IMG/VR virus record: IMGVR_UViG_3300028800_000001
Location: 124,001-188,000 of that record
Length of the DNA: 64,000 nucleotides
Reading direction: 5' to 3' (one strand)
Part shown: piece by piece, positions 1 through 64,000 of the stretch
Position numbering within the stretch: the first letter of the stretch is position 1
How the letters are laid out: each line of letters opens with the position of its first letter
The notes under the pieces: generated by a model
What the model was told of the DNA's origin: nothing
The model's database searches: none
Seen by the model: only the letters and a program-made list of their open reading frames with translations
Made by a program: the position numbers and the translations under genes

Positions 1-193
1 AGATGTGGATGGGCTTCCCACCCGTTTCCGCCTCCACTTGCTGCGCAATAGCAACTTTTCCGTCATTACGCAGCGATCCTACGAGATAGGTTCCCTTTTT
101 AATTTCTTCTCTGGCTATTTGTTGAAATTGAACCATACGGCCAGAACGTGCGGTAGAAGAGGAAGAGGTGGCATCATATTGTGTCATTTTGGT

Positions 194-550
194 TTACACT
201 TTCTTGAGTAATGAGAGTAGGAGATTGCGCTCCAATAATTGCTGAATTCTATCAACTGGCAATTTTAATTTGGTGATTGAAGATTTGAAGGTGAGCACTG
301 TCACCTTGTCCTTTTTAACCGTCATGCGGTCATATTCCGCAAGTCCGATATTCTCCTGATAACGCACGCCGTCGTCATCTTCGTATCCAACACCTACGGC
401 AAAGTCACCCTCAATAAAGAGAATAGCTTTCACCGCGTTCCCTAGCTCAAGTTCCGGCGTCTCGAAACGAAAGGTCGTTTCCCCTGTTTTTCCGTTCACG
501 TCCAATCGAATGAACGTGACTTCCATCTCTAACTTTTCATAATTACTCAT
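194..550 (-). CDS. hypothetical protein
   Basis: 118-aa ORF whose start overlaps the stop of the upstream gene; no motif recognised. Confidence 0.55.
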   Translation of the reverse strand: MSNYEKLEMEVTFIRLDVNGKTGETTFRFETPELELGNAVKAILFIEGDFAVGVGYEDDDGVRYQENIGLAEYDRMTVKKDKVTVLTFKSSITKLKLPVDRIQQLLERNLLLSLLKKV

Positions 551-869
551 TTAATTCTTCCTCGTTGGCATACATTTCTGCAAGCGCTGGCAGATGCTCA
601 GGCCGTACACACACAAGCTGTACTCCACATATATCGATTAGAAAGGCTGGATGCTTGTGTAAAATTTTAGCGTTATGGCAAAGCATTAATATGTCGTCTA
701 ACTTCATACTGATACTTTTGTTTTGGGTGGACTTGAGCTGATAGAGAAAACGCTCGTCCTCTCCATCCTCCGGTTCCACCCACGTATTGCCTGAACCGCG
801 TGTCGGTTTGACGCCTAACGCGTTCAGGACTTGCTTTTCGTATTTAAACTCATTTCTCTTCGATGCCAT
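543..869 (-). CDS. Hjc-like PD-(D/E)XK Holliday junction resolvase/endonuclease
   Basis: N-terminal YEK..LG..TRGSG, then EDG..LYQLKST; size and motif pattern match phage/archaeal Hjc-type nucleases. Confidence 0.6.
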   Translation of the reverse strand: MASKRNEFKYEKQVLNALGVKPTRGSGNTWVEPEDGEDERFLYQLKSTQNKSISMKLDDILMLCHNAKILHKHPAFLIDICGVQLVCVRPEHLPALAEMYANEEELNE

Positions 870-977
870 CTTTTTCCTCTTCTAAAAAGCGATCTCACTT
901 ACTATATTGCCCAAACGAAGAGGGAATATAATATTTTTCAAACGAATTTTCTAAAAAAGAAAAAAGAAATTAATTAA

Positions 978-1652
978 TTACGCCGCAAGCATCTCGCCAG
1001 GAGAAAAGGTGGTTTTTCGTACCGTTCCTAGAAACGTCCAACTCTGCGCCTGTACCCCATAGAGTGCCAAGTAAGGAATGCCGAGCGCGTCCTGGTAAAA
1101 CACTAAAAGACGTGCCTCACCGGACGTTTGCGCAAGAATAGTGAGCCCATCGACACGATCAGGGACACAGGCAGGCAGACGCGCAGGAATGATTGTTACC
1201 TTCTCTTTGTCACCAGCAGCAACGACAGAAGTACCATGAGACGCAAGACAATGTTCACCATCCGTTATTACTACAGAGACGTTGAGTGCCACGCCAACGC
1301 CAGTATTACGCAAAGTAAGCGGTTGATGCGTCCATTCAGTGAGTTTGAGATGACCGTAAGGGGTTACGAGCGGAGTCGCAGTAAGCATACCAACAGATTC
1401 GATGTGACTGACGCCAGAGGAAAAGAGATCAGTCATTTGATCGAGCGTTTCGTTGATGAACTTTTTGCCATACACGTGTGTATATACCATAAGCCCTACA
1501 GAGAAGAGAAATAAGCAGCAGACGAAATACACCAGGAAACTAATGCTCCCAGCCATGTTAAGAACTGAAAGCGTGACGAGTAGAGACAGGAAAAAGGCAG
1601 CGAAGAAGCAAACGAACGTAATAAGTAACCGATCATTATTTGGTGCTTCCAT
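978..1652 (-). CDS. membrane protein (two N-terminal TM helices, soluble beta-rich domain)
   Basis: hydrophobic stretches at about aa 9-60. Confidence 0.55.
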   Translation of the reverse strand: MEAPNNDRLLITFVCFFAAFFLSLLVTLSVLNMAGSISFLVYFVCCLFLFSVGLMVYTHVYGKKFINETLDQMTDLFSSGVSHIESVGMLTATPLVTPYGHLKLTEWTHQPLTLRNTGVGVALNVSVVITDGEHCLASHGTSVVAAGDKEKVTIIPARLPACVPDRVDGLTILAQTSGEARLLVFYQDALGIPYLALYGVQAQSWTFLGTVRKTTFSPGEMLAA

Positions 1653-1732
1653 TGATATTCTCCAGATGAAATTTACATACGATCACCTTTTACTTTCTTT
1701 TTAAAGACATGTACATTTAAGTGGAAAAGAAA

Positions 1733-2914
1733 CTACTTGGCTTGCTCTCGCGCCTGCCAGAGCCCAGCAAAGTATGCCAGTTCTCGAAATGCCTTGAAGA
1801 TCACCGCAGGGTTTGCCCCTGTTGATTTGCCTGCCTTACGCGGTAAATGCTTCACGCCCACCTCTGTGTAAGAATATCCAGCGCGGATAAACTTATAGAC
1901 CACTTCGGTAGACAGGAGCGCGCCCCGCGCCTCTATTTTCACTGATTGAAAATATTCGGTACGAAATAGTTTAAAGGCACAGTCAACATCTTTGATGGAG
2001 AGACCAAAGACAAACCGTACAACCCTATTCCAGCCCCAGGCATTTAGCTTGCGTATCCAGGGATCTTGTCGGTTCATACGATAGCCGAAGACACCATCGT
2101 ATGAGGAGAGAAGGGGAAGCATACTGTTTAAATCACGTATGTCAAATTGCCCATCAGCGTCCATATACATTGTATACTGTTTAGTTGCTTTTGAAAAGCC
2201 TGTAGCCAGCGCTCCACCGTATCCCTGATTCTTTTCGTGTGAATATAACTTCACACGTGGCTCAAACGTGGCAATACTTTTCACGACCCCTGCTGTGTTG
2301 TCACGAGAGCCATCATTGATCACAATAATCTCAAAGTCTTCCACCATACGCACCAGCGACCAGATACAAGCAGAGAGAAACTTTTGTACGTCTTTTTCTT
2401 GATCACGCACTACAACCACAAGAGAAAGCGTGAGTTCATGCTTTATTGTTCTTGGACGCCCTGGTATCATTTTATCCATACGTTCCTTCCCTACCACAAA
2501 GACACAAACAAGTAATGCAACAAAAGAAAATGCCATACAGAGTATCGCCACAAGCACCTTTACAAGTAGCGAATCAATACCGGCCCCTGTTACAGGAAGA
2601 ACTTTCATCACCATCGACAAAACACCTGTATTCAGTATCATATTTCCTCCAGTGACAAGCGTGAAGCGAGAAACTTGCTTCGTTGTAATTTTTCCTCGCT
2701 CCTGAAACGTCCAGAACTTATTACAGAAAAAGCTATTGATCGAAGCAATAAAGACTGCAATTGCATTATAGAAAAGCACTTTCCACCCTTCTGACGTAGG
2801 CCACATCCAGAGTAAAAAGTTTAAAGCTACAATATCAATGACTAAATTGATCGATCCAATGACCGAGAATTTTAAGATTTTTTTGAACATTTTTATTTTG
2901 GTAAAAACTACCAA
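1733..2914 (-). CDS. GtrA-like flippase domain fused to a polyprenyl-phosphate glycosyltransferase (GT2, DPM1/GtrB-like)
   Basis: N-half has 4 TMs with KFSVIG..N..SFFCNKFWTF (GtrA); C-half has INDGSRD, NQGYGGA, MDADGQF, DVDCAFKLF. Likely start is ATG 2890. Confidence 0.85.
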   Translation of the reverse strand: MVVFTKIKMFKKILKFSVIGSINLVIDIVALNFLLWMWPTSEGWKVLFYNAIAVFIASINSFFCNKFWTFQERGKITTKQVSRFTLVTGGNMILNTGVLSMVMKVLPVTGAGIDSLLVKVLVAILCMAFSFVALLVCVFVVGKERMDKMIPGRPRTIKHELTLSLVVVVRDQEKDVQKFLSACIWSLVRMVEDFEIIVINDGSRDNTAGVVKSIATFEPRVKLYSHEKNQGYGGALATGFSKATKQYTMYMDADGQFDIRDLNSMLPLLSSYDGVFGYRMNRQDPWIRKLNAWGWNRVVRFVFGLSIKDVDCAFKLFRTEYFQSVKIEARGALLSTEVVYKFIRAGYSYTEVGVKHLPRKAGKSTGANPAVIFKAFRELAYFAGLWQAREQAK

Positions 2915-5900
2915 TTCCCTTTGCCAGGATACTTACCGTTAAAACAATAAAGATGAGTACTTGAAATACTATCAGGGATGGGATTTTTAGGCAGCTTTGA
3001 AATCAGCCTCTTCTGAACGTACAAATTGGTAGATTGACCAAAAGCAACCAGAGAGAAGGAATTCTTGAATACTTTCGAATTAACGTCTATTAGCATAGGA
3101 TATCTTGCATCAGCGTTTCTCACCCCAACAATAACCCAATCAACATACAAGGAAGGATTCTTTAATGCTTTCGAAAGCACTTGGTTTGATCCAGAGTAAA
3201 TAATGTTTCTAAAATGTATGCCAACCACTTGCGATTCGTCTGGACTTTCAAGATATGTATCTTCAAGTATTGTTCCGCCGTTATAATGCTGCGAAAGATA
3301 GATATTCACATTTCTGGTTATATAGCAGCTCTGCCCATATTGACCATCCTCCAACGAAATAATTCCATTCTCAAAAATAAAAAAAGATTGCGCTACCAAT
3401 ACAATGCCAACAAGGAGATAAAGAACGTTCTTCGTAAAATTTCTTTTAAAGAAGCTAGCAAAAATTCCTAGACACATTGCAACAAAGAAACTCGCCGGTA
3501 AAACCGATTCGGTTCCAAAGCGAGCATTGAATAAGTCATTACTCACGCCAGGAACTAATATAACCACTTGACCAGTATAGAACGATATTGCGTAAAAAAG
3601 CAGCGGAGATAAAAAAGCAACTGAAGCAATGAATCTATTCGAAAGCCTTTCCTTTAAAAAGAAAGCGGCTAGACCAATTACTGAAAGCGTCGAAACAAGA
3701 ATCCCTATCGTGTCGTAACAAGCTAAAACATAATATCTAATATCTTGAACGATATTATGTTTTAGAATAGAAACTTGGTTTGGATAAAAATATTGCATCT
3801 GGTCTTGTGACGAATACGGCCCCTGCTGAAAGTAGAGAGCATTCCCAAATATTACTTTATTCCAAGCAAACCATAGAACAATACCAAGCCCTCCTATAAT
3901 ACAGAATATCAAAATGTCCGATTGTATTTCCTTCCAACTCTTCCTTTGTCTTATATCAATGAATAGCATCAAACATACAACAGAACCAAAAAGTACCCAC
4001 CCATCATATCTAGCTAGAGTGGCTAGAAAAGAAAAGATTGCAGTCAGAATAAGATATTTATATTTTCTCTCGGAGCCCCACAGTAAGAAAAAATATGCCG
4101 TTGCAGAAAATGCAGCAAAACAAACCGGCTCAGACAATGGCGTTGTCTGTAAGTATAGAACATTAGGATTAGTCAAAAAAACCAACACTCCAATAAAGCT
4201 CGCAATTCTGTTTCCAGTTACCATTGCGCAAGAAAAGAATAAAAATATTGCCGCTATAATATAACAAATCATCGAAGATATGCTACCTGCTAGTCCAGTC
4301 TTCCAAAGCCAATCGTTCCATATAAAAGGCAGCATAATCAAATGAGGTAAGGGGAGCCAAACTGTTCCTAATTGTCCAAACCCAGGAGTGGCACTATCAA
4401 TTACCGCACGAGCTATTCTCATATGCGAATAAGCATCATTATAGAGTAAAATATCCTGATGCAAAAAAGAATAAGTCGTAAAAGAAACGCTTAGAATTAT
4501 CGCCAGCAAAATAACTGCGTAAGATGAATAATCCTTAATCCTTACCTTTTTGCCAGTATGCTTTGCTTTCTTCATATCTTTGGTAATGGCTGCGCTCTGC
4601 ACCGTGGGCATTGCCAATATTTCTTCCGTGACGCTGCGCATGGCCCTGTACGACTGCGCTTTCTCCACCGGTACCAGATCTTGCGTGGTCACCGCACTAT
4701 GAAAAGCCGTATCCTCTTTGGCAAGCGCCACAATCTTATTGCTGGTCTCTTTCCACGCCTGATCAGGATCTTTGCCTGCAATATGCGTCCCGTGTCTCGT
4801 CTTCTCCCAATAATGGGGCTTCGTAATCAACTGAAAGAGTCCCTTGACCGCCGCTGCGCTAATCAGTAACCAATATACAGGCAACAACAGACACCACTTT
4901 ACGAGCTCGTAGCGCTCTCTATTCATACAGGCAATCATGGCAACATAGAGACAAAAAAGATTCCCAAAGATCAGGCATAACGTGCCCAGGTACAGAACCG
5001 GCGCTGGAAAGAGAATATGGTAAATTCCTTCGACATGACTTCTGAAAAAAAGATACACAAAGAACATGGCCCACATCAGAGGGTTGATGAAAAAGATCAC
5101 GGTGCCCACACCAATAATCCATTGCAACGAGAAAAAGGTTTTGATGCGGCTCTTCTTACGAAAGGTGTTGGTAGGATGGCGCGTTTGCACCAGGAAGGTT
5201 TGCATGTACCCTTTAATCCAGCGTGAGCGCTGACGCAGCCAGTTGCCGATATTGGCTGTTGCCTCTTCGTAGGTGGTGGAGGACAGCATTGCGGTCTTGA
5301 GTCCATACTGCGCAAGACGCATGCCCAGGTCGCAGTCTTCAGTCACATTGTACGAATCCCAGCCGCCAAGAGCGCGAAGGTACGTGGTTTGGAAATGATT
5401 GGATGTTCCACCAAGAGGAAGCGCAATACCAATACGCGACAACGCTGGCAGTATCATATCAAACCACACTGAGTATTCTATCGTGAAAAAGCGCGTAAGT
5501 AAAGATTGACGCGTATTGTAGAAGTTGAGTGACGCCTGCACACAGGCAACCTCTGGCCCGTGTTGCGCAAAGGTGAGTACGGCTTTCTTGAGTTGGGAAG
5601 GCTGAGGTACATCTTCCGCATCATAGATCACACAATACTGACCTTTAGCAAACATGAGGCCATAGTTACACGCACGTGGCTTTGTCCGTGGAGACCCCGT
5701 AGGGACGGAGACCACTGCGCAAAACGCTGGCAACGACAAGAGCGACATGGCCGTGTGCGTCTCTTTGTCGTCTTCTTCCAAAAGAAACAACACCTGGAGC
5801 TTATCTTTGGGATAATCCAGTTGCAACATCGCTCGTACATATTGCGGCACAATCTTGGCTTCTTTATAGAGTGGGCACAAAATGGTATAGGTCGGCCAAT

Positions 5901-6459
5901 CGGCACCATCAAGCGCCTCCACAATCTTATCGTCAATAGGTGTGACCGATTCTATGCCCTTTGGGCGTAACAATGCGTAGGCCAGGGTGCAAAGATGAAA
6001 GGTATACAGGAGAACGCAGAGCGCGCACAAGACCGAAAGCGTGGCAAGACCAAAGAAACCCAGGCACAGCGCAAGAACGGCAACCAGCAAACCAAGAAAT
6101 GTATATTGACCGGCTGTAATAGTGCGCAAGGCTGAAAGCTGCATGCGAAACGGGGCATAGGGATGAATTTGTTTTTCGCCAACGGTGAAGGTTTGATCAG
6201 CTATCTGCTTATAATCAAAGATTTCCTGATCTTGTCCATGACTGCTATAGCGCTGCGATTGTATCTTCAGCCAGTTGGCGTATTGTTCTAGTTCGCCACG
6301 CTGCGCTGGCGGAAAATCTTCTGACTTCCATTTACGATACTGCTGTTGCATATTCCCATATTCCCCATTTTTCAATTTAAATTTAGTTGCGTGTACCACG
6401 TCTTGATCGTTCGTGCGGCCTCTGTATTCTTTAACGAGAACGCACCGACATCGTCCCAT
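2908..6459 (-). CDS. processive GT2 glycosyltransferase fused to a GT-C (ArnT/PMT-like) membrane glycosyltransferase
   Basis: N-half has LCPLYKE, TKPRACNYG, YDAED, LGGTSNHF, VTEDCDLG, QRSRWIKG; C-half has DAYSHMRIAR, WLPLPHL, PLSEP, RYDGW and many TMs. The true start is probably downstream of 6459. Confidence 0.85.
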   Translation of the reverse strand: MGRCRCVLVKEYRGRTNDQDVVHATKFKLKNGEYGNMQQQYRKWKSEDFPPAQRGELEQYANWLKIQSQRYSSHGQDQEIFDYKQIADQTFTVGEKQIHPYAPFRMQLSALRTITAGQYTFLGLLVAVLALCLGFFGLATLSVLCALCVLLYTFHLCTLAYALLRPKGIESVTPIDDKIVEALDGADWPTYTILCPLYKEAKIVPQYVRAMLQLDYPKDKLQVLFLLEEDDKETHTAMSLLSLPAFCAVVSVPTGSPRTKPRACNYGLMFAKGQYCVIYDAEDVPQPSQLKKAVLTFAQHGPEVACVQASLNFYNTRQSLLTRFFTIEYSVWFDMILPALSRIGIALPLGGTSNHFQTTYLRALGGWDSYNVTEDCDLGMRLAQYGLKTAMLSSTTYEEATANIGNWLRQRSRWIKGYMQTFLVQTRHPTNTFRKKSRIKTFFSLQWIIGVGTVIFFINPLMWAMFFVYLFFRSHVEGIYHILFPAPVLYLGTLCLIFGNLFCLYVAMIACMNRERYELVKWCLLLPVYWLLISAAAVKGLFQLITKPHYWEKTRHGTHIAGKDPDQAWKETSNKIVALAKEDTAFHSAVTTQDLVPVEKAQSYRAMRSVTEEILAMPTVQSAAITKDMKKAKHTGKKVRIKDYSSYAVILLAIILSVSFTTYSFLHQDILLYNDAYSHMRIARAVIDSATPGFGQLGTVWLPLPHLIMLPFIWNDWLWKTGLAGSISSMICYIIAAIFLFFSCAMVTGNRIASFIGVLVFLTNPNVLYLQTTPLSEPVCFAAFSATAYFFLLWGSERKYKYLILTAIFSFLATLARYDGWVLFGSVVCLMLFIDIRQRKSWKEIQSDILIFCIIGGLGIVLWFAWNKVIFGNALYFQQGPYSSQDQMQYFYPNQVSILKHNIVQDIRYYVLACYDTIGILVSTLSVIGLAAFFLKERLSNRFIASVAFLSPLLFYAISFYTGQVVILVPGVSNDLFNARFGTESVLPASFFVAMCLGIFASFFKRNFTKNVLYLLVGIVLVAQSFFIFENGIISLEDGQYGQSCYITRNVNIYLSQHYNGGTILEDTYLESPDESQVVGIHFRNIIYSGSNQVLSKALKNPSLYVDWVIVGVRNADARYPMLIDVNSKVFKNSFSLVAFGQSTNLYVQKRLISKLPKNPIPDSISSTHLYCFNGKYPGKGNW

Positions 6460-7502
6460 CCCCAGAAGAAAGTCCCATGAATAAGTTCGTCTTTCGCGAC
6501 ATAACTGAGCGCCGCGTTCACCGCCCCTGCTTGCTCACTTTGATCTTCGGCTGTTGTACTCGTCTGTCTCCAGGGCTCAAAGAAAGAATCGGTGCTATCG
6601 CGGTAACCAATCTCAGAAATAATAAGCATCTTATGCACCCGCGCCGCGTACAGATCAAGTTGCTCCCCTACAGTGCTTGCCCACAGCGCCCCCATTTGTG
6701 CCGGATCAACTCTGTAGCCAGAAGAAATAATTGGAATGTACTCAGAGACGCCAATGTAGTCAAGCGAGGAAAACCAGGAAGGGGGGTTGTCTTCAAGGTT
6801 TCCCCAATTCGTATCATACGTCACCTTGCCTGAGAAGAGTGCGCGCACCTGCGCAATATACCTCTCCCATAAGTCAGTCTGCCCATTGTTTTGTAACCAT
6901 CCGGCCTCTGTACCCAACGAGAGCTGTTCTACGCGGTTCTGCTGTGCCACCTCGATATAAGGCGTGTAGAGTTTCTCAAACGCCGTAAACCATGTTTGCT
7001 CTTGTACGGTCGTATCAAAGGTAATGAGATTGGCCCAGCCACCAGTTGCGCGTGTCGTAAGTAGCGGAATAAGAAAAATATGATAGCCATGCGCATGCGC
7101 GGCTTTTACACCTGCCGTAAAGGTGGCAAGTGAAGGCGTCACATGATCAAAGAAAGAATTAGCGTTCTCTGCCTGCGAGAAAACCAGCGGCATTTCAATC
7201 CAGGCCGCACCCGTTTGCTCGTGAAGACTGCTCATGCTTTGCTGCCACCCTGTATCCTTTGACCCGTAGCCATCAGTGTTCCACCTGGGGTAGACCATAC
7301 CCGTTTGAAACGCTTGCGCGCTACTATAAGGAGTTGGTGTTGCAGTCGGAGAAGGGGAATGAAATACAGTGGGCTTTGGGGAAACCACACTGCCTACTTT
7401 GCGTTGTACCGGAAAATCGTCCAGCGATGCGGTACCAATGGCAATAAACGCTACGGCCACAATCGCTACAAAAAAGAGACGAAATACGATACCACTTTTC
7501 AC
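6372..7502 (-). CDS. membrane-anchored/secreted glycoside hydrolase, GH113-like TIM barrel
   Basis: signal/TM helix, Pro-Thr linker, LSLGTE (acid/base), FSGKVTYDTNW, LDYIGVSEY, ISEIGY (nucleophile). Confidence 0.7.
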   Translation of the reverse strand: MKSGIVFRLFFVAIVAVAFIAIGTASLDDFPVQRKVGSVVSPKPTVFHSPSPTATPTPYSSAQAFQTGMVYPRWNTDGYGSKDTGWQQSMSSLHEQTGAAWIEMPLVFSQAENANSFFDHVTPSLATFTAGVKAAHAHGYHIFLIPLLTTRATGGWANLITFDTTVQEQTWFTAFEKLYTPYIEVAQQNRVEQLSLGTEAGWLQNNGQTDLWERYIAQVRALFSGKVTYDTNWGNLEDNPPSWFSSLDYIGVSEYIPIISSGYRVDPAQMGALWASTVGEQLDLYAARVHKMLIISEIGYRDSTDSFFEPWRQTSTTAEDQSEQAGAVNAALSYVAKDELIHGTFFWGWDDVGAFSLKNTEAARTIKTWYTQLNLN

Positions 7503-7503
7503 T

Positions 7504-8157
7504 TTACGTTTCTTCCTCTAATAAATTTTCATTTTGCGCGGCGACTAACCCAATGCACGCGGCTTCGGCTGAATCATGGTCAACGAGCATTCCGAAGACC
7601 TGTTCGATGTACCAGACCGAGAGCCCCTTGTCACTGAGCTCTCTACCAGGGGCACGCGAAAAGAGCGCTTCTTTCCAGTCTTTTGTATCAAGAGAATAGA
7701 CTGGAATGCCAAGTTTACGCGCTGAATGCACAATAAACCCATTGAGCTTCGCCAGGGATTCGACTGTTGGCAGTGAAATCCCTGTCTTCCGCTCTTTACC
7801 CACGACGCGTCCACCCACCTTGACAGCTCTTTCGTAGTTGGAAAAGAGACGCACCCGCTCTATAACCACCATACACGGCTTGTATTTCAGGCACCACTCA
7901 TGTGTCACCTGTGCAACAATTTCGCGCTTTTCCCACGGCTCCAACTTCTTTTGATCGCTGAAATCAATACAACCAATCTTGATCAACTGAAGCTGCGGAT
8001 CAAGTACCGCAATCCCTGTGCGCTCATTACTCTGGTCAAACGCCAGAATATTCCCCCCGTACTCTATGGAACGTTTCTTTTTGGTACGAGTAACACGACT
8101 ACTAGAACGGGTGCTCATCAGGCTCCTTATCTTCTCCTCCGAAGGCTGCGCGATCAT
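7504..8157 (-). CDS. ruvC: RuvC-like Holliday junction resolvase
   Basis: ILAFDQS..TGIAV, VVIER, DHDSAEAACIG. Confidence 0.7.
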   Translation of the reverse strand: MIAQPSEEKIRSLMSTRSSSRVTRTKKKRSIEYGGNILAFDQSNERTGIAVLDPQLQLIKIGCIDFSDQKKLEPWEKREIVAQVTHEWCLKYKPCMVVIERVRLFSNYERAVKVGGRVVGKERKTGISLPTVESLAKLNGFIVHSARKLGIPVYSLDTKDWKEALFSRAPGRELSDKGLSVWYIEQVFGMLVDHDSAEAACIGLVAAQNENLLEEET

Positions 8158-8647
8158 TTAAGAACACGTAAAGATAATAGCGCACCATATCGTAATCCAA
8201 CTTGGGCAGCAGGAGGCGTGACAAAAACAGGAAACGCTCTTTCGTGTCTACATCCTCTAGCACAATCTTATCGTTATGGAATCCAACAGTACTATAGCCA
8301 ATGGTTTGCGCTGTAATATTTAAGAGACGCATTGCCAGATGTTCTTTATTTTCCTCTGGCTGTAGGTGCGCTTTGAATTTATTGAAGTCTTCTGTTAATG
8401 CCGAAAGTTTCTCAGTACGGCGCGGTTTTTGCGTATACGGCTGTGGCGATCCCAGCGTTGGCGTCTTGTACGGAAGTGGTGCTGCCGGAATATAATTATC
8501 GTACTCCCGCTGTATCAAAATTGGCTCGATCTGTCCGTATTCGTTGATCTGTTCCTTCATAATTTCTTGCAGTTTTTCCATGTACTGCCGCTTCAATGGA
8601 TCGTCTGAGTTCTCGTAGTCCATCGCTTTGCTCCCATTCAATTTCAA
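8102..8647 (-). CDS. hypothetical protein
   Basis: ORF with a GGAG RBS before MDYENS; no motif recognised. Confidence 0.55.
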   Translation of the reverse strand: MKLNGSKAMDYENSDDPLKRQYMEKLQEIMKEQINEYGQIEPILIQREYDNYIPAAPLPYKTPTLGSPQPYTQKPRRTEKLSALTEDFNKFKAHLQPEENKEHLAMRLLNITAQTIGYSTVGFHNDKIVLEDVDTKERFLFLSRLLLPKLDYDMVRYYLYVFLNDRAAFGGEDKEPDEHPF

Positions 8648-8836
8648 TTACATCACTATTTCGATAAGGGGAACCGAAGAATTTGTCGGCACGCGCTGGA
8701 TGCACTGGGCACAAATCTTCTCGTTCATCGGCACGCGTATCTAGAAAGAAGCGTTCCCACTCTTCTTCTGTGAACAGTTCTACGTAGTATGGTCGTCTCG
8801 CGTTACGAGCGTCCAGACAACTTTTGAAGATGCGTC

Positions 8837-9571
8837 TCATGACCACTCCCAAATCAGCATTAAGCGCAAATCCCTTCTGCGTACAAAAAGCCCAAGATGG
8901 CGAAAGAGCCAGAGCGCGGTCTTTGCCCATTCATCGAACTCACCGAAGAACGCGTAACGCTGATGATTACGGATATCCTGTTTGAGTCGATTGAGTGCGC
9001 GCAAATCAATGGCTTTGAGCACTTCACGTGTCACCCGCTCTGGATGATTCTGTTGGAAGAAGAGTAGCGTTTTGAGCGCCTTCCCCTCTGGCGACCATTC
9101 CACGTCATCAAGTGTCAACGATGGCAACTCTTGAAAGCCAGGCTGCTGATACTTTTTCTCTAGCGAGCAGAGTGCATAGCGCAGATGATCATGCTCAATG
9201 CTGAGTGCCCCACCTATTTTATAGCCATAGAGCCCCGCAACGCCATACTCGCCGCTGCTGTATTGAAAGACTTCGTGAAACGGGTGCGCATTGCCCTCGC
9301 GATCCGTAAGATGATTGTACAGTGTCATCTGATCAAGATACATGTTTAGTTGCAGTAAATCTTTTTGCTCACGCGCCGCGTGCATTTGCTCATATGTTGG
9401 TTTCTCTGGTCTGGGTACCAGATCCTCCATTTTCTCCCATAGCGGTAGCTCGTCTTTTGAGACGTAGCATGGATACCCCATGAACTGCGGTTGCGGTACA
9501 GGGTATCCATCTTCATTTACAGGAAAATCATGCACGCCGCATATCAGTTGAAAATGCGGTCGGATTCCCAT
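8837..9571 (-). CDS. hypothetical protein
   Basis: 244-aa ORF in operon orientation. Confidence 0.6.
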   Translation of the reverse strand: MGIRPHFQLICGVHDFPVNEDGYPVPQPQFMGYPCYVSKDELPLWEKMEDLVPRPEKPTYEQMHAAREQKDLLQLNMYLDQMTLYNHLTDREGNAHPFHEVFQYSSGEYGVAGLYGYKIGGALSIEHDHLRYALCSLEKKYQQPGFQELPSLTLDDVEWSPEGKALKTLLFFQQNHPERVTREVLKAIDLRALNRLKQDIRNHQRYAFFGEFDEWAKTALWLFRHLGLFVRRRDLRLMLIWEWS

Positions 9572-9615
9572 CTAGTTCTTTCCTTTTTTATATTTGAGCA
9601 TTTCTTGCGTCTCTA

Positions 9616-9858
9616 TTAGTGAATGACACTCGACTGCCCACCAGTTGAAACGGCATTCACCGTCAACGTGTTGGGTGTAAAGCTCCACGTCCACTGGCCC
9701 ACAGTAAAGCGCTCCTGGCAGTAGACGCAAATCTGATAGACATTGAGCGGTACTGCGGTGTCATCCACCTCTGGCGTATACGCACCGCCTGCTGCTGCGT
9801 CAAACCAGAAGGTTGCGCGCCCATCCTGAGCTCCACAAATTTCACAAAAAGGTGGCAT
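9616..9858 (-). CDS. small Cys-containing (CxxC...CxxC) hypothetical protein
   Basis: CEIC and CVYC pairs. Confidence 0.5.
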   Translation of the reverse strand: MPPFCEICGAQDGRATFWFDAAAGGAYTPEVDDTAVPLNVYQICVYCQERFTVGQWTWSFTPNTLTVNAVSTGGQSSVIH

Positions 9859-9923
9859 TGTTTTCTCTCTTTCTGGATAGTAAACAACTGATCGTGATGA
9901 TCATTTTCTTTTTGCATGAATAT

Positions 9924-10847
9924 TTATAAAGCATAAACTTCCCGCTCTTCAGGCTTCGCAAAGCAAACCGTACGTAGTGGGCACTTAATGGCGCGGTCAC
10001 TCTTGCTATCGCTGCACACCAGGAGGCGTTCCGGCACCAACTTCTTTTTGCGATAAATCTTAATCAACTTCTTGACGTTATTCAATTTCAGAATATAGGG
10101 CTCTGCCATCTGCGGATCATACGTTCTCACCCACGTACGGAAGTGCTGATCTCCTTTATTCTCGATTAAGATGATGGCTTTTGAAATCCCCAACATATGC
10201 ATATAGAGATTTGCCTGGACTGCTGCTTTTTTAAACTCAGGATTTTCCATCGGATTAGCACGCTTGAGAATATCATCAAAGGTTGTCTTGCTATACCCCT
10301 TGATTTCCACCACATAGCGTTCAAACTCATTGTTTTTGTTGCGTGGCTTTGGAATACGAATAAGTGCATCAGGCGTAAACGACAAGCCCCACTCATCTAC
10401 ATAATGACTCTTTTCCACTTCGTCGGCAATACCAGAGATAGCCCCAAAGAGAAATTGCCACTTATCACGCAGTGAATGATCCTTGACTTGCTGTATCTCT
10501 GGCATAAGCAGCGGAAGCAATTCTTGTTCGTCACGCGCTATAAGTGCCTGTTCAAATTGTGCCTCAAGAGCACTGCGCTGTGCTTCATCGAGCTCCATCG
10601 TGAACAAATCTTGCCATTTTTCATGCGTAATCCAGCCATCTAAGAAAATGGCACATAGGTGCGCGGTATTCTCGGAAACTTCTCGCTTATAAAAGGTGCC
10701 AAAGACATGCTCTCTATAGCAGAAATCCAGATCATTGAGGATGGAGGAGGCATGTAAGCCTCCTCGCGGTCCTTCACGCGTATTCCACGTGACGAAGAGT
10801 TGCTCAAGCACGCGCTGAATGTAATCGTCTTCAGTGAGCGTGATCAT
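9924..10847 (-). CDS. PD-(D/E)XK Cas4/RecB-like exonuclease
   Basis: FTPDAL, VVEIKG, QANLYM; Cys residues at both ends (FC...C..C..C..C) suggest an Fe-S staple; adjacent to recA. Confidence 0.7.
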   Translation of the reverse strand: MITLTEDDYIQRVLEQLFVTWNTREGPRGGLHASSILNDLDFCYREHVFGTFYKREVSENTAHLCAIFLDGWITHEKWQDLFTMELDEAQRSALEAQFEQALIARDEQELLPLLMPEIQQVKDHSLRDKWQFLFGAISGIADEVEKSHYVDEWGLSFTPDALIRIPKPRNKNNEFERYVVEIKGYSKTTFDDILKRANPMENPEFKKAAVQANLYMHMLGISKAIILIENKGDQHFRTWVRTYDPQMAEPYILKLNNVKKLIKIYRKKKLVPERLLVCSDSKSDRAIKCPLRTVCFAKPEEREVYAL

Positions 10848-11917
10848 GCAACATCCTCCTCGCCCTCTTCTTCTCCGGCCACAACACGTTTACGTTTCTT
10901 ACGGAAGCCTGCGGCCTCACGCAAACTGTCAAGAATGTCAGGTACTTCTTCCGGTGTCACAAAGCCACGATCATAAATGAAGGGAAGGACAGCGCGCCCA
11001 CGCGGCTTGGATACCTTACTCTTCACAATACGGATAGCCGTGTATTGGCCGTATTCACCGATCTTGTCATCTTCTAACACGCCTTTGCGTCCGGTCTGGA
11101 TGCGCAAACTGGCAAAGTGTTTGAGTGCATGCCCACCTGGACTATCCAGTGGATTGCCAAACACCATACCAACCTTACTGCGCATCTGATTGACGATAAT
11201 AAAGATGGTACCAGAGTCAGCACAGGCCGCATTGATAATAGGAAGCTTTGAAGAGAGCAAGCGCGGTATAAGCGCCATACTATCAGACTTCTCAAAGTTC
11301 TCATTTTCAAGCACTGCTTTGGGTGTCATCGCCATCAAACTATCAAGAATGATGAGCGCGACCCCCGCCTTTGCCCACGTCCAGATCAGTTCAAGCGTAG
11401 CTTCCGCCGTATCAGGATTGGCAAGTACCAGATTTTTGCTATCGACCAAACCAAGCTCTTCTAACCGGTCTTCATCCAGCGTGCGTTCTGCGTCCACATA
11501 AAGGACTTGCGGCACGCGTGGGATGAGATGCGCCATAAGCGAAGACTTCCCAGTGGACTCTTCACCAAAGACCTCAATGATTTTACCGAGCGGCAACCCG
11601 CCACCAATGACGCTGTCCAGATCATCAATACCCGTTGGAATACGTGGCATCTCAATGTCTTCACGCTCTCCCAGGCGATAAATGCGCCCCTTCCCATACT
11701 TCTTCTTGCCTTGCAAAAGAAGCTCCTCAATCACATGCTCTTTGACTACTTTGAGCTTCACGGGAGCCGAAGCAATTTCTTTCTTCAGCATTTTCTCCAT
11801 TGGCGTGCCGTCTTCTTCCTCCTCAAGCAGCTCTTCGGTATCCTCGTAGCTCATCTCCAACATGGAAGCGGTCTTTGCGGTTTCCACATCAAGCTTCTTT
11901 GGCATTTTTCTTCTCAC
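10844..11917 (-). CDS. recA: RecA recombinase (phage-encoded)
   Basis: IPTG..DLD..IGGGLPLGKIIEVFGEESTGKS (Walker A), IILDS (Walker B), VNQMRSKVG, PGGHALKHFAS, KSKVSKP. Confidence 0.95.
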   Translation of the reverse strand: MRRKMPKKLDVETAKTASMLEMSYEDTEELLEEEEDGTPMEKMLKKEIASAPVKLKVVKEHVIEELLLQGKKKYGKGRIYRLGEREDIEMPRIPTGIDDLDSVIGGGLPLGKIIEVFGEESTGKSSLMAHLIPRVPQVLYVDAERTLDEDRLEELGLVDSKNLVLANPDTAEATLELIWTWAKAGVALIILDSLMAMTPKAVLENENFEKSDSMALIPRLLSSKLPIINAACADSGTIFIIVNQMRSKVGMVFGNPLDSPGGHALKHFASLRIQTGRKGVLEDDKIGEYGQYTAIRIVKSKVSKPRGRAVLPFIYDRGFVTPEEVPDILDSLREAAGFRKKRKRVVAGEEEGEEDVA

Positions 11918-12212
11918 TTTCTAATGCGTGCGCCGCCGCGTCTTCTCCGTAAATTGCATCGTATTCAGAGGTATCAAAAGCACCATCCACGATACGCAAA
12001 CGGAGCGTTATTGCGCCATCAAGCGCAGGGATGTAGCTGTCCTTCGTCTCCTCGACTGTCCAGCGCGCCCAATTGCGGATATAGTCATCCTCTATCGTTT
12101 CGCCATCATAGGACGAGGCCGCATGCTTTGTGAGCAAAAACAATTGCTCCACCAGTTCACTCTTTTTCATGACATACCTCCGCTTTCTCGTAGCATGGTT
12201 CGCTACATACAA
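11889..12212 (-). CDS. hypothetical protein
   Basis: ORF in operon; likely start MKKSELV. Confidence 0.5.
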   Translation of the reverse strand: MYVANHATRKRRYVMKKSELVEQLFLLTKHAASSYDGETIEDDYIRNWARWTVEETKDSYIPALDGAITLRLRIVDGAFDTSEYDAIYGEDAAAHALESEKKNAKEA

Positions 12213-12369
12213 ATTCCCCTAATTGATAGGAATAGATCCATCCATTGAGATTGTCATCCGCGCATTCTTTACAGACGGCGCACTGCGACGGTTTCCAGAT
12301 CTGTTGACATGCGGCCCTGTAGCGTCGGTACGCCGTAATGTCAACAATATTGCTTATTACTGTGCCCAT
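12157..12369 (-). CDS. small Cys-rich hypothetical protein
   Basis: CAVCKEC...CSEPC; overlaps the dnaE stop. Confidence 0.45.
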   Translation of the reverse strand: MGTVISNIVDITAYRRYRAACQQIWKPSQCAVCKECADDNLNGWIYSYQLGEFVCSEPCYEKAEVCHEKE

Positions 12370-15170
12370 GAGTATTCTTCATCCTCTGCTTTTAGTTTAA
12401 AGCCATGCTTGAGTAACACACGAGAATTGCGCACCGAAAGGTTGAAATGTTCCTCTTCATCAAAGATCAGCGCCCCTACAGCCTCCATCTCACGCTGAAT
12501 ACCAACGTGCACATTTCTCGTCGTGCCCATCTTCTCGCGTATCTTCTCAAGCATGTCATCCTTACTGATAAAAATTCCCTCTCCACGTGCGCGTTCAATC
12601 ACATTCGCACAAGTCAGTCCAACTTTATTAATGGTGGTCAGACCGCGCTGAATGCAAGGTTCGCCTCCCAGGTAGGTAACGCGGTAGTTGGCACTCCCAT
12701 TCACATGTGGGAGTAAGATCACCTGTCCTTTGCGTACCGCCTCTTGCTCAAAAAGCAAACGGTTATTTTTATCCTTTTCATGTCGCAGTAAACACGTATA
12801 GAACTCAAGCGGATAATAGATTTTGAGCCACATCGTGTAGACTGCAAGTAAGCTGTAGGCTGCGCAATGCCCTTTATTAAAAGAGTATAGCGCCATCTTA
12901 TCGATGATCTTTTCCGCCTCTTTCGCAGTGATGCCACCATGCGTTACCGCGCCGTCAATAAAATCCTTCTTCATCTCTGGCGTGATCTGTCCTTTTTTGG
13001 CTTGCTTAATCAATTTATCTGCCGTGATGCGATCCAGATGTGCCAGCCCTAGCGCAATCGCGAGCTTCTGTTCTTCGTAGATCATGGCCCCGTAGGTATC
13101 CTGACAATATTTATAGGTTGGAGACTTTGTATTGCCCTTCCCCTTTTTGCCTGCCAGGAAGTCATCGAGCGCAGACCCAGGACGCACGAGCGTATTGCAC
13201 GCGACAATCTCACCGAAGTTTTGCGGTTGGACTTTAATCAAACAGCGCTTCATCGTTGGTGAACCAAACTGAAAGATGCCATTGGTGTCCAGGTTGCGAA
13301 ACCCTTGATAGATCTTCGAATCGTCAAGAATGTCGTAGCTAAAACTACAGCCGGTCATCGCCTCAATATCTGCCAGCACATCGTAGGTTTTGAGTCCCAG
13401 GATATCGAGCTTGAGTATCCCTGCACTATCCAGCGCTTTCATGTCGTAAGAGGTTACCAGGACGGTTTTCTCTTTCTTTGGCAACTTCTTTTTTGTCATC
13501 TTCACCTTGCCTGTCTTGGTGACCGTCTCCACCATTTCAAACTCATCTTCCTCCTCTACATCTTCTTCTTTCGTTTTTCGGTCTTTTACCGGCATCAACG
13601 GAACGTACTGCTCAATTGGCCCTGGCGTAATAGCAATGCCGGAAGGATGACGCCCACGAGTAGCCGCTTGCCCATTGAGTAAGCAAAAATGCTCTAGAAA
13701 CGTTGGATATTGCACATCAAATTCTGTGAAGAAAACACCAGCACGCGCATGATTCTTGAGTTCTTGGATTGTGAATTTGTGTTCTTCATAGTCCACTAGC
13801 TCCAATTGATATTTGAGTTTCGCGACATCCTCTTTCGAGATAAACCCTTCACCCATTGCCCTGACCAAATCATTGACGAGATTTTTTAGCTGATAATAGA
13901 TCGTTGTTGATATTGGTGCGCAGCGCCCCGCATACAGCGCTTCAATATGCTCAATGACCTCGCCGCGCCTCGTTGCCATGAAGTCTGAGTCCACATCAGG
14001 AATCTGCTTCTTATGAATATGCAGAAAGCGATCAAAAGACGTACCAAGTTTAATCGGATCAACATTGGTAAGATTGATCGCGTAGGCGAGCAGTGACCCA
14101 CAGACACTTCCACGTCCATAGCCGACTTTAATACCCTGCCCACGTGCCCAGTTAATCATCTCCCAACACATCAAGAAGTAGTCCTCAAAGTGCAAATGTT
14201 TAATGACTTTTATTTCATAGCGCATTTGCTCCAGGTACTCTTCTTTCCAGAGCCCCTTTTCAAGCAGTCCTTCTTTGGCAACCTCTGCGAGCTTTGTCGA
14301 GCTTTTTGTGCCCCAATCCAGCGTTGGTAGCAAATCGCCAAACTCCAGACTGGTCGTAGCACGTGCCACAATGCGCGCCGTCTCTTCAATGTACTCACTG
14401 CCATCAAAGCCCATCTGATCCTCAAACGCCTGCGCCATCTCATCAGCGCTATGCATATACAGATTGCTATAATCCGCCTGCATTTGCTGATTGCCCTTCT
14501 TGAGCCCCCACATCTTTTCATAGGTGTCGTATTGCTCAGGGCTCACATAGTGCGCGTCACAGGTGAGTACCGGTTTGATATTGTAGCGCCCCGCCAAGTC
14601 GAGTAGCTCAGAGTTCATACGATACTGGATGTCTTGACCATCCTCAATGACCGGAAACGGCATCAGTTCTGCGTAAAAGCGATCCCCATAAAGCTGTTGA
14701 AAAAATTCCAGCGCGGCTCTAGCGCGCTTTTTCTTTCCTTGTAGGAGCATATTAGGAATATACCCCTGAATACACCCTGAGAGCACCGCCACACCTTCAC
14801 TATGCTTGTTCAGCATCTCAACCGTATAGGTTGGGTACAAAACATTGGTACAGGTCTTTGCAGCCCAGGTCACCAGATGCGAGATATTTTCATAGCCTTT
14901 TCGATCAAGCGCAAGCATCGTCATATGGAAGCGCTCTGCCTTACTATCGAACGTTGGCTGAAAATATGCCTCAACACCAAGCACGACTGGCAAATTATAT
15001 TCTTTTCCGGCAAGCGCGGTCTCAACCCATCCGGCAACAGTACCATGATCAGTAATTGCGTAGCCCACATGCCCTAGCTTCTTCGCACGTGCAACGTGGG
15101 CTTTGGGTGCCTGAAAACCGTCATAGAGAGAATTGGCCGTATGATTATGTAAATCAGCATACTGTAGCAT
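12357..15170 (-). CDS. dnaE: DNA polymerase III alpha subunit (phage C-family polymerase)
   Basis: PHP domain (LHNHT..S.YDG, AITDHG, DAHY), GRGSVCGSL, PDVDSDF catalytic motif, GRHPSGI, KLDILGL, YSFNKGH. Confidence 0.95.
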   Translation of the reverse strand: MLQYADLHNHTANSLYDGFQAPKAHVARAKKLGHVGYAITDHGTVAGWVETALAGKEYNLPVVLGVEAYFQPTFDSKAERFHMTMLALDRKGYENISHLVTWAAKTCTNVLYPTYTVEMLNKHSEGVAVLSGCIQGYIPNMLLQGKKKRARAALEFFQQLYGDRFYAELMPFPVIEDGQDIQYRMNSELLDLAGRYNIKPVLTCDAHYVSPEQYDTYEKMWGLKKGNQQMQADYSNLYMHSADEMAQAFEDQMGFDGSEYIEETARIVARATTSLEFGDLLPTLDWGTKSSTKLAEVAKEGLLEKGLWKEEYLEQMRYEIKVIKHLHFEDYFLMCWEMINWARGQGIKVGYGRGSVCGSLLAYAINLTNVDPIKLGTSFDRFLHIHKKQIPDVDSDFMATRRGEVIEHIEALYAGRCAPISTTIYYQLKNLVNDLVRAMGEGFISKEDVAKLKYQLELVDYEEHKFTIQELKNHARAGVFFTEFDVQYPTFLEHFCLLNGQAATRGRHPSGIAITPGPIEQYVPLMPVKDRKTKEEDVEEEDEFEMVETVTKTGKVKMTKKKLPKKEKTVLVTSYDMKALDSAGILKLDILGLKTYDVLADIEAMTGCSFSYDILDDSKIYQGFRNLDTNGIFQFGSPTMKRCLIKVQPQNFGEIVACNTLVRPGSALDDFLAGKKGKGNTKSPTYKYCQDTYGAMIYEEQKLAIALGLAHLDRITADKLIKQAKKGQITPEMKKDFIDGAVTHGGITAKEAEKIIDKMALYSFNKGHCAAYSLLAVYTMWLKIYYPLEFYTCLLRHEKDKNNRLLFEQEAVRKGQVILLPHVNGSANYRVTYLGGEPCIQRGLTTINKVGLTCANVIERARGEGIFISKDDMLEKIREKMGTTRNVHVGIQREMEAVGALIFDEEEHFNLSVRNSRVLLKHGFKLKAEDEEYSWAQ

Positions 15171-15173
15171 ACT

Positions 15174-15446
15174 TTACCTCTTTAAGAAACGATCAAAATG
15201 GGCGTCTCCCTGACGCGTCCAAGAAGTGACAATGTCCTTCATGCGCCAGGACTGCGGATTTGGTTCCGTAAGATTTGCGTAGAGGTTCTTTACATCATCT
15301 AAAAACAGGTGTGCGTGTTCCACCCCACATGCACAAAAATCCAAGTGCGGCACACGGGTGTGTACGTCTTCTGCGCGAAAGATTTTCTCTGACTTCGCGC
15401 CACACCAGTAACAGTTTCGTAGTGGATCAATAACAGAAAGATGCAT
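15174..15446 (-). CDS. hypothetical protein
   Basis: 90-aa ORF with a CYWC motif, between dam and dnaE. Confidence 0.5.
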   Translation of the reverse strand: MHLSVIDPLRNCYWCGAKSEKIFRAEDVHTRVPHLDFCACGVEHAHLFLDDVKNLYANLTEPNPQSWRMKDIVTSWTRQGDAHFDRFLKR

Positions 15447-15448
15447 AA

Positions 15449-16507
15449 TTATTTCACCTTATAATTTGCTATTAAGACATGCTCCGTTTTGCGATCATTG
15501 CGGCCCTGGAAATTCACCAGATAATTCTTCGCAAAACTGTAAAGCGTGAGACCATCATAGAGCTTCGCAATTGCTGGCGTGTTCTTGGCAATAAGTAAGA
15601 ACTTCGCCTTGCACTGATTTTTCAGATAGTGCGCCAAACGTTCTTGATCGTCCATCGTGAAGCTGCGCTGCGAATAGGTACTAAACGTCGTATCGTAAGG
15701 CGGATCAAGAAACACAAAATCCTGTGCAGTTGGCGGATACGCCTCCAAGAATGTTTGAAAGTCCATACAGGCCAGGGTTGTCTTTGCAAGTTTGCGCTGA
15801 AGCGTTGGCGCACTAAAACCGCGCATCTTTGCGCTAAGCGATTTCTTGTTGTAACTGATCCCCCCATAGGGCACATTCAAATGTCCTTGCCGATTGTAGC
15901 GAAACATGGAAGCATACGCGTACTCACGAACAAAAAAGAAGAGCGCTGCGTGAGCCCCCTTGTTTGGTGCGCGGTGTGTGTTATACAGGTAACGTGCGTG
16001 CATATAATATGTGCTTTTGAGTGCGCTCTCCAGGTTCGCAAGCGTATCTTCAACACTCAATTTCCCTCGTTCTTGCTCAAGCCTGCGCATACGTACCATC
16101 TTCCCTTTGAGATTGCGCAACACTTCCGGTATCACCCGCTCGTCTGGCAAGAAAAAGTAATCAACCAGCACTTTGCCGTAAACCTCCAAGAAAGAGGAAC
16201 TTTCATTGTGCTGGTACAGCGCCAAGAGTGCGTTGCGTTCTGCCTCTACAAAATGACTAAGTGCCTGCCATCCCCGTATAAGTTGCAACAGCGAAACCTG
16301 GAAACTAACATCGTTCTTGCGTACCACCTCATAGAGTGTCATTAACTCCTTTGAAGCATCATTGATATAACTGCGCTCAGACTCCAGCGCAAGGTACACC
16401 GCCCCTCCACCTACAAACGGCTCATAATAGTTTTCAAACTCAGGGACCAGTGGAAGAATATGTTTGATTTCTCGCTCTTTTCCGCCAGCCCATTTCATGA
16501 GTGCCAT
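15449..16507 (-). CDS. dam: DNA adenine methyltransferase (Dam/D12 class)
   Basis: KWAGGK, YYEPFVGGGAV, FRYNRQG..NVPYG, FVFLDPPY; no adjacent restriction endonuclease. Confidence 0.88.
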   Translation of the reverse strand: MALMKWAGGKEREIKHILPLVPEFENYYEPFVGGGAVYLALESERSYINDASKELMTLYEVVRKNDVSFQVSLLQLIRGWQALSHFVEAERNALLALYQHNESSSFLEVYGKVLVDYFFLPDERVIPEVLRNLKGKMVRMRRLEQERGKLSVEDTLANLESALKSTYYMHARYLYNTHRAPNKGAHAALFFFVREYAYASMFRYNRQGHLNVPYGGISYNKKSLSAKMRGFSAPTLQRKLAKTTLACMDFQTFLEAYPPTAQDFVFLDPPYDTTFSTYSQRSFTMDDQERLAHYLKNQCKAKFLLIAKNTPAIAKLYDGLTLYSFAKNYLVNFQGRNDRKTEHVLIANYKVK

Positions 16508-16615
16508 AGCCGCCCCCTTTCATACAATAGAATTAATTAATTTTTATTTATTCTCAGAAAAATTGTGTGAAAAAATAATTAATTGCTCCCTGGCAGGTGT
16601 GAGCCTGCCAAGAAA

Positions 16616-17038
16616 CTATTTCCCGCGTACAACAGGAATGCCTTTTTTCTTTGCCTTACGAATGTCATCTGCGGTGCCTGCCGTAGGACTCACCCAGAAG
16701 TACACCAGCGCGTCTGCCTGATCAACGATATATTGATTGCGGCGAAATCCAGCGCCCCTGTCATACGTTCTTTTGCCATTTGGCAGCGTCTTCGCGTTCC
16801 AATCAGCCGGAAACACCATCCAGTGCATCCCCTGAAGTTCGGCTTCATAGATTGCCGTCTTATCCACTCTCCCACCATCTCCTGAGACAATCAGCGTCTC
16901 AGGAGAGCAGATGGCCGCAAGGCGTTGTACAAAGCGGCGCACCCGACCTGGATAAGGATACTCACGCGATCCCACAATGGCGATGCTTTTATGCTGTGCC
17001 CAGGCGAAAGGTTTCGACATCGTCGTCGTCCTCATCAT
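16616..17038 (-). CDS. SLOG-fold protein (DUF2493/YspA/DprA-like)
   Basis: IAIVGSRE, IVSG, FPADW, AGFRRNQYIVD, GTADDI..A...GIPV. Confidence 0.75.
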   Translation of the reverse strand: MMRTTTMSKPFAWAQHKSIAIVGSREYPYPGRVRRFVQRLAAICSPETLIVSGDGGRVDKTAIYEAELQGMHWMVFPADWNAKTLPNGKRTYDRGAGFRRNQYIVDQADALVYFWVSPTAGTADDIRKAKKKGIPVVRGK

Positions 17039-18008
17039 CTTCTTGCTTTGGAGCTTTTGCCGTCTGAAGCTTTTGCACCTTCATTTTCGAGACAGGAGTT
17101 GCAACAGGTTTTACTTCGATTTCTTCTTCATCGTCTTCCTGCTCAACCACTGGAGCTTTCTTGGTGACCAGTTTACGTGGCTTCTCCTCTACCACTTCTT
17201 CCTCATCATCCTCTTCCTGTTTGGGAGCAGACTTGCCAACTTTTACGGTCTTGGCCTCTTTGAGTTTGCTGAAGACCTCTTTACGCTCCACTTCAGGATC
17301 AACCTTTGGTGCTGCTTTTTTCTTTGGAGGAGTAGCGACCACTTCGTCTTCATCCTCATCTTCGTCTTCTTCTGCCTCCTGCTCCTCGCGGATCATGCGC
17401 GCCAATTCTGAATCATAGAAGCTGGCAACAGCCATTTTGATTTGCTCGTCGGTTGGCGGCTGCACATCCTCTGGCAAATCAACCGCGCTGCCTTTCAAAC
17501 GCAGATCGTACTTCGTATCAGCGCCTTCGGCAGTATTGCGCTTGTACAGGTATTTGCCCTCTGTGAGGTCAACACCCTCGCTCATAAAACCGTCGTAAAG
17601 CATGTCCCACGGGTGATTGCTTGCGCGCTTCACGTTCATCACACGTGAGCCAACATTGGGGTATTTGTCATCAGGATCAGGATTCTGGTCAGGGAAGCAG
17701 TACACCCCGAAAAAGTACTGCGGTTTCTGTTTCTCCGCAGAACGGTACTGCTCAGGGTGATCACAACCGTGGCAGGTATAACCGAAGAAATGTCGGCAAG
17801 GACCGCTTTTCTTGAAGTCGGTCAGGTGATCATGCCAGGGAATTTCCATCCCCTTATCAAAGTCATAATAGAATTGGACTCGTACCGACTTCCCCTTTTT
17901 GAGTGTCAACATACGTACCGAGCCAAATGAGCGCTCTTTATTCTTGCGCTCCACTTCACGGGCTTCACGATCCAGGTCAAGTTTGACTTTCTTTACGTCA
18001 ATAGGCAT
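16989..18008 (-). CDS. single-stranded DNA-binding protein (gp32-like) with long acidic C-terminal tail
   Basis: LTLKKGKSVRVQF, H...C....C..C zinc cluster, EEDED-rich tail; located among replication genes. Confidence 0.65.
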   Translation of the reverse strand: MPIDVKKVKLDLDREAREVERKNKERSFGSVRMLTLKKGKSVRVQFYYDFDKGMEIPWHDHLTDFKKSGPCRHFFGYTCHGCDHPEQYRSAEKQKPQYFFGVYCFPDQNPDPDDKYPNVGSRVMNVKRASNHPWDMLYDGFMSEGVDLTEGKYLYKRNTAEGADTKYDLRLKGSAVDLPEDVQPPTDEQIKMAVASFYDSELARMIREEQEAEEDEDEDEDEVVATPPKKKAAPKVDPEVERKEVFSKLKEAKTVKVGKSAPKQEEDDEEEVVEEKPRKLVTKKAPVVEQEDDEEEIEVKPVATPVSKMKVQKLQTAKAPKQEDDEDDDDVETFRLGTA

Positions 18009-18137
18009 TGTCTAAAATTCTCACTTTCATTTTTGTAGAGGTACTGATGATCCTACTTAAAACGAGGGATTCTTTTGACCTCATTGAATGAAGCATTTTA
18101 CAAGCTTCATTAACTATATTCTTTGTTTTTTCAGAAC

Positions 18138-19067
18138 TTATAAAACTTTTTGTACGAGATTTTTGTTTTCTTGAAAAATTGTTGCGCGCCATCCAAGAAG
18201 GAATTCTTTGCGCGACAAATCACACACATCTTTCTTTCCTGGGGGAAATGGTAAACGGACAACCGGTACTCCATATGGCCGCATTACAGCGCACAGATAT
18301 TCGTAGCCGCGTTCCCCTTTCTCATCATTATCCAGGCCACAGACAACGGTCGTTGCTACTGCTGCCAGTTTACGCGCCTGGACATCACTGATCTTCCAAT
18401 TTAAGAGCGCGGTCGCATTGGTGACGCCATACTGAACAGCTTTCATACGATCCAGTATGCCCTCAACCACCAACACGCGGTCTGGCACTAAATTACCAAT
18501 GAGTATTTCAGAGCGCGGATAGCCACGATTATTGAGATACTTGCGACTCTTGACCTGATCGATGCGCCGCGTGACGTACCCATAAAACACGCCCTGTTCT
18601 ACCAGGGGAATGACCAAAGCATAGATGGAATTGGCGTTATACTTCACGCCGCACTGCGTAAGCGTCTGGCTGGTAAATCCACGTTCATAGAGATACGAGG
18701 AAGCAATCTTGAGCCAATCAATCGCGGGTAAACTCTTGTAGAATGTGAATGCTTTTTCACGCGCTGCTTGATACGATTCTCGCTCCTGTGGCACCACCCG
18801 CAAATGTGACGCCGCATCAGGAGAACGCAGGATCTTTGCAATCTTGCGTATGGCCTGCATATCACTGCTATATCCTTCTAAAGAGCGTACCAGATCGATA
18901 CAATCGCCACTTGCTTCGCAACTGAAACAATAAAAAACATTCTTTTGCGTGTTGAAACTAAGACTTGGCGTTTGTTCGCCGTGAAATGGGCAGCAAAAGG
19001 TGACTTCATCGCCGCCATATCCATCAGAAAGCAGATCATAATACGCCAGGATAGCACGTGTGTTCAT
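18138..19067 (-). CDS. DNA primase (CHC2 zinc finger + Toprim)
   Basis: CPFHGEQTPS..FYCFSC, VVEGILD, LDNDEKG. Confidence 0.85.
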   Translation of the reverse strand: MNTRAILAYYDLLSDGYGGDEVTFCCPFHGEQTPSLSFNTQKNVFYCFSCEASGDCIDLVRSLEGYSSDMQAIRKIAKILRSPDAASHLRVVPQERESYQAAREKAFTFYKSLPAIDWLKIASSYLYERGFTSQTLTQCGVKYNANSIYALVIPLVEQGVFYGYVTRRIDQVKSRKYLNNRGYPRSEILIGNLVPDRVLVVEGILDRMKAVQYGVTNATALLNWKISDVQARKLAAVATTVVCGLDNDEKGERGYEYLCAVMRPYGVPVVRLPFPPGKKDVCDLSRKEFLLGWRATIFQENKNLVQKVL

Positions 19068-19272
19068 CTCTTTTTTCTCCTTTCATTTACCATATTGCCA
19101 ATTTGCTTTCATTTTATAAGATTTTGCCTATGAGTTTTTCTTCTGAAAACTCATCGAAGATTTTTTATAAATGTCTGATTTTTTGACAATATAGCTTATG
19201 TAAGCGCAAAAAAAGAAAAAGGTATATATACTATAGAAGATATAGAGTTATTACTACTACTTCTAAGGACTT

Positions 19273-22200
19273 CTACTGGGGGGTTTGTCCAAGCGCAAGA
19301 AATAACTTTGTCCAACTCCCCACGTTTGGTCCTGATGTTGCCTCCACGGTATTCACATATTGGACGACCCCGCTTGCGAGAATGCGTGGTTTAATCGTTA
19401 CTTTGCTAATAAGATATTGCACATCGAAAATACCATGCTCCGGCAGAAACACCGTGAGCTGCTGTCCGGCTGCAAGGCCGGAACGAAGCGTATCAAAAGT
19501 CAGCGTTGTGGTCAGTATGGCGTACTGTGCAAGGCGTGCGTTTGCTAACTGCTGTGCTGCGCTTTTACTGAGCCCTGCTGCTGTCTCAATGGCTTCAACA
19601 ATGCCTGTCCCTCCCTGGAGCGCGGCAAGCGCCGTTTGGGCTGCGGTATTGTCAGCGGAAACCACCACCGGTATCTGTCCGTAATACTGAACAACGAGCG
19701 CGTCAGTAATGCCAAGTGGTGTCTCAGAAGGATCTTGCGCAATCGTAGAGTCTCCTGCTGCGTAATAGAAATCCATACCAGTGTCCACACCTGAGACACC
19801 TACCTGCTGTGTGACCCCATTACGCGTAATCACAGGAGCCGGTGTACTGCCGGTTACATCTGCAACCGCATAGGCCAATGCCCAGGCTTGCGTAAAGCCG
19901 TCTCCCATACGTGTATCGGTGACCAGCGTGGTCGTATCCAAACCGCCCAAAATCCACTGTCTATTACGATAGAGCGGTGAGGTATTTTTATATTTTGGTG
20001 TGGCCTGTGCAAGCAGATCGGAGGATTGCAAAATAAATGGTGAGAGTACGGCTGGTCTATTTTGAAAGAGAAGATTTCTGTTGACATCAATCCCCCACCA
20101 GAAGTTATTGGTTTTTACCAGATCATCAAAGAGTGCTGAGATGGTATTTTGATATTGATATCCAGTGACCGGAATCACCACCCCCGTGTCAATATTCGGA
20201 TTTCTGACGGCAGTCGTGAGGTCAGTCAAGATAGGGCTCACGGTTGGATCGGTAGAAGTCATGACAACCTTTGTCACCACTGTTTGCGTGGTAAGCGCTA
20301 CGCCCTGCGGTTGCACCCAAAATTGATAATATCTTGATTGATTATTGAAGTTCGAGAGTCCAACTTGCCCTACGCCAAGTGGGGAACCGTCCGTGTACGT
20401 AATAGTAGAGACACCATCAAAATACACCGTGATCAAAGATCCAATCATCGTGGTGCGAATACGATGATACGTGCCATGCGCAAATGTGATACTTTGTGTG
20501 GCTAACTGACTAATTGTGCCGGAAGCCATTTTATAGAGTCTGAGTACATTGGTGGCAAAGGCACTCGAAGAGTCACCGACGACCACGAAATAATAATTTG
20601 ATGCATTCACGTAGTGAAAAACAACTCCACCAGCATCCGTAATGTCCATATCAACGATTATATCAACGTCGCCGATAGCCGTTAACGCATTGACTAAAAA
20701 GAGTGCGTTTGTGCCATTGTGCGCAGTAATACGACTGTTCACCAGATCATACGACCATGACGTTGCTAGCGCCCCGCCTGTGCCAAAGGTTGCGGTATAG
20801 TTGGCTGACGTGTTGACGTTGAATTGATCAACAGTCGGATCTGGCTCTGTAAGAAGCCCCGTGATAGGATCGCCAGAGGTGCTAATAGGAGTATAGACAA
20901 GTCCATTGAGTGTTGTTGAAACTAAAAGAGACGTGTTTGTTGGCGTATATGCATTCCAGGTCACACTGGTTGAACCACAGCGCACAGCAGGGCTCAGCGC
21001 AAGGGAAACAGTGTTGCGAAAACCGGTTGCATTATATGCTCCCACGACAAGCCATGTAATTCCTTCAAGCGTAGGCGTTGCATTTGCATTCTGTGTATTG
21101 AGTGTTTCTCGTACCAGCAGTGATTTCCCGACGACATTTGTGCCATTAGGAAGCTGCGGAATACTCCCCCCGTTGGTGCAGGTTTGCCACGTGGAACCGC
21201 CATCAATCGATGCTTCAATCACAATGTCCGTATTGGTCGGCTCGCTGCTATTCCATTGGATAAGAGAACTATACACAGAGCCAAGTGCATTCAACGAAAG
21301 CGCTGGCTGCACCCGCGTTCCTACAAATGCACTACTCATAATGCCAAAATTGGTATAAAACGCTGATTGTCTTGGCGTCGTATTATTCCACAATCTCACT
21401 CCCACATATCCAGCATTCGGCCAGGAACTATCAGTCACAGAAAGTTCAAGAATGTTGTTAATATAAAACTGATGACTATTCCCATTAATGACCATCTTTA
21501 AGCGATAAATCTGCCCCGCCTGAAAGTTAATGGTGCCTGCTGACGTGCCAAGCGAGGTTGAACCGCCTCCACCGGAACTGGTATTTGTTCCTTTATAGAG
21601 TGCGATAGATGTTGCCTGTAGTTGAAGCGTGTACGCGTAGGTATCATCCACATTTTGCCAACCGGTCGTTCTATAGACCACATTTGGCATAAATGTGCCT
21701 GACGCCTGCGATTCAATATCTATTTCTAGAATAAAATTCTGCCATTGTCCTGCAAAATCAAAACGGCTGGAAACAAAATTAGGCGTAGTTGGTGCGCCTT
21801 CACGTATTTGTAATTGCCCACCGGAAAGCGATACAATCGGATTTCCGGTTCCAGTTCCAAAGGTTGTTTGCCCTGTTACAGAGTTGCTGACATTAATAAT
21901 GGAGCCCGATCCCCAGGCTGAAAATGCACCAGTTATTTGCTCACCTGAGCCACTTACGTAGGACACATTCGTAAGCGTTCCTGCGCTAAAATCTATAGAA
22001 GTGCTATCGCTGTTGTGCTGGTCAGTTTTTGTCGCAGTGTAGGATGGTGAGATCGTTACCGTACAATCGGAGATGGACGGCGTAATCTCAGGATTTGGGC
22101 CAGCGAGCGCAAGCGTCTGTCTAAGGGTAATCGTCTGGCTTGTGGTGGTAAATCCAGCAGGCAAACTTGGAATAGGAGCATGATTGCTGCACGCCTGCCA

Positions 22201-23463
22201 TGTTGCTCCACCATCAAAAGAGGTTTCCACTGTCACGGGTGGAAGATAGGTATTTGAGTTGGCGGTGCTTTGTACATAGTCAGGAGTCACCCAGGAAATA
22301 AGGCTATCGCTGGCAATGGCCGGTGCTGAAATGCTATAGGCTGGCGAGATGCGTTGCCCAACATCATTGTACGCGGTGACCACTGAGAGCTGATATCCGT
22401 AATACGCAGAATTTCCCACAACTTGATGCTTCGAATAGGTCGTACTAAAGATCGTAGCGCGTACGGTTCCTCCACTGTTTTTAATCGTCACATTACGCAC
22501 ATAGATGGTATAGGTTCCTGCGGTATCACCTTCCAGAGCAATCACCGCATGACTTGTCGTTTTTCCAATCATGGTCGTTGTATTAGGATTGTTGAAACCA
22601 ATCTCTCGATGATACCATGTATCCTTTGCATAATTAGAAAGATCGGTATTTGGATGCATGTTCACCCCATATTGATCAACCAACGTCACATCGCGTGCTG
22701 CGGTACCATCGGTCGCAATTACATCGATGCCACCACAGATAACAGGCGACGTAGAAGAAATAAAAATATCATAGGAAAGATAGTCACCTGTCGCTAAGAC
22801 AAGACTTGGAGTTGCAATCATGGTATACAGGTACGCATTACTGGAGATATTGGGGGCAACCGTTCCCGTATATTTCATCGCTTTGGTAGAGGCAAGCACG
22901 AGAGAATTATTACTGCCCACCACTTCATTAAGCGTCCCTGTATTAAAATCAGCGGTGGAAGTTTCGGTCTTACTAAATTCTGTGCCAGAGGGGGAAAGCG
23001 TCAGCCCTTGCGTCGTAGCTGTGGTATTGGAAAGTGTGCCCGTACTCATCGTCGCCTGACTATTGTCATGATCAATCGCGACATTGGCAACAATCCCTTC
23101 TGGTACGAGATACTTTGTTGCAACATCAGCCACAATATCGCCAGAAGCACGTTCCACATATTCGTTATCAGTAAAATAGCGATTGTCTGAGAAATAACGC
23201 TGATCAACTGCACTGATGTTACTCATAATATCGCTGCCAGGGATAAGCTTTGTTTCTTCAGCGTCCGTCAAAATGCCATTAAAGAGGAGCCCAAGCGTGG
23301 AATCGGTAATCGTACATGTTTGTCCACGAGTATAATGATTAGACCCTCCACTATCATAAACTGTAAAACTTGCGGTTGCCCGTTCATCGATACTGTTTTC
23401 TATCGAAATACTAGCCACGGTGGCATTCACGGTGACGCCGCCAATCGTAACAGTCATACTCAT
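19273..23463 (-). CDS. baseplate hub/tail-tip protein with inserted ConA/DUF1080-like lectin domains
   Basis: directly after the tape measure gene; hub-like N- and C-termini; two internal beta-sandwich modules (YRLKMVINGNSHQFYIN..GYVGV and YHRIRTTMIGSLITVYFDG..GQVGL). Confidence 0.7.
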   Translation of the reverse strand: MSMTVTIGGVTVNATVASISIENSIDERATASFTVYDSGGSNHYTRGQTCTITDSTLGLLFNGILTDAEETKLIPGSDIMSNISAVDQRYFSDNRYFTDNEYVERASGDIVADVATKYLVPEGIVANVAIDHDNSQATMSTGTLSNTTATTQGLTLSPSGTEFSKTETSTADFNTGTLNEVVGSNNSLVLASTKAMKYTGTVAPNISSNAYLYTMIATPSLVLATGDYLSYDIFISSTSPVICGGIDVIATDGTAARDVTLVDQYGVNMHPNTDLSNYAKDTWYHREIGFNNPNTTTMIGKTTSHAVIALEGDTAGTYTIYVRNVTIKNSGGTVRATIFSTTYSKHQVVGNSAYYGYQLSVVTAYNDVGQRISPAYSISAPAIASDSLISWVTPDYVQSTANSNTYLPPVTVETSFDGGATWQACSNHAPIPSLPAGFTTTSQTITLRQTLALAGPNPEITPSISDCTVTISPSYTATKTDQHNSDSTSIDFSAGTLTNVSYVSGSGEQITGAFSAWGSGSIINVSNSVTGQTTFGTGTGNPIVSLSGGQLQIREGAPTTPNFVSSRFDFAGQWQNFILEIDIESQASGTFMPNVVYRTTGWQNVDDTYAYTLQLQATSIALYKGTNTSSGGGGSTSLGTSAGTINFQAGQIYRLKMVINGNSHQFYINNILELSVTDSSWPNAGYVGVRLWNNTTPRQSAFYTNFGIMSSAFVGTRVQPALSLNALGSVYSSLIQWNSSEPTNTDIVIEASIDGGSTWQTCTNGGSIPQLPNGTNVVGKSLLVRETLNTQNANATPTLEGITWLVVGAYNATGFRNTVSLALSPAVRCGSTSVTWNAYTPTNTSLLVSTTLNGLVYTPISTSGDPITGLLTEPDPTVDQFNVNTSANYTATFGTGGALATSWSYDLVNSRITAHNGTNALFLVNALTAIGDVDIIVDMDITDAGGVVFHYVNASNYYFVVVGDSSSAFATNVLRLYKMASGTISQLATQSITFAHGTYHRIRTTMIGSLITVYFDGVSTITYTDGSPLGVGQVGLSNFNNQSRYYQFWVQPQGVALTTQTVVTKVVMTSTDPTVSPILTDLTTAVRNPNIDTGVVIPVTGYQYQNTISALFDDLVKTNNFWWGIDVNRNLLFQNRPAVLSPFILQSSDLLAQATPKYKNTSPLYRNRQWILGGLDTTTLVTDTRMGDGFTQAWALAYAVADVTGSTPAPVITRNGVTQQVGVSGVDTGMDFYYAAGDSTIAQDPSETPLGITDALVVQYYGQIPVVVSADNTAAQTALAALQGGTGIVEAIETAAGLSKSAAQQLANARLAQYAILTTTLTFDTLRSGLAAGQQLTVFLPEHGIFDVQYLISKVTIKPRILASGVVQYVNTVEATSGPNVGSWTKLFLALGQTPQ

Positions 23464-26400
23464 ACGTGTACTCCGGTTTTCACGCGTATATAATCAGCAA
23501 TTGGTTGACCTACAGACTGTCCAATCAATTTGCTGTCTAGCTGGACATAAATATTGGCGGTTCCTGATTTTGCGGCATTCGCCGCCCCTTGCGCAAAGAA
23601 GGAACTGTTCACCCCAATAGAAGAGGAGATAGGAAGCGCCATCGAAAGCGCGCCGCGTACAGAGGAAGCGGCAAGCAGCGCCGCTTTTTGCAAATTAGGA
23701 ATGCCCCCAATCATACCGCTCGTCATCATCGTCATGAGATTTGGCATCCAGGTGTCGGCATCACTTCCTGGTCCCTCCTCGGTCGGACTATGAAATCCTA
23801 AGATGCTCGCGAGCTTACCTGCTGCTTGCCCTACTGCTCCTGCAAGATCACCAAGTTTTGATTCAATGCCACTGATAAGCATGCCAATCAGATTCGCGCC
23901 TGCCGACCAGAGTTGACTTGCAAGACCACCAATGGTGCCCAGAAAATTCGAGACAAAGCCCTGTACCAGCGCAATCGCCTGATCCTTTAATTGCCCAATA
24001 CGATCAAGGAAACCAGACACCATCGCCTGTACTTTCGAGATCACATTGACCTGAAGCCACGCAACAGCTTGATTGACTAATTGCCCCAATTGTAAAAAGC
24101 GGTACTCCACCCCAATTTTGAGATCATCAATGACTGATTTTACTTTCTCTCCCATTTGACTAAAAAAATTGCCAACGTTATTTTTGATATCAGTAGCAAT
24201 CTGCCGTAGATGCGTACCAAGCCAATCGAAGGCATTACCAACATTTGTCTTGACAAAGTTTGCGGCCTCGTTTAAATGCGTACCGAGCCAATCAAATGCG
24301 CCCCCCACATCATTTTTTATATTCGTTGCGATTTCGCGCAGATGCGTGCCTAAACCATCAAAAAAGTTTCCGACACCGGTCTTGATATCTCCAGCAATCT
24401 GAATAACTTTTGCTTTGGTATCGTTAAAAGCTTTCGTCACATCATCAACAGCGGCTTTCCAGTAGGTGTTATGCTGATACATCCATTGACCGGCCTTCAC
24501 GGCTCCGACACCTGCGTCATGCAGCGTTGTGCCAAGCGAATTGAAACGATCCCCTACCCAGTTCTTCGTATTGGTTGCAGCCGTACGCATGGTTGTGCCC
24601 AAATCGTTAAATTTATCTCCCACAAAGTTCTTGGTCGCGGTCGCAAATTGGCGCAGATGCGTGCCCAGGTCACTAAAGAATTGCTTGATTTGATTGATGT
24701 GCGTCATAATAAGGAGCGCTGCAATGCCAAATGGGCCAGTCAAAGCAACCAGGGCAATTGCTCCCAGGACTTTCAAAATGTTCATAATCGTATTGGCGTT
24801 TGATTGGAAAAAGCCCACGATCTTTGCCCAAAGCCCCTGGAAAAAAGCGACAATCTGATTCCAGTGCTGGACAACGAGCACCACAATCGCGATTAAAATA
24901 CCCACTGCCAAAATCACGAGCAAAATCGGCCACGTAAGCGCAATCATGCCTGCTGCTGCTGTCCAGAGTGCACCTGCCATCGCAAAGAAACCACCAACTG
25001 AGGCGACAATTGCCCCTATTAAAGAGCCAACCATATCGGCAATCAGCATTGGGAGAAGCACCATCGCAAGCAGACCAAGCGGAATAGCAATCGCGATAAG
25101 AACACCTTTGAGAAGCGCCCCTGCAATTTCGTTTTGCTGAAAGAAGGTAATCATCTTCGTTAAGCCAGAGATAAATCCAGCCACGATTGGCCCGATGATA
25201 TTAAATGCGCCAGTGAGAATTCCACCAATGACTGAGGCCAGACGTAGTGCCACCGGAATGATAAAACCGAGAATGCCCATGAGCGGGGGAAGCGCTACTT
25301 CTGCAATTTTAAGCACCAGATCACGGAAGTTGATCATGATTGGTACCACATTGGAGACAATAGAACTACCCAGGCGTGCAAGCACCGGAAGAAGTTGCTG
25401 GAGCGCTGGCACCAGAGAAGATTTTGCCCACTCTCCAACTTGCTTGAGGATGTTACCAAAGAGCTCAAAACCAGCATTGAGTTGAGAACCGGTTGCGGTG
25501 CGCAACTGATTAAACGCTTGCACAAATGTGCCAGAAAGAATAGACGCGACCTGCTGTAGTGTTGGGCGAAGCTGATTGATGATACCAGTCAGAATTTGTA
25601 ACCCTTGCGTAAAGAGACGCATCACCCCACTTGCAATGCTCATTGCGCCCACAAGCGCTTGCGCCATGAAAGCACGCAAACCGTCTCCAGCGCCCTTTGT
25701 CATAGTAAAGTGCCCAACCAATCCAGTAAGGGAACTAATCAGCCCTGCGAATGCACCACGTAGTTGCGTCACCCCGTTCGTAATACTGGTAAAGTCCATG
25801 TGCGGAAGCAGATTCCCACCAACAGAGGCGATTTGCCCAAAGAAACCAAAGAGCGTCTTAAATGCCGGAACAACGGTGGAATTGAGGACAGAGCCAAGTA
25901 GGGCAAATCCTTGCGCAAGTACCCCTGCGATCACTTTGGCAAAATTCTGAAATACGGGAGAGCCTGCCAGATCGCCAAAGGCTTTTAAGGCCATCTTTGC
26001 CTGATCAAAGAGCGGCCCTGAGATGGTGCGCCACGCGGCAATCAAATTGTCCTTAATCGTGGTCAGCAATCCATTAAACGTCACGGCCTGTGCGGCCATT
26101 GCGCCACCAAAGGCTTGATGCATACCAGAGATCAAAGCAGGAATTGCCTGCTCTGAAGTCAATTTACCGGTGCGCGAAAGCTCTTGTACTTGTGTGACCG
26201 TCATATGCATTGCTTGCGCAAGATATTTCCACCCTGGAATGCCCAGGAAGGTCAACATGTTCATATCCATCGCGTTCACCTTTGACGCGGCCTGAATACG
26301 GCCAAACACGCCCACAATCTGCTGCAACGATCCGGCATCCGTACGTCCCATTGCACTGAGCGCATCCCCCATCGTCGTTAAATCCGGTATGGTGTCTTTT

Positions 26401-27080
26401 GCCTTAAAACCAAAAGCAATTAATTGCTGAGACGCGCCTGCTAAGTTCTGAAATTGGAATGGCGTTTTCGCGGCAAAATTCCACAGTTGCGTGAGATAGG
26501 TTCCTGCTGCCTGCGAAGAGCCAAGGAGTGTTTTGAAGGCAATCTTCGTTTGTTCCATCTCTGCGTCACTGGCAACGAGCCCCTGCACCATCTTGAAACC
26601 GGCAAACTGCATTTCTGTTAAGCTGTTCACTGTCTCACCGATTTGATTGCCAAAATCGACAAAACTGTGATAGCTTTCCTGTAAGCTCTCTCCGATGCCA
26701 GAGGCAAATTCAGCCACACTTGCCCCTGCCTCGCTCAAACTTCCCATCACGCTTGTGGCAAATTCAGCAACGCCAGAGGATGCAGAAGAAAACGCAGAGA
26801 CGACCGAGCTAAACGCACTATTCATCGAAGCGCTAGAAGAAGCAACAGAAGTACCCGCGCTGCTCACTGAAGAACTAACAGCCGTTCCTGCACTTGCGGC
26901 TGCGGTGGAGAGTGTAGAGCTAAAACTTTGCGAAACCGCATCTACCTGCGTACCAAAGTCAGTGAGCAGCGTTTGCGCCTGCGTAATACCTGCGGTGAAG
27001 TCAGTTAAGTTCGCGCTGAAATTTACGACCAGCTCGCCCAAGAGCGGAATAACGCACCTCCAGACCACAAGTAGACGCAA
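23460..27080 (-). CDS. tail tape measure protein
   Basis: GELVVNFSANL start, tape-measure domain EQTKIAFKTLLGS..FAAKTPF, hydrophobic middle, 22-aa repeats (LGTHLRxxATxxKNxVGxxF). The start is a few codons downstream of 27080. Confidence 0.9.
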   Translation of the reverse strand: MRLLVVWRCVIPLLGELVVNFSANLTDFTAGITQAQTLLTDFGTQVDAVSQSFSSTLSTAAASAGTAVSSSVSSAGTSVASSSASMNSAFSSVVSAFSSASSGVAEFATSVMGSLSEAGASVAEFASGIGESLQESYHSFVDFGNQIGETVNSLTEMQFAGFKMVQGLVASDAEMEQTKIAFKTLLGSSQAAGTYLTQLWNFAAKTPFQFQNLAGASQQLIAFGFKAKDTIPDLTTMGDALSAMGRTDAGSLQQIVGVFGRIQAASKVNAMDMNMLTFLGIPGWKYLAQAMHMTVTQVQELSRTGKLTSEQAIPALISGMHQAFGGAMAAQAVTFNGLLTTIKDNLIAAWRTISGPLFDQAKMALKAFGDLAGSPVFQNFAKVIAGVLAQGFALLGSVLNSTVVPAFKTLFGFFGQIASVGGNLLPHMDFTSITNGVTQLRGAFAGLISSLTGLVGHFTMTKGAGDGLRAFMAQALVGAMSIASGVMRLFTQGLQILTGIINQLRPTLQQVASILSGTFVQAFNQLRTATGSQLNAGFELFGNILKQVGEWAKSSLVPALQQLLPVLARLGSSIVSNVVPIMINFRDLVLKIAEVALPPLMGILGFIIPVALRLASVIGGILTGAFNIIGPIVAGFISGLTKMITFFQQNEIAGALLKGVLIAIAIPLGLLAMVLLPMLIADMVGSLIGAIVASVGGFFAMAGALWTAAAGMIALTWPILLVILAVGILIAIVVLVVQHWNQIVAFFQGLWAKIVGFFQSNANTIMNILKVLGAIALVALTGPFGIAALLIMTHINQIKQFFSDLGTHLRQFATATKNFVGDKFNDLGTTMRTAATNTKNWVGDRFNSLGTTLHDAGVGAVKAGQWMYQHNTYWKAAVDDVTKAFNDTKAKVIQIAGDIKTGVGNFFDGLGTHLREIATNIKNDVGGAFDWLGTHLNEAANFVKTNVGNAFDWLGTHLRQIATDIKNNVGNFFSQMGEKVKSVIDDLKIGVEYRFLQLGQLVNQAVAWLQVNVISKVQAMVSGFLDRIGQLKDQAIALVQGFVSNFLGTIGGLASQLWSAGANLIGMLISGIESKLGDLAGAVGQAAGKLASILGFHSPTEEGPGSDADTWMPNLMTMMTSGMIGGIPNLQKAALLAASSVRGALSMALPISSSIGVNSSFFAQGAANAAKSGTANIYVQLDSKLIGQSVGQPIADYIRVKTGVHV

Positions 27081-27134
27081 AATAAATAATTAATTTTTAT
27101 TTTTGTTTCTTCAGAATTTATTTTTGAAAATTAA

Positions 27135-27440
27135 TTATTTCACCAACTTGATCAGCGTAATTGTCTCGCCGCAAGGCAGTGGGCAAAAGTCATCTTCTGA
27201 GGCGTCAGGAAACTCAACTGCGCAATATTGCTCAAGAAAGAGGCTTCGGTTGCAGTCGCAGGCATAGTTTCCTTCTTCATAGAGATACTCGGCAACTTCA
27301 TAAGGTGTGCGCACCACCGCGCCATCATCATCTTCCCAGGCGTGGAAGGTTTGCGTATAGGTATAGATTTGTCCCTCATGGAGAAGAAAGATGTTAATGT
27401 CCTCGCTTTGCATTGTCCATCGCCTCTTTTTCTTCGTCAT
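27135..27440 (-). CDS. small Cys-rich hypothetical protein between chaperone and tape measure genes
   Basis: NYACDCNRSLF..C..C..C; likely start MQSEDI. Confidence 0.5.
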   Translation of the reverse strand: MTKKKRRWTMQSEDINIFLLHEGQIYTYTQTFHAWEDDDGAVVRTPYEVAEYLYEEGNYACDCNRSLFLEQYCAVEFPDASEDDFCPLPCGETITLIKLVK

Positions 27441-27573
27441 TTTTTATGCGTAAGAAGATTGCCCAATCAGTGAGCTCTTGCGAAGACATACCGAGCAAGA
27501 GCTCATTTACCGTCTTTTTTAAGCGAAGTGCCAACTCAAAGTAGAGCCGTTTCTCCGAGTTGGCATCTAAAAA
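27394..27573 (-). CDS. -1 frameshift extension of the tail assembly chaperone (gpT-like)
   Basis: the -1 frame after CAAACTTTTTAG reads FLDANSEKRLYFELALRLKKTVNELLLGMSSQELTDWAIFLRIKNDEEKEAMDNAKRGH*, resembling gpT segments; not in the ORF track. Confidence 0.7.
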   Translation of the reverse strand, partial: FLDANSEKRLYFELALRLKKTVNELLLGMSSQELTDWAIFLRIKNDEEKEAMDNAKRGH

Positions 27574-27917
27574 GTTTGCTCTGCCTCTTTAAGCTGCTCT
27601 GGTAACATGCCATTGATTTTCATTGCGGCCTGCGCAACACGCTCTAGCGCCGCCCCTGATTTAAGTGCCAAGTGATCACGATCCTCTGGCTTGAAAATAA
27701 GTTCTTTGGTCTCAGGATCGCGCATGCTGGCAATCGCAAGATTTGGGTACAGTTTGATAAGATCAGGTTGCCCGTTTTTCATCATGGCATGTTGCAACAG
27801 ATGTGCGCGGTCAGCGCCCGTCATTGCACGCACCAGAACGCTACATTCCCATTCTGGAATTTCAAGCATTTCTTCTTGTAGATCATTGGTTTGAAAAATT
27901 TTCTCACGTAAATTCAT
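27567..27917 (-). CDS. tail assembly chaperone (gpG-like)
   Basis: EIPEW..SVLVRAMTGADR...LALKSGAALER; lies between tail tube and tape measure genes. Confidence 0.8.
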   Translation of the reverse strand: MNLREKIFQTNDLQEEMLEIPEWECSVLVRAMTGADRAHLLQHAMMKNGQPDLIKLYPNLAIASMRDPETKELIFKPEDRDHLALKSGAALERVAQAAMKINGMLPEQLKEAEQTF

Positions 27918-27929
27918 GTTTTACTCCAA

Positions 27930-28592
27930 TTAATTTGCAACATAGTAAAGCTGGCTTGTAATCTCGAAAGAGAGACTTTCGTCCACCGTCGCGTTCACGG
28001 CCTGCTTGAGTTGATCCTGTTTGATATAGCCGTATGCTTCGTAGCGCGGCCCGTTTTGTGGTGCTGGCCCTGATAGCGCATCGGTAAAGAGAATAAACAC
28101 CATCAGCGCGCCTGCGCTCATCAGACTCAGAAAAGAGCCGTCATTATAAAATTTGGCAAAGCTGCCAGACGCCTTGAGCTGTCCTGGGATTTGAATCTTC
28201 CAGGCATTCGTAAAGGTCGAAGCATCATAGATATCACTATCCATAGAAAGATCCCAACTGTGCCCATCACCAAGCGCTGAATAGGTAAAGTAATTCCCTG
28301 AGACGCGCACAAACGTATTCGTGTTCGGAACACTAAAGACCAGGGCTCCGCCAACATACTGCGCGGTATAATTCGTCACGGTTGCCCATCCACCTGAGCC
28401 AGTAGCCGACGTTTGTACCGTGAGCGGTTGCGTGTTATCCCAATAGCGCTGCGTATACGTTCCAGACGGCGTCGTGTAGTGTTGATGATCACCACTATCG
28501 GTCATCGCCATATTGGTAAAAGAAACAGAAGGGGTTGCCGTGATATAAACGTTTCCCCTGTAGCCACTTACAGCAGACATAAATGCCTCCAA
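27930..28592 (-). CDS. tail tube protein paralog with about 90-aa insertion
   Basis: MSAVSGYRGNVYI and WDLSMDSDIYDASTF.NAWK.QIPG align with the neighbouring tube protein. Confidence 0.7.
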   Translation of the reverse strand: MEAFMSAVSGYRGNVYITATPSVSFTNMAMTDSGDHQHYTTPSGTYTQRYWDNTQPLTVQTSATGSGGWATVTNYTAQYVGGALVFSVPNTNTFVRVSGNYFTYSALGDGHSWDLSMDSDIYDASTFTNAWKIQIPGQLKASGSFAKFYNDGSFLSLMSAGALMVFILFTDALSGPAPQNGPRYEAYGYIKQDQLKQAVNATVDESLSFEITSQLYYVAN

Positions 28593-28680
28593 AACACAAA
28601 AAGAGACTAACGTCTTTTATTTTCGTTAATCTCTTATGAATATTTTGAAGGAAGAATGCAGTATACGCCCTATATACATC

Positions 28681-29073
28681 TTACGTATACGATAATGTGC
28701 CGCTACCCTCGAAGGATATGGATACATCGACTGTTGCGGAAACTGCCGTTTTCACGCTCATCTGCTTGATAAATGCGGTTCCCGAATAGTTATGCGTCCC
28801 ATCAGTGAAGAGCGCAAGAGCAATGCTGGTACCGCCAAAGAGTCCGGCCTGTATAAGCGCCTGTCCGGTGCTGTCTCCCTGGTATTGACGACCACTGAAA
28901 GAGCCAGACCATTTTTTGAGTCCTGGGATTTGGGTTTTCCAGGCGTTAGGAAAGGAAGAAGTATCGTAGATGTCGGCGTCAATACTGAGATCCCATTTGT
29001 CGATCTCAAGAACGACGTTTGTGGAAATTTTTACACTTCCGGCGTAGCCTGCAATTGCGGTCATATCGTGCAA
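28681..29073 (-). CDS. major tail tube protein
   Basis: MTAIAGYAGSV..EIDKWDLSIDAD..D...WKTQIPGLKKWSGSFSG...SISFEGSGTL; ATG at 29064. Confidence 0.8.
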   Translation of the reverse strand: MHDMTAIAGYAGSVKISTNVVLEIDKWDLSIDADIYDTSSFPNAWKTQIPGLKKWSGSFSGRQYQGDSTGQALIQAGLFGGTSIALALFTDGTHNYSGTAFIKQMSVKTAVSATVDVSISFEGSGTLSYT

Positions 29074-29075
29074 CT

Positions 29076-29195
29076 CCTCAAAGAAAAATCATCATCTCGT
29101 CTTTGCGTTTTCTTTGTTTCATGATGATTTTTCTTTGAGGTACAAAAAAGAGAGAATTTGGGGTGATTGCGATTTCCAAATTCTCTCTTTTTTGT
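29076..29195 (-). promoter_or_regulatory. two adjacent perfect 20-bp hairpins in the tail-tube leader
   Basis: arms 29076-29095/29121-29140 and 29142-29161/29176-29195 are exact reverse complements. Confidence 0.75.
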
Positions 29196-29219
29196 GTTAT
29201 TTACAGGTGGATACCCCTT

Positions 29220-29248
29220 ATACTAGCAGAGAATTGGCCCCGCGTCAA
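29220..29248 (-). promoter_or_regulatory. sigma70-type promoter toward tail tube genes
   Basis: TTGACG-17 nt-TAGTAT. Confidence 0.55.
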
Positions 29249-29270
29249 GAGAAAATGCGTTTTTCCCCGA

Positions 29271-29330
29271 TCTGAAAATACGGCGTAAAAATGCTTGACG
29301 TAAAACGCACGATAGGCTATACTTCCTGTA
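29271..29330 (+). promoter_or_regulatory. repeated strong promoter element, copy 1
   Basis: TCTGAAAATAC-N13-TTGACG-N17-TATACTTCCTGTA. Confidence 0.85.
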
Positions 29331-29371
29331 TAAGAAATAAACGAAAACAAAATTCAAGGAGAAATAAAAAA

Positions 29372-29644
29372 ATGAACAAAACTTTCAAAATAGAGTTCGA
29401 CCTGAATCCGGCAAGCCTGAACAGCATTCGTGATTACTTCTTCCTGGCAAGTTTCGCGCAAGACGCGCCCAAAGAGCACAACGAAGCCTGCGCACAAATC
29501 GCACGCGCACTGTCTAGCGACCGTTATAGCAATCACGCAAGCGAGCGCGCCCGTTACTTCGAGCGTATTATCAAAGACGCATCCAGCGAGGCCGCTCGTG
29601 CCATCTATAAAGAAGCTCAAGCCCTGTGCAGAAGTGCACGATAA
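29372..29644 (+). CDS. hypothetical protein
   Basis: AAGGAG RBS then MNKTFKIEF; 90 aa. Confidence 0.65.
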   Translation: MNKTFKIEFDLNPASLNSIRDYFFLASFAQDAPKEHNEACAQIARALSSDRYSNHASERARYFERIIKDASSEAARAIYKEAQALCRSAR

Positions 29645-29660
29645 TAGAAAACAGTCCAGC

Positions 29661-29690
29661 GCCTCTCTTTTTATAAGAGAGGCCATTTTT
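29661..29690 (+). terminator. putative intrinsic terminator
   Basis: GCCTCTCTT-N5-AAGAGAGGC followed by CATTTTT. Confidence 0.55.
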
Positions 29691-29728
29691 CATAACGAAA
29701 CCTATATTCAACACCTGGAGGAACCAGC

Positions 29729-30046
29729 ATGAAAGCTATCTCACTTGGCGTGCGCCTGCACGAAGAACATCGCGATTGTATCGAGGAAGATCTACAAGAA
29801 CAACTCGATCCCAACTTTCTCTTCTTTGAAAATACCTATGCCCCTGACGAAGAAATAGATCAAGCAGATATTATCAACCAACTCCATGACTACCTGCGGT
29901 GGGGAGATAGCGTTGCCCTCATTTTCCTGGGGCGCTGCTACATCCCTATGCTACTACTCGTGATCAACAATGAACTCTTTAACCTCAACTGCGATGTAAC
30001 CTACACTGCCGTAAAGGAAGCTGTTTCTGAAAATACAGAGAAATAA
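29729..30046 (+). CDS. acidic hypothetical protein
   Basis: GGAGG RBS; 105 aa. Confidence 0.6.
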   Translation: MKAISLGVRLHEEHRDCIEEDLQEQLDPNFLFFENTYAPDEEIDQADIINQLHDYLRWGDSVALIFLGRCYIPMLLLVINNELFNLNCDVTYTAVKEAVSENTEK

Positions 30047-30085
30047 CCCTTGACGTTTCCTCTCGAATGACGTATACTTCCTGTA
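30026..30085 (+). promoter_or_regulatory. repeated strong promoter element, copy 2
   Basis: TCTGAAAATAC-N13-TTGACG-N17-TATACTTCCTGTA. Confidence 0.85.
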
Positions 30086-30122
30086 GAAGAAATAAACGAA
30101 ACATTCAAGGAGAAACAAACAA

Positions 30123-30704
30123 ATGGGCAAACATAGAAATAAAAAGAACAAAAGACAGCAGTATACGCAGGAAAGCATGCAAAAGCTTCTACAACAGGTT
30201 GTGGTGCATAGTAATAAAATCCTTGTGCATGACGCAAAGTGGATTGCGCTTTATAAAACGGCTGGTGGTTTCACCTACGCCGAGCGTCGTGGGCGCGACA
30301 GCGTTGGTATTCTCCTCACCCGTAACAACGGCACCGAAGTGCTCCTGCGTTGTCAGCCACTCTGTGCCGACTACTCTCATTACTACGGCTGTCCGGTGAC
30401 CGGAAGTATCGACCACGACGGCGAAAGCATTGACGCCTGCGCCATCCGCGAAGTGTTAGAGGAGACCGGTTACGTAATCCGCGAAGTGGAGCTCTTAACC
30501 AAATATATCACCGGTACACAGACCAACGAGCAGGTATATCTCTACACCGCTGATGTCACCGGAATCACTCCTGGTAAAGACATGAACGAAGAGATGGGCG
30601 AGGCAGGAGAAAACGTGTGGATACCCCTAGAGATGATGCTGGAATGCCGCTATAGCGGTACACTAATCGGATACACCTTCTTAAAGGCGCGCTGCGCTGC
30701 CTAA
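30123..30704 (+). CDS. Nudix hydrolase
   Basis: Nudix box GSIDHDGESIDACAIREVLEETGY. Confidence 0.88.
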   Translation: MGKHRNKKNKRQQYTQESMQKLLQQVVVHSNKILVHDAKWIALYKTAGGFTYAERRGRDSVGILLTRNNGTEVLLRCQPLCADYSHYYGCPVTGSIDHDGESIDACAIREVLEETGYVIREVELLTKYITGTQTNEQVYLYTADVTGITPGKDMNEEMGEAGENVWIPLEMMLECRYSGTLIGYTFLKARCAA

Positions 30705-30719
30705 GAAGTTCAAACAAAG

Positions 30720-30745
30720 AAGAGACGGTAAAGCGCCGTCTCTTT
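30720..30745 (+). terminator. hairpin between Nudix and kinase genes (possible weak terminator)
   Basis: AAGAGACGG-N7-CCGTCTCTT; short U tract. Confidence 0.4.
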
Positions 30746-30766
30746 CATGCATGTAAGGAGAAAAAT

Positions 30767-32119
30767 ATGATCGCCTGTCCTGGTTGTGCCACAACCGCAC
30801 GCGCAACCGCGAAATATTGTCAAACGTGCGGTGCATCCCTTACCGCCACAGGAAATCTCACCGGTATCCTGGCTGGAAAGTACCTCATCACTGGTGTTCT
30901 TGGACAAGGTGGTATGGGAGCCGTCTACAAAGCGCTGGATAGCACCATCAATCGTGTCGTTGCGATCAAAGAGATGAGCCAGAGCACGCTGGTTGGACTG
31001 GAATATCAAAAAGCGGTCACCGCATTTAAAAATGAAGCGCGCCTACTTGGAAACCTTCGTCATCCAATGCTACCTGCTATCTACGAGAACTTCACGGAAA
31101 ACGGACGTTGGTATCTGGCAATGGAATATATCGAAGGCAAAACGCTTGAAGACGTAATGCACACGCCTGATCTGGCTGCGCTGCTACGTTATGGCCCACA
31201 GCTTTGCGATGTACTCACTTTCTTGCATACTCAAAATATCACCTTTCGCGATATCAAACCAGCCAATATCATGATTACGCCAGAGGACGAAGTACGTCTG
31301 ATCGACTTTGGGATTGCACGCTTCTTTGCGGCCAACACCAAAGATACCAGCGCTCTTGGCTCGCCTGGATATGCGGCCCCTGAGCAGTACAAAAAGGGCT
31401 CTGAACCAAAGAGTGATGTCTATGCACTTGGCGCGCTCTTTCATTTTTTACTCAGTGGCACTGATCCTTCTGATGCCCCATTTCAGTTTGTGTCACTACC
31501 AAAGGTAACACATCCAGCGCTTCTGCGTCTCAATCGCTTAGTGGAAGAAATGATTACGCTGGACAAAGCGAACCGACCTGATAGTTTCGCTGTCCAGGCA
31601 CGATTGATCAGCATTCGCGATGACTATCGCAGCAATCCAATGATTGCCGCACCAAAGGCTGATGCCACCGTGTTTCTCATTTCCTCCATGTTAGACGGCA
31701 AAACCGAGAAGGATAAAATGCTCTTGGAACGTCTTGAGAAATCAATTGTCCTGGTTGGAAAAATGCGTGGCAAAACCATTGCCTGTGAATACATCGCACC
31801 AACAGTGAAAGAAGTAGAACGCATCATGCGCGAGAGCGGCATTATCCTGGTTGTCTGTACTCCGGCAATCCTTACCAACGAATATGCGAGCGAAGCTGTG
31901 AACACAGCCATTGAGTACCGTACCAATCACCGTGATGAAGTACTCGTTGTTCCTATCTATGGAAAACAATGTGAGTGGGGAAAAAACTATCTCTACCTCA
32001 AAAATTATGCAGGTGGCCCAAGGGACCGCAAACCAATTGTACGTTCTAGCGGCTACAGCGACGAAGCGCTCAATGAGATTGGGTTGACCGTCTATCAAGT
32101 CCTAGAGGAGAAATTTTAA
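30767..32119 (+). CDS. Hanks-type Ser/Thr protein kinase with N-terminal zinc ribbon and C-terminal TIR-like domain
   Basis: CPGC...CQTC; GQGGMGAVY, AIKEM, FRDIKPANIM, DFG, GSPGYAAPEQ, SDVYALG; C-terminal flavodoxin-like pattern VFLISS..LERLEK..IILVVCTPAIL..Y..VVPIY (TIR call less certain). Confidence 0.9.
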   Translation: MIACPGCATTARATAKYCQTCGASLTATGNLTGILAGKYLITGVLGQGGMGAVYKALDSTINRVVAIKEMSQSTLVGLEYQKAVTAFKNEARLLGNLRHPMLPAIYENFTENGRWYLAMEYIEGKTLEDVMHTPDLAALLRYGPQLCDVLTFLHTQNITFRDIKPANIMITPEDEVRLIDFGIARFFAANTKDTSALGSPGYAAPEQYKKGSEPKSDVYALGALFHFLLSGTDPSDAPFQFVSLPKVTHPALLRLNRLVEEMITLDKANRPDSFAVQARLISIRDDYRSNPMIAAPKADATVFLISSMLDGKTEKDKMLLERLEKSIVLVGKMRGKTIACEYIAPTVKEVERIMRESGIILVVCTPAILTNEYASEAVNTAIEYRTNHRDEVLVVPIYGKQCEWGKNYLYLKNYAGGPRDRKPIVRSSGYSDEALNEIGLTVYQVLEEKF

Positions 32120-32652
32120 TGAACATTTTTTATACCGCAGATACGCATTTCGGCAGCAAGCGCACACTTGATCTGTCGCGTCGTCCTTTCCAAAGTGTTG
32201 AAGAGATGGATGAGGCCATGATTGCCAACTGGAATGCCCAGGTCAAATCAGGCGATCTCGTCTATCATCTGGGAGACTTTGGTAACTACAATGTGAGCCG
32301 TCGTCTAAATGGCGACATCGCTCTACTCTTTGGCAACTATGAGCGAGATGATCTGGAGAAAGGATTGGTCACGCTCGATACCCTGCGCGAAACGTTTTAC
32401 GCTATCTATAAAGAATTTTGCCTCATGCTTACGCTTGATCTTCAACATATTGCCCTGGTACACGAACCAAGTCATCGTCCACAAGGCATCTTTTCCCTCT
32501 TTGGACATATTCACGAGAAGCAACTGGTAAAAGTGAATAGCCTGAATGTGGGAGTGGACTGTCATCACTTCGCGCCCATCTCACAAGATGTGGTGCGCTT
32601 CTACCGAGAGGCCATCCAGAAACACTATGATGAGGAAGTCTTTCAACGCTAG
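32119..32652 (+). CDS. calcineurin-like metallophosphoesterase
   Basis: ADTHFG, LGDF, GNYE (usually GNHD), HEP, GHIH, NVGVD; TAATG-coupled to the kinase. Confidence 0.88.
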   Translation: MNIFYTADTHFGSKRTLDLSRRPFQSVEEMDEAMIANWNAQVKSGDLVYHLGDFGNYNVSRRLNGDIALLFGNYERDDLEKGLVTLDTLRETFYAIYKEFCLMLTLDLQHIALVHEPSHRPQGIFSLFGHIHEKQLVKVNSLNVGVDCHHFAPISQDVVRFYREAIQKHYDEEVFQR

Positions 32653-33059
32653 ATTCGTTCTTCGCTAAGAAAAACGTAACGCGCCACCAGATGCCTCGTG
32701 AGACCATCAGTATCACGCTGAACGGTCATCGTGTCTCGCTTCCCATAAATGAACACGTATCCTGGCATCGCTGGCAGTGCTGAATTATAATGTAAGAGTT
32801 CGTCCACGCGGTTAAACAACACCTCCATTTCCTCCATCCCCTGCGCCATACTCCAGATATGAATATTGAAGATCGTCAACCGCCCTTTTTCTGAGAAGAC
32901 ATCTTGTGGTGTTTCCATGCCGTCTGAGAGCACCAGGAAGGGGAATGCAGCGTTTTCAGGCACCTCATCATAGACAGCACAACCGTGATCAGCGAAGAAA
33001 GTATCAGCCTCCAGAAACGCATAAATAGCCTCTTGAAGCTGAAGCGTGGCCGTTCCCAC
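32649..33059 (-). CDS. tail terminator/completion protein (DUF3168-like), copy B
   Basis: LQEAIY..L, VYDEVPENAAFPFLVL, IHIWS, RHLVARY. Confidence 0.85.
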   Translation of the reverse strand: MGTATLQLQEAIYAFLEADTFFADHGCAVYDEVPENAAFPFLVLSDGMETPQDVFSEKGRLTIFNIHIWSMAQGMEEMEVLFNRVDELLHYNSALPAMPGYVFIYGKRDTMTVQRDTDGLTRHLVARYVFLSEERI

Positions 33060-33461
33060 CTAGCGCTCCTCAGCAAATACGTCATACTTGATGTCTACTT
33101 TTCTGGTCAGCCCATCACCCATACGTTGCGTCGAAAGCATTTTATACATCGTGTAAACCGTATCGTAGGTAGAGAGGTTAAAGCTATTGCGATTGAGCAG
33201 CACATCTACTCGATCCGCAATAGTGAGCGACTCTTTGAAACCCTTCTGCATAGAATAAATGGAGACCGTAATGGTGGCAATGCGCCCCTTACGTGCAAAG
33301 GTATCCAATGGTGTCTCAGTGGCATCCCCCAGGACAAGATACGGAAACGTCCTGTTTTCTGGCACTTCATCGTACATTCCAGGCACCAGCGCAAGTAGCG
33401 CGGCGTCCGTAGAAAGAACGCCATAAACCGCCTGCTGTATCTGTTGCGTTGCTGTGCCCAA
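33060..33461 (-). CDS. tail terminator/completion protein (DUF3168-like), copy A
   Basis: IQQAVYGVL, YDEVPENRTFPYLVLGD, ITVSIYS. Confidence 0.85.
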   Translation of the reverse strand: MGTATQQIQQAVYGVLSTDAALLALVPGMYDEVPENRTFPYLVLGDATETPLDTFARKGRIATITVSIYSMQKGFKESLTIADRVDVLLNRNSFNLSTYDTVYTMYKMLSTQRMGDGLTRKVDIKYDVFAEER

Positions 33462-33470
33462 AGTGTGCTC

Positions 33471-33839
33471 CTAAAGATCGATTGATTCCATGTCCGAAAA
33501 GAAGCTTGGCTGTACCTCAAAAAAGGCACGCGAGATAAACGGATTGGCTGGTACGAAAGAGCGATGATTGCGTGTGAAGTGACCAAAGTGGACAAAGTTT
33601 TGGTAGGTCGTAGCACCATCAGGAATGCCAGCCGCGCCCACAATCGTGTCTCCTACCTGTGTTGCAGGATCGCTAGTAATTGCTTGTTGCAACCGTCCGG
33701 TTTTGCCAACAGGGCAATAATCAATCGACAATTGTGTGCAAGTGTTGACCGTGTCATCTACGACTTCCATTGCCCCCTGCTGGACTTTGATCAGTTCCGC
33801 GTCGAGCGCCGCAAGAACAGCGTCTAATCCTTCAAGCAT
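33471..33839 (-). CDS. HK97 gp10-like neck protein
   Basis: CPVGKTGRLQQAI, FVHFGHFT, PANPFISRAF. Confidence 0.8.
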   Translation of the reverse strand: MLEGLDAVLAALDAELIKVQQGAMEVVDDTVNTCTQLSIDYCPVGKTGRLQQAITSDPATQVGDTIVGAAGIPDGATTYQNFVHFGHFTRNHRSFVPANPFISRAFFEVQPSFFSDMESIDL

Positions 33840-34192
33840 TAGTGCACCGCCCCTTCTGCTTGCAGTTCTTCACAGTTCATTTTGAGAAATGCGTGTTCCT
33901 GATAAAGATCAATGATGCTATGGATGCGCATGATATGCGAACCAAGCACGATACGCATACCAGGAACGACGCCGGTCTTATAGCGGATTTGTACGGTATA
34001 GGATTCTTTAGGATAGAGCTGTTGCGCAAAATAGGTCTCTGAACCAGAATTGGGCTCCACACTTGCCCATACACGAATAAAGGTAGCCCAGGTGCGTGTC
34101 TCTCCACCCGCACCATCAGGAGCGTCTACCGGTTTTTGTATCGTGATAAATCTGGTCATCTCGCCAGGATTCAAATGCGCTTTATTCGTCAT
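33839..34192 (-). CDS. head closure/head-tail adaptor (SPP1 gp16-like)
   Basis: ITIQKP..DGAGG...W..VWASVEP.SG.E, IRY, MRI. Confidence 0.88.
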   Translation of the reverse strand: MTNKAHLNPGEMTRFITIQKPVDAPDGAGGETRTWATFIRVWASVEPNSGSETYFAQQLYPKESYTVQIRYKTGVVPGMRIVLGSHIMRIHSIIDLYQEHAFLKMNCEELQAEGAVH

Positions 34193-34842
34193 CCGTAATA
34201 CACCCGATACTTCTCAAACTTATCCTGAATGCCAGGAGGCATGCCAGGATTTTTCCCGCCTGTATTTTGATGTGAACCATGCGCGTCATCTTTGCCTTCG
34301 CGGTAGTCATACCAATAGGCAATGAGCTCCAGCATGGCGCGCTTGAGCGTGAAAGGAAACTGTGTAAGCGAATAGCCTGCGTGATAGTTCACCCGAAAAC
34401 GTGGATTATATGGCCCAATCCACAGTGTCCACTGGCTCCCAAGAAAGGAGTACGCAGAAGTCAGCAAATACACGCGACACGGCTGCTGCGAAAGATCGAC
34501 CACATAGTTACTGGAATCGATCACTTGAAAAATACCAGGACTGGTTTCTCCTTCAATGCTTTCGATAGAAGTCACAGGTGGAAGGGGTACTTCAAGCAGG
34601 CTTTGCCGGTAGCCAACACCACCAGAAAGAGGCCCAGAAGGGATGAGTGGTATTTCCAGAACCGCCTGAAGCCCTTGTGGCGCAAACGCACGTCGTGTTT
34701 CTGCCTCACCAAATTCACGCGCTTCACTGATCATGAGGGCAAGGTAGCTGTCATCATCAGAGAAATCCAGGCGAAGATGTTGGCGTACTTCCTGTGTGGT
34801 CAGTGGCTCCTGCGTAATCGGAGTAACGACAGTAACCGTCAT
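34189..34842 (-). CDS. head-tail connector (HK97 gp6-like)
   Basis: EPLT..EVRQHLRLD..DD.YL..I..ARE, Y.AGY, AMLELIAYWYDYRE. Confidence 0.88.
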   Translation of the reverse strand: MTVTVVTPITQEPLTTQEVRQHLRLDFSDDDSYLALMISEAREFGEAETRRAFAPQGLQAVLEIPLIPSGPLSGGVGYRQSLLEVPLPPVTSIESIEGETSPGIFQVIDSSNYVVDLSQQPCRVYLLTSAYSFLGSQWTLWIGPYNPRFRVNYHAGYSLTQFPFTLKRAMLELIAYWYDYREGKDDAHGSHQNTGGKNPGMPPGIQDKFEKYRVYYG

Positions 34843-34846
34843 ACCC

Positions 34847-35152
34847 TTACTCCGCTACTTCGATCTGGTCAGTCATGCCCCGTTTCTGCCTACCGCGCCT
34901 GGGAGTCGCTTCTGGTACATCCCCTTCCGGTACGTCGGACGTGCCGCTCTCGTCACTCTTGAACTCGTTAGGACCAGGGGCGTTGTAACCTGCTTCTTTA
35001 ACTTGTTCCGCCGCGCCTGCGCGAAGAAATGACTCAGCCAATTCAAAGGGGAGCGGATAGCCGCTAACCACATATTCTTCATCTTTTTTATATTCAAGTA
35101 CATGCGTTCCATTTGGTGATCCCTTGGTCGTCTGCAACATACGAATTTTCAT
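34847..35152 (-). CDS. hypothetical head-region protein, paralog B
   Basis: N-terminus MKIRMLQTTKGSPNGTH..EY matches the neighbour's MRIRMLQTTTGSYDGTH..EY. Confidence 0.65.
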   Translation of the reverse strand: MKIRMLQTTKGSPNGTHVLEYKKDEEYVVSGYPLPFELAESFLRAGAAEQVKEAGYNAPGPNEFKSDESGTSDVPEGDVPEATPRRGRQKRGMTDQIEVAE

Positions 35153-35200
35153 GTATTATCCCCATTAGTGGGGAGAGAAAAATCTCTCCCCACCACTGTG

Positions 35201-35686
35201 TTACTTTTTCGGTCTTTCAGGAAAATTAGGTTTTTCCTGAGTATCCGGCTTCCCCATAGAATCCGGTTTTTCTGCGGCATTGGGTTTTGTCGCAGAACCG
35301 GAGTCCCTCATAGAACTAGGCTTGCCTGCATCATCATGTCTGGCTGTAAAATCAGGAGTAGCCGGATTTTCTGCGTTCTCATGTCTGGCTGTAAAATCAG
35401 GACTTTTTGGAGTTGGTTCTCCAGCAGGTTCCTCTTCAACAGAACTTGCATGAAGCGATTGGTGAGGAACAACCTGTCCTTCTCTTGGCTCAGTCTCCTG
35501 TATCTCAACAGCCACATTACTTGCGAGAAATGATGCTGCCAAGTCTTTCGAGATGAGGTCGTGCCCAACGCTGTATTCTTGCCCAATCTCATACTCTTTA
35601 GTGTGTGTTCCGTCATAGGAACCAGTAGTTGTCTGAAGCATTCGAATTCTCATGGTTTTCTCCTCGTATAGTGAGAAGAGAAGCAT
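35201..35686 (-). CDS. hypothetical head-region protein, paralog A
   Basis: same N-terminal module plus a low-complexity tail; likely start MRIRML. Confidence 0.65.
   Translation of the reverse strand: MLLFSLYEEKTMRIRMLQTTTGSYDGTHTKEYEIGQEYSVGHDLISKDLAASFLASNVAVEIQETEPREGQVVPHQSLHASSVEEEPAGEPTPKSPDFTARHENAENPATPDFTARHDDAGKPSSMRDSGSATKPNAAEKPDSMGKPDTQEKPNFPERPKK
35334..35402. repeat. 24-bp direct repeat x2, 45-bp period (PDFTARH)
   Basis: TCATGTCTGGCTGTAAAATCAGGA at 35334 and 35379. Confidence 0.85.
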
Positions 35687-35709
35687 GCGCCCCTCTTCTC
35701 CTCAAACGC

Positions 35710-36183
35710 TTACGGATTTGGAGCAGGTTTGTGCATCGGGTAACCAAGGATCGCCTGGACCCCGTAGACACCGCCAACACCAGAGCCGGAAGTCGTCCAC
35801 ACAAGCGGTACACGCAGATAACGCTTCTGCCCAATGTAGCCAACTTTCACATTCGTGTTTGCTGTCACATTGGCGGGAAACGCCCCTTGCATGTCGCCTG
35901 CGGCAACCGCTGTATAACTACCGGTCGAGTCAGTATCCGCCTCGTAGAGAGTGAGGGCATGAGTGCTGTCGGTTACTGCGCCAACAATCACTTCAAGCAC
36001 CACACCGTGATACCCATACGTGTCAATCGTCGTTGAAGAACCGAGGGTAATTGAGGCTGCATGCGCTGCCACCGGAACGGCAACAGATGCCAATTCTAGA
36101 TTGTGATATAAATCACGCTTTGCCATTTCGACTCCATCCTTGCAGTGGGGTATATGGAGGTTTCTCCATTTCTTCGCCTGCAA
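35710..36183 (-). CDS. probable capsid-associated/decoration protein
   Basis: follows the capsid gene; beta-rich TIDTYGY..V.LEV..GA...KVGYIGQKRYLR; likely start MAKRDLY. Confidence 0.55.
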   Translation of the reverse strand: MQAKKWRNLHIPHCKDGVEMAKRDLYHNLELASVAVPVAAHAASITLGSSTTIDTYGYHGVVLEVIVGAVTDSTHALTLYEADTDSTGSYTAVAAGDMQGAFPANVTANTNVKVGYIGQKRYLRVPLVWTTSGSGVGGVYGVQAILGYPMHKPAPNP

Positions 36184-36200
36184 GCCATAGAAAAATTCAC

Positions 36201-36241
36201 AATAAAAATCCCAGGATACGTTTTAACTTTGTATCCTGGGA
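36201..36241 (-). terminator. intrinsic terminator after capsid/HNH genes
   Basis: TCCCAGGATAC-N11-GTATCCTGGGA followed by TTTTTATT on the minus strand. Confidence 0.65.
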
Positions 36242-36481
36242 AATGAAAATTTAAATAGAGTTGAGTGAACGTGCTACAGCGAAGGCACTACACAGTACAC
36301 GGTACATAGTCAAAATTTGATACAAACACTTGCAATCTACGCATTAAATGCACAAAAGGACGCGTCTATCGCAAATGCTTCTCTCTGCATTATTGCATCA
36401 AAAGTTAACTTACGCTGACTTTATGTTTTAAGAGAAAAGCCAATGAAAGTTTTTTATTTTACTTTCATTGGCTTTTCTTTA

Positions 36482-37198
36482 TCAGGCTGATTTATTTCTG
36501 AGATATTCAAGAAACTCGTCAGCCGTTTTATCGCATTTTGAGAAATTGCAGTATTTGCACGCTGGAACAATATTGCTGATATCATTACTGCCGCCCCTGG
36601 AAAGAGGTTGCATATGATCAACAGTAAACCAGTTTGCTTGCTCACCACAATAATAACAGCACCAGTCAAGCTGATTGCATACTTCCTCAAATTGCTCGTT
36701 CGTCCAGTTACCAGGGGCACCCGCAAGGCGAGCACGATAGGCCACTAAGTTTCTGCGCTTTGTCGCCCGATAAAGCTCAGGCTTGGCCGCGTAACGGGCT
36801 CGTGCCAGCGCATTTTGCTCTTCCCGAAAAGGCGCTTTGTTCAACCGATAGTTTTTGCGACAATGCTCTTTCCACTGCTCAGGATTATCTTCAATCCATT
36901 GCTTGTGGTCAGCCTTGCGCTTCTCCCAATGCTCTTTACGCCATACAGCATTATGCTGCTTATAGTATTCAGGATTTTTAGCGTATGAATCTTTGTTGTT
37001 TTGCTTAATCTTTTCAGGATTCGCTTTGCGATAGTTTTTGGCATAACCAGCTTCCCGTACATGCTCCCGTTTACTTGAGCATGTATCACAAAAGCGTCTG
37101 CGCTTCGCATATGTCTCAACACTGGCTCCGCAAGTTTCACACAAGATAGTATAAAGCTTATTCGATCTTGGCATATTGTTTCCTTTCTGAATATACAA
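36482..37198 (-). CDS. free-standing HNH endonuclease
   Basis: CYYC...DHMQPLSRGGSN..SNIVPACKYCNFSK; N-terminal zinc finger and basic helical repeats. Confidence 0.9.
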   Translation of the reverse strand: MYIQKGNNMPRSNKLYTILCETCGASVETYAKRRRFCDTCSSKREHVREAGYAKNYRKANPEKIKQNNKDSYAKNPEYYKQHNAVWRKEHWEKRKADHKQWIEDNPEQWKEHCRKNYRLNKAPFREEQNALARARYAAKPELYRATKRRNLVAYRARLAGAPGNWTNEQFEEVCNQLDWCCYYCGEQANWFTVDHMQPLSRGGSNDISNIVPACKYCNFSKCDKTADEFLEYLRNKSA

Positions 37199-37307
37199 AG
37201 AATATTTCTATCCTAAGTATACCCTAAAGGTCAATAGATTGGCTCGCGGAGCCACTTTGATAGCTATTTTGATGTATGCATCTTTTGCATGTTATGCATC
37301 AATTATA

Positions 37308-38134
37308 CTATGAAACTGAGATTTTGTGCTTAAGAATCGCCTCCGGCAATACCACTTGACCGCCAACACGTTTGCGTGCGATAAAGCCGATCTGCCCCAG
37401 GTCTGCGTAGCGCTCTGTTAAGCGTGTCATCACCATCTGAACGCGGTCTACGATGACGTAGGCACGTTTGAAATCCCCAAACATGATCGGATAGGCATTG
37501 GCCGCAACAATCGGCATATCCGGTGTTTCCATGTAGGGATGGTCAAGGATCGTATTTGGAATGTCAGAGGCAATTCCAGGTTGCCAGAGATATTGACCGT
37601 ACGAGTCCTTCAGGGTACGGATCGTCCCAAGGGTGGAACGGTTCATAATCCAGGTTGCATTCTTTGCGTACGCGCTTTTGAGCGTATAGGCAGTTGTGAT
37701 CAGGCCATCAGCCGTCAGCGCACTACCGCTGGTACTAGGGACGTAACTGACACTGCTATTGGTAAGCAGCCCTTCTGGTTTGCCGACACCGTTACCGTTG
37801 ACGAAGGCTGCACCTTCGGTGACTGCAAACTGCTCAGCGCATTCCATCTGGATTTGCTGTGCCATATCAAAGTACGCATCTTCCATATCAGCATATGTGA
37901 TCAAGACGAGTGCATACATCTCGTGGCTCATGATCTCTTCTTGACCGTACTTGAGCCCCTGCGTCTCTGCGCGGCTGGCCTGCTCAGCAACCCAGGACGC
38001 GGCAAAGGTCGCGGTACGCGTTGGGAAGAGGATCGATTTGTTTTCGGTCTGTCTCACCGTTACGATATCACGAATAGGAGAATACAGCACGATCTGTTTG
38101 ATGATATCCTGCACAAAGTCAGTTGGGGCTAAGT
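37308..38134 (-). CDS. major capsid protein (HK97 fold), exon 2
   Basis: LAPTDFVQDII..SPIR, ASWVAE, FVNGNGVGKPEG, WIMN, LKDSYGQYLWQP, FGDF, FIARKRVGG. Confidence 0.92.
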
Positions 38135-38964
38135 CGCGCCCCGCCCTACGCTTTCGCGTAGGATCGGACCATATCTTCACAACGTACATACTGAAAACCA
38201 GTATGTTTATAGCTATTTGTTGGCGTGTTTTAGCTCGCATCTTTACGGGCCTCCATCATCGCCCAAATTTCACTATTATGACGTTGCATCTCGCGTGTGG
38301 CCTCTGAGGAGCCTCTACGTGACATAGGACCAACTAGCTCAAAGATAGCCATTTCTTCTTCGGTGTACGGCTTAATACGCCCTGCACCGCGTTTGCCATC
38401 TCCAATGTTTGGATTTCTGATGCCCTGGTTTGAAAGACGCAATTCGCAAAATCGAATGATTAATCGTGCTCGTTCTTTCTTTGATCCGATAAGATAGGGT
38501 TGTATCGCTTTCAAAAGAATAACCGCCTGTGCCATACGTTTTATTGTGACGCGATAGTTATCTTTGACGCCAGTTCTGCCTGTTGCGGCGCGAATGTAGC
38601 CATTGACTCCTAAACGTTTCATAATATCGGCTGTCATCAAAACAATTACCTCTTCTGTGTTGCATACATGAATTTCTGGTCGTATGCTGCGATATTGTCT
38701 ACCTTTTTGATCATCCAGGCGAAGGCCAATATAACCTTCTCCATCAATTATCCCTGCTAGCCATCCTAGTTCTACGGGAGTTACCTGCTGATTGTCCATT
38801 TCATCCATTTGGATTCATCCTTTTCATTGTCACCTAGTTAGTAGAAAAGGCTTTAGGGGTTTCCAGCATATAGCGAGATTTACCGTGAGCACTCGGCTCG
38901 TGTAACCCTTAAAGCACTGCTACAGAATAATTCTGATTGCGTGCGATAAAAGCGGTTACGCCGT
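38135..38964 (-). ncRNA. group I self-splicing intron (830 nt) in the major capsid gene
   Basis: 5' exon ends in U and intron ends in G; P4 UGCUG(38868-64)/CAGCA(38790-86); P3 AUCUCGC/GCGAGAU; P7 GGCCA/UGGUC in UCCUCAGAGGCCA and AAGAUAUGGUCC; P9 CCUACGC-GAAA-GCGUAGG; splicing restores GGY|LAP in frame. Confidence 0.92.
38230..38808 (-). CDS. intron-encoded LAGLIDADG homing endonuclease
   Basis: WLAGIIDGEGYI motif; single-motif (homodimer) size. Confidence 0.92.
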   Translation of the reverse strand: MDEMDNQQVTPVELGWLAGIIDGEGYIGLRLDDQKGRQYRSIRPEIHVCNTEEVIVLMTADIMKRLGVNGYIRAATGRTGVKDNYRVTIKRMAQAVILLKAIQPYLIGSKKERARLIIRFCELRLSNQGIRNPNIGDGKRGAGRIKPYTEEEMAIFELVGPMSRRGSSEATREMQRHNSEIWAMMEARKDAS

Positions 38965-39322
38965 ACCCACCACCAGTGTCATCCACCTGTTGCAGCACTT
39001 TGACTTCGCCAGGACCGACCAATGGTACCAGATCTTTTTGTTCGCGAGAAAGAGAGCCATACCCTTTGGTAAGTGCCTGAATAAGCGCCATCTTAGATTC
39101 GCTCTTGCTTTCGCCACGCTCTGCCGGAGAGCCCAGGCCAGGACGTGCCATCGCTGTCTCTAGGTGTCCAATACGATCATTCAAGCGATCCATGTGCTGC
39201 TTTGTCTCGCCAGAAACATTGCCAAGCTGCTTGAGCTCTTTATCTTGAACGTCTACGACGCTCTGCATTTCACTCCATGTCGAGCGCATTTCCTCGTACA
39301 TGGTCTTCAAATCAACGCTCAT
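38965..39322 (-). CDS. major capsid protein exon 1 (delta-domain-like coiled coil)
   Basis: CAGGAG RBS; coiled N-terminus ending DDTGGG-T; spliced product is 394 aa (358+827 nt). Confidence 0.9.
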
Positions 39323-39469
39323 GAACTACTACTCCTGTTTTCAAAAAAAAGTCTTTTCACAAGTGGTGTGCTAAACCATCGAAGTGATGCAATCGATTTT
39401 TTAATCGTCGCTCGGCTTCTCTTCAGTCAGGAGTGGTATGATCCGGCTCCAAGACACCAATTCTGCTCA

Positions 39470-39892
39470 CTACTGAATCTGTACGCCTTTTTCGACCCCA
39501 CCAAGGGTGGGCTTGCGTACTGGCGCGGTGAATGCGCTTTTGCTTCCAATCAAACTCTGGTCAGGGGTTGGCTTATTTGCGCCGCCAGTGCCTTGATCAG
39601 GACTGCTGGTATTCGCCTTCCCAATAAGTGACTGATCAGGGCTAGGACGATTAGGTGCGCCTGTGCCCTGATCAGGGCTGGAGCCGCCGCTCGATCCGCT
39701 GCTGGATGCGCTTCCACCATTAAAATCTTTAATGATCGTTGCGTTGTCGGTATCGAGCCCCAATGCATTCTTCCCAATCATCGGGTTACCAGAACCAGGA
39801 TAGGTGCTTCCATTATCAGAAGTACCAGCGCCCCACATTCCAGTTCCATTGTTGTTCACATTTGGATTGTCAATTTTTGCCTTTGCCATCAT
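39470..39892 (-). CDS. Gly/Ser/Pro/Asn-rich low-complexity protein with 25-aa tandem repeat
   Basis: SSPDQGTGxxNxPxPDQSLIG twice; GGAG RBS. Confidence 0.65.
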   Translation of the reverse strand: MMAKAKIDNPNVNNNGTGMWGAGTSDNGSTYPGSGNPMIGKNALGLDTDNATIIKDFNGGSASSSGSSGGSSPDQGTGAPNRPSPDQSLIGKANTSSPDQGTGGANKPTPDQSLIGSKSAFTAPVRKPTLGGVEKGVQIQ

Positions 39893-39900
39893 CGTTCTCC

Positions 39901-41559
39901 TTATGCTTCACTATGCTCACGAATACGCGTTTTCATTTCAGAAAGCAATTTGCGAATATCTTCCATCGAAGTAGAATCCTCTTCTGGCTTCGATTTCTCT
40001 TCTTCCTCAAACTCTTCTTCTTTGATCAGAGGCGCTTCTTCCTCTTTCGTTTGTTCAGTCGGAATCTCTTCCTCAACTGGGAGCTCTTCAGCCTTTTGAT
40101 GACTATTTGGTTTGGTCGGAGCATCATCAAGCGCTGCGCTGTTGGGCACATCCGGCTTCTCATCTTCGTCTTCGTCAGCAGGATTATACGGATTTTTATC
40201 TTCAAGCATGTTCTGCAACTCTTGTACTGCTTCCGCAATACTATCAAGCGCATTGGTGATACGATTTTTCGAGAAAGAAGAAAGTGTACGGCCTTCTTTC
40301 ACATAAGCACGAAGTGCTTGCTTCATGGCCCTGGTCGAGAAGGTGAAGTGCGCAATCGTCATACTCTTTTGCTCAGTAGGATGATCACTCTTCTCGCCAA
40401 TGCCATCGTCATCATCGCCGTCTTCGTCACCGACTCCAGCTTTGACTGCCTCATCCGTCCAGTCCAAAATAGCTTGCTCGAACTGTTTGAGCGAATCTTC
40501 GATCCCCGCTTTGGCGTCACCACCTGCCATATGTAGATGCTCAAAAACACTGGTCATCAGTGCACCAAAGAGGTCGTAGAGTTCTTCAGTTAGTTCATCT
40601 GGCTGGCGATCATTGAGCACAGAGGTGAAATCACGTGGAGATGTATCGTGCTTTGTTTGCATTGATAGTTTTTCATCCTTTTCCGCACTATCGTTATCCC
40701 ATGGAGCAGTAATGGTTTTATCATTAAATTCATTTGCCATTTTTTTATAGTAGGAGGCGATGCGCGTTTTCATAGCTTCGTCGGCATCTCCAAACTCTCC
40801 ACCACCCATTGCGCCTTGTAGAACTGCGGCACACGTCATAATGCCCTTTGGCATCGCAACAGGATTGCCATTGCGAATGAAGCAAAAGGGCATTTTATAA
40901 TCACCAGCGCGGTCATCACTTTCATCATCCACATAAAAGTGCACTGACTTCATTTTTGCGGTATCCAGATCGCCATTCTCGCTTGTGGCCCAGGCAAGGA
41001 TTTCACGATGTGCTCGTGCACCATCCCACGGAGCGTTGCGCTCGCCAAGCGGCCAATCCGTTGACCCGCAAGCCGCTTTCACATTGGTGACCCGCGTGAG
41101 CTCATTGGCAGGAAACGTCACCACAGAACCTTCCCACATACGCAGTTCTAGAAGGTGACGCACCTCGCCGCTGTAGCGCTGTTTAATGGTGTCGTAGCCG
41201 ATAGATAAACCGTCCAAATAGCCCATACGGAGGCCAGAATAGGCTTGCTGCCCACGCGGCGTGGAAAGATCGATCTGTCCTTGAACACGCAGTCCACGAC
41301 CATCTTCCTTCATATTGGTAAAGCCACCAATCGGCTCCTTTGGATCGTGTTGCCAGAGGACGGGAAATAAATATTTTCCACCACGCGACGTGGCATCTTT
41401 AATCGTTTTTTGGAATGCTCCTGGCTCAACGATATCTTTATAGGAGTCGATGTTTCCAAAGACTGAGAGATACCCCTCGAACGAGCCACTCGTCTCGTCA
41501 AGCGCCTTGAATTCTTGCAACACAATATCTTTTGTTTGTGGTGCACTGGTGACTGGCAT
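39901..41559 (-). CDS. HK97-family prohead maturation protease with extra domain and acidic scaffold-like tail
   Basis: FEGYLSVFGNID..D.VEPGAF, LWQHD, GLSIGY, EGSVVTFPAN. Confidence 0.92.
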   Translation of the reverse strand: MPVTSAPQTKDIVLQEFKALDETSGSFEGYLSVFGNIDSYKDIVEPGAFQKTIKDATSRGGKYLFPVLWQHDPKEPIGGFTNMKEDGRGLRVQGQIDLSTPRGQQAYSGLRMGYLDGLSIGYDTIKQRYSGEVRHLLELRMWEGSVVTFPANELTRVTNVKAACGSTDWPLGERNAPWDGARAHREILAWATSENGDLDTAKMKSVHFYVDDESDDRAGDYKMPFCFIRNGNPVAMPKGIMTCAAVLQGAMGGGEFGDADEAMKTRIASYYKKMANEFNDKTITAPWDNDSAEKDEKLSMQTKHDTSPRDFTSVLNDRQPDELTEELYDLFGALMTSVFEHLHMAGGDAKAGIEDSLKQFEQAILDWTDEAVKAGVGDEDGDDDDGIGEKSDHPTEQKSMTIAHFTFSTRAMKQALRAYVKEGRTLSSFSKNRITNALDSIAEAVQELQNMLEDKNPYNPADEDEDEKPDVPNSAALDDAPTKPNSHQKAEELPVEEEIPTEQTKEEEAPLIKEEEFEEEEKSKPEEDSTSMEDIRKLLSEMKTRIREHSEA

Positions 41560-41627
41560 GTGTTCCTCCCCAAATGTACTTGTTGTAATTTGGGTTGGAA
41601 TGAGGAATTTATGAAGAGGTTTCCCTT

Positions 41628-41656
41628 AGTATACTAAAGTTCAGGGAAAAATACAA
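41628..41656 (-). promoter_or_regulatory. sigma70-type promoter for head genes
   Basis: TTGTAT-17 nt-TATACT. Confidence 0.6.
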
Positions 41657-41665
41657 GTTTTTCTT

Positions 41666-41989
41666 TTACGCAATCGCAGGCTCGATATACAGCGTATCTT
41701 CGTAGCGACGTTCAAAACCGGAAAGCATGGTCACATTCAAATAAAGCGTCCAGACTCCAGCCTGATCTGTATCACTTGCAGCCCATTGATAAGCCAATTG
41801 ATTATTTACCACGTCCACGGAAAAACTTCCAGCTCCAATTACGGTCGTATTGCTCACCGCATTATAGAGCTTGAGCGTGAAGTTTGTTGGTGCATATCCT
41901 GTATAGACAAACGTATTTCCCTGATCATCCAAAAGCGTTGGCTGATACGGCGGATCAGTTTGATACTGAAGTAAAGTAAATGATGCCAT
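41666..41989 (-). CDS. BppU-N-like virion structural protein
   Basis: D.P....L.D..G....YQWAASDTDQAG.W; beta-sandwich pattern. Confidence 0.55.
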   Translation of the reverse strand: MASFTLLQYQTDPPYQPTLLDDQGNTFVYTGYAPTNFTLKLYNAVSNTTVIGAGSFSVDVVNNQLAYQWAASDTDQAGVWTLYLNVTMLSGFERRYEDTLYIEPAIA

Positions 41990-41998
41990 TGTTTTCCT

Positions 41999-44900
41999 CT
42001 ATTCAAGAATACGCTCGCTTTGGCGCAAAGAAAGGACAGAATGCTCTGGCGCAAGCGTCAAAATATGTTGCCCACTACTTGTCGTGAGCGCACGTTTATT
42101 GGAAGTTGTTGGAATGATAAAACTACTAAAACTGGCCTGTCGGTCTGTTGCGTGCAAGATATCGATGCTTGCGAGATACACCGTGATGGTGGTCGTTGCC
42201 CGATCAAAATGCACCTCTGTGATGAGCAGATGCTCCTGCATCACAAAGAGCACCACCAACGCAAGCGACTCTTGTATTTGAAGTGGCTCTTGTATGAGTA
42301 CAGTGCGCGAAACCAGGAGGCCATCAGTAGTGTTCAGCGTTTCAGTGAGTGCAACTGCTTGCGTTTCAAGAACGGTTTCGCTCAGCACTGGCGTTTCCGA
42401 GATAAAAACGCTTTGCGTGATAAGACCGCGATCACTGGCACTCAAAAGGTCTACCGTGAGCGCGCTACTAACAAGCGCTATCTGGTCGGTCTGCGTCACA
42501 CTTTCAGCAATAAAGACGGTGCTTTGCTCAAGAACACTCTCTGTGATACTGAGCAACTCAATGCGCGAGAAACTGGCACTCCAGAAGGATGTAATACTCA
42601 GGGATTCAATTGGGACAAACGCTTCTTGTACAGCACAGCCATCACTGATCACGAGCGTTGACTCTGCAACAAAGATGCTTTGAGTCTCTAGCACAGTCTC
42701 AGTGAGCGGATTGCTCTCGCTTACAAAGACGCTGGTTGTATTCAGGCTGATTTCACTGACGCTGAGTACGCCTGTTTCCAGCGCGGCCCTTTGTAACGCC
42801 ATACTTTCCGCAATTGAAAGGAGCGCACTTTCAATCTCAGTTATGATCGCAAGCGGTTGGTCGGCAAGCGAGAGCACGGAAGTTTCTGCGACCGTGATCG
42901 GGTACAGTTGCGATTCAGCGACACTGAGTGCGTCTACAAAAAGCGTCGTCTCACTGGCGTATTCCTGATCGCTGAGCACCCCTGCACTCTCTGTCACCAT
43001 CACAGAACTACTCAGCAGCGTTTGTTCGCTCACCGTGAGCAATTCCACCCTACCAGGGGTTGCACTGAAGAATTCGGTGATACTGAGGGGAGCCGTTTCA
43101 GTTGCCGTCTCTTGTGTGAAGAATGCATCACTGACCGAAAGCAATTCTGCCGCGAGCGGTGTACTGGCAAAGAATGCGCTATCGCTGATAGTGACTGCGT
43201 CGCTCACCACAGAAACCTGACTTGGCGTGGAGAGGTCGCTCACACTGAGTAGCTCAATGATCGTTGGCCCAGTAGTGGTAAAATCCGTGACAAAGTAGAC
43301 ATCCAGGCTCGTGAGCGTGGGAAACAAGAACATGCTCTCGCTCACTGAGACCGGATCAATGGGTAAGAACGTTTCTACGTAGGCAATGCTCTCCACCTGT
43401 GTCAGACCATCAGCAATACTTACGCTTTGCGTGGTAAGTGGTATTTCTACCACCGAGAGCGCTTCGTTGACCGCAAGACTTGTGGTTTCACTAAAGCTCT
43501 CAACCGTACTGAGTCCATCACTAAAAAGTGTATTCTCTGTGAAGAGCAAGGCTTCCGTTTGCGCCAGATTATCAACAAAGAGCGTCTGTTTTGTAAAGAG
43601 TGGCGTATCCGCGATACTAAGCACTACGGTTTCTATAATAGTGAATGCATACAGCGCGGCATCGGTAGCAGTGAGACTTTCTATGGTGAATACGGTGTCT
43701 ACAAAGAATGGTGCTTCCGTTTGTGTCAGACTATCAGTTGGTTGTATGGCCTCTGATAAGAGTGGGGCTTCACTCACGCTGAGTGCGTCAACCGGCTGAA
43801 TAGACTCTGAAAGCAGCGGCGTCTCAGTCACGGAGAGCGCATCTATTGGCTGAATAGTTTCTGAGAAAAGAGAAGTATCAGCGCCACTCAAGCTATCCGT
43901 TTGCGCCACGGTTTGTGTGAGTAAGAAACCATCGCTTGCACTGAGTGCATCCGTTGATGCCATCACCAGCGGAATAATATCGCTTACCAGAAGACTTTCA
44001 ATCGTATTCCAGGTTGTGTTCATGAGCGCGTAGGTTGGCGCGGCCACATGAGCATGGTTGGCAATCTGGACAGGCGTCAAAATGGCTTGATAAATAGCGA
44101 CTTCGTCAATGATGCTAGAAAGATAACTCCCTGCAAAATCAAAGATACTGCCAATTTCTATGGGCGCTTTCGTGCCTGCTGTCGTCAGCGCGCCGTTCAG
44201 GTACACCAGCGTCGTTGTACCCGTTGAAGTCACTGCAACATGTTGACTCACGCCTGCGGTGCTGATCCAAAATTCCAGCGAGAAGACTGACCAGGAAGTA
44301 TAGTTGAGCGTATAGGGAAAGCTAAAGACGCCGGTTGTGCCATCAAAGAGAATTGCTGTGCCACTGTCACCAGCGATGAGCCCCGTTTGCGCAAGCGTAA
44401 AGGTTCCTGAAAGTTTGCCATGTTGATTATTATTGGTAAGATCATGGGCAACGGTGCCCGATGACTCGTTCAAACGATAATACGCCTTCGGACTATCGGC
44501 AAGAATCATCGCAGCATAACTGGCCTGCGCTTCAGAAGCGCAGAGTAAATCAGTAGCGAAAGAAGTCTCTGACAAAAGAGGGGTTTCAGTCACCGTGAGC
44601 GCTTCTGTTGGCTGAAGGGTTTCTGAGAGGAGATAGCTATCACTCACCGAAAGCGAATCAGTCGAGGCCATCGTAACTGTGGTGACCCCCGAACTGTATC
44701 CGGTCGTGAGGATCTCAAAGTTACTATCGCCAGTGCTATTGGTGGAGATACGATTTAAGCGAAAGTTGAGCGCGGCATCTCCACCGGCATTGGTGGTAAT
44801 CGTGACCCAAATATCAGCATACAGCAGATCGCCAGAGACAAAGGTGGTTGAGGCATTGGTTGTGCCCGAAAGTGCATACGTGGTAATTGTACCATTGACC

Positions 44901-46030
44901 GTCTGCCCAGCAAGAGACATATCAATGAGCTGCGTATAGACCCCGCCATTATATTTATACAAGCGAAAATGAAGCGTGCAGCCGGTTACTGACCCTATAA
45001 GCGTGCCATCGGTGTGCCCTGTATTTAAACGCAAGTTCGCGGTATAAGGACCGGCTGCAAGGGTATTACCAACGAGATTGAGAATTGCTGTCTCCAGCAT
45101 AAACCCTTTGCCAGTCGGAGAACCGATAGAACCTGACGCAGCCCAGGCAGAGGCAGTGCCTTGCGCGGTAATTTCACCAAAGGCCGTGGAGGTTCCTATA
45201 AGACTATAGAGCTGCGTCACATTGACGTTATCAGTGCCATGCGTGATGCTCATCTGACTCGTCGTGCCGAGCGTGGAACCTGCGGTATTGGTAAAATAGA
45301 GCGGCAACGCAGTGAGCGCTTTATACGTAATCGAGTCGCTGGCAGAAAGACCATCGCTCGAAGCCATCAGGCTTGCAATACCTATATTGTAGTGAAGAGC
45401 GACTTGCGTCGAGGATAAAACGGTGGAATACCATGCGACTTCATCAATCGTCCCGTTCCAAAAATCAGAGCCCGTAGTATCCGTTCCGATATCAGCAAGA
45501 CTGGCTGTAATACTATACGCATAGGCAGCAGACCCCGCAGAGACGCCATTCACATAGAAGATGGCGGTTGTCCCATTATAAGTCCCTACCAGATGATAAA
45601 GCGTACTCGTGGTAACGGTTGCGGAGCTGACATTGTTAGCGACCCAACTGGAGAGGGTAAACTTACCGGTTGATTGATTGTAGCCAATAGACGCCTGATT
45701 TGCGCCACTATTGGTCCCGAACATCATCACTGTTGGAAAGCCGCTGCTAGGAAGCACTGAGGGTGTTTTCACCCAGGCTTCCATCGTCCAAGAAGAAGCG
45801 CCAGTCGGCAGACTCGTGGTAGGGATCGCAACTTTACTACTTGACCCGTTAAAGAGCACTGAGGGATCAGTATCCCCTTTAATGAGTGCGGTCTGATTGA
45901 GCGTCACGCTGGTATACGTTCCGTTTTGTGCCTGACTGCCAAGATCAGTTGCGACTGTACCGGAAGTTTCTCCTAAACGATAATAGCGAATAGGAGAATC
46001 AGCAAGAACGGTGCTCGAATACAGACTCAC
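41999..46030 (-). CDS. large virion protein with two LamG/ConA domains and long Ser/Thr/Glu-rich repeat stalk
   Basis: DSPIRYYRLGETSG..IDEVAWY and DSPKAYYRLNESSG..IDEVAIY; dozens of LSVSE-type repeats of about 20 aa. Confidence 0.8.
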   Translation of the reverse strand: MSLYSSTVLADSPIRYYRLGETSGTVATDLGSQAQNGTYTSVTLNQTALIKGDTDPSVLFNGSSSKVAIPTTSLPTGASSWTMEAWVKTPSVLPSSGFPTVMMFGTNSGANQASIGYNQSTGKFTLSSWVANNVSSATVTTSTLYHLVGTYNGTTAIFYVNGVSAGSAAYAYSITASLADIGTDTTGSDFWNGTIDEVAWYSTVLSSTQVALHYNIGIASLMASSDGLSASDSITYKALTALPLYFTNTAGSTLGTTSQMSITHGTDNVNVTQLYSLIGTSTAFGEITAQGTASAWAASGSIGSPTGKGFMLETAILNLVGNTLAAGPYTANLRLNTGHTDGTLIGSVTGCTLHFRLYKYNGGVYTQLIDMSLAGQTVNGTITTYALSGTTNASTTFVSGDLLYADIWVTITTNAGGDAALNFRLNRISTNSTGDSNFEILTTGYSSGVTTVTMASTDSLSVSDSYLLSETLQPTEALTVTETPLLSETSFATDLLCASEAQASYAAMILADSPKAYYRLNESSGTVAHDLTNNNQHGKLSGTFTLAQTGLIAGDSGTAILFDGTTGVFSFPYTLNYTSWSVFSLEFWISTAGVSQHVAVTSTGTTTLVYLNGALTTAGTKAPIEIGSIFDFAGSYLSSIIDEVAIYQAILTPVQIANHAHVAAPTYALMNTTWNTIESLLVSDIIPLVMASTDALSASDGFLLTQTVAQTDSLSGADTSLFSETIQPIDALSVTETPLLSESIQPVDALSVSEAPLLSEAIQPTDSLTQTEAPFFVDTVFTIESLTATDAALYAFTIIETVVLSIADTPLFTKQTLFVDNLAQTEALLFTENTLFSDGLSTVESFSETTSLAVNEALSVVEIPLTTQSVSIADGLTQVESIAYVETFLPIDPVSVSESMFLFPTLTSLDVYFVTDFTTTGPTIIELLSVSDLSTPSQVSVVSDAVTISDSAFFASTPLAAELLSVSDAFFTQETATETAPLSITEFFSATPGRVELLTVSEQTLLSSSVMVTESAGVLSDQEYASETTLFVDALSVAESQLYPITVAETSVLSLADQPLAIITEIESALLSIAESMALQRAALETGVLSVSEISLNTTSVFVSESNPLTETVLETQSIFVAESTLVISDGCAVQEAFVPIESLSITSFWSASFSRIELLSITESVLEQSTVFIAESVTQTDQIALVSSALTVDLLSASDRGLITQSVFISETPVLSETVLETQAVALTETLNTTDGLLVSRTVLIQEPLQIQESLALVVLFVMQEHLLITEVHFDRATTTITVYLASIDILHATDRQASFSSFIIPTTSNKRALTTSSGQHILTLAPEHSVLSLRQSERILE

Positions 46031-46042
46031 GTAGTACCCCTT

Positions 46043-47482
46043 CTAATCGGCAAGCCAAATATAGGTAGGCGCGGCACCTGAATAAGTAATGACAAAAGAT
46101 TGGCGCGCTGGCACACGATACGGTACGCCTGCCGTGGGCACACTGCCGACGTTTGTACCACCGATAGTAAATGCCGTCATCGTATTAATGGCCGTGAAGA
46201 TAATTTGAATATCATTCTGGCTACTGTTTCCCGTAAAAGGTGAGGCACCAATAGCAGTCGGTGTGATAGATCCGCGAGGATTATATCCAATGCAACTCCT
46301 CACAATTTGTGGTGTACCTGCAAACGTAGTGCTTGGCGTGTTACCGGTTCCTGCGAAATGACAGCCAAAGAAATATCCTCTGTGATTGGTATCATTGATC
46401 GCGTTCGTGACGAGTCCTGCACCAGAGCCAACAGGGCTTTGAAAGATGCACCCTTCAAAATAACTGTTTCCTGCGCTTTGGCTATCGTTCACTTCGTACG
46501 CAGTCGTATTGCTCTGATTGTTGGTGGCCCAGTTGCAGTCTTTAAACGTAATTGGCCCACCTGTACCTGAAATATTCACACCATCAGCATTCGAGTGTTT
46601 AAAGAGCATACTAGTGAATTTAATATTATTCGCAGCCGTAATCTGTACGGCCTGATTGCCGTTTTGTGCCACACCACCAATAAAGGTGATATTGTTGGGA
46701 TCAGCGCTTCCGGTTTCAACCAGAATTGTTGGACTCACGGTTCCGGTCGTGATCATACCTACGTCAATATTTATTATGGTGTTGCTAGCTCCACCCTTAA
46801 TATGAATAGCGGAACCGGATACAGAGCCACCGGCAACGGCCCCTCCAACATTGGTCAACTGACAGTCGTTAATATCCTCCAAGAAAAAACCATCACCATT
46901 GTCAATGACTTCCAAGAGAATATCAGAGAGCAGATTTTGCCCAACAAAGTTTGAGCCAGTCACCCCCTTAATATGAATGCCTTGTGCGCAGTGATTGATG
47001 TGGATCGCGTGCATGATAGCTGCCACATTGTTGACGCCTGCGGTGCCAATGCTCTCTATGGCCCAGCCATTCATATAATAGATCTGCAAGCCAGAAAGAT
47101 ATGCGATGCGTGCGCCGGTTATTTCAATACCATTAGCGGCTGGATTGCCAGAGGAGGTAGAATTGGCATACTTAATATAAAGATCACGCACCCCACAACC
47201 ATCAGCCGTAATGCCGATAATTTGCGCACCGCTAAAACCGGCTGTCGGTCGCAGAATGGTTCCTGGCCCTGCACCAACTATATGCGTATTTGCGGTAGAG
47301 AGCGAAAGTGGCGAAGATATTTGATACGTACCAACAGGGAGAAGAACAGTGCCACCCGCAGAGGCAGCAGTAATCGCGGCTGCAATGGCCGTCGTATCAT
47401 CGGTCACACCATCGCCAGCCGCGCCGTATTGTTTCGCATTGTAATAAATGGGAGGGACAAGCGCTGTAAAAGCCATACACAT
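46043..47482 (-). CDS. tailspike/depolymerase-like right-handed beta-helix protein
   Basis: NAKQYGAAGDGVTDDTTAI..A..GGTVLLPVGTY (pectate lyase 3-type start), parallel beta-helix repeats. Confidence 0.8.
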   Translation of the reverse strand: MCMAFTALVPPIYYNAKQYGAAGDGVTDDTTAIAAAITAASAGGTVLLPVGTYQISSPLSLSTANTHIVGAGPGTILRPTAGFSGAQIIGITADGCGVRDLYIKYANSTSSGNPAANGIEITGARIAYLSGLQIYYMNGWAIESIGTAGVNNVAAIMHAIHINHCAQGIHIKGVTGSNFVGQNLLSDILLEVIDNGDGFFLEDINDCQLTNVGGAVAGGSVSGSAIHIKGGASNTIINIDVGMITTGTVSPTILVETGSADPNNITFIGGVAQNGNQAVQITAANNIKFTSMLFKHSNADGVNISGTGGPITFKDCNWATNNQSNTTAYEVNDSQSAGNSYFEGCIFQSPVGSGAGLVTNAINDTNHRGYFFGCHFAGTGNTPSTTFAGTPQIVRSCIGYNPRGSITPTAIGASPFTGNSSQNDIQIIFTAINTMTAFTIGGTNVGSVPTAGVPYRVPARQSFVITYSGAAPTYIWLAD

Positions 47483-47548
47483 CCTCGCAAAAAGCTAGAA
47501 AACTTCTAAGAATTTGAGAGGAATGTATATTTTTGTAAAAAAAAGAAA

Positions 47549-47740
47549 TTAGCTCAGGGCAACCTGCCCTTTATAGTCGGCAAGCGCCTCAACGTTCGAA
47601 AGATCAGTCGGATCAGGATCTTCCCACTCCCACACCGTAAAATCAGTGCGCGCACCAACAAGATTGGTTCCGATCAGTGCGCCGATTTCTTGAATAGTCG
47701 TCTCATCAATAGCTGCGGTCACAACGGTAATGCGTGTCAT
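47549..47740 (-). CDS. small hypothetical protein, paralog B
   Basis: WEWEDPDPTDLS motif shared with neighbour. Confidence 0.65.
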   Translation of the reverse strand: MTRITVVTAAIDETTIQEIGALIGTNLVGARTDFTVWEWEDPDPTDLSNVEALADYKGQVALS

Positions 47741-47751
47741 TGCTATACCTC

Positions 47752-47940
47752 CTAACTAATTTCAACAGTGCCAATATAGGCAGCGTTGCCTTCAATCGTA
47801 GAAAGATCGGTCGGATCAGGGTTTGTCCAACTCCAGATATAAAAATCAGAGCCCGATCCAATCATTTCAACGCCATCAAAGTTATTCAGGTCGCCACGAA
47901 TAGTCTGATCTTTTTCAGTCAGCACAACGTATTTGCTCAT
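47752..47940 (-). CDS. small hypothetical protein, paralog A
   Basis: WSWTNPDPTDLS motif; GGAG RBS. Confidence 0.65.
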   Translation of the reverse strand: MSKYVVLTEKDQTIRGDLNNFDGVEMIGSGSDFYIWSWTNPDPTDLSTIEGNAAYIGTVEIS

Positions 47941-47996
47941 AAAGACTCCTTGTAAAAAATGGGGGTTTGAGAGGATTTTTCACATGAAGATTTGCA

Positions 47997-48046
47997 TTGT
48001 CTTGAGGTATTGTTCGTAGTATACTACGCATATATAGGGTTGTCCA
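47997..48046. promoter_or_regulatory. overlapping divergent promoters sharing a palindromic -10 region
   Basis: palindrome CGTAGTATACTACG at 48015-48028; + strand TTGTCT-17-TATACT, - strand TGGACA-17-TATACT. Confidence 0.5.
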
Positions 48047-48104
48047 GCAGGCGCAAGAACACCTCTGGACGCGACATTATTAAATCTTATGGAGGATCAA
48101 TAAC

Positions 48105-49424
48105 GTGAGTACAAGTATAGCACAAAAGCGCATTATGCGCACAGAACCAATCTTTTATGTCTACTTTTTCTATCGAGGAGAAAGCACTGTGCCTTTTTAT
48201 ATTGGGAAAGGATGTAAAAAGAGAATAGACGGCCACGAATACTGCGCTCGAAAGCACGCTACGTGCAAACATCTTACCTGCCGCATTATTCGTAAAGAAT
48301 GGCGCGAGGGAAGAAATATCACCAAAGTCAAAATAGCTGATGGCATCACAGAACAGGCCGCGTTTAGTCTAGAGAAGTTGTTCATCGATCTTGGAGCCGT
48401 GTACAAATGGCCCCTGGTCAATAAAACATTTGGTGGCGAAGGTGTAAGTGGATATATTCGAGATAAAGAATGGAGAGCAAGAAGGAGTAAACTTGCAAAA
48501 GAACTTGTTAAGCAAGGTAAATTTGAACATCTCAAAACTGTTAATGCCGGTCGCATTCATACGCAAGAAGAGCGAAGAAAGCGCAGCGAGAGTATCAAAA
48601 GAGCGACTTCTACGCCAGAGGCTCACGCACTTAAAATTCTTCGATCAAAGGAAATGTGGAAATCAGAAACATATCGAGAGAACCATAGAAGAGCCATGCA
48701 TACGCCAGAGGCTCACGAAAAACTTGCCTATTGGAAGGGAAAAGAATCTGCCCAGGCAAAAACGTACCCTGGCTTTATTGCTCCTGATGGAACGATCTAT
48801 CAAGATGTAAAAAATCTTACGCGTTTCGCAAAAGAACATGGTTTGCTCGTCTCAGCGCTCTGTTGCGTCGCACAAGGAAAAGTTGCAAGTCACAAAGGCT
48901 GGAAGCGCTATCCACCTCTCCCAGAAAAAGAGGCACGTTACCAGTTTACAGACCCAGAAGGAAAAATTCATAGAGTTGTCAATCTAAGCGCATTTTGTCG
49001 AGAACATAATCTTGATGCCAAAGCAATGTCAGATGTCGCTTTTGAGAGAAGAAGTATACACGACGGTTGGCAAAAATACCCGCCACAAGTTCTCAAACAA
49101 TATCAATGCGCTGGCTTTCGATCTCCCGATGGCACCGAATACAGAGACATTTCAAAACTGAAAGATTTTTGCATCGAGCATAGTCTTGATTACTCTGGAA
49201 TGGCAAAAGTGAACACCGGTAAAAAGCGAACGCATAGCGGTTGGTCAAGTTTGGCCCAGGAAGCCCCAAAACCAAAATACAATTTCATCGATCCAAACGG
49301 TATCACTTACAATACGAATAATCTAACGCAATTCTGTAGAGAACATGGACTCGACCAAGCCTCTATGAGTTCTGTCCATAGTGGCGCGTACAGACAATAT
49401 AAAGGTTGGAAGAAAAGTACATAA
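48105..49424 (+). CDS. GIY-YIG homing endonuclease with four tandem ~50-aa DNA-binding repeats
   Basis: FYVYFF...FYIGKG..KR..H; repeats F..PDG..Y...NL..FC.EH.L....V..G....H.GW. Confidence 0.85.
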   Translation: MSTSIAQKRIMRTEPIFYVYFFYRGESTVPFYIGKGCKKRIDGHEYCARKHATCKHLTCRIIRKEWREGRNITKVKIADGITEQAAFSLEKLFIDLGAVYKWPLVNKTFGGEGVSGYIRDKEWRARRSKLAKELVKQGKFEHLKTVNAGRIHTQEERRKRSESIKRATSTPEAHALKILRSKEMWKSETYRENHRRAMHTPEAHEKLAYWKGKESAQAKTYPGFIAPDGTIYQDVKNLTRFAKEHGLLVSALCCVAQGKVASHKGWKRYPPLPEKEARYQFTDPEGKIHRVVNLSAFCREHNLDAKAMSDVAFERRSIHDGWQKYPPQVLKQYQCAGFRSPDGTEYRDISKLKDFCIEHSLDYSGMAKVNTGKKRTHSGWSSLAQEAPKPKYNFIDPNGITYNTNNLTQFCREHGLDQASMSSVHSGAYRQYKGWKKST

Positions 49425-49429
49425 ACTGC

Positions 49430-49462
49430 ATATAAGAGCTAACGCAGTGTTAGCTCTTATAT
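49430..49462. terminator. bidirectional terminator-like hairpin between convergent genes
   Basis: ATATAAGAGCTAAC-GCAGT-GTTAGCTCTTATAT. Confidence 0.6.
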
Positions 49463-49469
49463 TATTTAT

Positions 49470-50321
49470 CTAGATGCGTATAGTGATTTGTGCTGTCAGG
49501 TTACTTACGTTTGAAACGGTCATGGGCTGGTTCACGGCATGATCAATGTAATTACCCACAAAGATGCCAGTAGTAGTATTTGCTGCACCAGAGGCAACAT
49601 TAACTAACCAACAACTTGTATAGTTTCCATTGGTGGTCGATCCGCCATTGGTTGAGTTTTTAAATACAAATGAGACTACAACACTTCTATTTCCAGCGCC
49701 GGTTGTATTGGCATAGGTAAAGCCACCACCGGTAATGACGCCGCTATACTGTGAGAGTGGACTGGTCGCATTTGCCGTCAAGTTACCGTTGGTCGGATTA
49801 TCAGTAATCGTGGGCTGCGGCACCACTGCGGAACCAATGGCATAGGCCGCGTTTGCGGTAAAGCTGGTGACTGTCAGCGACGTTGCGCCTTGTGAGGCAG
49901 GCGAAGAAAGAACAACGTTTTGTATTTGTCCCGTTCCAAAGCCAAGTTGTACCGTCGTGCCTGAAGGAATAGCGGCTGGAATGGCCGCAACCGAAAGACT
50001 GGTGACGCCGGTCTGCCCATTCGTCAGTGCAGTAGTCAACGTGGTCGAGCCATCATTGTTGGTAATAAGAATATCATTCCAGGGGCTCGCATTACTGGCG
50101 TTGGCAATAGCCGATCCGAGGATATTAACAGCCCCATTGTCGGTGACGATTTTTGGTGTCCAGAGCTCTTTTTGTACTTCGCCTGTTTTGGCATCACTCT
50201 GACAGATTCGCCAAATTCCAGCAAGCTTTCCTTCTGGATACATGGCGCAAAATTCTTCGTAGCTTTGTGGTTTCACGGAAGACCGGTGATACGGGGCATA
50301 GTCAACGAGTAGCTCGCGCAT
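49470..50321 (-). CDS. probable virion structural (tail/baseplate) protein
   Basis: Thr/Ser/Gly/Asn-rich beta protein; N-terminal IVTDNG..IL typical of minor tail proteins. Confidence 0.55.
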   Translation of the reverse strand: MRELLVDYAPYHRSSVKPQSYEEFCAMYPEGKLAGIWRICQSDAKTGEVQKELWTPKIVTDNGAVNILGSAIANASNASPWNDILITNNDGSTTLTTALTNGQTGVTSLSVAAIPAAIPSGTTVQLGFGTGQIQNVVLSSPASQGATSLTVTSFTANAAYAIGSAVVPQPTITDNPTNGNLTANATSPLSQYSGVITGGGFTYANTTGAGNRSVVVSFVFKNSTNGGSTTNGNYTSCWLVNVASGAANTTTGIFVGNYIDHAVNQPMTVSNVSNLTAQITIRI

Positions 50322-50439
50322 TCTTCACTCCTTGTAAAAAAAAGAAACAAAATGTGGGGATTTGTCTTTTCTTTCAAGGCGTGAAAAATTAGTGTGGAGC
50401 GCGGCTCAGTAGCCTGTAGTATAGCATAGAAAAAGGAAG

Positions 50440-50904
50440 TTGTCATGTGTTATACTAGGGCCAACCTCAAATGTTCGCACTCCAAATCCTCATTTTCCCG
50501 TGTCTACCCCGCTACTTCAAAGGAGTGCATGGACGGTGCAGCAGCCAATACAACAGGAGCCAGTAGCAACCCTACTGTATCGCATTGAAATCATGGAGAG
50601 AGAATTTACTCAACTGAAATCTCAACTCAGCCTCTACGAACCGGCTCGCGAGAGCGACTTAAAACTTCAACGCATCAACGATATTGTACAACGCATCGAA
50701 ATCGAAATCACCAGATGTAAAGAAAAACTAGAGACAATGAGCACCACCCTCACAACCCAGGATAACGAATCAAAAAAACGCGACAGCGAAACAAAAGAAG
50801 ATTTAAGTAAACTGCAAATCAAAGTCTTGTGGGGAATTATCTCAACGGTGATCGCTGTCCTTATCGGCATTTTGATTGGATACGCCAATCACCTACTCCA
50901 CTAG
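50440..50904 (+). CDS. coiled-coil protein with single C-terminal TM helix (holin/XhlA-like architecture)
   Basis: heptad-rich body then VLWGIISTVIAVLIGILIG; probable GTG start near 50536. Confidence 0.6.
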   Translation: MSCVILGPTSNVRTPNPHFPVSTPLLQRSAWTVQQPIQQEPVATLLYRIEIMEREFTQLKSQLSLYEPARESDLKLQRINDIVQRIEIEITRCKEKLETMSTTLTTQDNESKKRDSETKEDLSKLQIKVLWGIISTVIAVLIGILIGYANHLLH

Positions 50905-50916
50905 AGGTGAAACATT

Positions 50917-51528
50917 GTGAAATATTATAAGCGCTACACGTTCATCATCTTTGTCACTGAGTGCGTCCTCTTCTTACTCTTACTTGCCTTCCTGGCTGTA
51001 TGGGTAATCTTTGGAAGCCCTAGCAATATCATGAATCAGATTGGACTCCAACGTGCACGCTGTGAGCGCATCGAGAAAGATGCGCTCATCTTGCAATACG
51101 ATACCAATCAACAAGATCGCTCCCAGGCACTTAGCGAACTGCAAGATACTATTCCACCTGCTGACAAGGCACAGCAAGCATTGCAAACTGGCGACACAAG
51201 TCTGCGTTTGCCACGCCATCCTCCAAACAATGTGATTCTACTCGTCAACCAAAGCAATAGCGACTACATCCCCATTCAGGTCGCAGCCAATAAAATCATC
51301 GCCAATCACACGCCAGTTGACCCGTTACAAACACAAATCATCATGGCTCACGAGCACTCCTACAGTATCTCAATTAATAACATCGCCGTGGCCTGGGAAG
51401 ATCAAATCGATACCGTCTTCTTCCAGCTCTTCTTAATCGAAGCGGGGATTACGCTCGTCCTTCTCGTACTTGTTATCATGCAATACAGAAGAGCCATCAA
51501 TTACTACAACAAACCCCACGAAGAATAA
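50917..51528 (+). CDS. PilJ/NarX-like extracytoplasmic sensor domain with two TMs and no output domain
   Basis: TM-IMNQIGLQRARCERIEK...QQALQTGD...LP-TM. Confidence 0.6.
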   Translation: MKYYKRYTFIIFVTECVLFLLLLAFLAVWVIFGSPSNIMNQIGLQRARCERIEKDALILQYDTNQQDRSQALSELQDTIPPADKAQQALQTGDTSLRLPRHPPNNVILLVNQSNSDYIPIQVAANKIIANHTPVDPLQTQIIMAHEHSYSISINNIAVAWEDQIDTVFFQLFLIEAGITLVLLVLVIMQYRRAINYYNKPHEE

Positions 51529-51534
51529 CGCGCT

Positions 51535-51592
51535 AAATAATTAATTATTTTTTCTTAGACATTCTCAAATGAGAAAAAATAATTAATTATTT
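51535..51592. repeat. two perfect 16-bp palindromes AAATAATTAATTATTT, 42 bp apart
   Basis: copies at 51535-51550 and 51577-51592. Confidence 0.85.
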
Positions 51593-51600
51593 GCCTCCCC

Positions 51601-52437
51601 TTACTTCTCTGCCTCAACCCCATGGCAATAGCCGGTACAAGTAAAGTCGTCTGAGATGATTTCCAACATCAGTTGGCGGTGCAATGCATCAGCATCCTCT
51701 TGCGTCAACATATCTCGTTTCACGAAGAGGGGAAGTAACATTGTACTCATTACTTCTTGATTACGGTAAAAGTTTGCCCACATAGCGGAGCCTTGTGAAA
51801 AATCTTGGAGATACGCTTTTTGCCGAATATTCGTAAAGCCAAGGCGACGAAGCACTTGTGGAAGCGCTGTGGCGACCCCAACGGTACTGCCTGTCGAGGA
51901 AAAACCGTATCCAGTATCAAAAAGATACTGCGCGACTAAATCGTATTCGCGCTGAAGTGCTGGACTATTGGAAACGGTGTGTACAAATTCAATACTCTGG
52001 AATAATCCGCCAGGGGCAAGAATGCGGCGACACTCTTTGAGATACGGAAGCCACTGATGGCGTTTGAGAACTGCAAAAAGCAGCGTCATATGCACATAAT
52101 CAAACGTTTCATCGCTAAAGTCGAGTGGCTCTGTAATGTTCATCACACCAAAACTGGCGTTCGTTAACTGTTGCGAAAGGGCACGTGCATTCGCATAATC
52201 GACCATTGCCTTGCTGATATCAATGCCTGCGACCTCTGACTTAGGGCGTGCAAAGGCGACATCAAGTACCCATCCACCAGGACCGCAACCAAGATCAAGA
52301 ATGGTGCGAATGTTGGGGCGCTCTTCAATACCTGCCAGTGGGCCACCGCACATCTCAATGAAAAAGTGGCTCTGTGTAATGAGACGTGCAAGTTCATTCG
52401 CACTCTCAGGATCGAAGATATACGTGTTTTCTGTCAT
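51601..52437 (-). CDS. class I SAM-dependent methyltransferase
   Basis: ILDLGCGPGGW, GIDIS, FSDETFDYV, RRILAPGG. Confidence 0.9.
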   Translation of the reverse strand: MTENTYIFDPESANELARLITQSHFFIEMCGGPLAGIEERPNIRTILDLGCGPGGWVLDVAFARPKSEVAGIDISKAMVDYANARALSQQLTNASFGVMNITEPLDFSDETFDYVHMTLLFAVLKRHQWLPYLKECRRILAPGGLFQSIEFVHTVSNSPALQREYDLVAQYLFDTGYGFSSTGSTVGVATALPQVLRRLGFTNIRQKAYLQDFSQGSAMWANFYRNQEVMSTMLLPLFVKRDMLTQEDADALHRQLMLEIISDDFTCTGYCHGVEAEK

Positions 52438-52917
52438 GTTCCTCTTTTCTTTCTGAATATTCGCAACTTTTTTAAAGTATACTGAAAAAATACTCAGAAA
52501 ACAAGAAGAATACCTGTTCTACTTTTTGCCACGAGGATCAACGTATAAATGCTTCATACTTAAATGACGAAGGATACCATGCCCTGTCCAGATGCGTTTG
52601 CCACATGAGCAGTGATACGGATAAAACAATCTTCGGCCCACATACAGCGCCGCAAGCGCCGCGAAGATGTCAATGCAGTATTGAAACGTCATGCGTCACC
52701 ATCCTAGTTCATCTTTGACCTGTGCCCACGGCTTTGCTTCTTGCTGTGAGACGATAAGCACGAACGCTTCTTCTCGTTCAGTAAGGCGTTCTGCTCGCGT
52801 GAATCGATAGAAAAGACGATGGAAAAACAATCCAATCTTTTTCATCTGCTCCTCCTTAATTTTTAAAAATTAAAGAAATACAGCGTACAAAGCACACACT
52901 TTGTACGCGCCGCGCTG

Positions 52918-53733
52918 CTACGAAGCTGACGGAAGCAGCGCCATGACCTTTGTTGAGAGCAGGTGCGGATTCACCTGTCCGATGGCCTCACGAATTTGTT
53001 CCAAGATCATTGGATTGAGATATTCAATCCATCCATCCAAATTGGCTACCAGTTGATCGCTGGTACGAATTGCATGCATTGAGCAGAGCGTCTTAATGAG
53101 CCAGACCACCTGTGGTGCCAACACATTGATTTCCATCTCTGTGAGCCCATAATCCCGCGCCGTTTTGACGGTTTTAGGAAGCACACACAGTACCCGATCA
53201 CCTTCCGCCATAAGCGGCTTGCCAGTGGTGATTTCGGTCTCAATAGAAACTGAGGGAACGCAATACAGGTAAAGTGGAATATGCTGATCATTTAAGGCTT
53301 TGCGCAACGGGAGTAATCGCTGATGCTCAAATTCACCGCGTGCGATATTCATTGCACCATTAAAAAAGCGCTCATCTATATGGCGCGCCTGAATAAGCCC
53401 TTTACTCTGGCGAAGAATAGCAGCAAGGTTATCTACTGCCCAACGCATGTACCCAAAATGCCATGCGAGATTGAGAATAGTTGGGGCAAGTAATTCTTCT
53501 GTGCCTGCCCCAACATTGGTGACCACGAGCCCTCTATCTTCTGTTTGCTCATGACGCGTCCCAAAGTGCCCAGTCGTCAGCGGGAACTTCACCGCTGACC
53601 CGAAGTACGGACGCATCTTGGAGGAATCATAGAGAGAAATGCCATAGAGACTTTGCAACGCAATGTCAGCAGTCTCCCAGGTCTTTGTTCGGTATTTAGC
53701 CACGTACACTTCCTTCTTCGATGACACTTTCAC
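52918..53733 (-). CDS. hypothetical protein coupled to ParB-like gene
   Basis: 271-aa ORF overlapping the parB-like stop; no motif recognised. Confidence 0.65.
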   Translation of the reverse strand: MKVSSKKEVYVAKYRTKTWETADIALQSLYGISLYDSSKMRPYFGSAVKFPLTTGHFGTRHEQTEDRGLVVTNVGAGTEELLAPTILNLAWHFGYMRWAVDNLAAILRQSKGLIQARHIDERFFNGAMNIARGEFEHQRLLPLRKALNDQHIPLYLYCVPSVSIETEITTGKPLMAEGDRVLCVLPKTVKTARDYGLTEMEINVLAPQVVWLIKTLCSMHAIRTSDQLVANLDGWIEYLNPMILEQIREAIGQVNPHLLSTKVMALLPSAS

Positions 53734-55123
53734 TCACCGTACTTCGGTGAGACATTGCATCTTGAATAGTCTGCTTCGCACTATCGAGCGTATCTTGTAC
53801 CGCTACGATTTGCGCTAAGAGTCCAGCAATTTCCGCCTGAGACAGCCATCCAATCCCCTTCACAAATCCAGGCGACAAGAGATGAAAAAACGATTGTTGC
53901 GTCTGCGACAAGAGCTCTGTGCCATGCGCAACCGCTTGCCGGACAGAGATTTCTGCTTTAAGTTGGCGCTGTTCATCGCGCTGCGCGTAATAGGACTCAA
54001 TGTTGGCTTTTGTTTCTGCCAATTGTGCGTCCATTGCGGTGCGCTGCTGCGCAAGCATTTCGTCCAACTGAGAACGAATAGCCTTTGCGGCCTCCGCTTT
54101 AGACTGCTCAATCTCGCTTTGCAACTTTGTTTGCAGCGTGGTAAAACGGTTGCGCTCTTGCGCGGCTTCTTGTAACTTTGCTGCAAGCTCTTTTTCGCGC
54201 TGCTCAATAATTTCAGGACGGCGTGCCACCTCTTTGACCAAACGCTGATGTTGCGCCTCAAGATCTTTGTACTGTTTATTGAGCACATCCACTTGGGCTT
54301 CATAGCGTGTTGCCGTTTCCTTTTGCGCACCCTCTAACCGCTGTGCGTAGTGTTCTTCCAACTTTTGACGCGTCTGTTCCATCTCCAGCGCTAGCTTTGC
54401 GGCCAACTCTTTGTCGAAACGCTCTTCAAAGATTTCACGACGACGGCGTTCGATATAGGCATTCAGTTGCTCTCTGGTGACAATCTCACGCGCAATCACC
54501 AAATCAACAACTTTGGCAACCTCGCGGTAGTCATAGACCCCATCAAGCGTTCCTGCTTCACCAATCGTATGTCCTGCTTTGTATTCACGTAGTGGCAGCA
54601 CTTTGTTGAGCGTTGACCAACTAAGTTGAAGTTCGTTCTCATCTTGAACGGCGTTCACCATATATTGCTGCATACGATTTTGCAGATCATCAGGAAAGTA
54701 GCCAATGGCAATGTAGTCAGTCACCGTTGTAAAGTGCACGCCCACAGCGCGACTGATTTCTCGTGTGGAGGTGCCTTGCCGGTGGAGATTTGCGAGGCCA
54801 CGACACTCTGAGAGGAAGGTAAATTCACGGACAGCATTCGCTGCCTGGAGCATCATATTGGCTTCGCTGTCATCAACGATACCGTAACTGATCACCCAAA
54901 TGAGCTTCTCATTTTGTTCCAGCGAAGAACGGATACGCCCTTCACCATCAATGCACTCATAAAAGTCTCCTGGGAGAACGCGAACGGTGGGAAGTTGTAC
55001 CACCCCAATCTCACGCACGCTCTGGCGAAGACGCTCAAATTCAGCCCCCTGGTGCTTACGTGGATTTTTGGCAGTAAACTTGATCTTGCGCGGATCAACT
55101 TGCACTAATTGCGGTGTTTGCAT
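53696..55123 (-). CDS. ParB/Srx-like N-domain + HTH + long coiled coil
   Basis: VDPRKI....NPRK, LRQSVREIGVVQ, IDGEGRIR, TREISRAVGVHFTTV; about 200-aa heptad region. Confidence 0.75.
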   Translation of the reverse strand: MQTPQLVQVDPRKIKFTAKNPRKHQGAEFERLRQSVREIGVVQLPTVRVLPGDFYECIDGEGRIRSSLEQNEKLIWVISYGIVDDSEANMMLQAANAVREFTFLSECRGLANLHRQGTSTREISRAVGVHFTTVTDYIAIGYFPDDLQNRMQQYMVNAVQDENELQLSWSTLNKVLPLREYKAGHTIGEAGTLDGVYDYREVAKVVDLVIAREIVTREQLNAYIERRRREIFEERFDKELAAKLALEMEQTRQKLEEHYAQRLEGAQKETATRYEAQVDVLNKQYKDLEAQHQRLVKEVARRPEIIEQREKELAAKLQEAAQERNRFTTLQTKLQSEIEQSKAEAAKAIRSQLDEMLAQQRTAMDAQLAETKANIESYYAQRDEQRQLKAEISVRQAVAHGTELLSQTQQSFFHLLSPGFVKGIGWLSQAEIAGLLAQIVAVQDTLDSAKQTIQDAMSHRSTVSESVIEEGSVRG

Positions 55124-55151
55124 AATTTCACTTTCAATTCAAAAAGACACT

Positions 55152-55508
55152 TTACATTTTTGAGGAACGCGCCTCTTCTTGCAGTACTTCAAGCATTCTG
55201 GCAAGAAGCTCTGGATGCTTTTGTGCTTCAGCGAGGACACGTTCCACAGGCGTTTTCTTTTGAATACGATTCTCTTCAATATACAGCAACACATCTACGC
55301 GCCGGAAGCGCAGTGCACGCCCGACACGAAACCCTACCAACCTTCCTGTATCCACGAGACGTGTAATCGTCCGTGTTGAGACATCAAACCACTCTGCCAC
55401 CTGCTCAAGACTGAGCACCGCCCGATTTTGCTCCTCTCGACGCAGATCATCATAGTAATATTCTGTTGTGGCAGTATCAACAGCAAGTTGATAACGGTCA
55501 TCATTCAT
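55152..55508 (-). CDS. excisionase/MerR-like winged HTH DNA-binding protein
   Basis: LSLEQVAEWFDVSTRTITRLVDTGRL.GFRVGRALRF. Confidence 0.85.
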   Translation of the reverse strand: MNDDRYQLAVDTATTEYYYDDLRREEQNRAVLSLEQVAEWFDVSTRTITRLVDTGRLVGFRVGRALRFRRVDVLLYIEENRIQKKTPVERVLAEAQKHPELLARMLEVLQEEARSSKM

Positions 55509-55555
55509 ACTTCTTTTCCTTGTCTTGATCTGTCACGTTTGAAGCTCTGGTTGTA

Positions 55556-55585
55556 AGAATAACAGGTGAAAAGACTCGCTGTCAA
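55556..55585 (-). promoter_or_regulatory. sigma70-type promoter for the HTH-parB operon
   Basis: TTGACA-18 nt-TATTCT. Confidence 0.6.
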
Positions 55586-55596
55586 GTCCTTTCTTC

Positions 55597-55633
55597 AAAA
55601 AAAAAAGAGACACCCCAAAAAAGATGTCTCTTT
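55597..55633 (-). terminator. intrinsic terminator
   Basis: AAAGAGACA...TGTCTCTTT followed by a long T run on the minus strand. Confidence 0.55.
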
Positions 55634-55648
55634 GGATTATTTTCTTAT

Positions 55649-56290
55649 TTAATTCTTTCTGAGTGTCAAAACTGCTGGGAGCATATTAAACATCATGACC
55701 CCTACAGGGAGAAGAAAAACCGTGAGGCAAAGCCCATATGCAATGTTTGCCCAGATATATCCTGCCCAGCATCCAATAAAGCAGAAATACAATGCGCGCA
55801 AGAGAAAGTTCAGTTGTGCCGTTCCTCCAACAGTGACATTGACGTTCGTCTGCATAAAGGAGTTGTTCCCAGTTTGCAACGATGTCGTAGAAACGTTCAC
55901 GTTTGTTTCTATTCCCTTTGTCTTGAGCGTCATAATTTGCGGTATGCGGTTTAAGATCATTAAACCGGCTGGTAGCGTAATAATCAGCGAGCAAAGAAAA
56001 AAGCCGAGGTTAAGACAAAACCAGCCTGCCCACCAACCCACAAAGCAGAAATAGAGCGCTCGTACAAAAAATCCTGGCCCTGATGCCTTTACATTCACGT
56101 TGACATTTGTTTGCATCATATTTGTTGCCATCATCGGCTGCGGCGGATAATACGGCTGTTGCGCAAAGGGTTGCCCAGGTTGTTGCTGCGTTTGTGGTGG
56201 CATCGGTGGATACTGGTACATCGGTGCATATCCTTGTTGCGGATACGATTGCCCAGTAGTCTGATTCGGTTGTTGCGGAAATTCTTGCAT
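55649..56290 (-). CDS. YccF-like duplicated-domain membrane protein with Gln/Pro-rich N-terminus
   Basis: two copies of RALYFCF.G.WAG.....C....LP.G.M..N..P...TL. Confidence 0.7.
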   Translation of the reverse strand: MQEFPQQPNQTTGQSYPQQGYAPMYQYPPMPPQTQQQPGQPFAQQPYYPPQPMMATNMMQTNVNVNVKASGPGFFVRALYFCFVGWWAGWFCLNLGFFLCSLIITLPAGLMILNRIPQIMTLKTKGIETNVNVSTTSLQTGNNSFMQTNVNVTVGGTAQLNFLLRALYFCFIGCWAGYIWANIAYGLCLTVFLLPVGVMMFNMLPAVLTLRKN

Positions 56291-56364
56291 GGTTTCTCCT
56301 TATGGACGCGTTTATTCAAGTATAGCACGAAGTTTTTTCTTCGCGAGATTTTCAGACGAATTTC

Positions 56365-56712
56365 CTATACATGCTTCTTTTCCCTACTCTTCTTGATAAT
56401 CCAGAGCGTGAGAAGAAGTATGCCAAGGACAATGAGCCCCAGGAAAACACGTTGAAAGATCTGGTCGTTTTGCTGGTTAATCAACTGCTGCTGATAGCCA
56501 TAGTCATGCGAGAAGCCATTAGTGGTGACCGTACAAATTTCACCAATGCCCATCGGTTGCCCATTACAGGTTGGCCCGTTTATGGGAAGAATGGCCCCTA
56601 GAATGCCGCGTCCAATGTTATATCCCATAAGCGCAAGGCATCCCAGGATAAGAAGGATAAAAGGAATGGCGTAGCACCCCTGCATTATTTTTGCTTTTGT
56701 TGTATCTTTCAT
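56365..56712 (-). CDS. two-TM membrane protein
   Basis: hydrophobic N- and C-terminal helices around a small Cys loop. Confidence 0.6.
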   Translation of the reverse strand: MKDTTKAKIMQGCYAIPFILLILGCLALMGYNIGRGILGAILPINGPTCNGQPMGIGEICTVTTNGFSHDYGYQQQLINQQNDQIFQRVFLGLIVLGILLLTLWIIKKSREKKHV

Positions 56713-56718
56713 TTTCTC

Positions 56719-57357
56719 TTAATGACTATAAAGAATACGGTAGTCACCACCGTGATCAGCGCAAGAACCTACTGTCCCACCGGTTAACAGGTATTTGAGA
56801 TCAACACATTCGATCACATACCCTGTGCCACTTGAGAAGGTAGACGCGCACGAATAATAGGTACAAAAATCTGCTGGAGGATTAGTAATAAAACTTCCAC
56901 CAGTCGGATCAAAACTAAAGTTCGCTACATCACTTGCAGGTGTTGGCGTGACCGCAAGCTTTGGCACCGTAGGAGTGTTCGTGGGTACAGGCGTCACTGT
57001 TGGCGGTATCGCTGTCGGAACACTTGTTGCCACGGCTGTCGGAGGCACTACGACCGGTGGAGCCTGCGAAGGCGACGTTGGCACCTCTGTTGTTGCAACA
57101 GTCACCACCCGCGTCTGGACAATTGTTTTTTCAGCAGGCGCGTCTTTGGTCGAAAGCCAGAGTGCGCCGGTAAAGATGCAAAAGCTGAGTACAACAATGC
57201 AACACGTTGAAACCAGCGCGCACCTGCCTGCGGTGTCAGAGGTTTTCCAAATTTCTTTGAGATTTTTCTTCCGTTTCTTCTTTGGCTGAAACGAAGGCAT
57301 AGTATACATTTCCGTATAAGGATGCGGTTCCATAAAATGATCATCATTGGGATTCAT
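56719..57357 (-). CDS. membrane-anchored Pro/Thr-stalk protein with Cys-rich C-terminal domain
   Basis: TM, PT linker, NPPADFC..C...YVIEC...GSCADHGG..LYSH. Confidence 0.7.
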   Translation of the reverse strand: MNPNDDHFMEPHPYTEMYTMPSFQPKKKRKKNLKEIWKTSDTAGRCALVSTCCIVVLSFCIFTGALWLSTKDAPAEKTIVQTRVVTVATTEVPTSPSQAPPVVVPPTAVATSVPTAIPPTVTPVPTNTPTVPKLAVTPTPASDVANFSFDPTGGSFITNPPADFCTYYSCASTFSSGTGYVIECVDLKYLLTGGTVGSCADHGGDYRILYSH

Positions 57358-57407
57358 AAGTATATATTCCTCAGATGTGCCGCCCCGCGTAAGAGCGGCA
57401 CCAAAAA

Positions 57408-58109
57408 CTAGTGACTATATAATGCTTGTAAAACGCCACCATCACGCGAACATGCCCCGCGCACTCCACCACTATGCGTATACACACCATTGGCGCATTC
57501 GGCAACATACCCGTTGGCGCTTGTCCAAAAAGAGCTCACGCAAGAAAAGTACTGTCCACAGAAATCGCCTGGAGGACTAAAAATGAGATTGCCTGAAGAA
57601 TCAAAATCATAGCCCCAAGGATTGCCATTCACACCCGTTATCGGTGTCGTAGGTATTGGAGCGGGTGTTGGCGATGGCGGCACAGGCGTCGGCACAAAGA
57701 GCGGCTGGATATTAAAACGCTTCTGTGCAGTTATATACCCAAAGCCCACATGTGAGTTCACTTGCACAAGCGCATAGCCACCGGTTTGACAAGGTGCGCC
57801 ACTATCCCACTGCCACGTATAGCGCCCCAAACTATTTGCATTATGATTGGGATAAACAGTACGGATCAAACCGGTACTACACCGGTAAAAGATTACCATT
57901 CCTGAGCGAGACCCAGGCACGCTGAGAATAGTAATGTGACTGGTTGCATTTGCATTCATCACCCCGCCAATAATGGCAATCGGTGGTTGGCTGGCATGTG
58001 TTCGCGTCAATTGGACGGTGAACGCTGCCAGAAAAAAGCTCACAACCAACACGGCTGCGAGCAATTTCACTTTCATAACAAGACTCCTTCGAAAATAGTT
58101 TCCACACAC
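57408..58109 (-). CDS. secreted protein with the same Cys-rich C-terminal domain
   Basis: signal peptide (ATG 58076), NPWGYDF..PPGDFC..C..YVAEC..SGG.RGACSRDGG..LYSH. Confidence 0.7.
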   Translation of the reverse strand: MCGNYFRRSLVMKVKLLAAVLVVSFFLAAFTVQLTRTHASQPPIAIIGGVMNANATSHITILSVPGSRSGMVIFYRCSTGLIRTVYPNHNANSLGRYTWQWDSGAPCQTGGYALVQVNSHVGFGYITAQKRFNIQPLFVPTPVPPSPTPAPIPTTPITGVNGNPWGYDFDSSGNLIFSPPGDFCGQYFSCVSSFWTSANGYVAECANGVYTHSGGVRGACSRDGGVLQALYSH

Positions 58110-58136
58110 ATAGACGAAGAAGCAGTATGAAAGTAG

Positions 58137-58493
58137 CTATCTCCCCTTTTTTGGCTCAAGGAGTAGCCAGGGCGATTCTTCACGGAACGTCAAACGGATT
58201 ACCCCATGAATTGTAACCCCTGGAATTGTGTTATATCTTGGCGAAAGCACCAATATGTCTCGCGCCCACTCACCATGCGGTTGAAAGTCTATCTTTCCAC
58301 AGGCCGCAGAAAGATGCTGCCGCAGTAAGCGTCCAAAGAGCGGCCAACACTTTTTCTTTGAAAGAAATTCTGTGTCCTTGCGCATTCGCTCAAATGCCTC
58401 CAAGATAGGCTGCATATCAAGATCGCTGCTAATTACGATATCAAAAGTTTCACCATCAGACAAACGTAATTGTATTGGTTGTTGTATCATCAT
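58137..58493 (-). CDS. hypothetical protein
   Basis: 118-aa ORF in operon orientation. Confidence 0.55.
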   Translation of the reverse strand: MMIQQPIQLRLSDGETFDIVISSDLDMQPILEAFERMRKDTEFLSKKKCWPLFGRLLRQHLSAACGKIDFQPHGEWARDILVLSPRYNTIPGVTIHGVIRLTFREESPWLLLEPKKGR

Positions 58494-58513
58494 TTACTCT
58501 TCTCTTTCTTATT

Positions 58514-59857
58514 TTAATCAAGCGCGCCGCTACGTGCCCACCGTTGCCAGCTTGCCTCTTTCTTACGCAGCGAAAGCCAGATGGATTGTATCAGCGCATA
58601 TATTTCTACAAACGTACACAGATAAAAAAGTAACCAGCCAATAGGAGCAAGAAGAAGATAACTCCCCTGCTCTCGACTTTCCCACCATTGAATCGCAAAC
58701 ATCAACGCAACGACAATGATCCCTGAGAAAAACGCTGACATATCCCCCGTCAGAAACGAGAAGATGTAGAGCACCAGAATAAAGATCGGCTCAAAGCCAA
58801 GTTGCACATCCCCAAAGATCGCAAGCGGAAGTACCAGCCACGTCAAAAGTTTATTATGCTGCGGTTTGAGCGAGAAGAAGAGCCTCCTGTGTTCCCAAAA
58901 AGTTTGAAACCTTCCACGCTTCCACCGAAGTCGTTGTTTCATCAGACCATAGAGCGTTGATGCCCCTTCTGTATAGACGATAGCATCAGGGCAATACACA
59001 ATGCGCATTCCTGCTTCCTGTATCCTGACTGAAAGCTCAATATCCTCAGTGATATTTTTGGTACTGTAGCCACCAAGCTGCTGAAAGACTTCTTTGCGAA
59101 ATGCGCCTGCTGCACCACCAATAATATAAATGGTATTAAGTAGGCTGTCGGCGCGTTTAAAGTAAAATGAAAGCAAAAACTCCAGCTCTTGCACCGTTCC
59201 AACAAGCGTCTTCGCATTGCCAATCTTCACATTGCCCACTGCTGCCATCACGGCAGGATTACGAAACGCGTTGACATACGCCTCAACTGCGTATTCGTGG
59301 ACATGACAATCCGCATCTATCGAAAGCAGAAGATCGCCTTTTGCCAACTTGAGTGCGGTATTGAGTGCGGCCCCTTTGCCACCATTTTCCTGATACCAGT
59401 ACACCAGTTTGATTGCTTCATGCACACCATCAAGCTCACGCTCGTACTTTTCAATGAAACGACGAATGAGTCGATCCGAGCCATCCGTTGAGCCGTCATT
59501 GACAATAATAATCTCCATATGTTTGTAGGTACTCTTGAGGAGGGATTTCACGGTATGCAAAATCCCTACCTCTTCATTCCAGGCCGGTATCAGTACCGAG
59601 ACATAAGGATGATATTGCTGGACAAAGTGATCAACAAGCACTTGCTCACGTTTTCCCATAACATGAAACCAGGGAGAGATAAACATGTATAGCGTGTACT
59701 TTGTCAGTAACACCGTTGCAAAGAATACAATGAGTGCACGCACAAGGATAAACCAGATCGATGTGATCGTATGTGCATGCAGCAGAAAGGACGACGCCGC
59801 AAGAAAGAGCGTCACGATATAGAGTGCTGTATAGACAGCGATTTTTGCACCACGCAT
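58514..59857 (-). CDS. processive GT2 polysaccharide synthase (PgaC/IcaA/chitin-synthase-like)
   Basis: IPAWNEE, NDGSTD, NGGKGAALN, DAD, GAAGAFR, TEDIELS, QRLRWKRG; N- and C-terminal TMs. Confidence 0.92.
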   Translation of the reverse strand: MRGAKIAVYTALYIVTLFLAASSFLLHAHTITSIWFILVRALIVFFATVLLTKYTLYMFISPWFHVMGKREQVLVDHFVQQYHPYVSVLIPAWNEEVGILHTVKSLLKSTYKHMEIIIVNDGSTDGSDRLIRRFIEKYERELDGVHEAIKLVYWYQENGGKGAALNTALKLAKGDLLLSIDADCHVHEYAVEAYVNAFRNPAVMAAVGNVKIGNAKTLVGTVQELEFLLSFYFKRADSLLNTIYIIGGAAGAFRKEVFQQLGGYSTKNITEDIELSVRIQEAGMRIVYCPDAIVYTEGASTLYGLMKQRLRWKRGRFQTFWEHRRLFFSLKPQHNKLLTWLVLPLAIFGDVQLGFEPIFILVLYIFSFLTGDMSAFFSGIIVVALMFAIQWWESREQGSYLLLAPIGWLLFYLCTFVEIYALIQSIWLSLRKKEASWQRWARSGALD

Positions 59858-60246
59858 TAGTCTTTTTTGAAAGTCTTTCGTAGCGCCACCAAGTATGCAG
59901 TCGTATCAGAAGACACTTCCTGCTTCTTTGGACGCATCGTAGAAAACAGTTCCACCGTTTGTTCTTTGGTCGTTTTATTGCGCGCAAGGGCAGAGGCAAA
60001 GTTACTCCAGAGAATAAAGAGTGCCACAAAGGCCACAATGCGATAAATCGGCCAGGGCGCAAGATAGAAGTAGACCAATGATCCTACCTCTCCTGCGGCC
60101 ACAAGGTACAGCGCCTCCAAGCCAATCACAAAGGCAAGATTGCGCTTTGGTACTTTCTTTGGTGGAGGTTCTTCAAGAACGGGTGGACTTTTCATCGGCT
60201 TCATCGGAAGCGTCAGCCTGGGCGGAATAATATAGCCACTATTCAT
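59857..60246 (-). CDS. small two-TM membrane protein
   Basis: two hydrophobic helices; coupled to GT2 by TAATG and overlaps the GH18 stop. Confidence 0.65.
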   Translation of the reverse strand: MNSGYIIPPRLTLPMKPMKSPPVLEEPPPKKVPKRNLAFVIGLEALYLVAAGEVGSLVYFYLAPWPIYRIVAFVALFILWSNFASALARNKTTKEQTVELFSTMRPKKQEVSSDTTAYLVALRKTFKKD

Positions 60247-61357
60247 TGAGCGCTCCGTTTGAAAACTTCGCCTGATACCAGGAGTCGAATTGCGGATAGA
60301 CGCTTCGAAAGTCCAACACCGTTTGTGGTACTTCTGCGACAGGCGCGGGTTGTGGCGAAAACCAGAGGTTGCCCCCTAAGTGCCAGACCGAGACATTGCT
60401 AATTCCTTCTTGCATTACAAGTTGCAATTTGGTATCGAGCGTCTGCATATCACTGTAGTCATAGGCAATACCATTACTTGTCCACATCATTTCCGCAGAA
60501 GACTCATCACGTTTGGCCGTTGCAAAACCAGGAAAACGTTCCGACTGCTCATAGGTATCTTTGCTCATCTGATAGCTATGTACCCGCCCATGATACCCAT
60601 AGCTCGGAATGCCAATCACGATTTTCTCTACTGGCAGTTTTGCTTTCATCCACAGACAGATGTTTTTGAGCCACGCAAGCGGTTGCACTGGTGTCCCTGC
60701 ACCATTATCATATTGATTATCGTAGGCCATCACCACCAGATAGTCCACCGGAAGGGTGGCAAAGTCTTCATAGCGCCACTGATAATAGCCCTGCTCTGTC
60801 TCATTGCTAATCGCTGGCCCATCAAGCATCAACGCAGCCCCGCTTTGATGCAGAGCGGCCCCAATCTCACCCATTACTATTTTATATGCCTGATAATATT
60901 CAGCAGACCAGGAACTAAAATCTTCAATATCAAATTCTACGCCTGTGAAACCTGTCGTTTGCAAAAAGTTGGTGAGCGTCGTAATGCAGGCGCTTGAGGC
61001 TGCGGTATCTTGCGCAAGCACCATAATTCCTGCAATCGTGCCAGAAATAGTCGCAAACTGTTGTGTGCTATGCGCCTTGAGTGTTGCGACATTTTGCGCA
61101 CTATAGCCATTGCACTCAGCATCCGTAATTTCAGAGAGTACCCCGTTGTCGTGAAGTGTGAAATATTCAGGTTTGACAACCTGAATGCTGCGTCCATCAG
61201 CAATTTCGGAAGGTGCGGCGCAAGCAGGTGGGCCAGGATAAATCCAGCCTCCTAGTGTGAGCGACGAAGTCATACGATGTTCTTCTCCTTGTACAAACAA
61301 TAAAATTCCAACAAAAATCAACATTAAAAAGAAAATTCGTTTTTTCATAGAGAACAC
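60239..61357 (-). CDS. secreted GH18 chitinase-like glycoside hydrolase
   Basis: signal peptide, GFTGVEFDIE (DxE), VMAYD, KIVIGIPSYG, SVWHLG. Confidence 0.85.
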   Translation of the reverse strand: MFSMKKRIFFLMLIFVGILLFVQGEEHRMTSSLTLGGWIYPGPPACAAPSEIADGRSIQVVKPEYFTLHDNGVLSEITDAECNGYSAQNVATLKAHSTQQFATISGTIAGIMVLAQDTAASSACITTLTNFLQTTGFTGVEFDIEDFSSWSAEYYQAYKIVMGEIGAALHQSGAALMLDGPAISNETEQGYYQWRYEDFATLPVDYLVVMAYDNQYDNGAGTPVQPLAWLKNICLWMKAKLPVEKIVIGIPSYGYHGRVHSYQMSKDTYEQSERFPGFATAKRDESSAEMMWTSNGIAYDYSDMQTLDTKLQLVMQEGISNVSVWHLGGNLWFSPQPAPVAEVPQTVLDFRSVYPQFDSWYQAKFSNGALNE

Positions 61358-61503
61358 AATGAGGCGAGTGCGCGACTGTCAGTGGTTCATACCCTCTCTA
61401 CGAAAGATACCAAAAAAAAGTGGCTTTGTCGAGAGAAAGTACTAATTGCTTTCATTTTCAGAAGCAATCAGTGTATGATGGGCGCAAAAAAAGAGGAGAG
61501 ACC

Positions 61504-61857
61504 ATGTCAAAGGAGACGCGACAAGCCTGCTATGATGCCCTTAATAGACTGGCGAAATGGCGCACTATTTTTACCGGCTGGCAAGTGGGGCACAAGACAA
61601 AAGATGATGCGGAGAGCGCGGCTATTCGTGACCACCGTGAAGTGACGATGTTACTACGAGTAGAACTGAATGCGATTACACGCTTATTGTTAAAGGAGAA
61701 GATTTTTAGTGAGGAGGATTTTCATGTAGCAATGACGAGCGAAGCCATTCTTTTAGATCAAGATTATGAGCGGCGCTTTCCTGGTATTCGCACCAGCAGC
61801 GCTGGACTCGAATTTGACCAACGCGCTAAAGAGACAATGAAAGATTGGTTACTTTAA
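61504..61857 (+). CDS. hypothetical protein
   Basis: GAGGAG RBS before MSKETRQ; 117 aa. Confidence 0.6.
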   Translation: MSKETRQACYDALNRLAKWRTIFTGWQVGHKTKDDAESAAIRDHREVTMLLRVELNAITRLLLKEKIFSEEDFHVAMTSEAILLDQDYERRFPGIRTSSAGLEFDQRAKETMKDWLL

Positions 61858-62360
61858 ACACGTAACGTCTTTTCTATCGTCTCCATCTCGCGACGAAACT
61901 GCCCACGAAGCACGCTATACGCCTTTTTTCTGCGTTCGCTAATTTCTCTGTAGGCAACTGGTTCGTTGAAGGGTGTACCACGCCCAAAGGCATTGAGCTG
62001 GTACACCAGTGTCTCATTGTAGGCACTCACCAATGGCGCGAGATCTAAAAAATAGAGAGGAATTACCGCATAGACTTTATACGCTTCGCCCGTGAGCTCT
62101 TTAATGCGCGTCTCAAGAGTCATTGCGGCTTTGTGCAGCACATCAAACTCCAGATCAAGCACAGCGCGGTTGAGGTGTTCTTCCTCCAGCGCGAGTGTCT
62201 CAATCTTTTGACGCTTTACCAACATGTCTTCACGTAAGTGATCACGACGCTTCTCTTTCCTGGTTGTTGTATGTAAGAACCAGCCAGAGAGAAATGACGA
62301 GAACACAGAAAAGCAGGAGCCAATAAAGACTCCTGCAAGGGTTGCCGTTGTACTATCCAT
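61854..62360 (-). CDS. N-terminal TM + helical hypothetical protein
   Basis: TLAGVFIGSCFSVFSSFL then a coiled region. Confidence 0.6.
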   Translation of the reverse strand: MDSTTATLAGVFIGSCFSVFSSFLSGWFLHTTTRKEKRRDHLREDMLVKRQKIETLALEEEHLNRAVLDLEFDVLHKAAMTLETRIKELTGEAYKVYAVIPLYFLDLAPLVSAYNETLVYQLNAFGRGTPFNEPVAYREISERRKKAYSVLRGQFRREMETIEKTLRV

Positions 62361-62381
62361 TGTTTCTTCCAGAAGTTTTAC

Positions 62382-62564
62382 TTATTTTACCACACCTAGT
62401 ACCCCAAGTATGATATTCGCTATGAATATCCCCAAAATGATACCACAAAAAAAACCTCCAAACGCTCTGCTGCGTATTCCTTCGGTTTTCGAAGGAGTAT
62501 AAAAGAGCCAAATCAAGACAATGAATACGGCCCCAATAGCCGAAGAAAGAATCATTCCAATCAT
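62382..62564 (-). CDS. small two-TM protein
   Basis: hydrophobic 60 aa; GGAG RBS. Confidence 0.55.
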   Translation of the reverse strand: MIGMILSSAIGAVFIVLIWLFYTPSKTEGIRSRAFGGFFCGIILGIFIANIILGVLGVVK

Positions 62565-62574
62565 GTATTTTCTC

Positions 62575-62793
62575 CTATGGAAGTGGGCACGTGGGAAACT
62601 GTGTGATCAAGATGATCGCATAGCGCGCCAATTCTGCCCCACAAATTGCAGAAACAATCCCCATCAAAAACACAAAGACACCAACGATGATCAAAGAGAT
62701 ATTGTGACGGTTTTCTCGTACAATCTCAAAGCCAGTGACCAGAAGAATAGCCGCGACAAAAAGAGACCACAGAATAGCCAGGAGTTGTAGCAT
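62575..62793 (-). CDS. small two-TM protein
   Basis: hydrophobic 72 aa; GAGG RBS. Confidence 0.55.
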   Translation of the reverse strand: MLQLLAILWSLFVAAILLVTGFEIVRENRHNISLIIVGVFVFLMGIVSAICGAELARYAIILITQFPTCPLP

Positions 62794-62814
62794 ATTTACC
62801 TCAATCCAACTTTT

Positions 62815-63027
62815 TTAATGTATCGATATCCATAAAAGAGCACTAAACACTGTCGTCGCCAGCCCCGCAATAAAACACACAACTGAAATGCCTTGCAATA
62901 CAGTCTCTTTGTCGGTTGCCGAGCGGTGAAAGAAACAACTGATAAAAAATCCAACGCCAAAAATCATGACGAAAACGCCAATAACAAGAAACGGAAGAAG
63001 CAGTAGCTTGAGAATTATGGGTAACAT
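62815..63027 (-). CDS. small two-TM protein
   Basis: GGAGG RBS before MLPIILK; the ORF track over-extends it to 63363. Confidence 0.6.
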   Translation of the reverse strand: MLPIILKLLLLPFLVIGVFVMIFGVGFFISCFFHRSATDKETVLQGISVVCFIAGLATTVFSALLWISIH

Positions 63028-63085
63028 GATGCCTCCTGAAGAAATAGAAGAGGCCAGCAAAAGCCGACCTGAAACAATAAAAACG

Positions 63086-63265
63086 TTAGTTGTTTTCTGC
63101 TTGTTCGCGTGCTTTGGCGGCTGCGCGCTGTACGCGGCGATACCCGAATACGAAAAGTGCACCGTAATCGCCAATGACGCGACAAGAAATGTTAAAAAGA
63201 ATTTGCTTCCGAGGAGAAAGCGTGTCGTACCACTCGCCAACGGTGGGAATGTTATCGTTTTCCAT
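63086..63265 (-). CDS. 59-aa hypothetical protein (below ORF-track cutoff)
   Basis: MENDNIPTVGEWYD...QAENN*, fills the operon gap. Confidence 0.45.
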   Translation of the reverse strand: MENDNIPTVGEWYDTLSPRKQILFNISCRVIGDYGALFVFGYRRVQRAAAKAREQAENN

Positions 63266-63283
63266 AAAAATGGACCTTTCTTC

Positions 63284-63523
63284 TTACGAGAAATGAAGAG
63301 GGGTTTTCGCCATCTCTTCCAATTCTCGTGCGTGCTGCCAGGAGAGCGTGATGCTGTGATCAATGTGGTTCAACTTGTCTTGCGACAATCTGCAACGCAG
63401 GCTCATATCCCATTTGCCGATCATAAAGCGGATACCTTCGCGGTTAGCAGCGTTGATATCTGATTTCACAAACCAATAGTAATACGCGTCCAGATGCTCT
63501 TGCACTTGTTCATTTGTTAACAT
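63284..63523 (-). CDS. hypothetical protein, first gene after the repeated promoter
   Basis: MLTNEQVQEHL; 79 aa. Confidence 0.55.
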   Translation of the reverse strand: MLTNEQVQEHLDAYYYWFVKSDINAANREGIRFMIGKWDMSLRCRLSQDKLNHIDHSITLSWQHARELEEMAKTPLHFS

Positions 63524-63549
63524 CACTTTTCTCGCTTTCTTTTTCTCTA

Positions 63550-63609
63550 TACAGGAAGTATAGGGCAGCATAGGAGAGAAGTCAAGACTATTTTCTCTGT
63601 ATTTTCAGA
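63550..63609 (-). promoter_or_regulatory. repeated strong promoter element, copy 3
   Basis: TCTGAAAATAC-N13-TTGACT-N17-TATACTTCCTGTA. Confidence 0.85.
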
Positions 63610-64000
63610 AACGATTACTTTTCTTTTTATTGCAGGGACCACACAGGGGTTGTAGATTGGAGAATTCGGTTTTACCGCCTTTACTCCAGGGGAAGATATG
63701 ATCAATTTCGAGTCCGACACCCGCGCCCTCGCCATCAGCACCACAGGCAGCGCAGCGATTATGATAATGCGCAAGCACCTGCAAACGTAGTGGCTCAGGG
63801 ATGCTACGCTTCTGTTCTTGCATACCAAAGAGGCGTCTATTCCAACGCTCCACGACCGCATGGATAAATGCATCAAGCAATTCTGGATCGTGGACAAGAA
63901 AGGTGCCGCCCTTTGCTTTCTTGGTAAAGATTTGTAGTTCACTTCCAAGGATACAGGTGGAAGCAAGGTTGCTCACTTCTATCGCAAAGCTATCCTTTGC
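63605..64000 (-). CDS. HNH endonuclease-domain protein (5' truncated by window edge)
   Basis: RSIP..LR..V......CAACG....LEIDHIFPWSKGG.T..SNLQPLC..CN..K; frame stays open to position 64000. Confidence 0.85.
   Translation of the reverse strand, partial: AKDSFAIEVSNLASTCILGSELQIFTKKAKGGTFLVHDPELLDAFIHAVVERWNRRLFGMQEQKRSIPEPLRLQVLAHYHNRCAACGADGEGAGVGLEIDHIFPWSKGGKTEFSNLQPLCGPCNKKKSNRF

What the first reader, a model, noticed from the sequence alone, without database searches (positions are those of the whole stretch)
1733..7502. Phage-borne three-gene glycan pathway with two unusual fusions (GT2+GT-C; GtrA+GT2) and a GH113-like hydrolase
Seen: overlapping, co-oriented genes encode an anchored GH113-like enzyme, an ~1150-aa processive GT2 (QxxRW, TED) fused to an ArnT/PMT-like GT-C, and a GtrA flippase fused to a polyprenyl-P glycosyltransferase. 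Known: GtrA/GtrB plus a GT-C is the serotype-conversion architecture of phage Gtr operons; a synthase plus a secreted hydrolase is the Bcs/Pga architecture; related YDAED-type GT2s include NfrB, which makes the N4 receptor glycan. Inference: the cluster both polymerises a glycan and decorates it with lipid-carried sugars. This is a hybrid Gtr-plus-synthase system, embedded among recombination genes, that could remodel the host surface (receptor masking, biofilm).
Basis: partly seen in the sequence, partly recalled or inferred. Interest (0 to 1): 0.72.

Follow-up and report, generated by a model that had tools for sequence, protein, structure and literature searches.

The report
Jumbo phage carries host glycan operon
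A 327-kb soil phage carries an intact, selectively maintained copy of a three-gene cell-surface sugar-polymer operon from its likely hosts (Ktedonobacteria), so the fused enzymes are real but are a borrowed, uncharacterised host system, not a phage invention.

Summary
On the minus strand, three tightly packed genes encode a membrane-anchored GH113-like hydrolase (6372-7502), an 1147-aa protein joining a processive GT2 synthase to a GT-C glycosyltransferase (2908-6351), and a GtrA domain fused to a polyprenyl-phosphate-type GT2 (1733-2890).

The window lies in a complete 327-kb phage genome with terminal repeats. Phage recombination genes flank the cluster. Independent metagenome contigs span the long gene without indels or joints, so it is not a chimera.

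The fusions are not unusual. Each has thousands of full-length homologues. The same gene order occurs in chromosomes of Ktedonobacteria (Chloroflexota), and the phage protein nests inside that clade.

Other phyla carry the same four catalytic modules in different fusion combinations, which argues for a single pathway.

The likely mechanism is this:
- The synthase half makes and exports a beta-linked glycan.
- The GtrA~GT2 protein supplies a lipid-linked sugar.
- The GT-C half adds that sugar outside the membrane.
- The hydrolase trims or releases the chain.

The sugar identity and the benefit to the phage are unknown. A related phage keeps the module, and 35 of 40 listed strain differences are synonymous. 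I rate it a new variant of a known kind, of moderate interest.

The parts
6372..7502 (-). GH113-like glycoside hydrolase, 376 aa. It has an N-terminal hydrophobic anchor or signal (aa 1-30) and a Pro/Thr/Ser-rich linker. The predicted catalytic Glu pair is E199 (nt 6906-6908) and E297 (nt 6612-6614).
   Evidence: Pfam PF22612, E 7.6e-29. PDB endo-beta-1,4-mannanases 4cd6/3civ, E 4e-9. E199 and E297 are invariant in 24 homologues. Hydropathy profile. Coordinates verified.
4792..6351 (-). N-terminal half of the 1147-aa fusion (aa 1-520): two N-terminal TM helices, a cytoplasmic GT2 (GT-A) domain, then further TM helices. This is a processive synthase type. Motifs: DAED nt 5611-5622, TED nt 5335-5343, QRSRW nt 5218-5232.
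   Evidence: Pfam PF13632/PF13641. NCBIfam CelA E 1e-23 and PgaC E 3.4e-19, both far below cut-off. Foldseek matches to BcsA, hyaluronan synthases, chitin synthases and PcManGT, and to YdaM, CslA/CslC and IcaA. The motifs are invariant in 28 homologues.
4531..4791 (-). Low-confidence, net-positive linker (aa 521-607) between the synthase and GT-C halves, predicted to be cytoplasmic.
   Evidence: pLDDT below 50 over aa 544-569. K+R = 18 against D+E = 12, which fits the positive-inside rule. The cytoplasmic location is an inference.
2908..4530 (-). C-terminal half of the fusion (aa 608-1147): a multi-pass GT-C fold glycosyltransferase with a C-terminal soluble domain. Invariant Asp D639 (nt 4435-4437) lies at the start of the first external loop.
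   Evidence: Model m767e09ee3105; the top 45 PDB hits are all GT-C. TMEM260 and ArnT lead in AFDB. PMT_2 matches 17 of 28 homologues, while the window copy is sub-threshold at E 0.0013. NCBIfam LA_3751/2 putative glycosyltransferase, E 2.9e-7. D639, H643, R648 and D652 are invariant.
1733..2890 (-). GtrA~GT2 fusion, 385 aa. The GtrA-like four-helix membrane domain is at about nt 2498-2872. The cytoplasmic polyprenyl-phosphate glycosyltransferase-type GT2 domain is at about nt 1805-2425.
   Evidence: Pfam PF04138 E 4.1e-15 and PF00535 E 2.7e-27. PDB matches to ArnC, DPMS and GtrB (sll0501). PHROG 841, GtrB-like, E 2.4e-24. There are 3380 hits, and the best are full-length at up to 53% identity.
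7504..8157 (-). Upstream flanking phage gene, a RuvC-like Holliday junction resolvase. Its stop codon lies one base from the hydrolase start.
   Evidence: PHROG 1770, E 3.5e-8. ORF map.
978..1652 (-). Downstream flanking phage gene of unknown function (224 aa). A related phage fragment has the same gene in the same position.
   Evidence: L089 is collinear with window 3-2881 at 55-92% amino-acid identity. No Pfam or PHROG match.

Best explanation
The three genes are a phage-borne, functional copy of a conserved chromosomal operon of Ktedonobacteria (Chloroflexota) that builds a cell-envelope glycan.

Proposed mechanism:
1. The cytoplasmic GT2 domain of the large protein polymerises a beta-linked glycan from a host nucleotide sugar. 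It threads the chain through its own transmembrane channel, as BcsA, hyaluronan synthase and chitin synthase do.
2. The GtrA~GT2 protein transfers a single sugar onto polyprenyl phosphate at the cytoplasmic face, and its GtrA-like membrane domain helps that lipid-linked sugar reach the outer face.
3. The GT-C half, tethered to the synthase by a cytoplasmic linker, uses that lipid-linked sugar outside the membrane. It most plausibly decorates the emerging polymer.
4. The membrane-anchored GH113-like hydrolase trims, releases or remodels the chain, as BcsZ does for cellulose.

Shown here: domain identities, intact catalytic motifs, host origin, conserved synteny, module co-occurrence and fusion permutations, and purifying selection in phage populations.

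Inferred: the topology, the acceptor of the GT-C half, the sugars used, and the benefit to the phage. Candidate benefits are changing or maintaining the host surface during infection, for example to block superinfection or to stop progeny sticking to debris.
For: Domains and motifs.

The genes belong to the phage:
- The record is a complete virus genome of 327 kb with terminal repeats.
- The window holds tape measure, prohead protease, primase, Pol III alpha and RecA genes.
- A related phage in another sample keeps GH113 plus the fusion (L094, 64% identity) and GtrA~GT2 plus the same downstream phage genes (L089, 65-70%).

Not a chimera: a 37.8-kb contig and, from a different sample, a 4.1-kb contig cover nearly all of the fusion gene, including the junction between its halves, with no indel and no joint.

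Under selection: 35 of the 40 listed strain differences are synonymous.

Host origin:
- Identical gene order on cellular contigs next to NADH dehydrogenase genes (L090-L092), and in L099-L102.
- 40 of 81 genomes sampled from the class have strong matches.
- The phage protein nests in the Ktedonobacteraceae/Chloroflexota clade with SH-aLRT support of 99.

One pathway:
- The GT-C is fused, adjacent or within 8 kb in 26 of 47 well-flanked loci from several phyla.
- Alternative fusions occur: [GT2~GT-C~GH5] next to the synthase in L082, and [GT2~synthase] next to the GT-C in L014.

The phage has no nucleotide-sugar genes, so it depends on host pools.
Against: - No member of the family has been characterised, so the polymer, the lipid-linked sugar and the GT-C acceptor are all unknown.
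- No literature on this system was found in the library searched.
- The window's GT-C half is below the Pfam PMT_2 cut-off (19.4 against 26.1 bits).
- No sequence match rises above family-superfamily level for sugar specificity. The structural neighbours span glucan, mannan, GlcNAc and glycolipid synthases at similar scores.
- Many host loci have the fusion without GH113 or without the GtrA domain, so the three-gene form is only one variant.
- The complex prediction for the GT-C half with GtrA~GT2 gave no answer.
- The host is inferred only from gene phylogeny.
Confidence: 0.6

Rival explanations
1. The GT-C half is a protein (or lipid) glycosyltransferase, like PMT/TMEM260 O-mannosyltransferases or ArnT, fed by the GtrA~GT2 protein. 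It is fused to the synthase only for co-localisation, so two separate products are made.
For: The best AFDB structural neighbours are the protein O-mannosyltransferase TMEM260 and the lipid A-modifying ArnT. Pfam PMT_2 is the only family that matches. Some host loci hold the fusion plus a polyprenyl-P GT2 but no hydrolase.
Against: The synthase, GT-C, polyprenyl-P GT2 and a clan GH-A hydrolase are repeatedly fused in different combinations (L082, L014) and are linked across phyla. That pattern fits one product better than two. Fold similarity among GT-C enzymes does not predict the acceptor.
Confidence: 0.2
2. The synthase-like half is not a long-chain polymerase. It makes a glycolipid or short lipid-anchored primer (as the MGlcDG synthase or PcManGT do), which the GT-C half extends outside. 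The result would be a lipoglycan analogous to lipomannan.
For: The only PDB sequence match of the N-half is the archaeal mannosyltransferase PcManGT, E 1.2e-5. PcManGT and the MGlcDG synthase are among the structural neighbours. No PilZ domain or co-polymerase partner was detected.
Against: The full D, D, D, TED and QxxRW motif set is invariant. The strongest fold matches are BcsA and hyaluronan synthases with channel helices. A dedicated endo-acting hydrolase family is linked to the synthase.
Confidence: 0.12
3. The cluster is host DNA wrongly joined to a phage contig, or decaying cargo with no function in the phage.
For: All three genes have their closest relatives in bacteria. The GT-C half has a lower GC content than the rest of the window (38.9% against 47%).
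Against: - Phage genes lie directly on both sides.
- A related phage has the same junctions.
- Contigs from several samples span the region.
- Identity to any host copy is only about 50%.
- All catalytic residues are intact.
- 35 of 40 strain differences are synonymous.
Confidence: 0.03

Closest known systems
Synthase-dependent exopolysaccharide systems (BcsA/BcsZ cellulose, PgaC/PgaB PNAG, B. subtilis YdaM operon)
   Same: A membrane-embedded GT2 with D,D,D,QxxRW motifs and its own channel, paired with an extracytoplasmic glycoside hydrolase in one operon. BcsA leads the PDB structural matches and YdaM leads the AFDB Swiss-Prot matches.
   Different: There is no PilZ or c-di-GMP module and no BcsB/PgaD-type partner. 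The hydrolase is GH113-like and not GH8/GH153. A GT-C enzyme is fused to the synthase, and a lipid-linked sugar arm is added. NCBIfam scores are far below the equivalog cut-offs.
Three-component extracytoplasmic glycosylation systems (phage GtrA/GtrB/Gtr(type); ArnC/ArnT; CsbB/GtcA/YfhO; Ppm1/Pmt)
   Same: A GtrA-family membrane domain, a polyprenyl-phosphate GT2 and a GT-C transferase are encoded together.
   Different: GtrA is fused to the GT2, and the GT-C is fused to a polymer synthase. The cluster is not next to an integrase or att site. The likely host is a Chloroflexota bacterium, not an enterobacterium with O-antigen. The acceptor is unknown.
GT2 synthase plus GH113 loci predicted for ManNAc-type polymers (C. 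difficile 630 locus; E. coli NfrB/NGR)
   Same: A BcsA-like GT2 is linked to a GH113 hydrolase. This was noted for C. difficile in PMC7710045. NfrB is a GT2 that makes a phage-receptor glycan (PMC8669472, listed).
   Different: The phage has no WecB epimerase or deacetylase. The NfrB-type model scores only 25 bits against a cut-off of 431. Those systems have no GT-C or GtrA arm.
Chlorovirus hyaluronan and chitin synthases
   Same: A large virus encodes a processive membrane GT2 synthase that acts in the infected cell. Chlorella virus HAS is among the top structural matches. The biology of a virus-made surface polymer is from my own knowledge.
   Different: Those are eukaryotic algal viruses with single synthase genes. 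Here a bacterial jumbo phage carries a whole host-type operon and, in addition, a second synthase-hydrolase pair.
Pyrococcus DPMS and other GT2 enzymes with a GtrA_DPMS_TM domain
   Same: A polyprenyl-phosphate GT2 is joined in one chain to a GtrA-like four-helix membrane domain (Pfam PF04138, named for both; PDB 5mlz matched).
   Different: The domain order here is membrane domain first. Identity is low, and no equivalog model is reached.

Membership tests
Glycoside hydrolase family 113 (Pfam PF22612) | Domain score over the curated cut-off | tested here: met
   101.4 bits against a cut-off of 27. All 120 listed homologues carry PF22612.
Glycoside hydrolase family 113 (Pfam PF22612) | Two catalytic glutamates of clan GH-A (acid/base and nucleophile) | tested here: met
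   E199 (in GTE) aligns with the Glu of the GCEM motif in AaManA. E199 and E297 (in SEIGY) are invariant in 24 sequences. Their catalytic roles are inferred.
Glycoside hydrolase family 113 (Pfam PF22612) | Endo-beta-1,4-mannanase activity | not testable with these tools
   Identity to solved mannanases is low and E is only 4e-9. The substrate is unknown.
Processive membrane GT2 synthases (BcsA/HAS/Chs type) | D, DxD, TED and QxxRW motifs | tested here: met
   DAED 244-247, TED 337-339 and QRSRW 374-378 are all invariant in 28 homologues.
Processive membrane GT2 synthases (BcsA/HAS/Chs type) | GT-A domain packed on channel-forming transmembrane helices | tested here: met
   Foldseek probability 1.0 to BcsA, CvHAS, XlHAS1 and Chs1 over about 500 columns. 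TM by hit is 0.70-0.75 to YdaM and IcaA.
Processive membrane GT2 synthases (BcsA/HAS/Chs type) | Membership of a named equivalog (CelA, PgaC/IcaA, NfrB-type) | tested here: not met
   CelA 83 bits against 699; PgaC 69 against 422; NF011307 25 against 431.
GT-C glycosyltransferase superfamily | GT-C membrane fold | tested here: met
   The top 45 PDB hits are all GT-C, with TM 0.43-0.54 and probability 1.0. AFDB hits are TMEM260, ArnT and ALG12.
GT-C glycosyltransferase superfamily | Conserved acidic residue in the first extracytoplasmic loop | tested here: met
   D639 is invariant and lies just after the first TM helix of the half (helix 608-631). Its location outside the membrane is inferred from topology.
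GT-C glycosyltransferase superfamily | Pfam PMT_2 (GT39/GT83-like) score over the cut-off | tested here: inconclusive
   The window copy scores 19.4 bits against a cut-off of 26.1. Of 28 homologues, 17 match, with a best E of 1.2e-9.
GT-C glycosyltransferase superfamily | Use of a polyprenyl-phosphate-linked donor | not testable with these tools
   Only genetic linkage to a polyprenyl-P-type GT2 supports it.
GtrA family (PF04138) | Domain score over the cut-off | tested here: met
   56.4 bits against 26.1, and 59.2 bits in the genome scan.
Polyprenyl-phosphate glycosyltransferases (GtrB/ArnC/DPMS type GT2) | Sequence similarity to solved members and to phage GtrB families | tested here: met
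   ArnC E 1.6e-13, DPMS 2.5e-7 and GtrB sll0501 3e-7. PHROG 841 E 2.4e-24.
Polyprenyl-phosphate glycosyltransferases (GtrB/ArnC/DPMS type GT2) | Membership of a named equivalog | tested here: not met
   The best match is ArnC-type NF007986, 58.6 bits against a cut-off of 529.
Phage Gtr serotype-conversion cassette | Three separate genes gtrA, gtrB and gtr(type) | tested here: not met
   GtrA is fused to the GT2, and the GT-C is fused to a synthase.
Phage Gtr serotype-conversion cassette | Location beside the integrase/attachment site of a temperate phage | tested here: not met
   The only integrase-family gene is at genome position 39.6 kb. The cluster is at 125.7-131.5 kb, among recombination genes.
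Phage Gtr serotype-conversion cassette | Modification of O-antigen | not testable with these tools
   The inferred host class is Ktedonobacteria. The acceptor is unknown.

The most novel reading that the evidence does not exclude
A bacterial jumbo phage carries a complete, working envelope-glycan factory, plus a second PgaC-like synthase/GH18 pair, and uses them to rebuild the surface of the infected Ktedonobacteria cell. That would be a prokaryotic counterpart of the chlorovirus hyaluronan and chitin coats. The borrowed system would itself be an undescribed, widely distributed machine in Chloroflexota, Dormibacterota, Patescibacteria and Actinomycetota, in which a channel-forming synthase is physically coupled to a GT-C enzyme that decorates the nascent chain with lipid-carried sugars.
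Probability: 0.35. Interest if true: 0.75.

Novelty: new variant of a known kind. Interest (0 to 1): 0.58.

Why it matters
Phage glycan genes are usually single glycosyltransferases or Gtr cassettes. Here a whole host operon with a processive synthase sits in a jumbo phage and is kept under purifying selection. I found no counterpart in 50,697 GenBank phage records, in PHROGs, or, beyond one weak hit, in IMG/VR.

The phage copy also draws attention to a cellular system that seems uncharacterised. It occurs in about half of the Ktedonobacteria-class genomes sampled. Its four catalytic modules are shuffled by gene fusion across several poorly studied phyla, which makes a testable case for coupled synthesis and extracytoplasmic decoration of a wall polymer.

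Tried and rejected
- Near-identity DNA search of window 1-12000 against GenBank phages: no match.
- Single-protein scans of viral and genome contigs found nothing. The alignment-based scans did work.
- The IMG/VR scan gave only one weak GT2 hit, L084 at 33% identity.
- tblastn of the fusion against GenBank phages gave only partial GT2-domain hits of 21-27% identity, several of them in records that are really bacterial. The hydrolase gave none.
- PHROGs has no family for the hydrolase or the fusion.
- The promoter and terminator scan was no better than shuffled sequence.
- No tRNA genes in the window.
- Literature searches for a described GT2~GT-C system, for Ktedonobacteria wall glycans, or for jumbo phages with polysaccharide synthases found nothing relevant. 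The one useful item was the C. difficile GT2/GH113 remark.
- The complex prediction of the GT-C half with GtrA~GT2 gave 'no answer' and is not used as evidence.
- Assigning the sugar from structural neighbours was rejected. Glucan, mannan, GlcNAc and glycolipid synthases score alike.
- A first attempt to centre a taxon search on a locus id failed and was redone through a genome handle.

Full report
**What is there.** Three co-oriented ORFs lie on the minus strand of window 1733-7502.
- The first in transcription order (6372-7502, 376 aa) matches Pfam GH113 (E 7.6e-29) and solved endo-beta-1,4-mannanases (E 4e-9). It begins with a hydrophobic anchor followed by a Pro/Thr/Ser-rich linker. Two glutamates, E199 and E297, sit at the positions expected for a clan GH-A catalytic pair. 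They are invariant in 24 homologues.
- The second ORF is 1183 aa at its longest. The database gene call (P0001, 1147 aa) and the onset of homology point to the ATG at 6351. That start removes the apparent 88-nt overlap with the hydrolase gene.
- The third ORF matches GtrA_DPMS_TM (aa 15-139) and Glycos_transf_2. It also matches solved ArnC, DPMS and GtrB enzymes and the phage GtrB-like family PHROG 841. Its likely start is the ATG at 2890. Public gene callers cut it to 302 aa (P0121). Homologues covering 99% of the 385-aa form, and a 384-aa conserved frame in a related phage, show that the long form is right.

**The long protein.**
- Residues 150-520 match GT2 synthase models. They carry DAED, TED and QRSRW, and all three motifs are invariant in 28 full-length homologues.
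- A full-length AlphaFold model (pLDDT 75, pTM 0.72) matches BcsA, chlorovirus and Xenopus hyaluronan synthases, chitin synthases and PcManGT. Among reviewed proteins it matches B. subtilis YdaM, plant CslA/CslC and IcaA/PgaC.
- The C-terminal half, modelled alone (pLDDT 77.7), returns only GT-C enzymes in the first 45 PDB matches. TMEM260 and ArnT lead in AFDB Swiss-Prot. Pfam PMT_2 matches 17 of 28 homologues but is sub-threshold in the window copy.
- An invariant Asp (D639) follows the first helix of this half, where GT-C enzymes keep their catalytic acid.
- The linker between the halves is disordered and net positive, so it is probably cytoplasmic. That would place the GT2 domain inside the cell and the GT-C loops outside. 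This topology is inferred.

**Phage or host DNA?**
- The window is positions 124,001-188,000 of a 327,295-bp virus record with direct terminal repeats.
- It holds a tape measure protein, a prohead protease, primase, Pol III alpha, a Dam methylase and RecA.
- The cluster is bracketed by a RuvC-like resolvase and, further upstream, a Cas4-like exonuclease and RecA.
- Two short contigs from another sample are collinear with both edges of the cluster at 64-70% protein identity. They include the downstream phage ORFs, so a related phage keeps the module.
- The sequence occurs in at least eight rhizosphere metagenomes.
- A 37.8-kb contig from one run and a 4.1-kb contig from another together cover the fusion gene without indel or joint. 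This rules out an assembly chimera.
- Of 40 listed differences between these strains, 35 are synonymous and the other five are conservative. The genes are therefore under purifying selection in the phage.

**Where it came from.**
- The fusion gave 2128 hits, and almost all of the best 120 are full length at 44-51% identity. Those that carry names are from Ktedonobacteraceae. The GtrA~GT2 fusion gave 3380 hits. The hydrolase gave 122, again with Ktedonobacteraceae names.
- The same order, GH113 -> fusion -> GtrA~GT2, lies on cellular contigs next to NADH dehydrogenase genes (L090-L092). It also lies in four of 20 loci taken from genomes of the class (L099-L102).
- Other loci in the class have GH113 plus the fusion, the fusion plus a GH5 enzyme, or a polyprenyl-P-type GT2 directly upstream.
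- 40 of 81 genomes sampled from the class have strong matches, often as several paralogues. One of those 40, G058, is unpublished.
- In a maximum-likelihood tree the phage protein sits inside the Chloroflexota/Ktedonobacteraceae clade, sister to a small subclade with SH-aLRT 99, on a long branch.
- The cluster is thus an old acquisition of a host operon. The host class is inferred from this evidence alone.

**One pathway.**
- Among 47 genome loci with at least 5 kb on both sides of the synthase, 26 have the GT-C fused, adjacent or within 8 kb.
- In a Dormibacterota genome the synthase is followed by an 1100-aa protein that joins a polyprenyl-P-type GT2, the GT-C and a GH5 domain (L082).
- In another genome, L014, the GT2 is fused to the front of the synthase and the GT-C follows as a separate gene.
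- Four catalytic modules that recur in different fusion combinations are most simply read as parts of one machine.

**Mechanism proposed** (confidence 0.6 overall; about 0.9 for identity and origin, about 0.5 for the chemistry).
1. The synthase makes and exports a beta-linked glycan from a host nucleotide sugar. The phage has no nucleotide-sugar genes of its own.
2. The GtrA~GT2 protein loads polyprenyl phosphate with a sugar and helps it across the membrane.
3. The tethered GT-C transfers that sugar to the nascent chain outside.
4. The anchored hydrolase trims or releases the chain.

Rival readings:
- The GT-C glycosylates proteins or lipids instead of the polymer.
- The N-half makes a glycolipid primer for a lipoglycan.

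The sugars cannot be assigned. A mannan-like backbone is suggested only weakly, by the GH113 or GH5 partners and the CslA neighbours. Why the phage keeps the operon is open. Surface remodelling against superinfection, or upkeep of the wall during a long infection, are both plausible and both untested.

**Comparison with known systems.** It works like a synthase-dependent exopolysaccharide system joined to a three-component Gtr/Arn-type glycosylation system. It is not a member of Bcs, Pga, NfrB or the enterobacterial Gtr cassette, because all the equivalog models score far below their cut-offs, there is no PilZ domain, the genes are fused, and the cluster is not near the one integrase-like gene. 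A GT2 synthase with a GH113 neighbour has been noted in C. difficile (PMC7710045). The closest viral analogy is the chlorovirus hyaluronan synthase, which is among the structural matches.

**Verdict.** The carriage of a full synthase operon by a jumbo phage, together with a second PgaC-like synthase/GH18 pair in the same window, appears rare among known phages. I rate it a new variant of a known kind, interest about 0.58.

Noticed in passing
window 58514-61357 (minus strand): A second synthase-plus-hydrolase module. It runs GH18-like (60239-61357), then a 129-aa ORF (59857-60246), then a PgaC/IcaA-like GT2 synthase (58514-59857; TIGR03937 E 1.8e-54, below cut-off). The synthase is 62-64% identical to genes in 3 of 41 Ktedonobacteria-class genomes. 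One of those has a GH18 neighbour in a different gene order.
   Followed up: partly
L082:7509-12469 and L014:7110-10935: Alternative fusions of the same modules in other phyla. L082 has an 1100-aa [polyprenyl-P-type GT2 ~ GT-C ~ GH5] protein next to a stand-alone synthase. L014 has a 749-aa [GT2 ~ synthase] protein next to a stand-alone GT-C.
   Followed up: partly
L090:10296-13460, L092:9431-12649, L003:15575-19288: Host operons are often followed by a 1050-1240-aa PQQ beta-propeller protein. No such gene was found in the phage genome.
   Followed up: partly
window 2908-4791: The linker plus GT-C half has 38.9% GC, against 49% in the synthase half and 47% in the window. Host homologues show a dip of at most about 5 points and one shows none, so the dip is only partly a family feature.
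   Followed up: partly
window 1733-2914: Public gene calls shorten the GtrA~GT2 gene to 302 aa (300 aa in the related phage) by choosing an internal ATG. This removes most of the GtrA domain.
   Followed up: yes
window 41999-47482 (minus strand): A 1343-aa protein with Laminin_G_3 domains and a 479-aa protein with a pectate-lyase-like fold lie near the head protease gene. They may be tail fibres or glycan depolymerases, and so may be relevant to which surface glycan the phage binds.
   Followed up: no
window 30767-32119 (plus strand): A phage-encoded Ser/Thr protein kinase (Pkinase E 2.6e-40). Kinase genes also lie beside two host copies of the fusion, L002 and L003.
   Followed up: no
G000:C1:39586-40038 (outside the window): The phage genome has a single tyrosine-recombinase (Phage_integrase) family gene, about 86 kb from the cluster. 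It could mean a temperate lifestyle or only dimer resolution.
   Followed up: no
window 1733-7502 in runs X1-X10: The phage occurs in at least eight separate rhizosphere metagenome samples, with strain divergence of about 1%.
   Followed up: partly
G001 contigs C34, C85, C87: One Ktedonobacteraceae genome has three paralogous copies of the fusion and three GH113-like genes. Two of the GH113-like genes are adjacent to a fusion copy.
   Followed up: no

What the first reader, a model, noticed from the sequence alone, without database searches (positions are those of the whole stretch)
29271..32652. Inverted Nudix / kinase-TIR-like / metallophosphoesterase signalling cassette inside the tail operon
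Seen: five plus-strand genes with two repeated strong promoters interrupt the minus-strand morphogenesis operon between the tail terminator and tail tube genes. They include a Nudix hydrolase, a zinc-ribbon Hanks kinase and a TAATG-coupled calcineurin-like phosphoesterase with GNYE in place of GNHD. The kinase's last ~150 aa (from about 31664) show the strand/helix and motif spacing of bacterial TIR domains. Known: TIR domains are NADases or signal producers in Thoeris-type immunity, with a catalytic Glu after a W/Y-C-x-x motif; here the region reads YASEA, so catalysis is uncertain. Nudix and metallophosphoesterases can hydrolyse ADP-ribose or nucleotide signals. Inference: a phage-encoded writer/eraser module that either jams host nucleotide or phosphorylation signalling (anti-defence) or defends the infected cell against competing phages.
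Basis: partly seen in the sequence, partly recalled or inferred. Interest (0 to 1): 0.78.

Follow-up and report, generated by a model that had tools for sequence, protein, structure and literature searches.

The report
Swappable accessory gene island in jumbo phage
A 3.4-kb island of five genes with its own promoters sits inside the tail genes of a 327-kb soil phage; related phages carry different genes at this spot, only the Nudix hydrolase is shared, and the TIR immune-type domain fused to a kinase here seems to have lost its catalytic residue, so it looks like an anti-immunity toolkit rather than a signal-making system.

Summary
Five + strand genes lie between the tail-tube and tail-terminator genes of a complete 327,295-bp metagenomic jumbo phage. 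They are orfA, orfB, a Nudix hydrolase, a Zn-ribbon Hanks kinase with a C-terminal domain, and a TAATG-coupled metallophosphoesterase (MPE). Two near-identical promoter-plus-leader units drive them.

The C-terminal 150 aa is a TIR domain by profile and fold evidence. However, the catalytic Glu column is Ala377, as in its only close relative, and the BB-loop is shortened. It is probably not an NADase or signal writer.

Three related phages share the flanks (64-95% aa identity) but carry different cargo here:
- all three have the Nudix;
- two have the TIR-like domain, which is a stand-alone gene directly after the Nudix in one of them;
- only this phage has the kinase and the MPE.

The MPE belongs to a family found in 1,152 GenBank phage records. 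GNYERD is a conserved signature of its subfamily, not decay.

The three-gene writer/eraser model is therefore not supported. A variable island with a Nudix core and a frequent pseudo-TIR partner is supported. It most plausibly counters host NAD/TIR-type immunity; that function is inferred, not shown.

The parts
29196..32658 (.). Variable island: the stretch with no DNA homology to the closest relative (L153), apart from 134 nt inside the Nudix gene
   Evidence: blastn: window/L153 homology (82%) ends at 29195 and resumes (76%) at 32659. The L153 interval is only about 1.9 kb.
29295..29371 (+). Promoter P1 (TTGACG-17-TATACT, 29295-29323) plus a conserved unstructured A-rich leader with an AAGGAG SD
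   Evidence: The leader folds no better than shuffles.
29372..29644 (+). orfA, 90 aa, function unknown
   Evidence: No Pfam, PHROG, NCBIfam or PADLOC match. No homologue in L153 or L014.
29661..29683 (+). Terminator-like hairpin with a T run, after orfA
   Evidence: 9-bp stem, followed by CATTTTTCAT.
29729..30046 (+). orfB, 105 aa, small four-stranded Rossmann-like protein; its family has three paralogues in the L153 island
   Evidence: blastp (27-35% identity, down to 4e-13). Alignment A7. AF2 pLDDT 85.5, b-a-b-a-b-a-b. No significant PDB match. The Csx20/MJ1673 resemblance is only a lead.
30050..30122 (+). Promoter P2 (30050-30078) plus the same leader, driving Nudix and, by read-through, the kinase-TIR and MPE genes
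   Evidence: No promoter-like site between 30705 and 30766.
30123..30704 (+). Nudix hydrolase, 193 aa. The Nudix box at aa 94-116 has an intact RE-x2-EE and one extra residue (G-x6-E). The basic 32-aa N-terminal extension is absent from homologues. This is the only gene shared by all three related islands.
30719..30745 (.). 11-bp hairpin between the Nudix and kinase genes. The U tract is poor on the + strand and better on the - strand, so it is more likely an attenuator, an RNA end, or a stop for antisense late transcripts than a full + strand terminator.
30776..30829 (+). Zn ribbon (CPGC...CQTC, aa 4-21)
30866..31636 (+). Hanks-type Ser/Thr kinase domain with all catalytic motifs: G-loop 46-51, K68, E90, FRD D162, N167, DFG 180-182, APE 204-206
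31664..32116 (+). TIR-like domain (aa 300-450). The catalytic-Glu column is Ala377 (31895-31897), preceded by Glu376. The BB-loop region is about 12 aa shorter than in bona fide TIRs, and the bA-aA loop carries a 6-aa insert.
32119..32652 (+). Metallophosphoesterase, 177 aa, start overlapping the kinase stop (TAATG). Metal-binding motifs are intact (D8, H10, D53, N73, H115, H130, H132). The GNYERD signature is shared with orthologues.
28681..29073 (-). Left flank: tail-tube-like gene (94% aa identity in L153)
32649..33059 (-). Right flank: tail terminator 1 (86% aa identity in L153, 64% in L014). Its stop overlaps the MPE stop.

Best explanation
The locus is a fast-turnover accessory island. 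It sits at a fixed site between the tail-tube and tail-terminator genes of a lineage of rhizosphere jumbo phages and is transcribed against the late operon from its own promoters.

Shown:
- The island is bounded by conserved flanks, and the cargo differs among three related phages.
- The constant element is a phage-specific Nudix hydrolase with an intact catalytic box.
- In two of the three phages the Nudix is followed by a divergent TIR domain that lacks the canonical catalytic Glu and has a shortened BB-loop.
- In this phage that pseudo-TIR is fused behind a catalytically complete Zn-ribbon Hanks kinase and translationally coupled to a common phage metallophosphoesterase.
- The promoter and leader belong to a class of about 12 units in the genome, which mostly drive small genes with no recognisable function.

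Inferred:
- The promoters match the host sigma-70 consensus and the phage carries its own sigma factor, so the island is probably expressed early by unmodified host RNA polymerase.
- Its job is counter-defence against NAD+/ADP-ribose-based host immunity, such as TIR systems. The Nudix would destroy an ADP-ribose-type product or signal.
- The dead TIR would act as a binder or decoy, either docking on host TIR assemblies or holding their nucleotide product.
- In this phage the TIR would also bring a kinase to that target.
- The MPE would either reverse the phosphorylation or process a phosphate-bearing product.
For: Island status:
- blastn break points at 29195 and 32659.
- L153 flanks are 86-95% aa identical, but its cargo is orfB-like / Nudix / 91 aa / orfB-like / orfB-like.
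- L014 cargo is Nudix / stand-alone TIR-like (4-nt gap) / three small ORFs.
- Nudix identity is only 63-66% between phages whose tube proteins are 94-95% identical.
- An X1 contig joins 29079 to 32723 at lower depth.
- The L153-type variant (L154) and a copy of this phage (L002) come from the same metagenome.

TIR identity:
- phmmer against 1.84 billion representatives gave P0002 plus three TIR_2 proteins among its five non-self hits.
- hhalign probability 95.5%, E 1.4e-8.
- The PDB profile search hit Cat1, MAL and AbTIR.
- ESM Atlas TM 0.74-0.78.
- VIA-align Z 12.3 to the RPS4 TIR.

Loss of catalysis: Ala at the Glu column in both phage proteins, and a BB-loop deletion.

Kinase intact.

Promoter class and sigma factor. 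No RNA polymerase beta subunit was found.

NAD/ADPR theme:
- The phage also has a Macro-domain gene and a second Nudix.
- An independent member of this Nudix family lies beside three TIR_2 genes on a cyanobacterial contig.
- A published survey argues that phage Nudix, Macro and similar domains mainly counter ADPr-derived signals, and that phage TIRs are rare (PMC9503650).
Against: - No function was tested.
- The Nudix substrate class is ambiguous. The best weak hits are split between RNA pyrophosphohydrolase (YtkD/RppH) and ADP-ribose/NDP-sugar pyrophosphatases.
- One of the three related phages has the Nudix without any TIR-like gene, and five other viral contexts of the family show no TIR. 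The pairing is therefore not obligatory.
- The two phage pairings share ancestry and count as one event.
- Glu376, one residue before the canonical position, could conceivably substitute in this protein.
- The host is unknown, so it is not known whether it has TIR immunity.
- The MPE family usually sits among RNA- and nucleotide-metabolism genes.
- In the literature I searched, no known anti-defence protein is a Nudix or a TIR.
Confidence: 0.4

Rival explanations
1. Host-takeover phospho-switch. The kinase phosphorylates host proteins early in infection, and the coupled MPE is its counter-phosphatase or limiter. The TIR-like domain is only an oligomerisation or regulatory module. The Nudix is an unrelated neighbour, for example an RNA 5'-end or NAD-cap pyrophosphohydrolase that speeds host mRNA decay.
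For: - The kinase is intact.
- The TAATG coupling to the MPE suggests stoichiometric co-expression.
- A hairpin separates the Nudix from the kinase.
- The Nudix has top weak hits to YtkD/RppH and a basic N-terminal extension unique to this phage.
- Phage kinases that remodel the host or block defences are known (PMC12345140, listed).
Against: - The MPE family is widespread without kinases, and its subfamily is not known to be a protein phosphatase.
- The TIR-like domain exists as a stand-alone gene directly after the Nudix in L014, so it has a kinase-independent role tied to the Nudix.
- No promoter precedes the kinase gene, so it depends on P2.
Confidence: 0.25
2. No joint function. The site is a recombination hot spot that collects unrelated accessory genes, and the adjacency of the Nudix, kinase-TIR and MPE genes is historical accident.
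For: The cargo differs in every relative. The kinase and MPE are unique to this phage. The Nudix family occurs in many unrelated contexts.
Against: Nudix followed by TIR-like recurs in a phage only 64-80% identical in its flanks, with a 4-nt gap. An unrelated cyanobacterial contig also pairs this Nudix family with TIR genes. The kinase and MPE genes are translationally coupled.
Confidence: 0.2
3. A writer/eraser signalling module in which the TIR domain makes an NAD-derived signal and the Nudix and MPE erase it, either to jam host signalling or to defend the infected cell against competing phages.
For: A TIR fold and a Nudix are present. Published analysis proposes signal 'toggles' in jumbo phages, where signal-making domains are fused to degrading domains (PMC7824862). 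The kinase domain scores on PADLOC PD-T4-6 and MAD6 kinase models.
Against: - The catalytic Glu column is Ala in both family members, and the BB-loop needed for active-site assembly is truncated.
- The three genes never co-occur elsewhere.
- The PADLOC hits cover only the generic kinase domain. No Thoeris effector or other defence model matches.
Confidence: 0.08

Closest known systems
Bacterial TIR_2 (PF13676) domains of multicellular bacteria, e.g. Nostoc TIR protein WP_094346031.1 (P0005) and multi-TIR proteins P0003/P0004
   Same: They show significant sequence similarity (phmmer 1.8e-7 to 7.6e-5 against 1.84 billion proteins). They share the fold and the 'IP(V/I)..x.C.W' bD motif.
   Different: The phage domain has Ala at the catalytic Glu, lacks the W/PG BB-loop segment, has a 6-aa insert after bA, and is encoded by a virus.
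Non-enzymatic adaptor or antagonist TIR domains (MAL/TIRAP, MyD88; bacterial TcpB/BtpA)
   Same: They are among the best profile and fold matches. They act by TIR-TIR contacts rather than catalysis, which is the mode proposed here.
   Different: There is no evidence here for any TIR-TIR interaction. These are animal or pathogen proteins, not phage proteins. BtpA retains NADase activity (from my own knowledge, not checked here).
Bacterial Pkinase + TIR_2 fusion proteins (ESM Atlas cluster, about 649 aa, 80 members)
   Same: Same two-domain combination, and the top feature-based neighbour of the whole protein (score 0.96).
   Different: They are bacterial and longer. Their sequences could not be retrieved, so neither domain order nor TIR catalytic status was compared. 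None of the 80 nearest genomic kinase homologues has a TIR nearby.
Phage counter-defences against NAD/ADPR immunity (Tad1/Tad2 sponges, RyDEP glycosidase, NARP1-3; phage Macro/NADAR/Nudix as surveyed in PMC9503650)
   Same: A phage-encoded, early-type accessory locus with an ADPR-class hydrolase candidate. Cargo is variable among close relatives.
   Different: None of the known proteins is a TIR or this Nudix family. No sequence match to any was seen in Pfam or PHROGs. The activity here is untested.
phrog_547 phage metallophosphoesterases (e.g. Enterococcus phage iF6 gp33, Vibrio phage D479 VPHD479_0068)
   Same: About 50% aa identity, the same length, all metal motifs and the GNYERD signature.
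   Different: There they sit beside RNA ligase, GTP cyclohydrolase and dNMP kinase genes, or beside exoribonuclease and further MPE genes. Here the gene is coupled to a kinase-TIR gene inside a tail operon.

Membership tests
TIR domain (Pfam TIR_2, PF13676) | Sequence-profile membership | tested here: inconclusive
   The Pfam score is below the gathering cut-off (16.8 bits vs 28; 19 bits). However, three of the five non-self phmmer hits carry TIR_2 above the cut-off and the closest, P0002, just reaches it. hhalign against 10 bona fide TIR_2 domains gave probability 95.5%, E 1.4e-8. The A1 profile hits PDB TIRs at 1e-8 to 1e-5, but A1 contains bona fide TIR rows.
TIR domain (Pfam TIR_2, PF13676) | Flavodoxin-like a/b fold of TIR type | tested here: met
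   The ESM Atlas model aligns at TM 0.74-0.78 over 136-139 residues to ten clusters, nine of which carry TIR_2 or TIR families. For the AF2 model (pLDDT 71.5) the best seven VIA-align Z scores, 11.4-12.3, are TIR domains. REC domains follow closely at 11.3, so fold alone does not separate TIR from other flavodoxin-like folds.
Catalytic TIR NADase / signal synthase (ThsB, AbTIR, SARM1 type) | Conserved catalytic Glu in the aC helix (W/Y-C-x-x-E) | tested here: not met
   The column is Ala377 in this protein and Ala in P0002, in MAFFT alignments A1 and A4 and in hhalign. Glu376 lies one position earlier but is not conserved in P0002.
Catalytic TIR NADase / signal synthase (ThsB, AbTIR, SARM1 type) | BB-loop of normal length, needed for head-to-tail assembly and the composite active site | tested here: not met
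   Both phage proteins have a gap of about 12 residues where TIR_2 domains carry the W...PG segment.
Thoeris defence system | A ThsA-type effector (SIR2/SLOG, Macro or TM) next to the TIR gene | tested here: not met
   No PADLOC Thoeris model matches any island protein. The neighbours are Nudix, MPE and tail genes.
Hanks-type Ser/Thr protein kinase | G-loop, VAIK Lys, aC Glu, catalytic (H/F)RD Asp and Asn, DFG, APE | tested here: met
   All are present. Pkinase 2.6e-40.
PD-T4-6 / MAD6 defence kinases | Full-length model match and location in a bacterial defence locus | tested here: not met
   The best PADLOC matches cover mainly the kinase domain (aa 34-243 of the query for the top PD-T4-6 model), and none extends into the TIR-like part. 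The NCBIfam MAD6 score of 123 is far below its cut-off of 460. The gene is in a phage tail operon.
Nudix hydrolase | Nudix box G-x5-E-x7-R-E-U-x-E-E-x-G-U | tested here: met
   Present at aa 94-116 with one extra residue (G-x6-E). This variant is invariant across the family. PF00293 2.3e-14.
ADP-ribose pyrophosphatase subfamily of Nudix | Specific subfamily signature or score above the family cut-off | tested here: inconclusive
   All NCBIfam hits are far below their cut-offs. YtkD (RNA) and YffH/AdpP tie at about 3.5e-5. The PDB profile hits mix RppH, MTH1, ADPRase and NudK at 3e-4 to 8e-3.
Calcineurin-like metallophosphoesterase (phrog_547 subfamily) | Metal-ligand motifs DxH, GD, GN, H, GHxH | tested here: met
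   All are invariant in alignment A3. Tyr replaces the His of GNH(D/E), as in its orthologues, whereas paralogue iF6_32 has GNHD.
Known anti-Thoeris / anti-CBASS proteins (Tad1, Tad2, Acb1, Acb2, RyDEP) | Sequence or fold similarity to a characterised member | not tested
   No dedicated anti-defence library was available. Pfam and PHROGs gave no such names for any island protein.

The most novel reading that the evidence does not exclude
A lineage of jumbo phages uses a catalytically dead TIR domain as a viral decoy. It occurs alone, or in this phage welded to a Ser/Thr kinase. It would cap or poison host TIR immune assemblies, or capture their nucleotide product, while a dedicated Nudix partner erases ADP-ribose-derived signals. 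This would be the first phage anti-immunity strategy built on TIR mimicry, and the first case of a kinase targeted by a TIR domain.
Probability: 0.2. Interest if true: 0.85.

Novelty: new variant of a known kind. Interest (0 to 1): 0.55.

Why it matters
TIR domains are central to immunity in bacteria, plants and animals, but they are rarely found in viruses (PMC9503650). I found no report of a phage TIR that has lost its catalytic residue.

If the pseudo-TIR is a decoy or adaptor, it would extend to phages the TIR-mimicry logic known from bacterial pathogens and poxviruses. It would also give a handle on how TIR assemblies can be blocked.

The locus is also a clean natural experiment. Three related phages share identical flanks but carry different cargo, two of them in the same soil sample. 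That marks the site as a place to mine for new counter-defence genes, including the orfB Rossmann-like family and several genes with no recognisable family.

If the function proves to be ordinary host takeover, the finding reduces to a well-annotated accessory island.

Tried and rejected
Searches that found nothing:
- DNA similarity of the island to 50,697 GenBank phages: none.
- tblastn against the same phages: nothing for the Nudix or the TIR-like part, and only kinase-domain hits for the fusion.
- Word-index protein search on aa 295-450: self only.
- IMG/VR scans with the kinase, the Nudix, the terminator and the TIR alignment A5: only copies of this phage, or distant kinases and Nudix genes.
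- This Nudix family was not found in the 401 Chloroflexota genomes searched or in two genomes holding kinase homologues.
- Rfam on 28500-33500: only sub-threshold miRNA noise.

Ideas tested and rejected:
- The leader as a structured RNA element. It folds no better than shuffles.
- GNYE as a sign of MPE decay. It is conserved in orthologues.
- PADLOC PD-T4-6 hits as evidence of a defence system. They cover only the kinase domain.
- The orfB family as Csx20/CARF. The Atlas score is about 0.8 and TM 0.61, there is no Pfam or PDB sequence support, and the best Foldseek match is a designed Rossmann protein at E 8.5e-3. I kept it as a lead only.

Limits:
- Host assignment. The kinase's nearest genomic homologues are Anaerolineales (41-43%) and the TIR's nearest is Nostoc. 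These are hints only.
- No RNA run holding the phage was listed. The search was of kind 'any', not RNA-specific, so expression timing could not be checked.
The TIR model is only of moderate confidence and its central strands are poorly formed.

Full report
**Setting**

The window is G000:C1:124001-188000 of a single 327,295-bp contig (46.6% G+C). The contig is an IMG/VR virus record with direct terminal repeats and a CheckV completeness of 100%, so it is a complete metagenomic jumbo phage.
- Near-identical DNA occurs in at least eight rhizosphere metagenomes and in two IMG/VR fragments.
- Almost all long ORFs in the window are on the - strand.
- The phage encodes a sigma-70-family factor at G000:119574-119771. 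No RNA polymerase beta subunit was detected.

**Observation**

The + strand carries:
- orfA, 29372-29644;
- orfB, 29729-30046;
- a Nudix gene, 30123-30704;
- a 450-aa kinase fusion, 30767-32119;
- a 177-aa metallophosphoesterase (MPE), 32119-32652, whose ATG overlaps the kinase TAA.

Family matches and motifs:
- Nudix: PF00293 at 2.3e-14.
- Kinase: Pkinase at 2.6e-40, with a CxxC...CxxC ribbon in front.
- MPE: phrog_547 at 8e-37.
- The kinase has every catalytic motif.
- The Nudix box is intact with one extra residue.
- The MPE keeps all metal ligands and reads GNYE.

On the - strand the flanks are two tail-tube-like paralogues on one side and two tail-terminator (gp17-type) paralogues on the other.

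Two TTGACG-17-TATACT promoters, at 29295 and 30050, are each followed by the same A-rich, unstructured leader and an AAGGAG SD.

Three points need adjusting.
- The promoter-leader unit is a genome-wide class of about 12 copies, which mostly drive small proteins of unknown function.
- There is no promoter-like site between the Nudix and the kinase. P2 therefore most simply gives one Nudix / kinase-TIR / MPE transcript. The 11-bp hairpin at 30719-30745 has a poor U tract on the + strand and a better one on the - strand.
- The MPE and terminator-1 stop codons overlap (CTAG), so the convergent units have no spacer.

**The C-terminal domain is a TIR domain**

Pfam TIR_2 alone is sub-threshold (E 0.0096). 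The other lines of evidence agree with it.
- An exhaustive phmmer search of aa 295-450 against 1.84 billion representatives found only five non-self proteins at E up to 1e-3. One is a 146-aa stand-alone protein (P0002, 4e-11). Three are clear TIR_2 proteins (1.8e-7 to 7.6e-5). P0002 itself just reaches the TIR_2 cut-off.
- A profile of the two phage sequences aligns to ten bona fide TIR_2 domains with hhalign probability 95.5%, E 1.4e-8.
- A mixed profile hits solved TIRs: Cat1 1e-8, MAL about 1e-6, AbTIR 1.6e-5.
- The ESM Atlas model aligns at TM 0.74-0.78 to ten clusters, nine of which carry TIR_2 or TIR families.
- My AF2 model is only moderate (pLDDT 71.5). Its best seven VIA-align matches are still TIR domains (Z 11.4-12.3), with receiver domains just behind.

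**The TIR domain is probably not an enzyme**

In MAFFT alignments A1 and A4 and in hhalign, the catalytic Glu column of TIR NADases is Ala377 here and Ala in P0002. The next residue is hydrophobic, as in true TIRs, which anchors the register.

An acidic residue is therefore not a family feature.

Both phage proteins also lack about 12 residues of the BB-loop (the W...PG segment) and carry a 6-aa insert after the first strand.

From established knowledge of TIR enzymology, the Glu is essential and the BB-loop builds the composite active site in assemblies. That points to a pseudo-enzyme. Catalysis is not formally excluded for this one protein.

**Comparative genomics changes the picture**

Two related phage contigs share the site.

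L153 (and its twin L154):
- Its tube proteins are 94-95% identical and its terminators 86% identical to the window.
- Between them lie an orfB-like gene, a Nudix (63% identity), a 91-aa ORF and two more orfB-like genes.
- It has no TIR, kinase or MPE.
- DNA homology stops at window 29195 and resumes at 32659.

L014:
- Its terminators are 64-80% identical.
- It has a Nudix (66%), then after 4 nt the stand-alone TIR-like P0002 (36.5% to the window domain), then three unrelated small ORFs.
- Its Nudix has a related promoter and leader, as does the L153 island.

Other evidence on the variants:
- One lower-depth contig in run X1 joins 29079 to 32723. This is consistent with such a variant coexisting with this phage.
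- L154 comes from the same metagenome as a copy of this phage.

The Nudix is therefore the constant element, and the TIR-like domain is a frequent partner. The kinase and MPE are additions specific to this phage. The cargo evolves much faster than the flanks.

**Each component elsewhere**

MPE:
- The family is in 1,152 GenBank phage records, with about 50% identity to proteins of Enterococcus Schiekvirus phages and Vibrio phage D479.
- There it lies among RNA ligase, GTP cyclohydrolase and dNMP kinase genes, or among exoribonuclease and further MPE genes.
- GNYERD is conserved in these orthologues, while a paralogue has GNHD.

Nudix:
- The family has no hit in GenBank phages.
- It has a handful of metagenomic members in varied contexts.
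- One member lies on a cyanobacterial contig, next to three tandem TIR_2 genes. This is an independent, though single, Nudix-TIR association.

Kinase:
- Among the 89 nearest kinase homologues (80 genomic, 9 viral), none has a TIR-like gene within about 5 kb, and none has an MPE or Nudix of these families.
- A bacterial Pkinase+TIR_2 cluster exists in the ESM Atlas, so the domain pair is not unprecedented in cells.

orfB:
- orfB models confidently as a minimal four-stranded Rossmann-like protein (pLDDT 85.5).
- It has no significant structural or sequence relative.
- The Csx20/MJ1673 resemblance is a lead only.

**Interpretation**

The data support a variable accessory island with its own promoters. 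It is probably expressed early, because the promoters are of host consensus type while the phage brings its own sigma factor (inference).

I favour a counter-defence role against NAD/ADP-ribose-based immunity, at confidence 0.4. The reasons are:
- the Nudix plus pseudo-TIR core;
- the rapid turnover of the cargo;
- the Macro domain and the second Nudix elsewhere in the genome;
- the published argument that phage Nudix and Macro domains counter ADPr-derived signals (PMC9503650).

A dead TIR with a truncated BB-loop would be well suited to bind a TIR assembly without propagating it, or to hold a nucleotide. In this phage it could aim the kinase at that target. None of this was tested.

**Novelty and score**

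The locus is a new variant of a known kind, the phage accessory or anti-defence island. The unusual elements are:
- a virus-encoded TIR domain without the catalytic Glu;
- its fusion to an active Hanks kinase;
- a Nudix family found only in a handful of uncultured-phage and metagenomic contigs.

Interest is 0.55. It would rise to about 0.85 if TIR mimicry were demonstrated.

Noticed in passing
window 29295-29371, 30050-30122 and 63585 (- strand); genome G000 positions 32800, 86841, 89858, 117029, 216707, 217283, 257504, 303675, 309923: A conserved unit recurs about 12 times across the 327-kb genome: CTTGACG-N17-TATACTTCCTGTA, then AAGAAATAAACGAAA, then ATTCAAGGAGAAA, then ATG. Most of the genes it drives encode 64-238-aa proteins whose function was not examined. 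It looks like a dedicated, probably early, high-expression promoter/leader class. The repeats break the metagenome assemblies at these points.
   Followed up: partly
window 29094-29140: A perfect 20-bp inverted repeat (-27.2 kcal/mol, z -5.6) lies in the 5' untranslated region of the tail-tube gene. Its 3' arm on the - strand includes the GAGGAG SD. A matching inverted repeat is visible at the equivalent place in L153. It could be a translational switch or a bidirectional insulator at the island's left edge.
   Followed up: partly
window 27930-29073 and 32649-33461: The tail-tube-like gene (130 and 220 aa, 44% identity) and the tail terminator gene (136 and 133 aa, 41% identity) are each present as tandem paralogue pairs. 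The terminator pair is conserved in L153 and L014, and the tube pair in L153.
   Followed up: partly
window 34847-35152 and 35201-35686: Two adjacent - strand ORFs share an N-terminal motif (M-K/R-IRMLQTT-x-GS...GTH..EY) and then diverge. The second has a proline- and glutamate-rich tail. L153 also has a paralogue pair in its head-tail connector region (51-410 and 456-749, 42% identity).
   Followed up: no
L153 2951-4685 (- strand): The island of the closest relative holds three paralogues of the orfB Rossmann-like family plus a 91-aa ORF with no recognisable family. This expansion of a small nucleotide-binding-type fold is worth testing for nucleotide or signal binding.
   Followed up: partly
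L053 1077-5185 (metagenome contig Ga0247774_1004716, cyanobacterium-like: GXGXG, XisH and GUN4 domains): A member of the same Nudix family (44% identity) lies about 600 nt from three tandem TIR_2 genes: one TIR-GUN4 fusion and two double-TIR proteins. Most of these TIR domains have a Glu at the catalytic column; one has Gln and one is unclear. It may be a bacterial Nudix/TIR defence locus.
   Followed up: partly
G000:C1:2449-2760 (-), G000:C1:252467-252820 (+), G000:C1:119574-119771 (-): Elsewhere the phage encodes a Macro-domain protein, a second Nudix hydrolase and a sigma-70-family factor. No NAPRTase (NadV) was found.
   Followed up: partly
window 29079 / 32723 (run X1): One contig at about a fifth of the main depth (7.5 vs 35) joins the tube-gene upstream region directly to the 3' part of terminator 1, skipping 3,643 bases. 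A coexisting variant either lacks this cargo or carries other cargo.
   Followed up: partly
window 30123-30218: The Nudix of this phage has a 32-aa, strongly basic N-terminal extension (GKHRNKKNKRQQ...) that is absent from all four homologues. It might bind nucleic acid or target the protein.
   Followed up: no

What the first reader, a model, noticed from the sequence alone, without database searches (positions are those of the whole stretch)
37308..39322. Group I intron with LAGLIDADG endonuclease splitting the major capsid gene
Seen: all core pairings are readable (P3, P4, P7 with GGCCA/UGGUC covariation, P9 with GAAA loop, and a possible P10 GGC(G)UAA with the 3' exon UUAGCC). Removing 38135-38964 gives an in-frame 394-aa HK97 capsid protein (GGY|LAP). 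The endonuclease ORF overlaps the ribozyme at both ends: its start codons encode the P4 3' strand and its 3' end runs through P7/P3. Known: phage group I introns mostly sit in DNA-metabolism genes and usually carry HNH or GIY-YIG endonucleases. Inference: production of the most abundant virion protein depends on splicing, and translation of the nuclease may compete with ribozyme folding.
Basis: partly seen in the sequence, partly recalled or inferred. Interest (0 to 1): 0.66.

Follow-up and report, generated by a model that had tools for sequence, protein, structure and literature searches.

The report
Self-splicing intron in phage capsid gene
The only major capsid gene of a 327-kb soil phage is split by an 830-base group I intron that carries its own LAGLIDADG homing nuclease; the call is well supported by sequence, but this kind of element has already been described in another phage's capsid gene.

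Summary
On the minus strand, an 830-nt insert (38964..38135) splits an HK97-type major capsid gene into exon 1 (39322..38965) and exon 2 (38134..37308).

- **Relatives without the insert:** ten metagenomic capsid genes 81-85% identical in exon 2 lack it and read DDT[GT]GG[YF]LAP.DFVQD straight through. That is exactly the predicted spliced product, GGY|LAP.
- **Ribozyme:** Rfam's group I model matches end to end (32.9 bits, E 2.6e-6, below the 50-bit curated cut-off because a 460-nt ORF sits in P6). P3, P4, P7 (GGCCA/UGGUC), P8, P9 (GAAA loop), U at -1 and a terminal G are all present.
- **Guide sequence:** GUGGGU|AC pairs with GUGCUCAC (38892..38885), just 5' of P3, and a 4-bp P10 joins ACUU to GAGU.
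- **ORF:** the 192-aa ORF (38808..38230) is a single-motif LAGLIDADG enzyme of the I-MsoI/I-CreI type. It overlaps P5-P4-P6 and P7-P3-P8, as claimed.
- **Splicing:** untested; no RNA runs exist.

It is not new in kind. Mycobacteriophage LittleE has a spliced, LAGLIDADG-carrying intron one nucleotide away in the homologous capsid codon. Related introns also sit in two other capsid gene families.

The parts
38965..39322 (-). Capsid exon 1: 119 codons plus the first base of the Tyr codon. Coiled-coil, delta-domain-like N-terminal part ending ...DDTGGG-U.
   Evidence: ORF list. tblastn shows its homologues lie directly upstream of the exon 2 match in ten loci without the insert, with one codon between. 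No Pfam or PHROG hit of its own.
38135..38964 (-). Group I intron, 830 nt, from A1 (38964) to the terminal G (38135).
   Evidence: RF00028 aligns 38939..38145, model positions 1-253, 32.9 bits, E 2.6e-6. The insert is absent from ten relatives and identical in a second metagenome contig, L002. Its boundaries are covered by DNA contigs from independent rhizosphere runs.
37308..38134 (-). Capsid exon 2: AC plus 274 codons plus stop. This is the HK97-fold mature capsid body, beginning (Y)LAPTDFVQDIIK.
   Evidence: Pfam Phage_capsid PF05065, E 8.6e-75. phrog_10 major head protein, 5.1e-61. [quoted passage not shown]
38963..38970 (-). P1 5' strand: the last six exon bases GUGGGU plus intron bases A1 and C2. 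The 5' splice site follows U38965.
   Evidence: Minimum-free-energy and centroid fold of 38979..38881, -33.3 kcal/mol, z -2.57. Forcing other partners for U-1 costs 7-13 kcal/mol.
38885..38894 (-). Internal guide sequence GAGU-G-CUCAC. GUGCUCAC (38892..38885) pairs with GUGGGU|AC in P1, with U-1 opposite G38890 as a wobble pair. GAGU (38894..38891) pairs with the first four bases of exon 2 in P10. It lies 5 nt upstream of P3, so there is no P2 between P1 and P3.
   Evidence: An 8-bp P1 of this kind arises in 3.9% of 20,000 shuffles of intron nt 3-85, and P1 plus P10 in 0.95%. In silico only; there is no covariation support because no diverged copy was found.
38131..38134 (-). P10 3'-exon strand ACUU, the first four bases of exon 2.
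   Evidence: Complementary to GAGU at 38894..38891 (A-U, C-G, U-A, U.G).
38893..38962 (-). 70-nt structured insert inside the P1 loop: GGC/GCC, GUAACC/GGUUAC, CUU/AAG and a 31-nt terminal hairpin. It contains the stop codon (38911..38909) that ends the exon 1 reading frame 18 codons into the intron.
   Evidence: Fold; coordinates; ORF 38909..39322.
38873..38879 (-). P3 5' strand AUCUCGC, which pairs with GCGAGAU at 38294..38288.
   Evidence: Covariance-model alignment. It is part of a 23-mer identical to bona fide 79-88-bit group I introns in other viral contigs.
38863..38868 (-). P4 5' strand UGCUGG, followed by J4/5 AAA (the 'P' element). It pairs with UCAGCA at 38791..38786.
38819..38850 (-). 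P5 extension helix CCUUUUC/GAAAAGG. Its 3' strand contains the Shine-Dalgarno-like AAAGGA, 10 nt upstream of the ORF's AUG.
   Evidence: Read from the sequence. This is inference from complementarity, not a covariance-model pair.
38230..38808 (-). Intron ORF of 192 aa: a single-motif LAGLIDADG homing endonuclease (LAGIIDGEG at residues 17-25). Its body lies in the P6 loop. It also spans the P5 3' side, the P4 3' strand and P6, and then J6/7, the P7 5' strand, the P3 3' strand and the P8 5' strand, before stopping in L8.
   Evidence: PDB I-MsoI, E 4.7e-8. phrog_5046, 1.2e-14. Pfam LAGLIDADG_3, 22.2 bits against a 22.5 cut-off. 30% identity over its full length to the intron ORF of L017, including the shared C-terminal SSE.TRE peptide encoded by the ribozyme's R element.
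38786..38791 (-). P4 3' strand UCAGCA (the 'Q' element), which is also ORF codons 6-8 (N-Q-Q).
38288..38302 (-). 'R' element: P7 5' strand GGCCA (38302..38298), then CAC, then P3 3' strand GCGAGAU (38294..38288). It lies inside the ORF, where it encodes ...EATRE...
   Evidence: P7 differs from GACUA/UAGUC of the consensus and of relatives L017, L021 and LittleE by one compensated pair (U-A to C-G) and one A-U to G.U change.
38180..38286 (-). P8 domain: the closing helix CAACGU/ACGUUG encloses two sub-helices. The ORF stop codon (38232..38230) lies in the first of them.
   Evidence: Covariance-model alignment. Fold of 38310..38135: -56.6 kcal/mol, z -2.98.
38167..38179 (-). 'S' element: J8/7 UGAAGAUA followed by P7 3' strand UGGUC.
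   Evidence: Near-exact match to the consensus UgAAGAUAUAGUC.
38135..38162 (-). P9 hairpin CCUACGC-GAAA-GCGUAGG (38162..38145), followed by the 10-nt tail GCGGGGCGCG that ends in the terminal G (38135).

Best explanation
The element is a mobile group I intron that carries a homing-endonuclease gene, inserted in the only major capsid gene of a 327-kb rhizosphere phage.

**Splicing (inferred).** The capsid pre-mRNA is transcribed through the insert. Ribosomes translating exon 1 stop at a UAA 18 codons into the intron. The intron then folds:
- P1 forms between the exon end GUGGGU|AC and the guide GUGCUCAC, placing a U.G wobble at the 5' splice site.
- P3-P9 form the catalytic core.
- An external guanosine attacks after U38965.
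- P10 (ACUU/GAGU) aligns exon 2, and the terminal G (38135) is exchanged into the G-binding site in P7.
- The exons are ligated to UAC, giving a 394-aa HK97-type capsid protein that reads ...DDTGGGYLAPTDF...

**Mobility (inferred).** The 192-aa single-motif LAGLIDADG protein encoded mostly in the P6 loop probably acts as a homodimer. It would cut intron-less alleles near GGTGGGT^ACTTAGCC during co-infection, so that repair copies the intron in. A maturase role is possible.

**Translation versus folding (inferred).** The ORF's ribosome-binding region lies in a P5 extension helix, and its coding sequence supplies the 3' strands of P4, P6 and P3 and the 5' strands of P7 and P8. Nuclease translation and ribozyme folding on one RNA molecule should therefore be mutually exclusive.

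**Shown versus inferred.** Shown here: the sequence anatomy, the covariance-model match, the precise absence of the insert in homologues, and the family of the ORF. Inferred: the splicing chemistry, the guide pairing, homing and the translational interplay.
For: 1. **Precise, frame-restoring insertion.** Ten capsid genes 81-85% identical in exon 2 have the exon 1 and exon 2 matches separated by exactly one codon (L003-L008, L011 and the cut-off L009; L025 and L028). The eight displayed read DDT[GT]GG[YF]LAP.DFVQD across the site.
2. **Ribozyme match.** RF00028 aligns over all 253 model positions, E 2.6e-6. A whole-genome scan again hits only this spot.
3. **Shared core.** A 23-nt P3-J3/4-P4-J4/5 string is identical to group I introns scoring 79-88 bits, above Rfam's cut-off, in other viral contigs.
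4. **Splice-site rules.** U at -1, a terminal G, an 8-bp P1 with the U.G wobble and a 4-bp P10 adjacent to P3. The local fold gives -33.3 kcal/mol, z -2.57. The combination arises by chance in about 1% of shuffles.
5. **Compensatory change.** P7 shows a compensated pair relative to close relatives.
6. **ORF family.** The ORF is a LAGLIDADG enzyme with the acidic residue of the motif retained.
7. **Single capsid gene.** There is one PF05065 gene in the genome, flanked by a prohead protease and a head-tail adaptor. Near-identical intron-containing DNA occurs in several independent rhizosphere runs with no intron-less joint. A viable phage population therefore carries it.
8. **Published precedent.** An experimentally spliced intron sits at essentially the same site in LittleE (PMC3706429).
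Against: - The Rfam score (32.9 bits) is under the 50-bit gathering threshold, and the default scan is blank.
- There is no RNA evidence. All ten runs that hold the sequence are DNA.
- The only other copy of the intron found, L002, is identical to it, so P1, P10, P5 and P6 have no covariation support. P5 and P6 are short and irregular.
- The guide sequence sits after a 70-nt structured P1 loop and there is no P2. This is unusual, and two alternative local pairings can be drawn.
- Pfam's LAGLIDADG_3 score misses its cut-off by 0.3 bits. The single-sequence AlphaFold model was uninformative (pLDDT 37).
Confidence: 0.87

Rival explanations
1. The intron and splice junction are the same, but a different guide pairing is used. 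The guide would be local, at intron nt 6-15. One form pairs GUAACC(GC) with the exon end GGGUAC. The other pairs GCUU with GGGU and adds the first reader's P10, GGC(G)UAA x UUAGCC. The helices at 38893..38962 would then be a conventional P2 domain rather than an insert in the P1 loop.
For: LittleE's capsid intron has a textbook local guide (GCGUA-GCCACC) within its first 20 nt. This intron's first bases, GGCGUAACCGC, look like a shortened version of that string.
Against: Forcing U-1 to pair with G12 or A8 costs 13 or 7 kcal/mol in the local fold. The A8 version has no U.G wobble at the splice site. The G12 version has only 4 bp, two of them G.U. GUAACC is perfectly complementary to GGUUAC at 38907..38902 in the best fold. 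The closest relative, L017, also appears to carry its guide directly before ..UAAAUCUCGC with no P2 (read by eye).
Confidence: 0.15
2. The gene is fractured and no splicing occurs. A nuclease gene with a decayed ribozyme landed at the boundary between the delta domain and the capsid body. The phage then makes a separate 137-aa scaffold-like protein (39322..38909) and a 310-aa capsid protein starting at the AUG at 38240.
For: Both halves are open reading frames with their own stop or start codon. The break lies near where HK97-type delta domains are cleaved off; in LittleE the mature N-terminus lies 10 residues upstream of the splice site. The Rfam score is sub-threshold.
Against: - Every core element of the ribozyme is intact, including both strands of P3, P4, P7, P8 and P9, the terminal G, and guide pairings to both exons.
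- The invariant GG[YF]LAP motif would be cut in two and replaced by 36 unrelated residues.
- The AUG at 38240 lies inside the nuclease ORF and the P8 domain.
Confidence: 0.05
3. The insert is an assembly artefact, or the gene is a dead pseudogene in a defective genome.
For: The genome is known only from metagenome assembly.
Against: The same 830 nt occurs in a second assembly from another sample (L002). Logan contigs from independent runs bridge both boundaries at 99% identity or more: X3 records 5 and 6, and X8 record 29. The record has direct terminal repeats and is rated complete. Both exons and the nuclease ORF are intact.
Confidence: 0.02

Closest known systems
Mycobacteriophage LittleE capsid-gene intron (gene 13/14; Pope et al. 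2013, PMC3706429; JF937101)
   Same: - It is a group I intron of about 0.8 kb in an HK97-type major capsid gene.
- It is inserted in the same conserved motif. LittleE reads GGU|UAC (G-G|Y-A-V-P) and this intron reads GGG-U|AC (G-G-Y|L-A-P), so the sites are 1 nt apart.
- It carries a single-motif LAGLIDADG ORF.
- Its Rfam score is similar and also sub-threshold (30.7 bits).
- Its splicing was proven by RT-PCR and N-terminal protein sequencing.
   Different: - LittleE's ribozyme is compact (about 200 nt at the 5' end). Its nuclease gene lies downstream of the core on the opposite strand. Here the ORF is on the sense strand in P6 and overlaps the core.
- LittleE has a local guide with a 5-bp P10. 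Here the guide follows a 70-nt P1-loop insert.
- There is no detectable DNA similarity beyond the consensus, and the nucleases align only over the motif (27 aa).
- The hosts and genomes are unrelated: a 109-kb actinophage against a 327-kb rhizosphere phage.
Phage T4 td intron with I-TevI (and the other T-even introns)
   Same: [quoted passage not shown] It has an in-frame stop soon after the 5' splice site, a nuclease ORF looped out of P6, and sequestration of the ORF's ribosome-binding site so that nuclease translation does not disrupt splicing (from reviews PMC3984707 and PMC2988022, and general knowledge).
   Different: The T4 introns sit in nucleotide-metabolism genes, carry GIY-YIG or HNH enzymes, belong to subgroup IA2 with P7.1/P7.2, and have ORFs largely confined to loops. 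Here the host gene is the capsid gene, the enzyme is LAGLIDADG, and the ORF supplies five core strands.
I-CreI / I-MsoI introns of green-algal chloroplast 23S rRNA genes
   Same: The nuclease is the same structural type: one LAGLIDADG motif, about 160-190 aa, presumed homodimer. I-MsoI is the best PDB match.
   Different: Those introns interrupt rRNA genes in organelles, so translation of the host gene is not an issue. Sequence identity is low and the E-value is only 4.7e-8 against a tandem construct.
Metagenomic relatives found here: the L017 and L018 introns
   Same: They share the identical 23-nt P3-P4 core. They also sit in major head protein genes (phrog_267 and phrog_1357). L017's 156-aa LAGLIDADG ORF is 30% identical and likewise runs through P7-P3-P8.
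   Different: The capsid protein families and the insertion sites are different. L018's first intron carries a 252-aa ORF that I read as a double-motif LAGLIDADG enzyme (by eye only; Pfam and PHROGs gave no hit), and the same gene holds a second, ORF-less intron. Their splice junctions were not verified.

Membership tests
Group I catalytic intron (Rfam RF00028) | Match to the family covariance model at or above the curated gathering score (50 bits) | tested here: not met
   32.9 bits, E 2.6e-6, full model 1-253. Nothing was reported at the gathering threshold. The shortfall is attributable to 460-nt, about 55-nt and about 75-nt insertions in P6, P5 and P8. The experimentally spliced LittleE capsid intron scores a similar 30.7 bits.
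Group I catalytic intron (Rfam RF00028) | Conserved core helices P3, P4, P6, P7, P8 and P9 with the P/Q/R/S sequence elements | tested here: met
   All are aligned by the covariance model and verified by coordinate. S element: UGAAGAUAUGGUC against the consensus UgAAGAUAUAGUC. P7 carries a compensated pair. P5 and P6 are short.
Group I catalytic intron (Rfam RF00028) | U at the 3' end of the 5' exon forming a U.G wobble with an internal guide sequence (P1), and a G as the last intron base | tested here: met
   U38965 pairs with G38890 inside an 8-bp P1. The terminal G is at 38135. This is a prediction only, with no covariation.
Group I catalytic intron (Rfam RF00028) | Removal restores an uninterrupted host gene colinear with intron-less homologues | tested here: met
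   Ten intron-less homologues have exactly one codon between the exon 1 and exon 2 matches.
Group I catalytic intron (Rfam RF00028) | Guanosine-dependent self-splicing | not testable with these tools
   No RNA runs hold the sequence. Testing needs RT-PCR or in vitro splicing.
LAGLIDADG homing endonuclease (I-CreI-type homodimeric subfamily) | LAGLIDADG motif ending in an acidic catalytic residue, one copy per chain | tested here: met
   LAGIIDGEG at residues 17-25 (E24 acidic), with only one motif in 192 aa.
LAGLIDADG homing endonuclease (I-CreI-type homodimeric subfamily) | Significant sequence match to family models or solved members | tested here: met
   I-MsoI, E 4.7e-8 over residues 9-131. 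phrog_5046, 1.2e-14. Pfam LAGLIDADG_3, E 1.7e-4, but 22.2 bits against a 22.5-bit cut-off.
LAGLIDADG homing endonuclease (I-CreI-type homodimeric subfamily) | alpha-beta-beta-alpha-beta-beta-alpha fold | tested here: inconclusive
   The single-sequence AlphaFold2 model has mean pLDDT 37 and is unusable.
LAGLIDADG homing endonuclease (I-CreI-type homodimeric subfamily) | Site-specific cleavage of the intron-less allele | not testable with these tools
   Needs a cleavage assay on the intron-less junction sequence.
HK97-fold major capsid protein (Pfam PF05065 Phage_capsid) | Family model match above the cut-off, within a head-morphogenesis gene module | tested here: met
   252 bits against a 24.2-bit cut-off. 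A prohead protease lies upstream and a head-tail adaptor downstream.
Intein (considered and rejected) | Insert is in frame with the host protein, without stop codons | tested here: not met
   The exon 1 frame stops 18 codons into the insert (38911..38909). The nuclease ORF has its own start and stop.

The most novel reading that the evidence does not exclude
The GG[YF] codon at the start of the mature HK97-type capsid protein may be a recurrent homing hot spot. It would be used by LAGLIDADG-bearing group I introns in phages as distant as a mycobacterial siphovirus and a 327-kb rhizosphere phage. In addition, one intron lineage, recognisable by an identical 23-nt P3-P4 core and an ORF that encodes part of the ribozyme's R element as the peptide SSE.TRE, may specialise in major capsid genes of at least three unrelated capsid families. 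If so, capsid genes would be a regular niche for mobile introns rather than an exception, and such introns might act in competition between co-infecting phages.
Probability: 0.35. Interest if true: 0.55.

Novelty: new member of a known kind. Interest (0 to 1): 0.38.

Why it matters
The capsid protein is needed in hundreds to thousands of copies per virion, so this phage's yield would hinge on fast, efficient RNA self-splicing late in infection. That makes it a natural test case for how a ribozyme folds on a heavily translated message.

The near-identical insertion point in LittleE, and the related introns in two other capsid families, suggest that conserved capsid motifs are repeatedly targeted by homing nucleases. 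This bears on marker exclusion and competition between co-infecting phages.

Practically, it is a warning for annotation. Gene callers will report this capsid as two fragments plus a 'hypothetical' ORF, and Rfam at default thresholds misses ORF-bearing introns like this one and the proven LittleE intron.

Tried and rejected
- **Rfam at gathering threshold:** blank. The intron appears only in E-value mode.
- **Cultured-phage collection:** blastn of the whole locus gave no match, and tblastn of the nuclease gave no match.
- **RNA evidence:** none of the ten runs that hold the locus is RNA. DNA contigs from four runs showed no intron-less joint, so presence/absence polymorphism within this phage could not be shown.
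- **Search for a diverged copy of the intron, to get covariation for P1/P10:**
  - Capsid-based scans of viral and metagenome contigs returned only intron-less relatives or identical copies.
  - The R-element pattern found only the identical copy.
  - The S-element pattern gave one extra hit, L035. It is a chance 18-mer inside a protein-coding frame I read by eye as thymidine-kinase-like, with no Rfam hit.
- **Structure prediction:** single-sequence AlphaFold2 of the nuclease gave pLDDT 37, unusable.
- **Intein reading:** rejected because of stop codons in the insert.
- **Alternative in-frame junction** (GGU|...GGG|CGC, giving DDTGG-RDLAP): rejected because it destroys the invariant GG[YF] motif.
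- **Subgroup (IA/IB/IC):** not assigned. The P8 region is branched and there is no comparative support.
- The exons were searched separately by reference. The only joining was a 60-nt display of the junction inside a script, for comparison with the intron-less relatives.
Full report
**Setting.** The window is bases 124001-188000 of a 327,295-bp IMG/VR virus record with direct terminal repeats, rated complete. It was assembled from a rhizosphere metagenome. The finding lies on the minus strand inside a head-morphogenesis module:
- a prohead protease fused to a long acidic tail (41559..39901; phrog_80, 1.8e-47);
- the capsid gene;
- an HNH endonuclease ORF (37198..36482);
- a conserved unknown (36183..35710);
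- a head-tail adaptor (34842..34189).

- 39322..38909, 137 aa.
- 38808..38230, 192 aa.
- 38240..37308, 310 aa. Residues 35-306 are Pfam Phage_capsid, E 8.6e-75.

Taking out 38964..38135 (830 nt) leaves 358 + 827 = 1185 nt, which is 394 codons plus a stop.

**Comparative evidence, the strongest in this report.**
- A scan of IMG/VR with the exon 2 protein returned eleven loci.
  - One, L002, from a different sample, is 100% identical and has the same insert.
  - In seven others (L003-L008 and L011), 81-85% identical in exon 2, the full exon 1 match ends exactly one codon before the exon 2 match, with no insert.
  - L009 is cut off upstream but shows the same one-codon spacing.
  - L010 lacks the junction region. 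L012 (50% identical) gave no exon 1 match.
- Across the site, the eight displayed relatives read DDT[GT]GG[YF]LAP.DFVQD. The predicted ligated product reads DDTGGGYLAPTDFVQD.
- The metagenome-contig scan added two more intron-less relatives, L025 and L028, and the source contig itself.
- The insert is therefore a discrete 830-nt element in a gene that is otherwise colinear. Its removal at U|AC...G|AC restores the most conserved motif of the protein.

**Is it a group I intron?**
- At Rfam's gathering threshold nothing is reported.
- In E-value mode on 1.3 kb, RF00028 aligns from 38939 to 38145 on the minus strand across all 253 model positions. The score is 32.9 bits, E 2.6e-6.
- Searching the whole genome again finds only this place.
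- The score is depressed by three long insertions: about 55 nt in P5, 460 nt in P6 and about 75 nt in P8.
- The experimentally proven LittleE capsid intron scores about the same, 30.7 bits.

The aligned core, verified by coordinate:

| Element | Sequence |
|---|---|
| P3 | AUCUCGC/GCGAGAU |
| J3/4-P4-J4/5 | UAUA-UGCUGG-AAA |
| P4 3' strand | UCAGCA |
| P6 | short: GG/CC plus CUC/GAG |
| P7 | GGCCA/UGGUC |
| P8 | CAACGU/ACGUUG, enclosing a branched insert |
| J8/7 | UGAAGAUA |
| P9 | CCUACGC-GAAA-GCGUAGG |
| 3' tail | 10 nt, ending in G38135 |

- A 23-nt string covering P3 to J4/5 occurs exactly in five other viral contigs. Compact introns there score 79-88 bits, above the cut-off.
- Those relatives, and LittleE, have P7 as GACUA/UAGUC. 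Here one pair has changed on both sides (U-A to C-G) and one on one side (A-U to G.U).

**Splice sites and guide sequence.**
- The dinucleotide AC occurs both at the intron start and at the exon 2 start, so comparison alone leaves a 2-nt ambiguity. Only U38965|A38964 ... G38135|A38134 satisfies the group I rule of U at -1 and a terminal G.
- Folding the last 15 exon bases with intron nt 1-84 gives a different and much better arrangement. GUGGGU|AC (38970..38963) pairs over 8 contiguous bp with GUGCUCAC (38892..38885), with U-1 opposite G38890 as the wobble pair.
  - The intervening 70 nt form a stacked set of helices.
  - The energy is -33.3 kcal/mol, the same for the minimum-free-energy and centroid structures, with z = -2.57.
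  - Forcing U-1 onto the nearer partners costs 7-13 kcal/mol.
- The four bases 5' of the wobble G (GAGU) are complementary to the first four exon 2 bases (ACUU), giving a canonical P10 contiguous with P1.
- In 20,000 shuffles, an 8-bp P1 with the wobble in place arose in 3.9%, and together with P10 in 0.95%.
- The guide lies 5 nt before P3, so the intron has no P2. The closest relative, L017, seems to be built the same way (by eye).
- This model has no covariation support, because no diverged copy of the intron could be found. I give the local-guide alternative 15%.

**The ORF.**
- The 192-aa product has one LAGLIDADG motif (LAGIIDGEG, acidic E24).
- It matches I-MsoI in the PDB (E 4.7e-8, residues 9-131) and phrog_5046 (1.2e-14). 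It misses Pfam LAGLIDADG_3's cut-off by only 0.3 bits.
- It is 30% identical over its full length to the 156-aa ORF of the L017 intron.
- Both ORFs end with SSE.TRE, which is the translation of the ribozyme's J6/7-P7-P3 'R' element. The coding/ribozyme overlap is therefore conserved in this lineage, not an accident of one sequence.
- Overlap at the 5' end: the AUGs at 38808 and 38799 lie in the 3' side of P5, and codons 6-8 are the P4 3' strand.
- Overlap at the 3' end: after the P6 loop, the ORF reads through the P6 3' strand, the P7 5' strand, the P3 3' strand and the P8 5' strand, and stops in L8 (38232..38230).
- An AAAGGA ribosome-binding motif 10 nt upstream of the first AUG is the 3' strand of a 7-bp P5 extension helix (CCUUUUC/GAAAAGG).
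It is also a known theme: the review PMC3984707 shows ORFs that overlap core sequences, notes in-frame stops after the 5' splice site, and cites the I-TevI delayed-translation work.
- A single-sequence structure prediction failed (pLDDT 37).

**Does the phage depend on splicing?**
- PF05065 hits the genome once.
- Intron-containing DNA at 99% identity or more is present in Logan contigs of several independent rhizosphere runs. Contigs bridge both boundaries: X3 37687-38306, X3 38687-39001 and X8 38929-39121. No contig joins the exons directly.
- A phage population that persists across samples with its only capsid gene interrupted must express that gene, and splicing is by far the simplest way.
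- The alternative of two separate polypeptides would cut the invariant GG[YF]LAP motif and would ignore an intact ribozyme. I give it 5%.

**Comparison with what is known.**
- Reviews state that phage group I introns usually carry GIY-YIG, HNH, PD-(D/E)xK or EDxHD enzymes, and that LAGLIDADG enzymes are mainly organellar, bacterial and archaeal (PMC3984707).
- However, Pope et al. 2013 (PMC3706429) described exactly this kind of element. Mycobacteriophage LittleE's HK97-type capsid gene carries an 819-bp intron with a LAGLIDADG-like ORF. RT-PCR and N-terminal sequencing (DLDRNNGTGGYAVP) confirmed splicing. They also cite a capsid-gene intron in lactococcal phage Tuc2009.
- I fetched LittleE (JF937101). 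Its exon 1 ends ...GGT GGT and its exon 2 begins TAC GCA GTC CCC. Its insertion point (GGU|UAC) is thus one nucleotide from the one here (GGG U|AC), in the homologous Gly-Gly-Tyr motif.
- The two elements otherwise differ:
  - LittleE's ribozyme is compact, and its nuclease gene lies downstream on the opposite strand.
  - Its guide is local.
  - The nucleases align only over the motif.
  - There is no DNA similarity beyond the family consensus.
- Whether this is shared descent with rearrangement or independent capture of the same conserved target cannot be decided here.

**A wider pattern, noticed in passing.** Two of the contigs that share the 23-nt core also have their introns in major head protein genes of other families.
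- **L017:** portal, scaffold, a 42-codon exon, an intron with the LAGLIDADG ORF, then an exon matching phrog_267 positions 72-327.
- **L018:** exons matching phrog_1357 positions 36-95 and 109-261, separated by an intron with a 252-aa ORF, followed by a second, 88-bit intron.
- The ORF contains YGVLLGDGHI, and I read it as a double-motif LAGLIDADG enzyme by eye. Pfam and PHROGs gave no hit for it.
- I did not verify these junctions.

**Verdict.**
- It is a well-formed mobile group I intron with an I-CreI/I-MsoI-type LAGLIDADG gene, splitting the sole capsid gene of a very large soil phage.
- It is a new member of a known kind, not a new kind.
- What this work adds is a better guide-sequence model, the near-identity of the insertion site with LittleE, and the hint that one intron lineage recurs in capsid genes.
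- Splicing, homing and the translation/folding interplay remain to be shown experimentally.

**Compliance with the operators' notes.** The joined spliced protein was not searched or folded, and the exons were handled separately by reference. No alternative genetic code was used.

Noticed in passing
window 36482..37198 (-): A 238-aa HNH/Endo VII-type endonuclease ORF (phrog_1035, 5.1e-21) lies immediately downstream of the capsid gene. It looks like a free-standing homing endonuclease, so the capsid gene is flanked or invaded by two different nuclease genes.
   Followed up: partly
window 48105..49424 (+): A 439-aa ORF matches homing-endonuclease PHROGs (phrog_2081, 3.2e-37; phrog_314, 6.2e-12). 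It is another likely mobile nuclease, about 9 kb from the capsid gene. The genome seems rich in such genes, although RF00028 finds only one intron.
   Followed up: no
L017 2954..4525 (IMGVR_UViG_3300003757_000023): A major head protein gene of a different family (phrog_267) appears to be split after about 42 codons. The intron has the identical 23-nt P3-P4 core and a 156-aa LAGLIDADG ORF, 30% identical to the window's, that also reads through P7-P3-P8-P7'. The splice junction was inferred by eye only.
   Followed up: partly
L018 8117..10300 (IMGVR_UViG_3300003154_000043): A phrog_1357 major head protein gene seems to hold two group I introns. The first carries a 252-aa ORF (8483..9241) containing YGVLLGDGHI, which I read as a double-motif LAGLIDADG enzyme by eye only; Pfam and PHROGs gave no hit for it. 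The second is ORF-less and scores 88 bits (9874..10167).
   Followed up: partly
L021 1763..2709 (also L016, L020): Compact 225-nt group I introns (79.3 bits) share the window's P3-P4 core. In L021 a GIY-YIG-like ORF (1763..2461) ends 23 nt upstream of the Rfam match. The interrupted gene was not identified.
   Followed up: no
window 38843..38881 (read laying loose ends): In three rhizosphere runs, short contigs match only about 30-40 nt of the P3-P5 core at 90-95% identity and then diverge on both sides. Other group I introns with this core therefore circulate in the same communities.
   Followed up: no
L022 (Mycobacterium phage LittleE, JF937101, 8350..10591): GenBank annotates the intron ORF gp14 as 'HNH endonuclease'. 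Its sequence carries a LAGLIDADG motif (IAWLAGLFEGEGCMSI), as the paper's text says. The insertion site is 1 nt from the window's.
   Followed up: yes
window 39470..39892 (-) and 39901..41559 (-): The prohead protease ORF has a roughly 380-aa acidic, low-complexity C-terminal extension, possibly a fused scaffold. It is followed by a 140-aa Gly/Ser/Pro-rich ORF with repeated SPDQ(G/S) units and no family match.
   Followed up: no
window 41999..46030 (-) and 30767..32119 (+): A 1343-aa ORF upstream of the protease has only a weak match to an unknown-function PHROG. A 450-aa ORF matches a phage serine-threonine kinase family (phrog_2361, 6.2e-47).
   Followed up: no
window 38121..38136 around the insertion site (exon junction TGGGT^ACTTAGCCCCA): The ligated-exon sequence contains a weak pseudo-palindrome, TGGG-N8-CCCA, centred 3 nt downstream of the insertion point. 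This would suit a homodimeric LAGLIDADG enzyme, but it could easily be chance.
   Followed up: no
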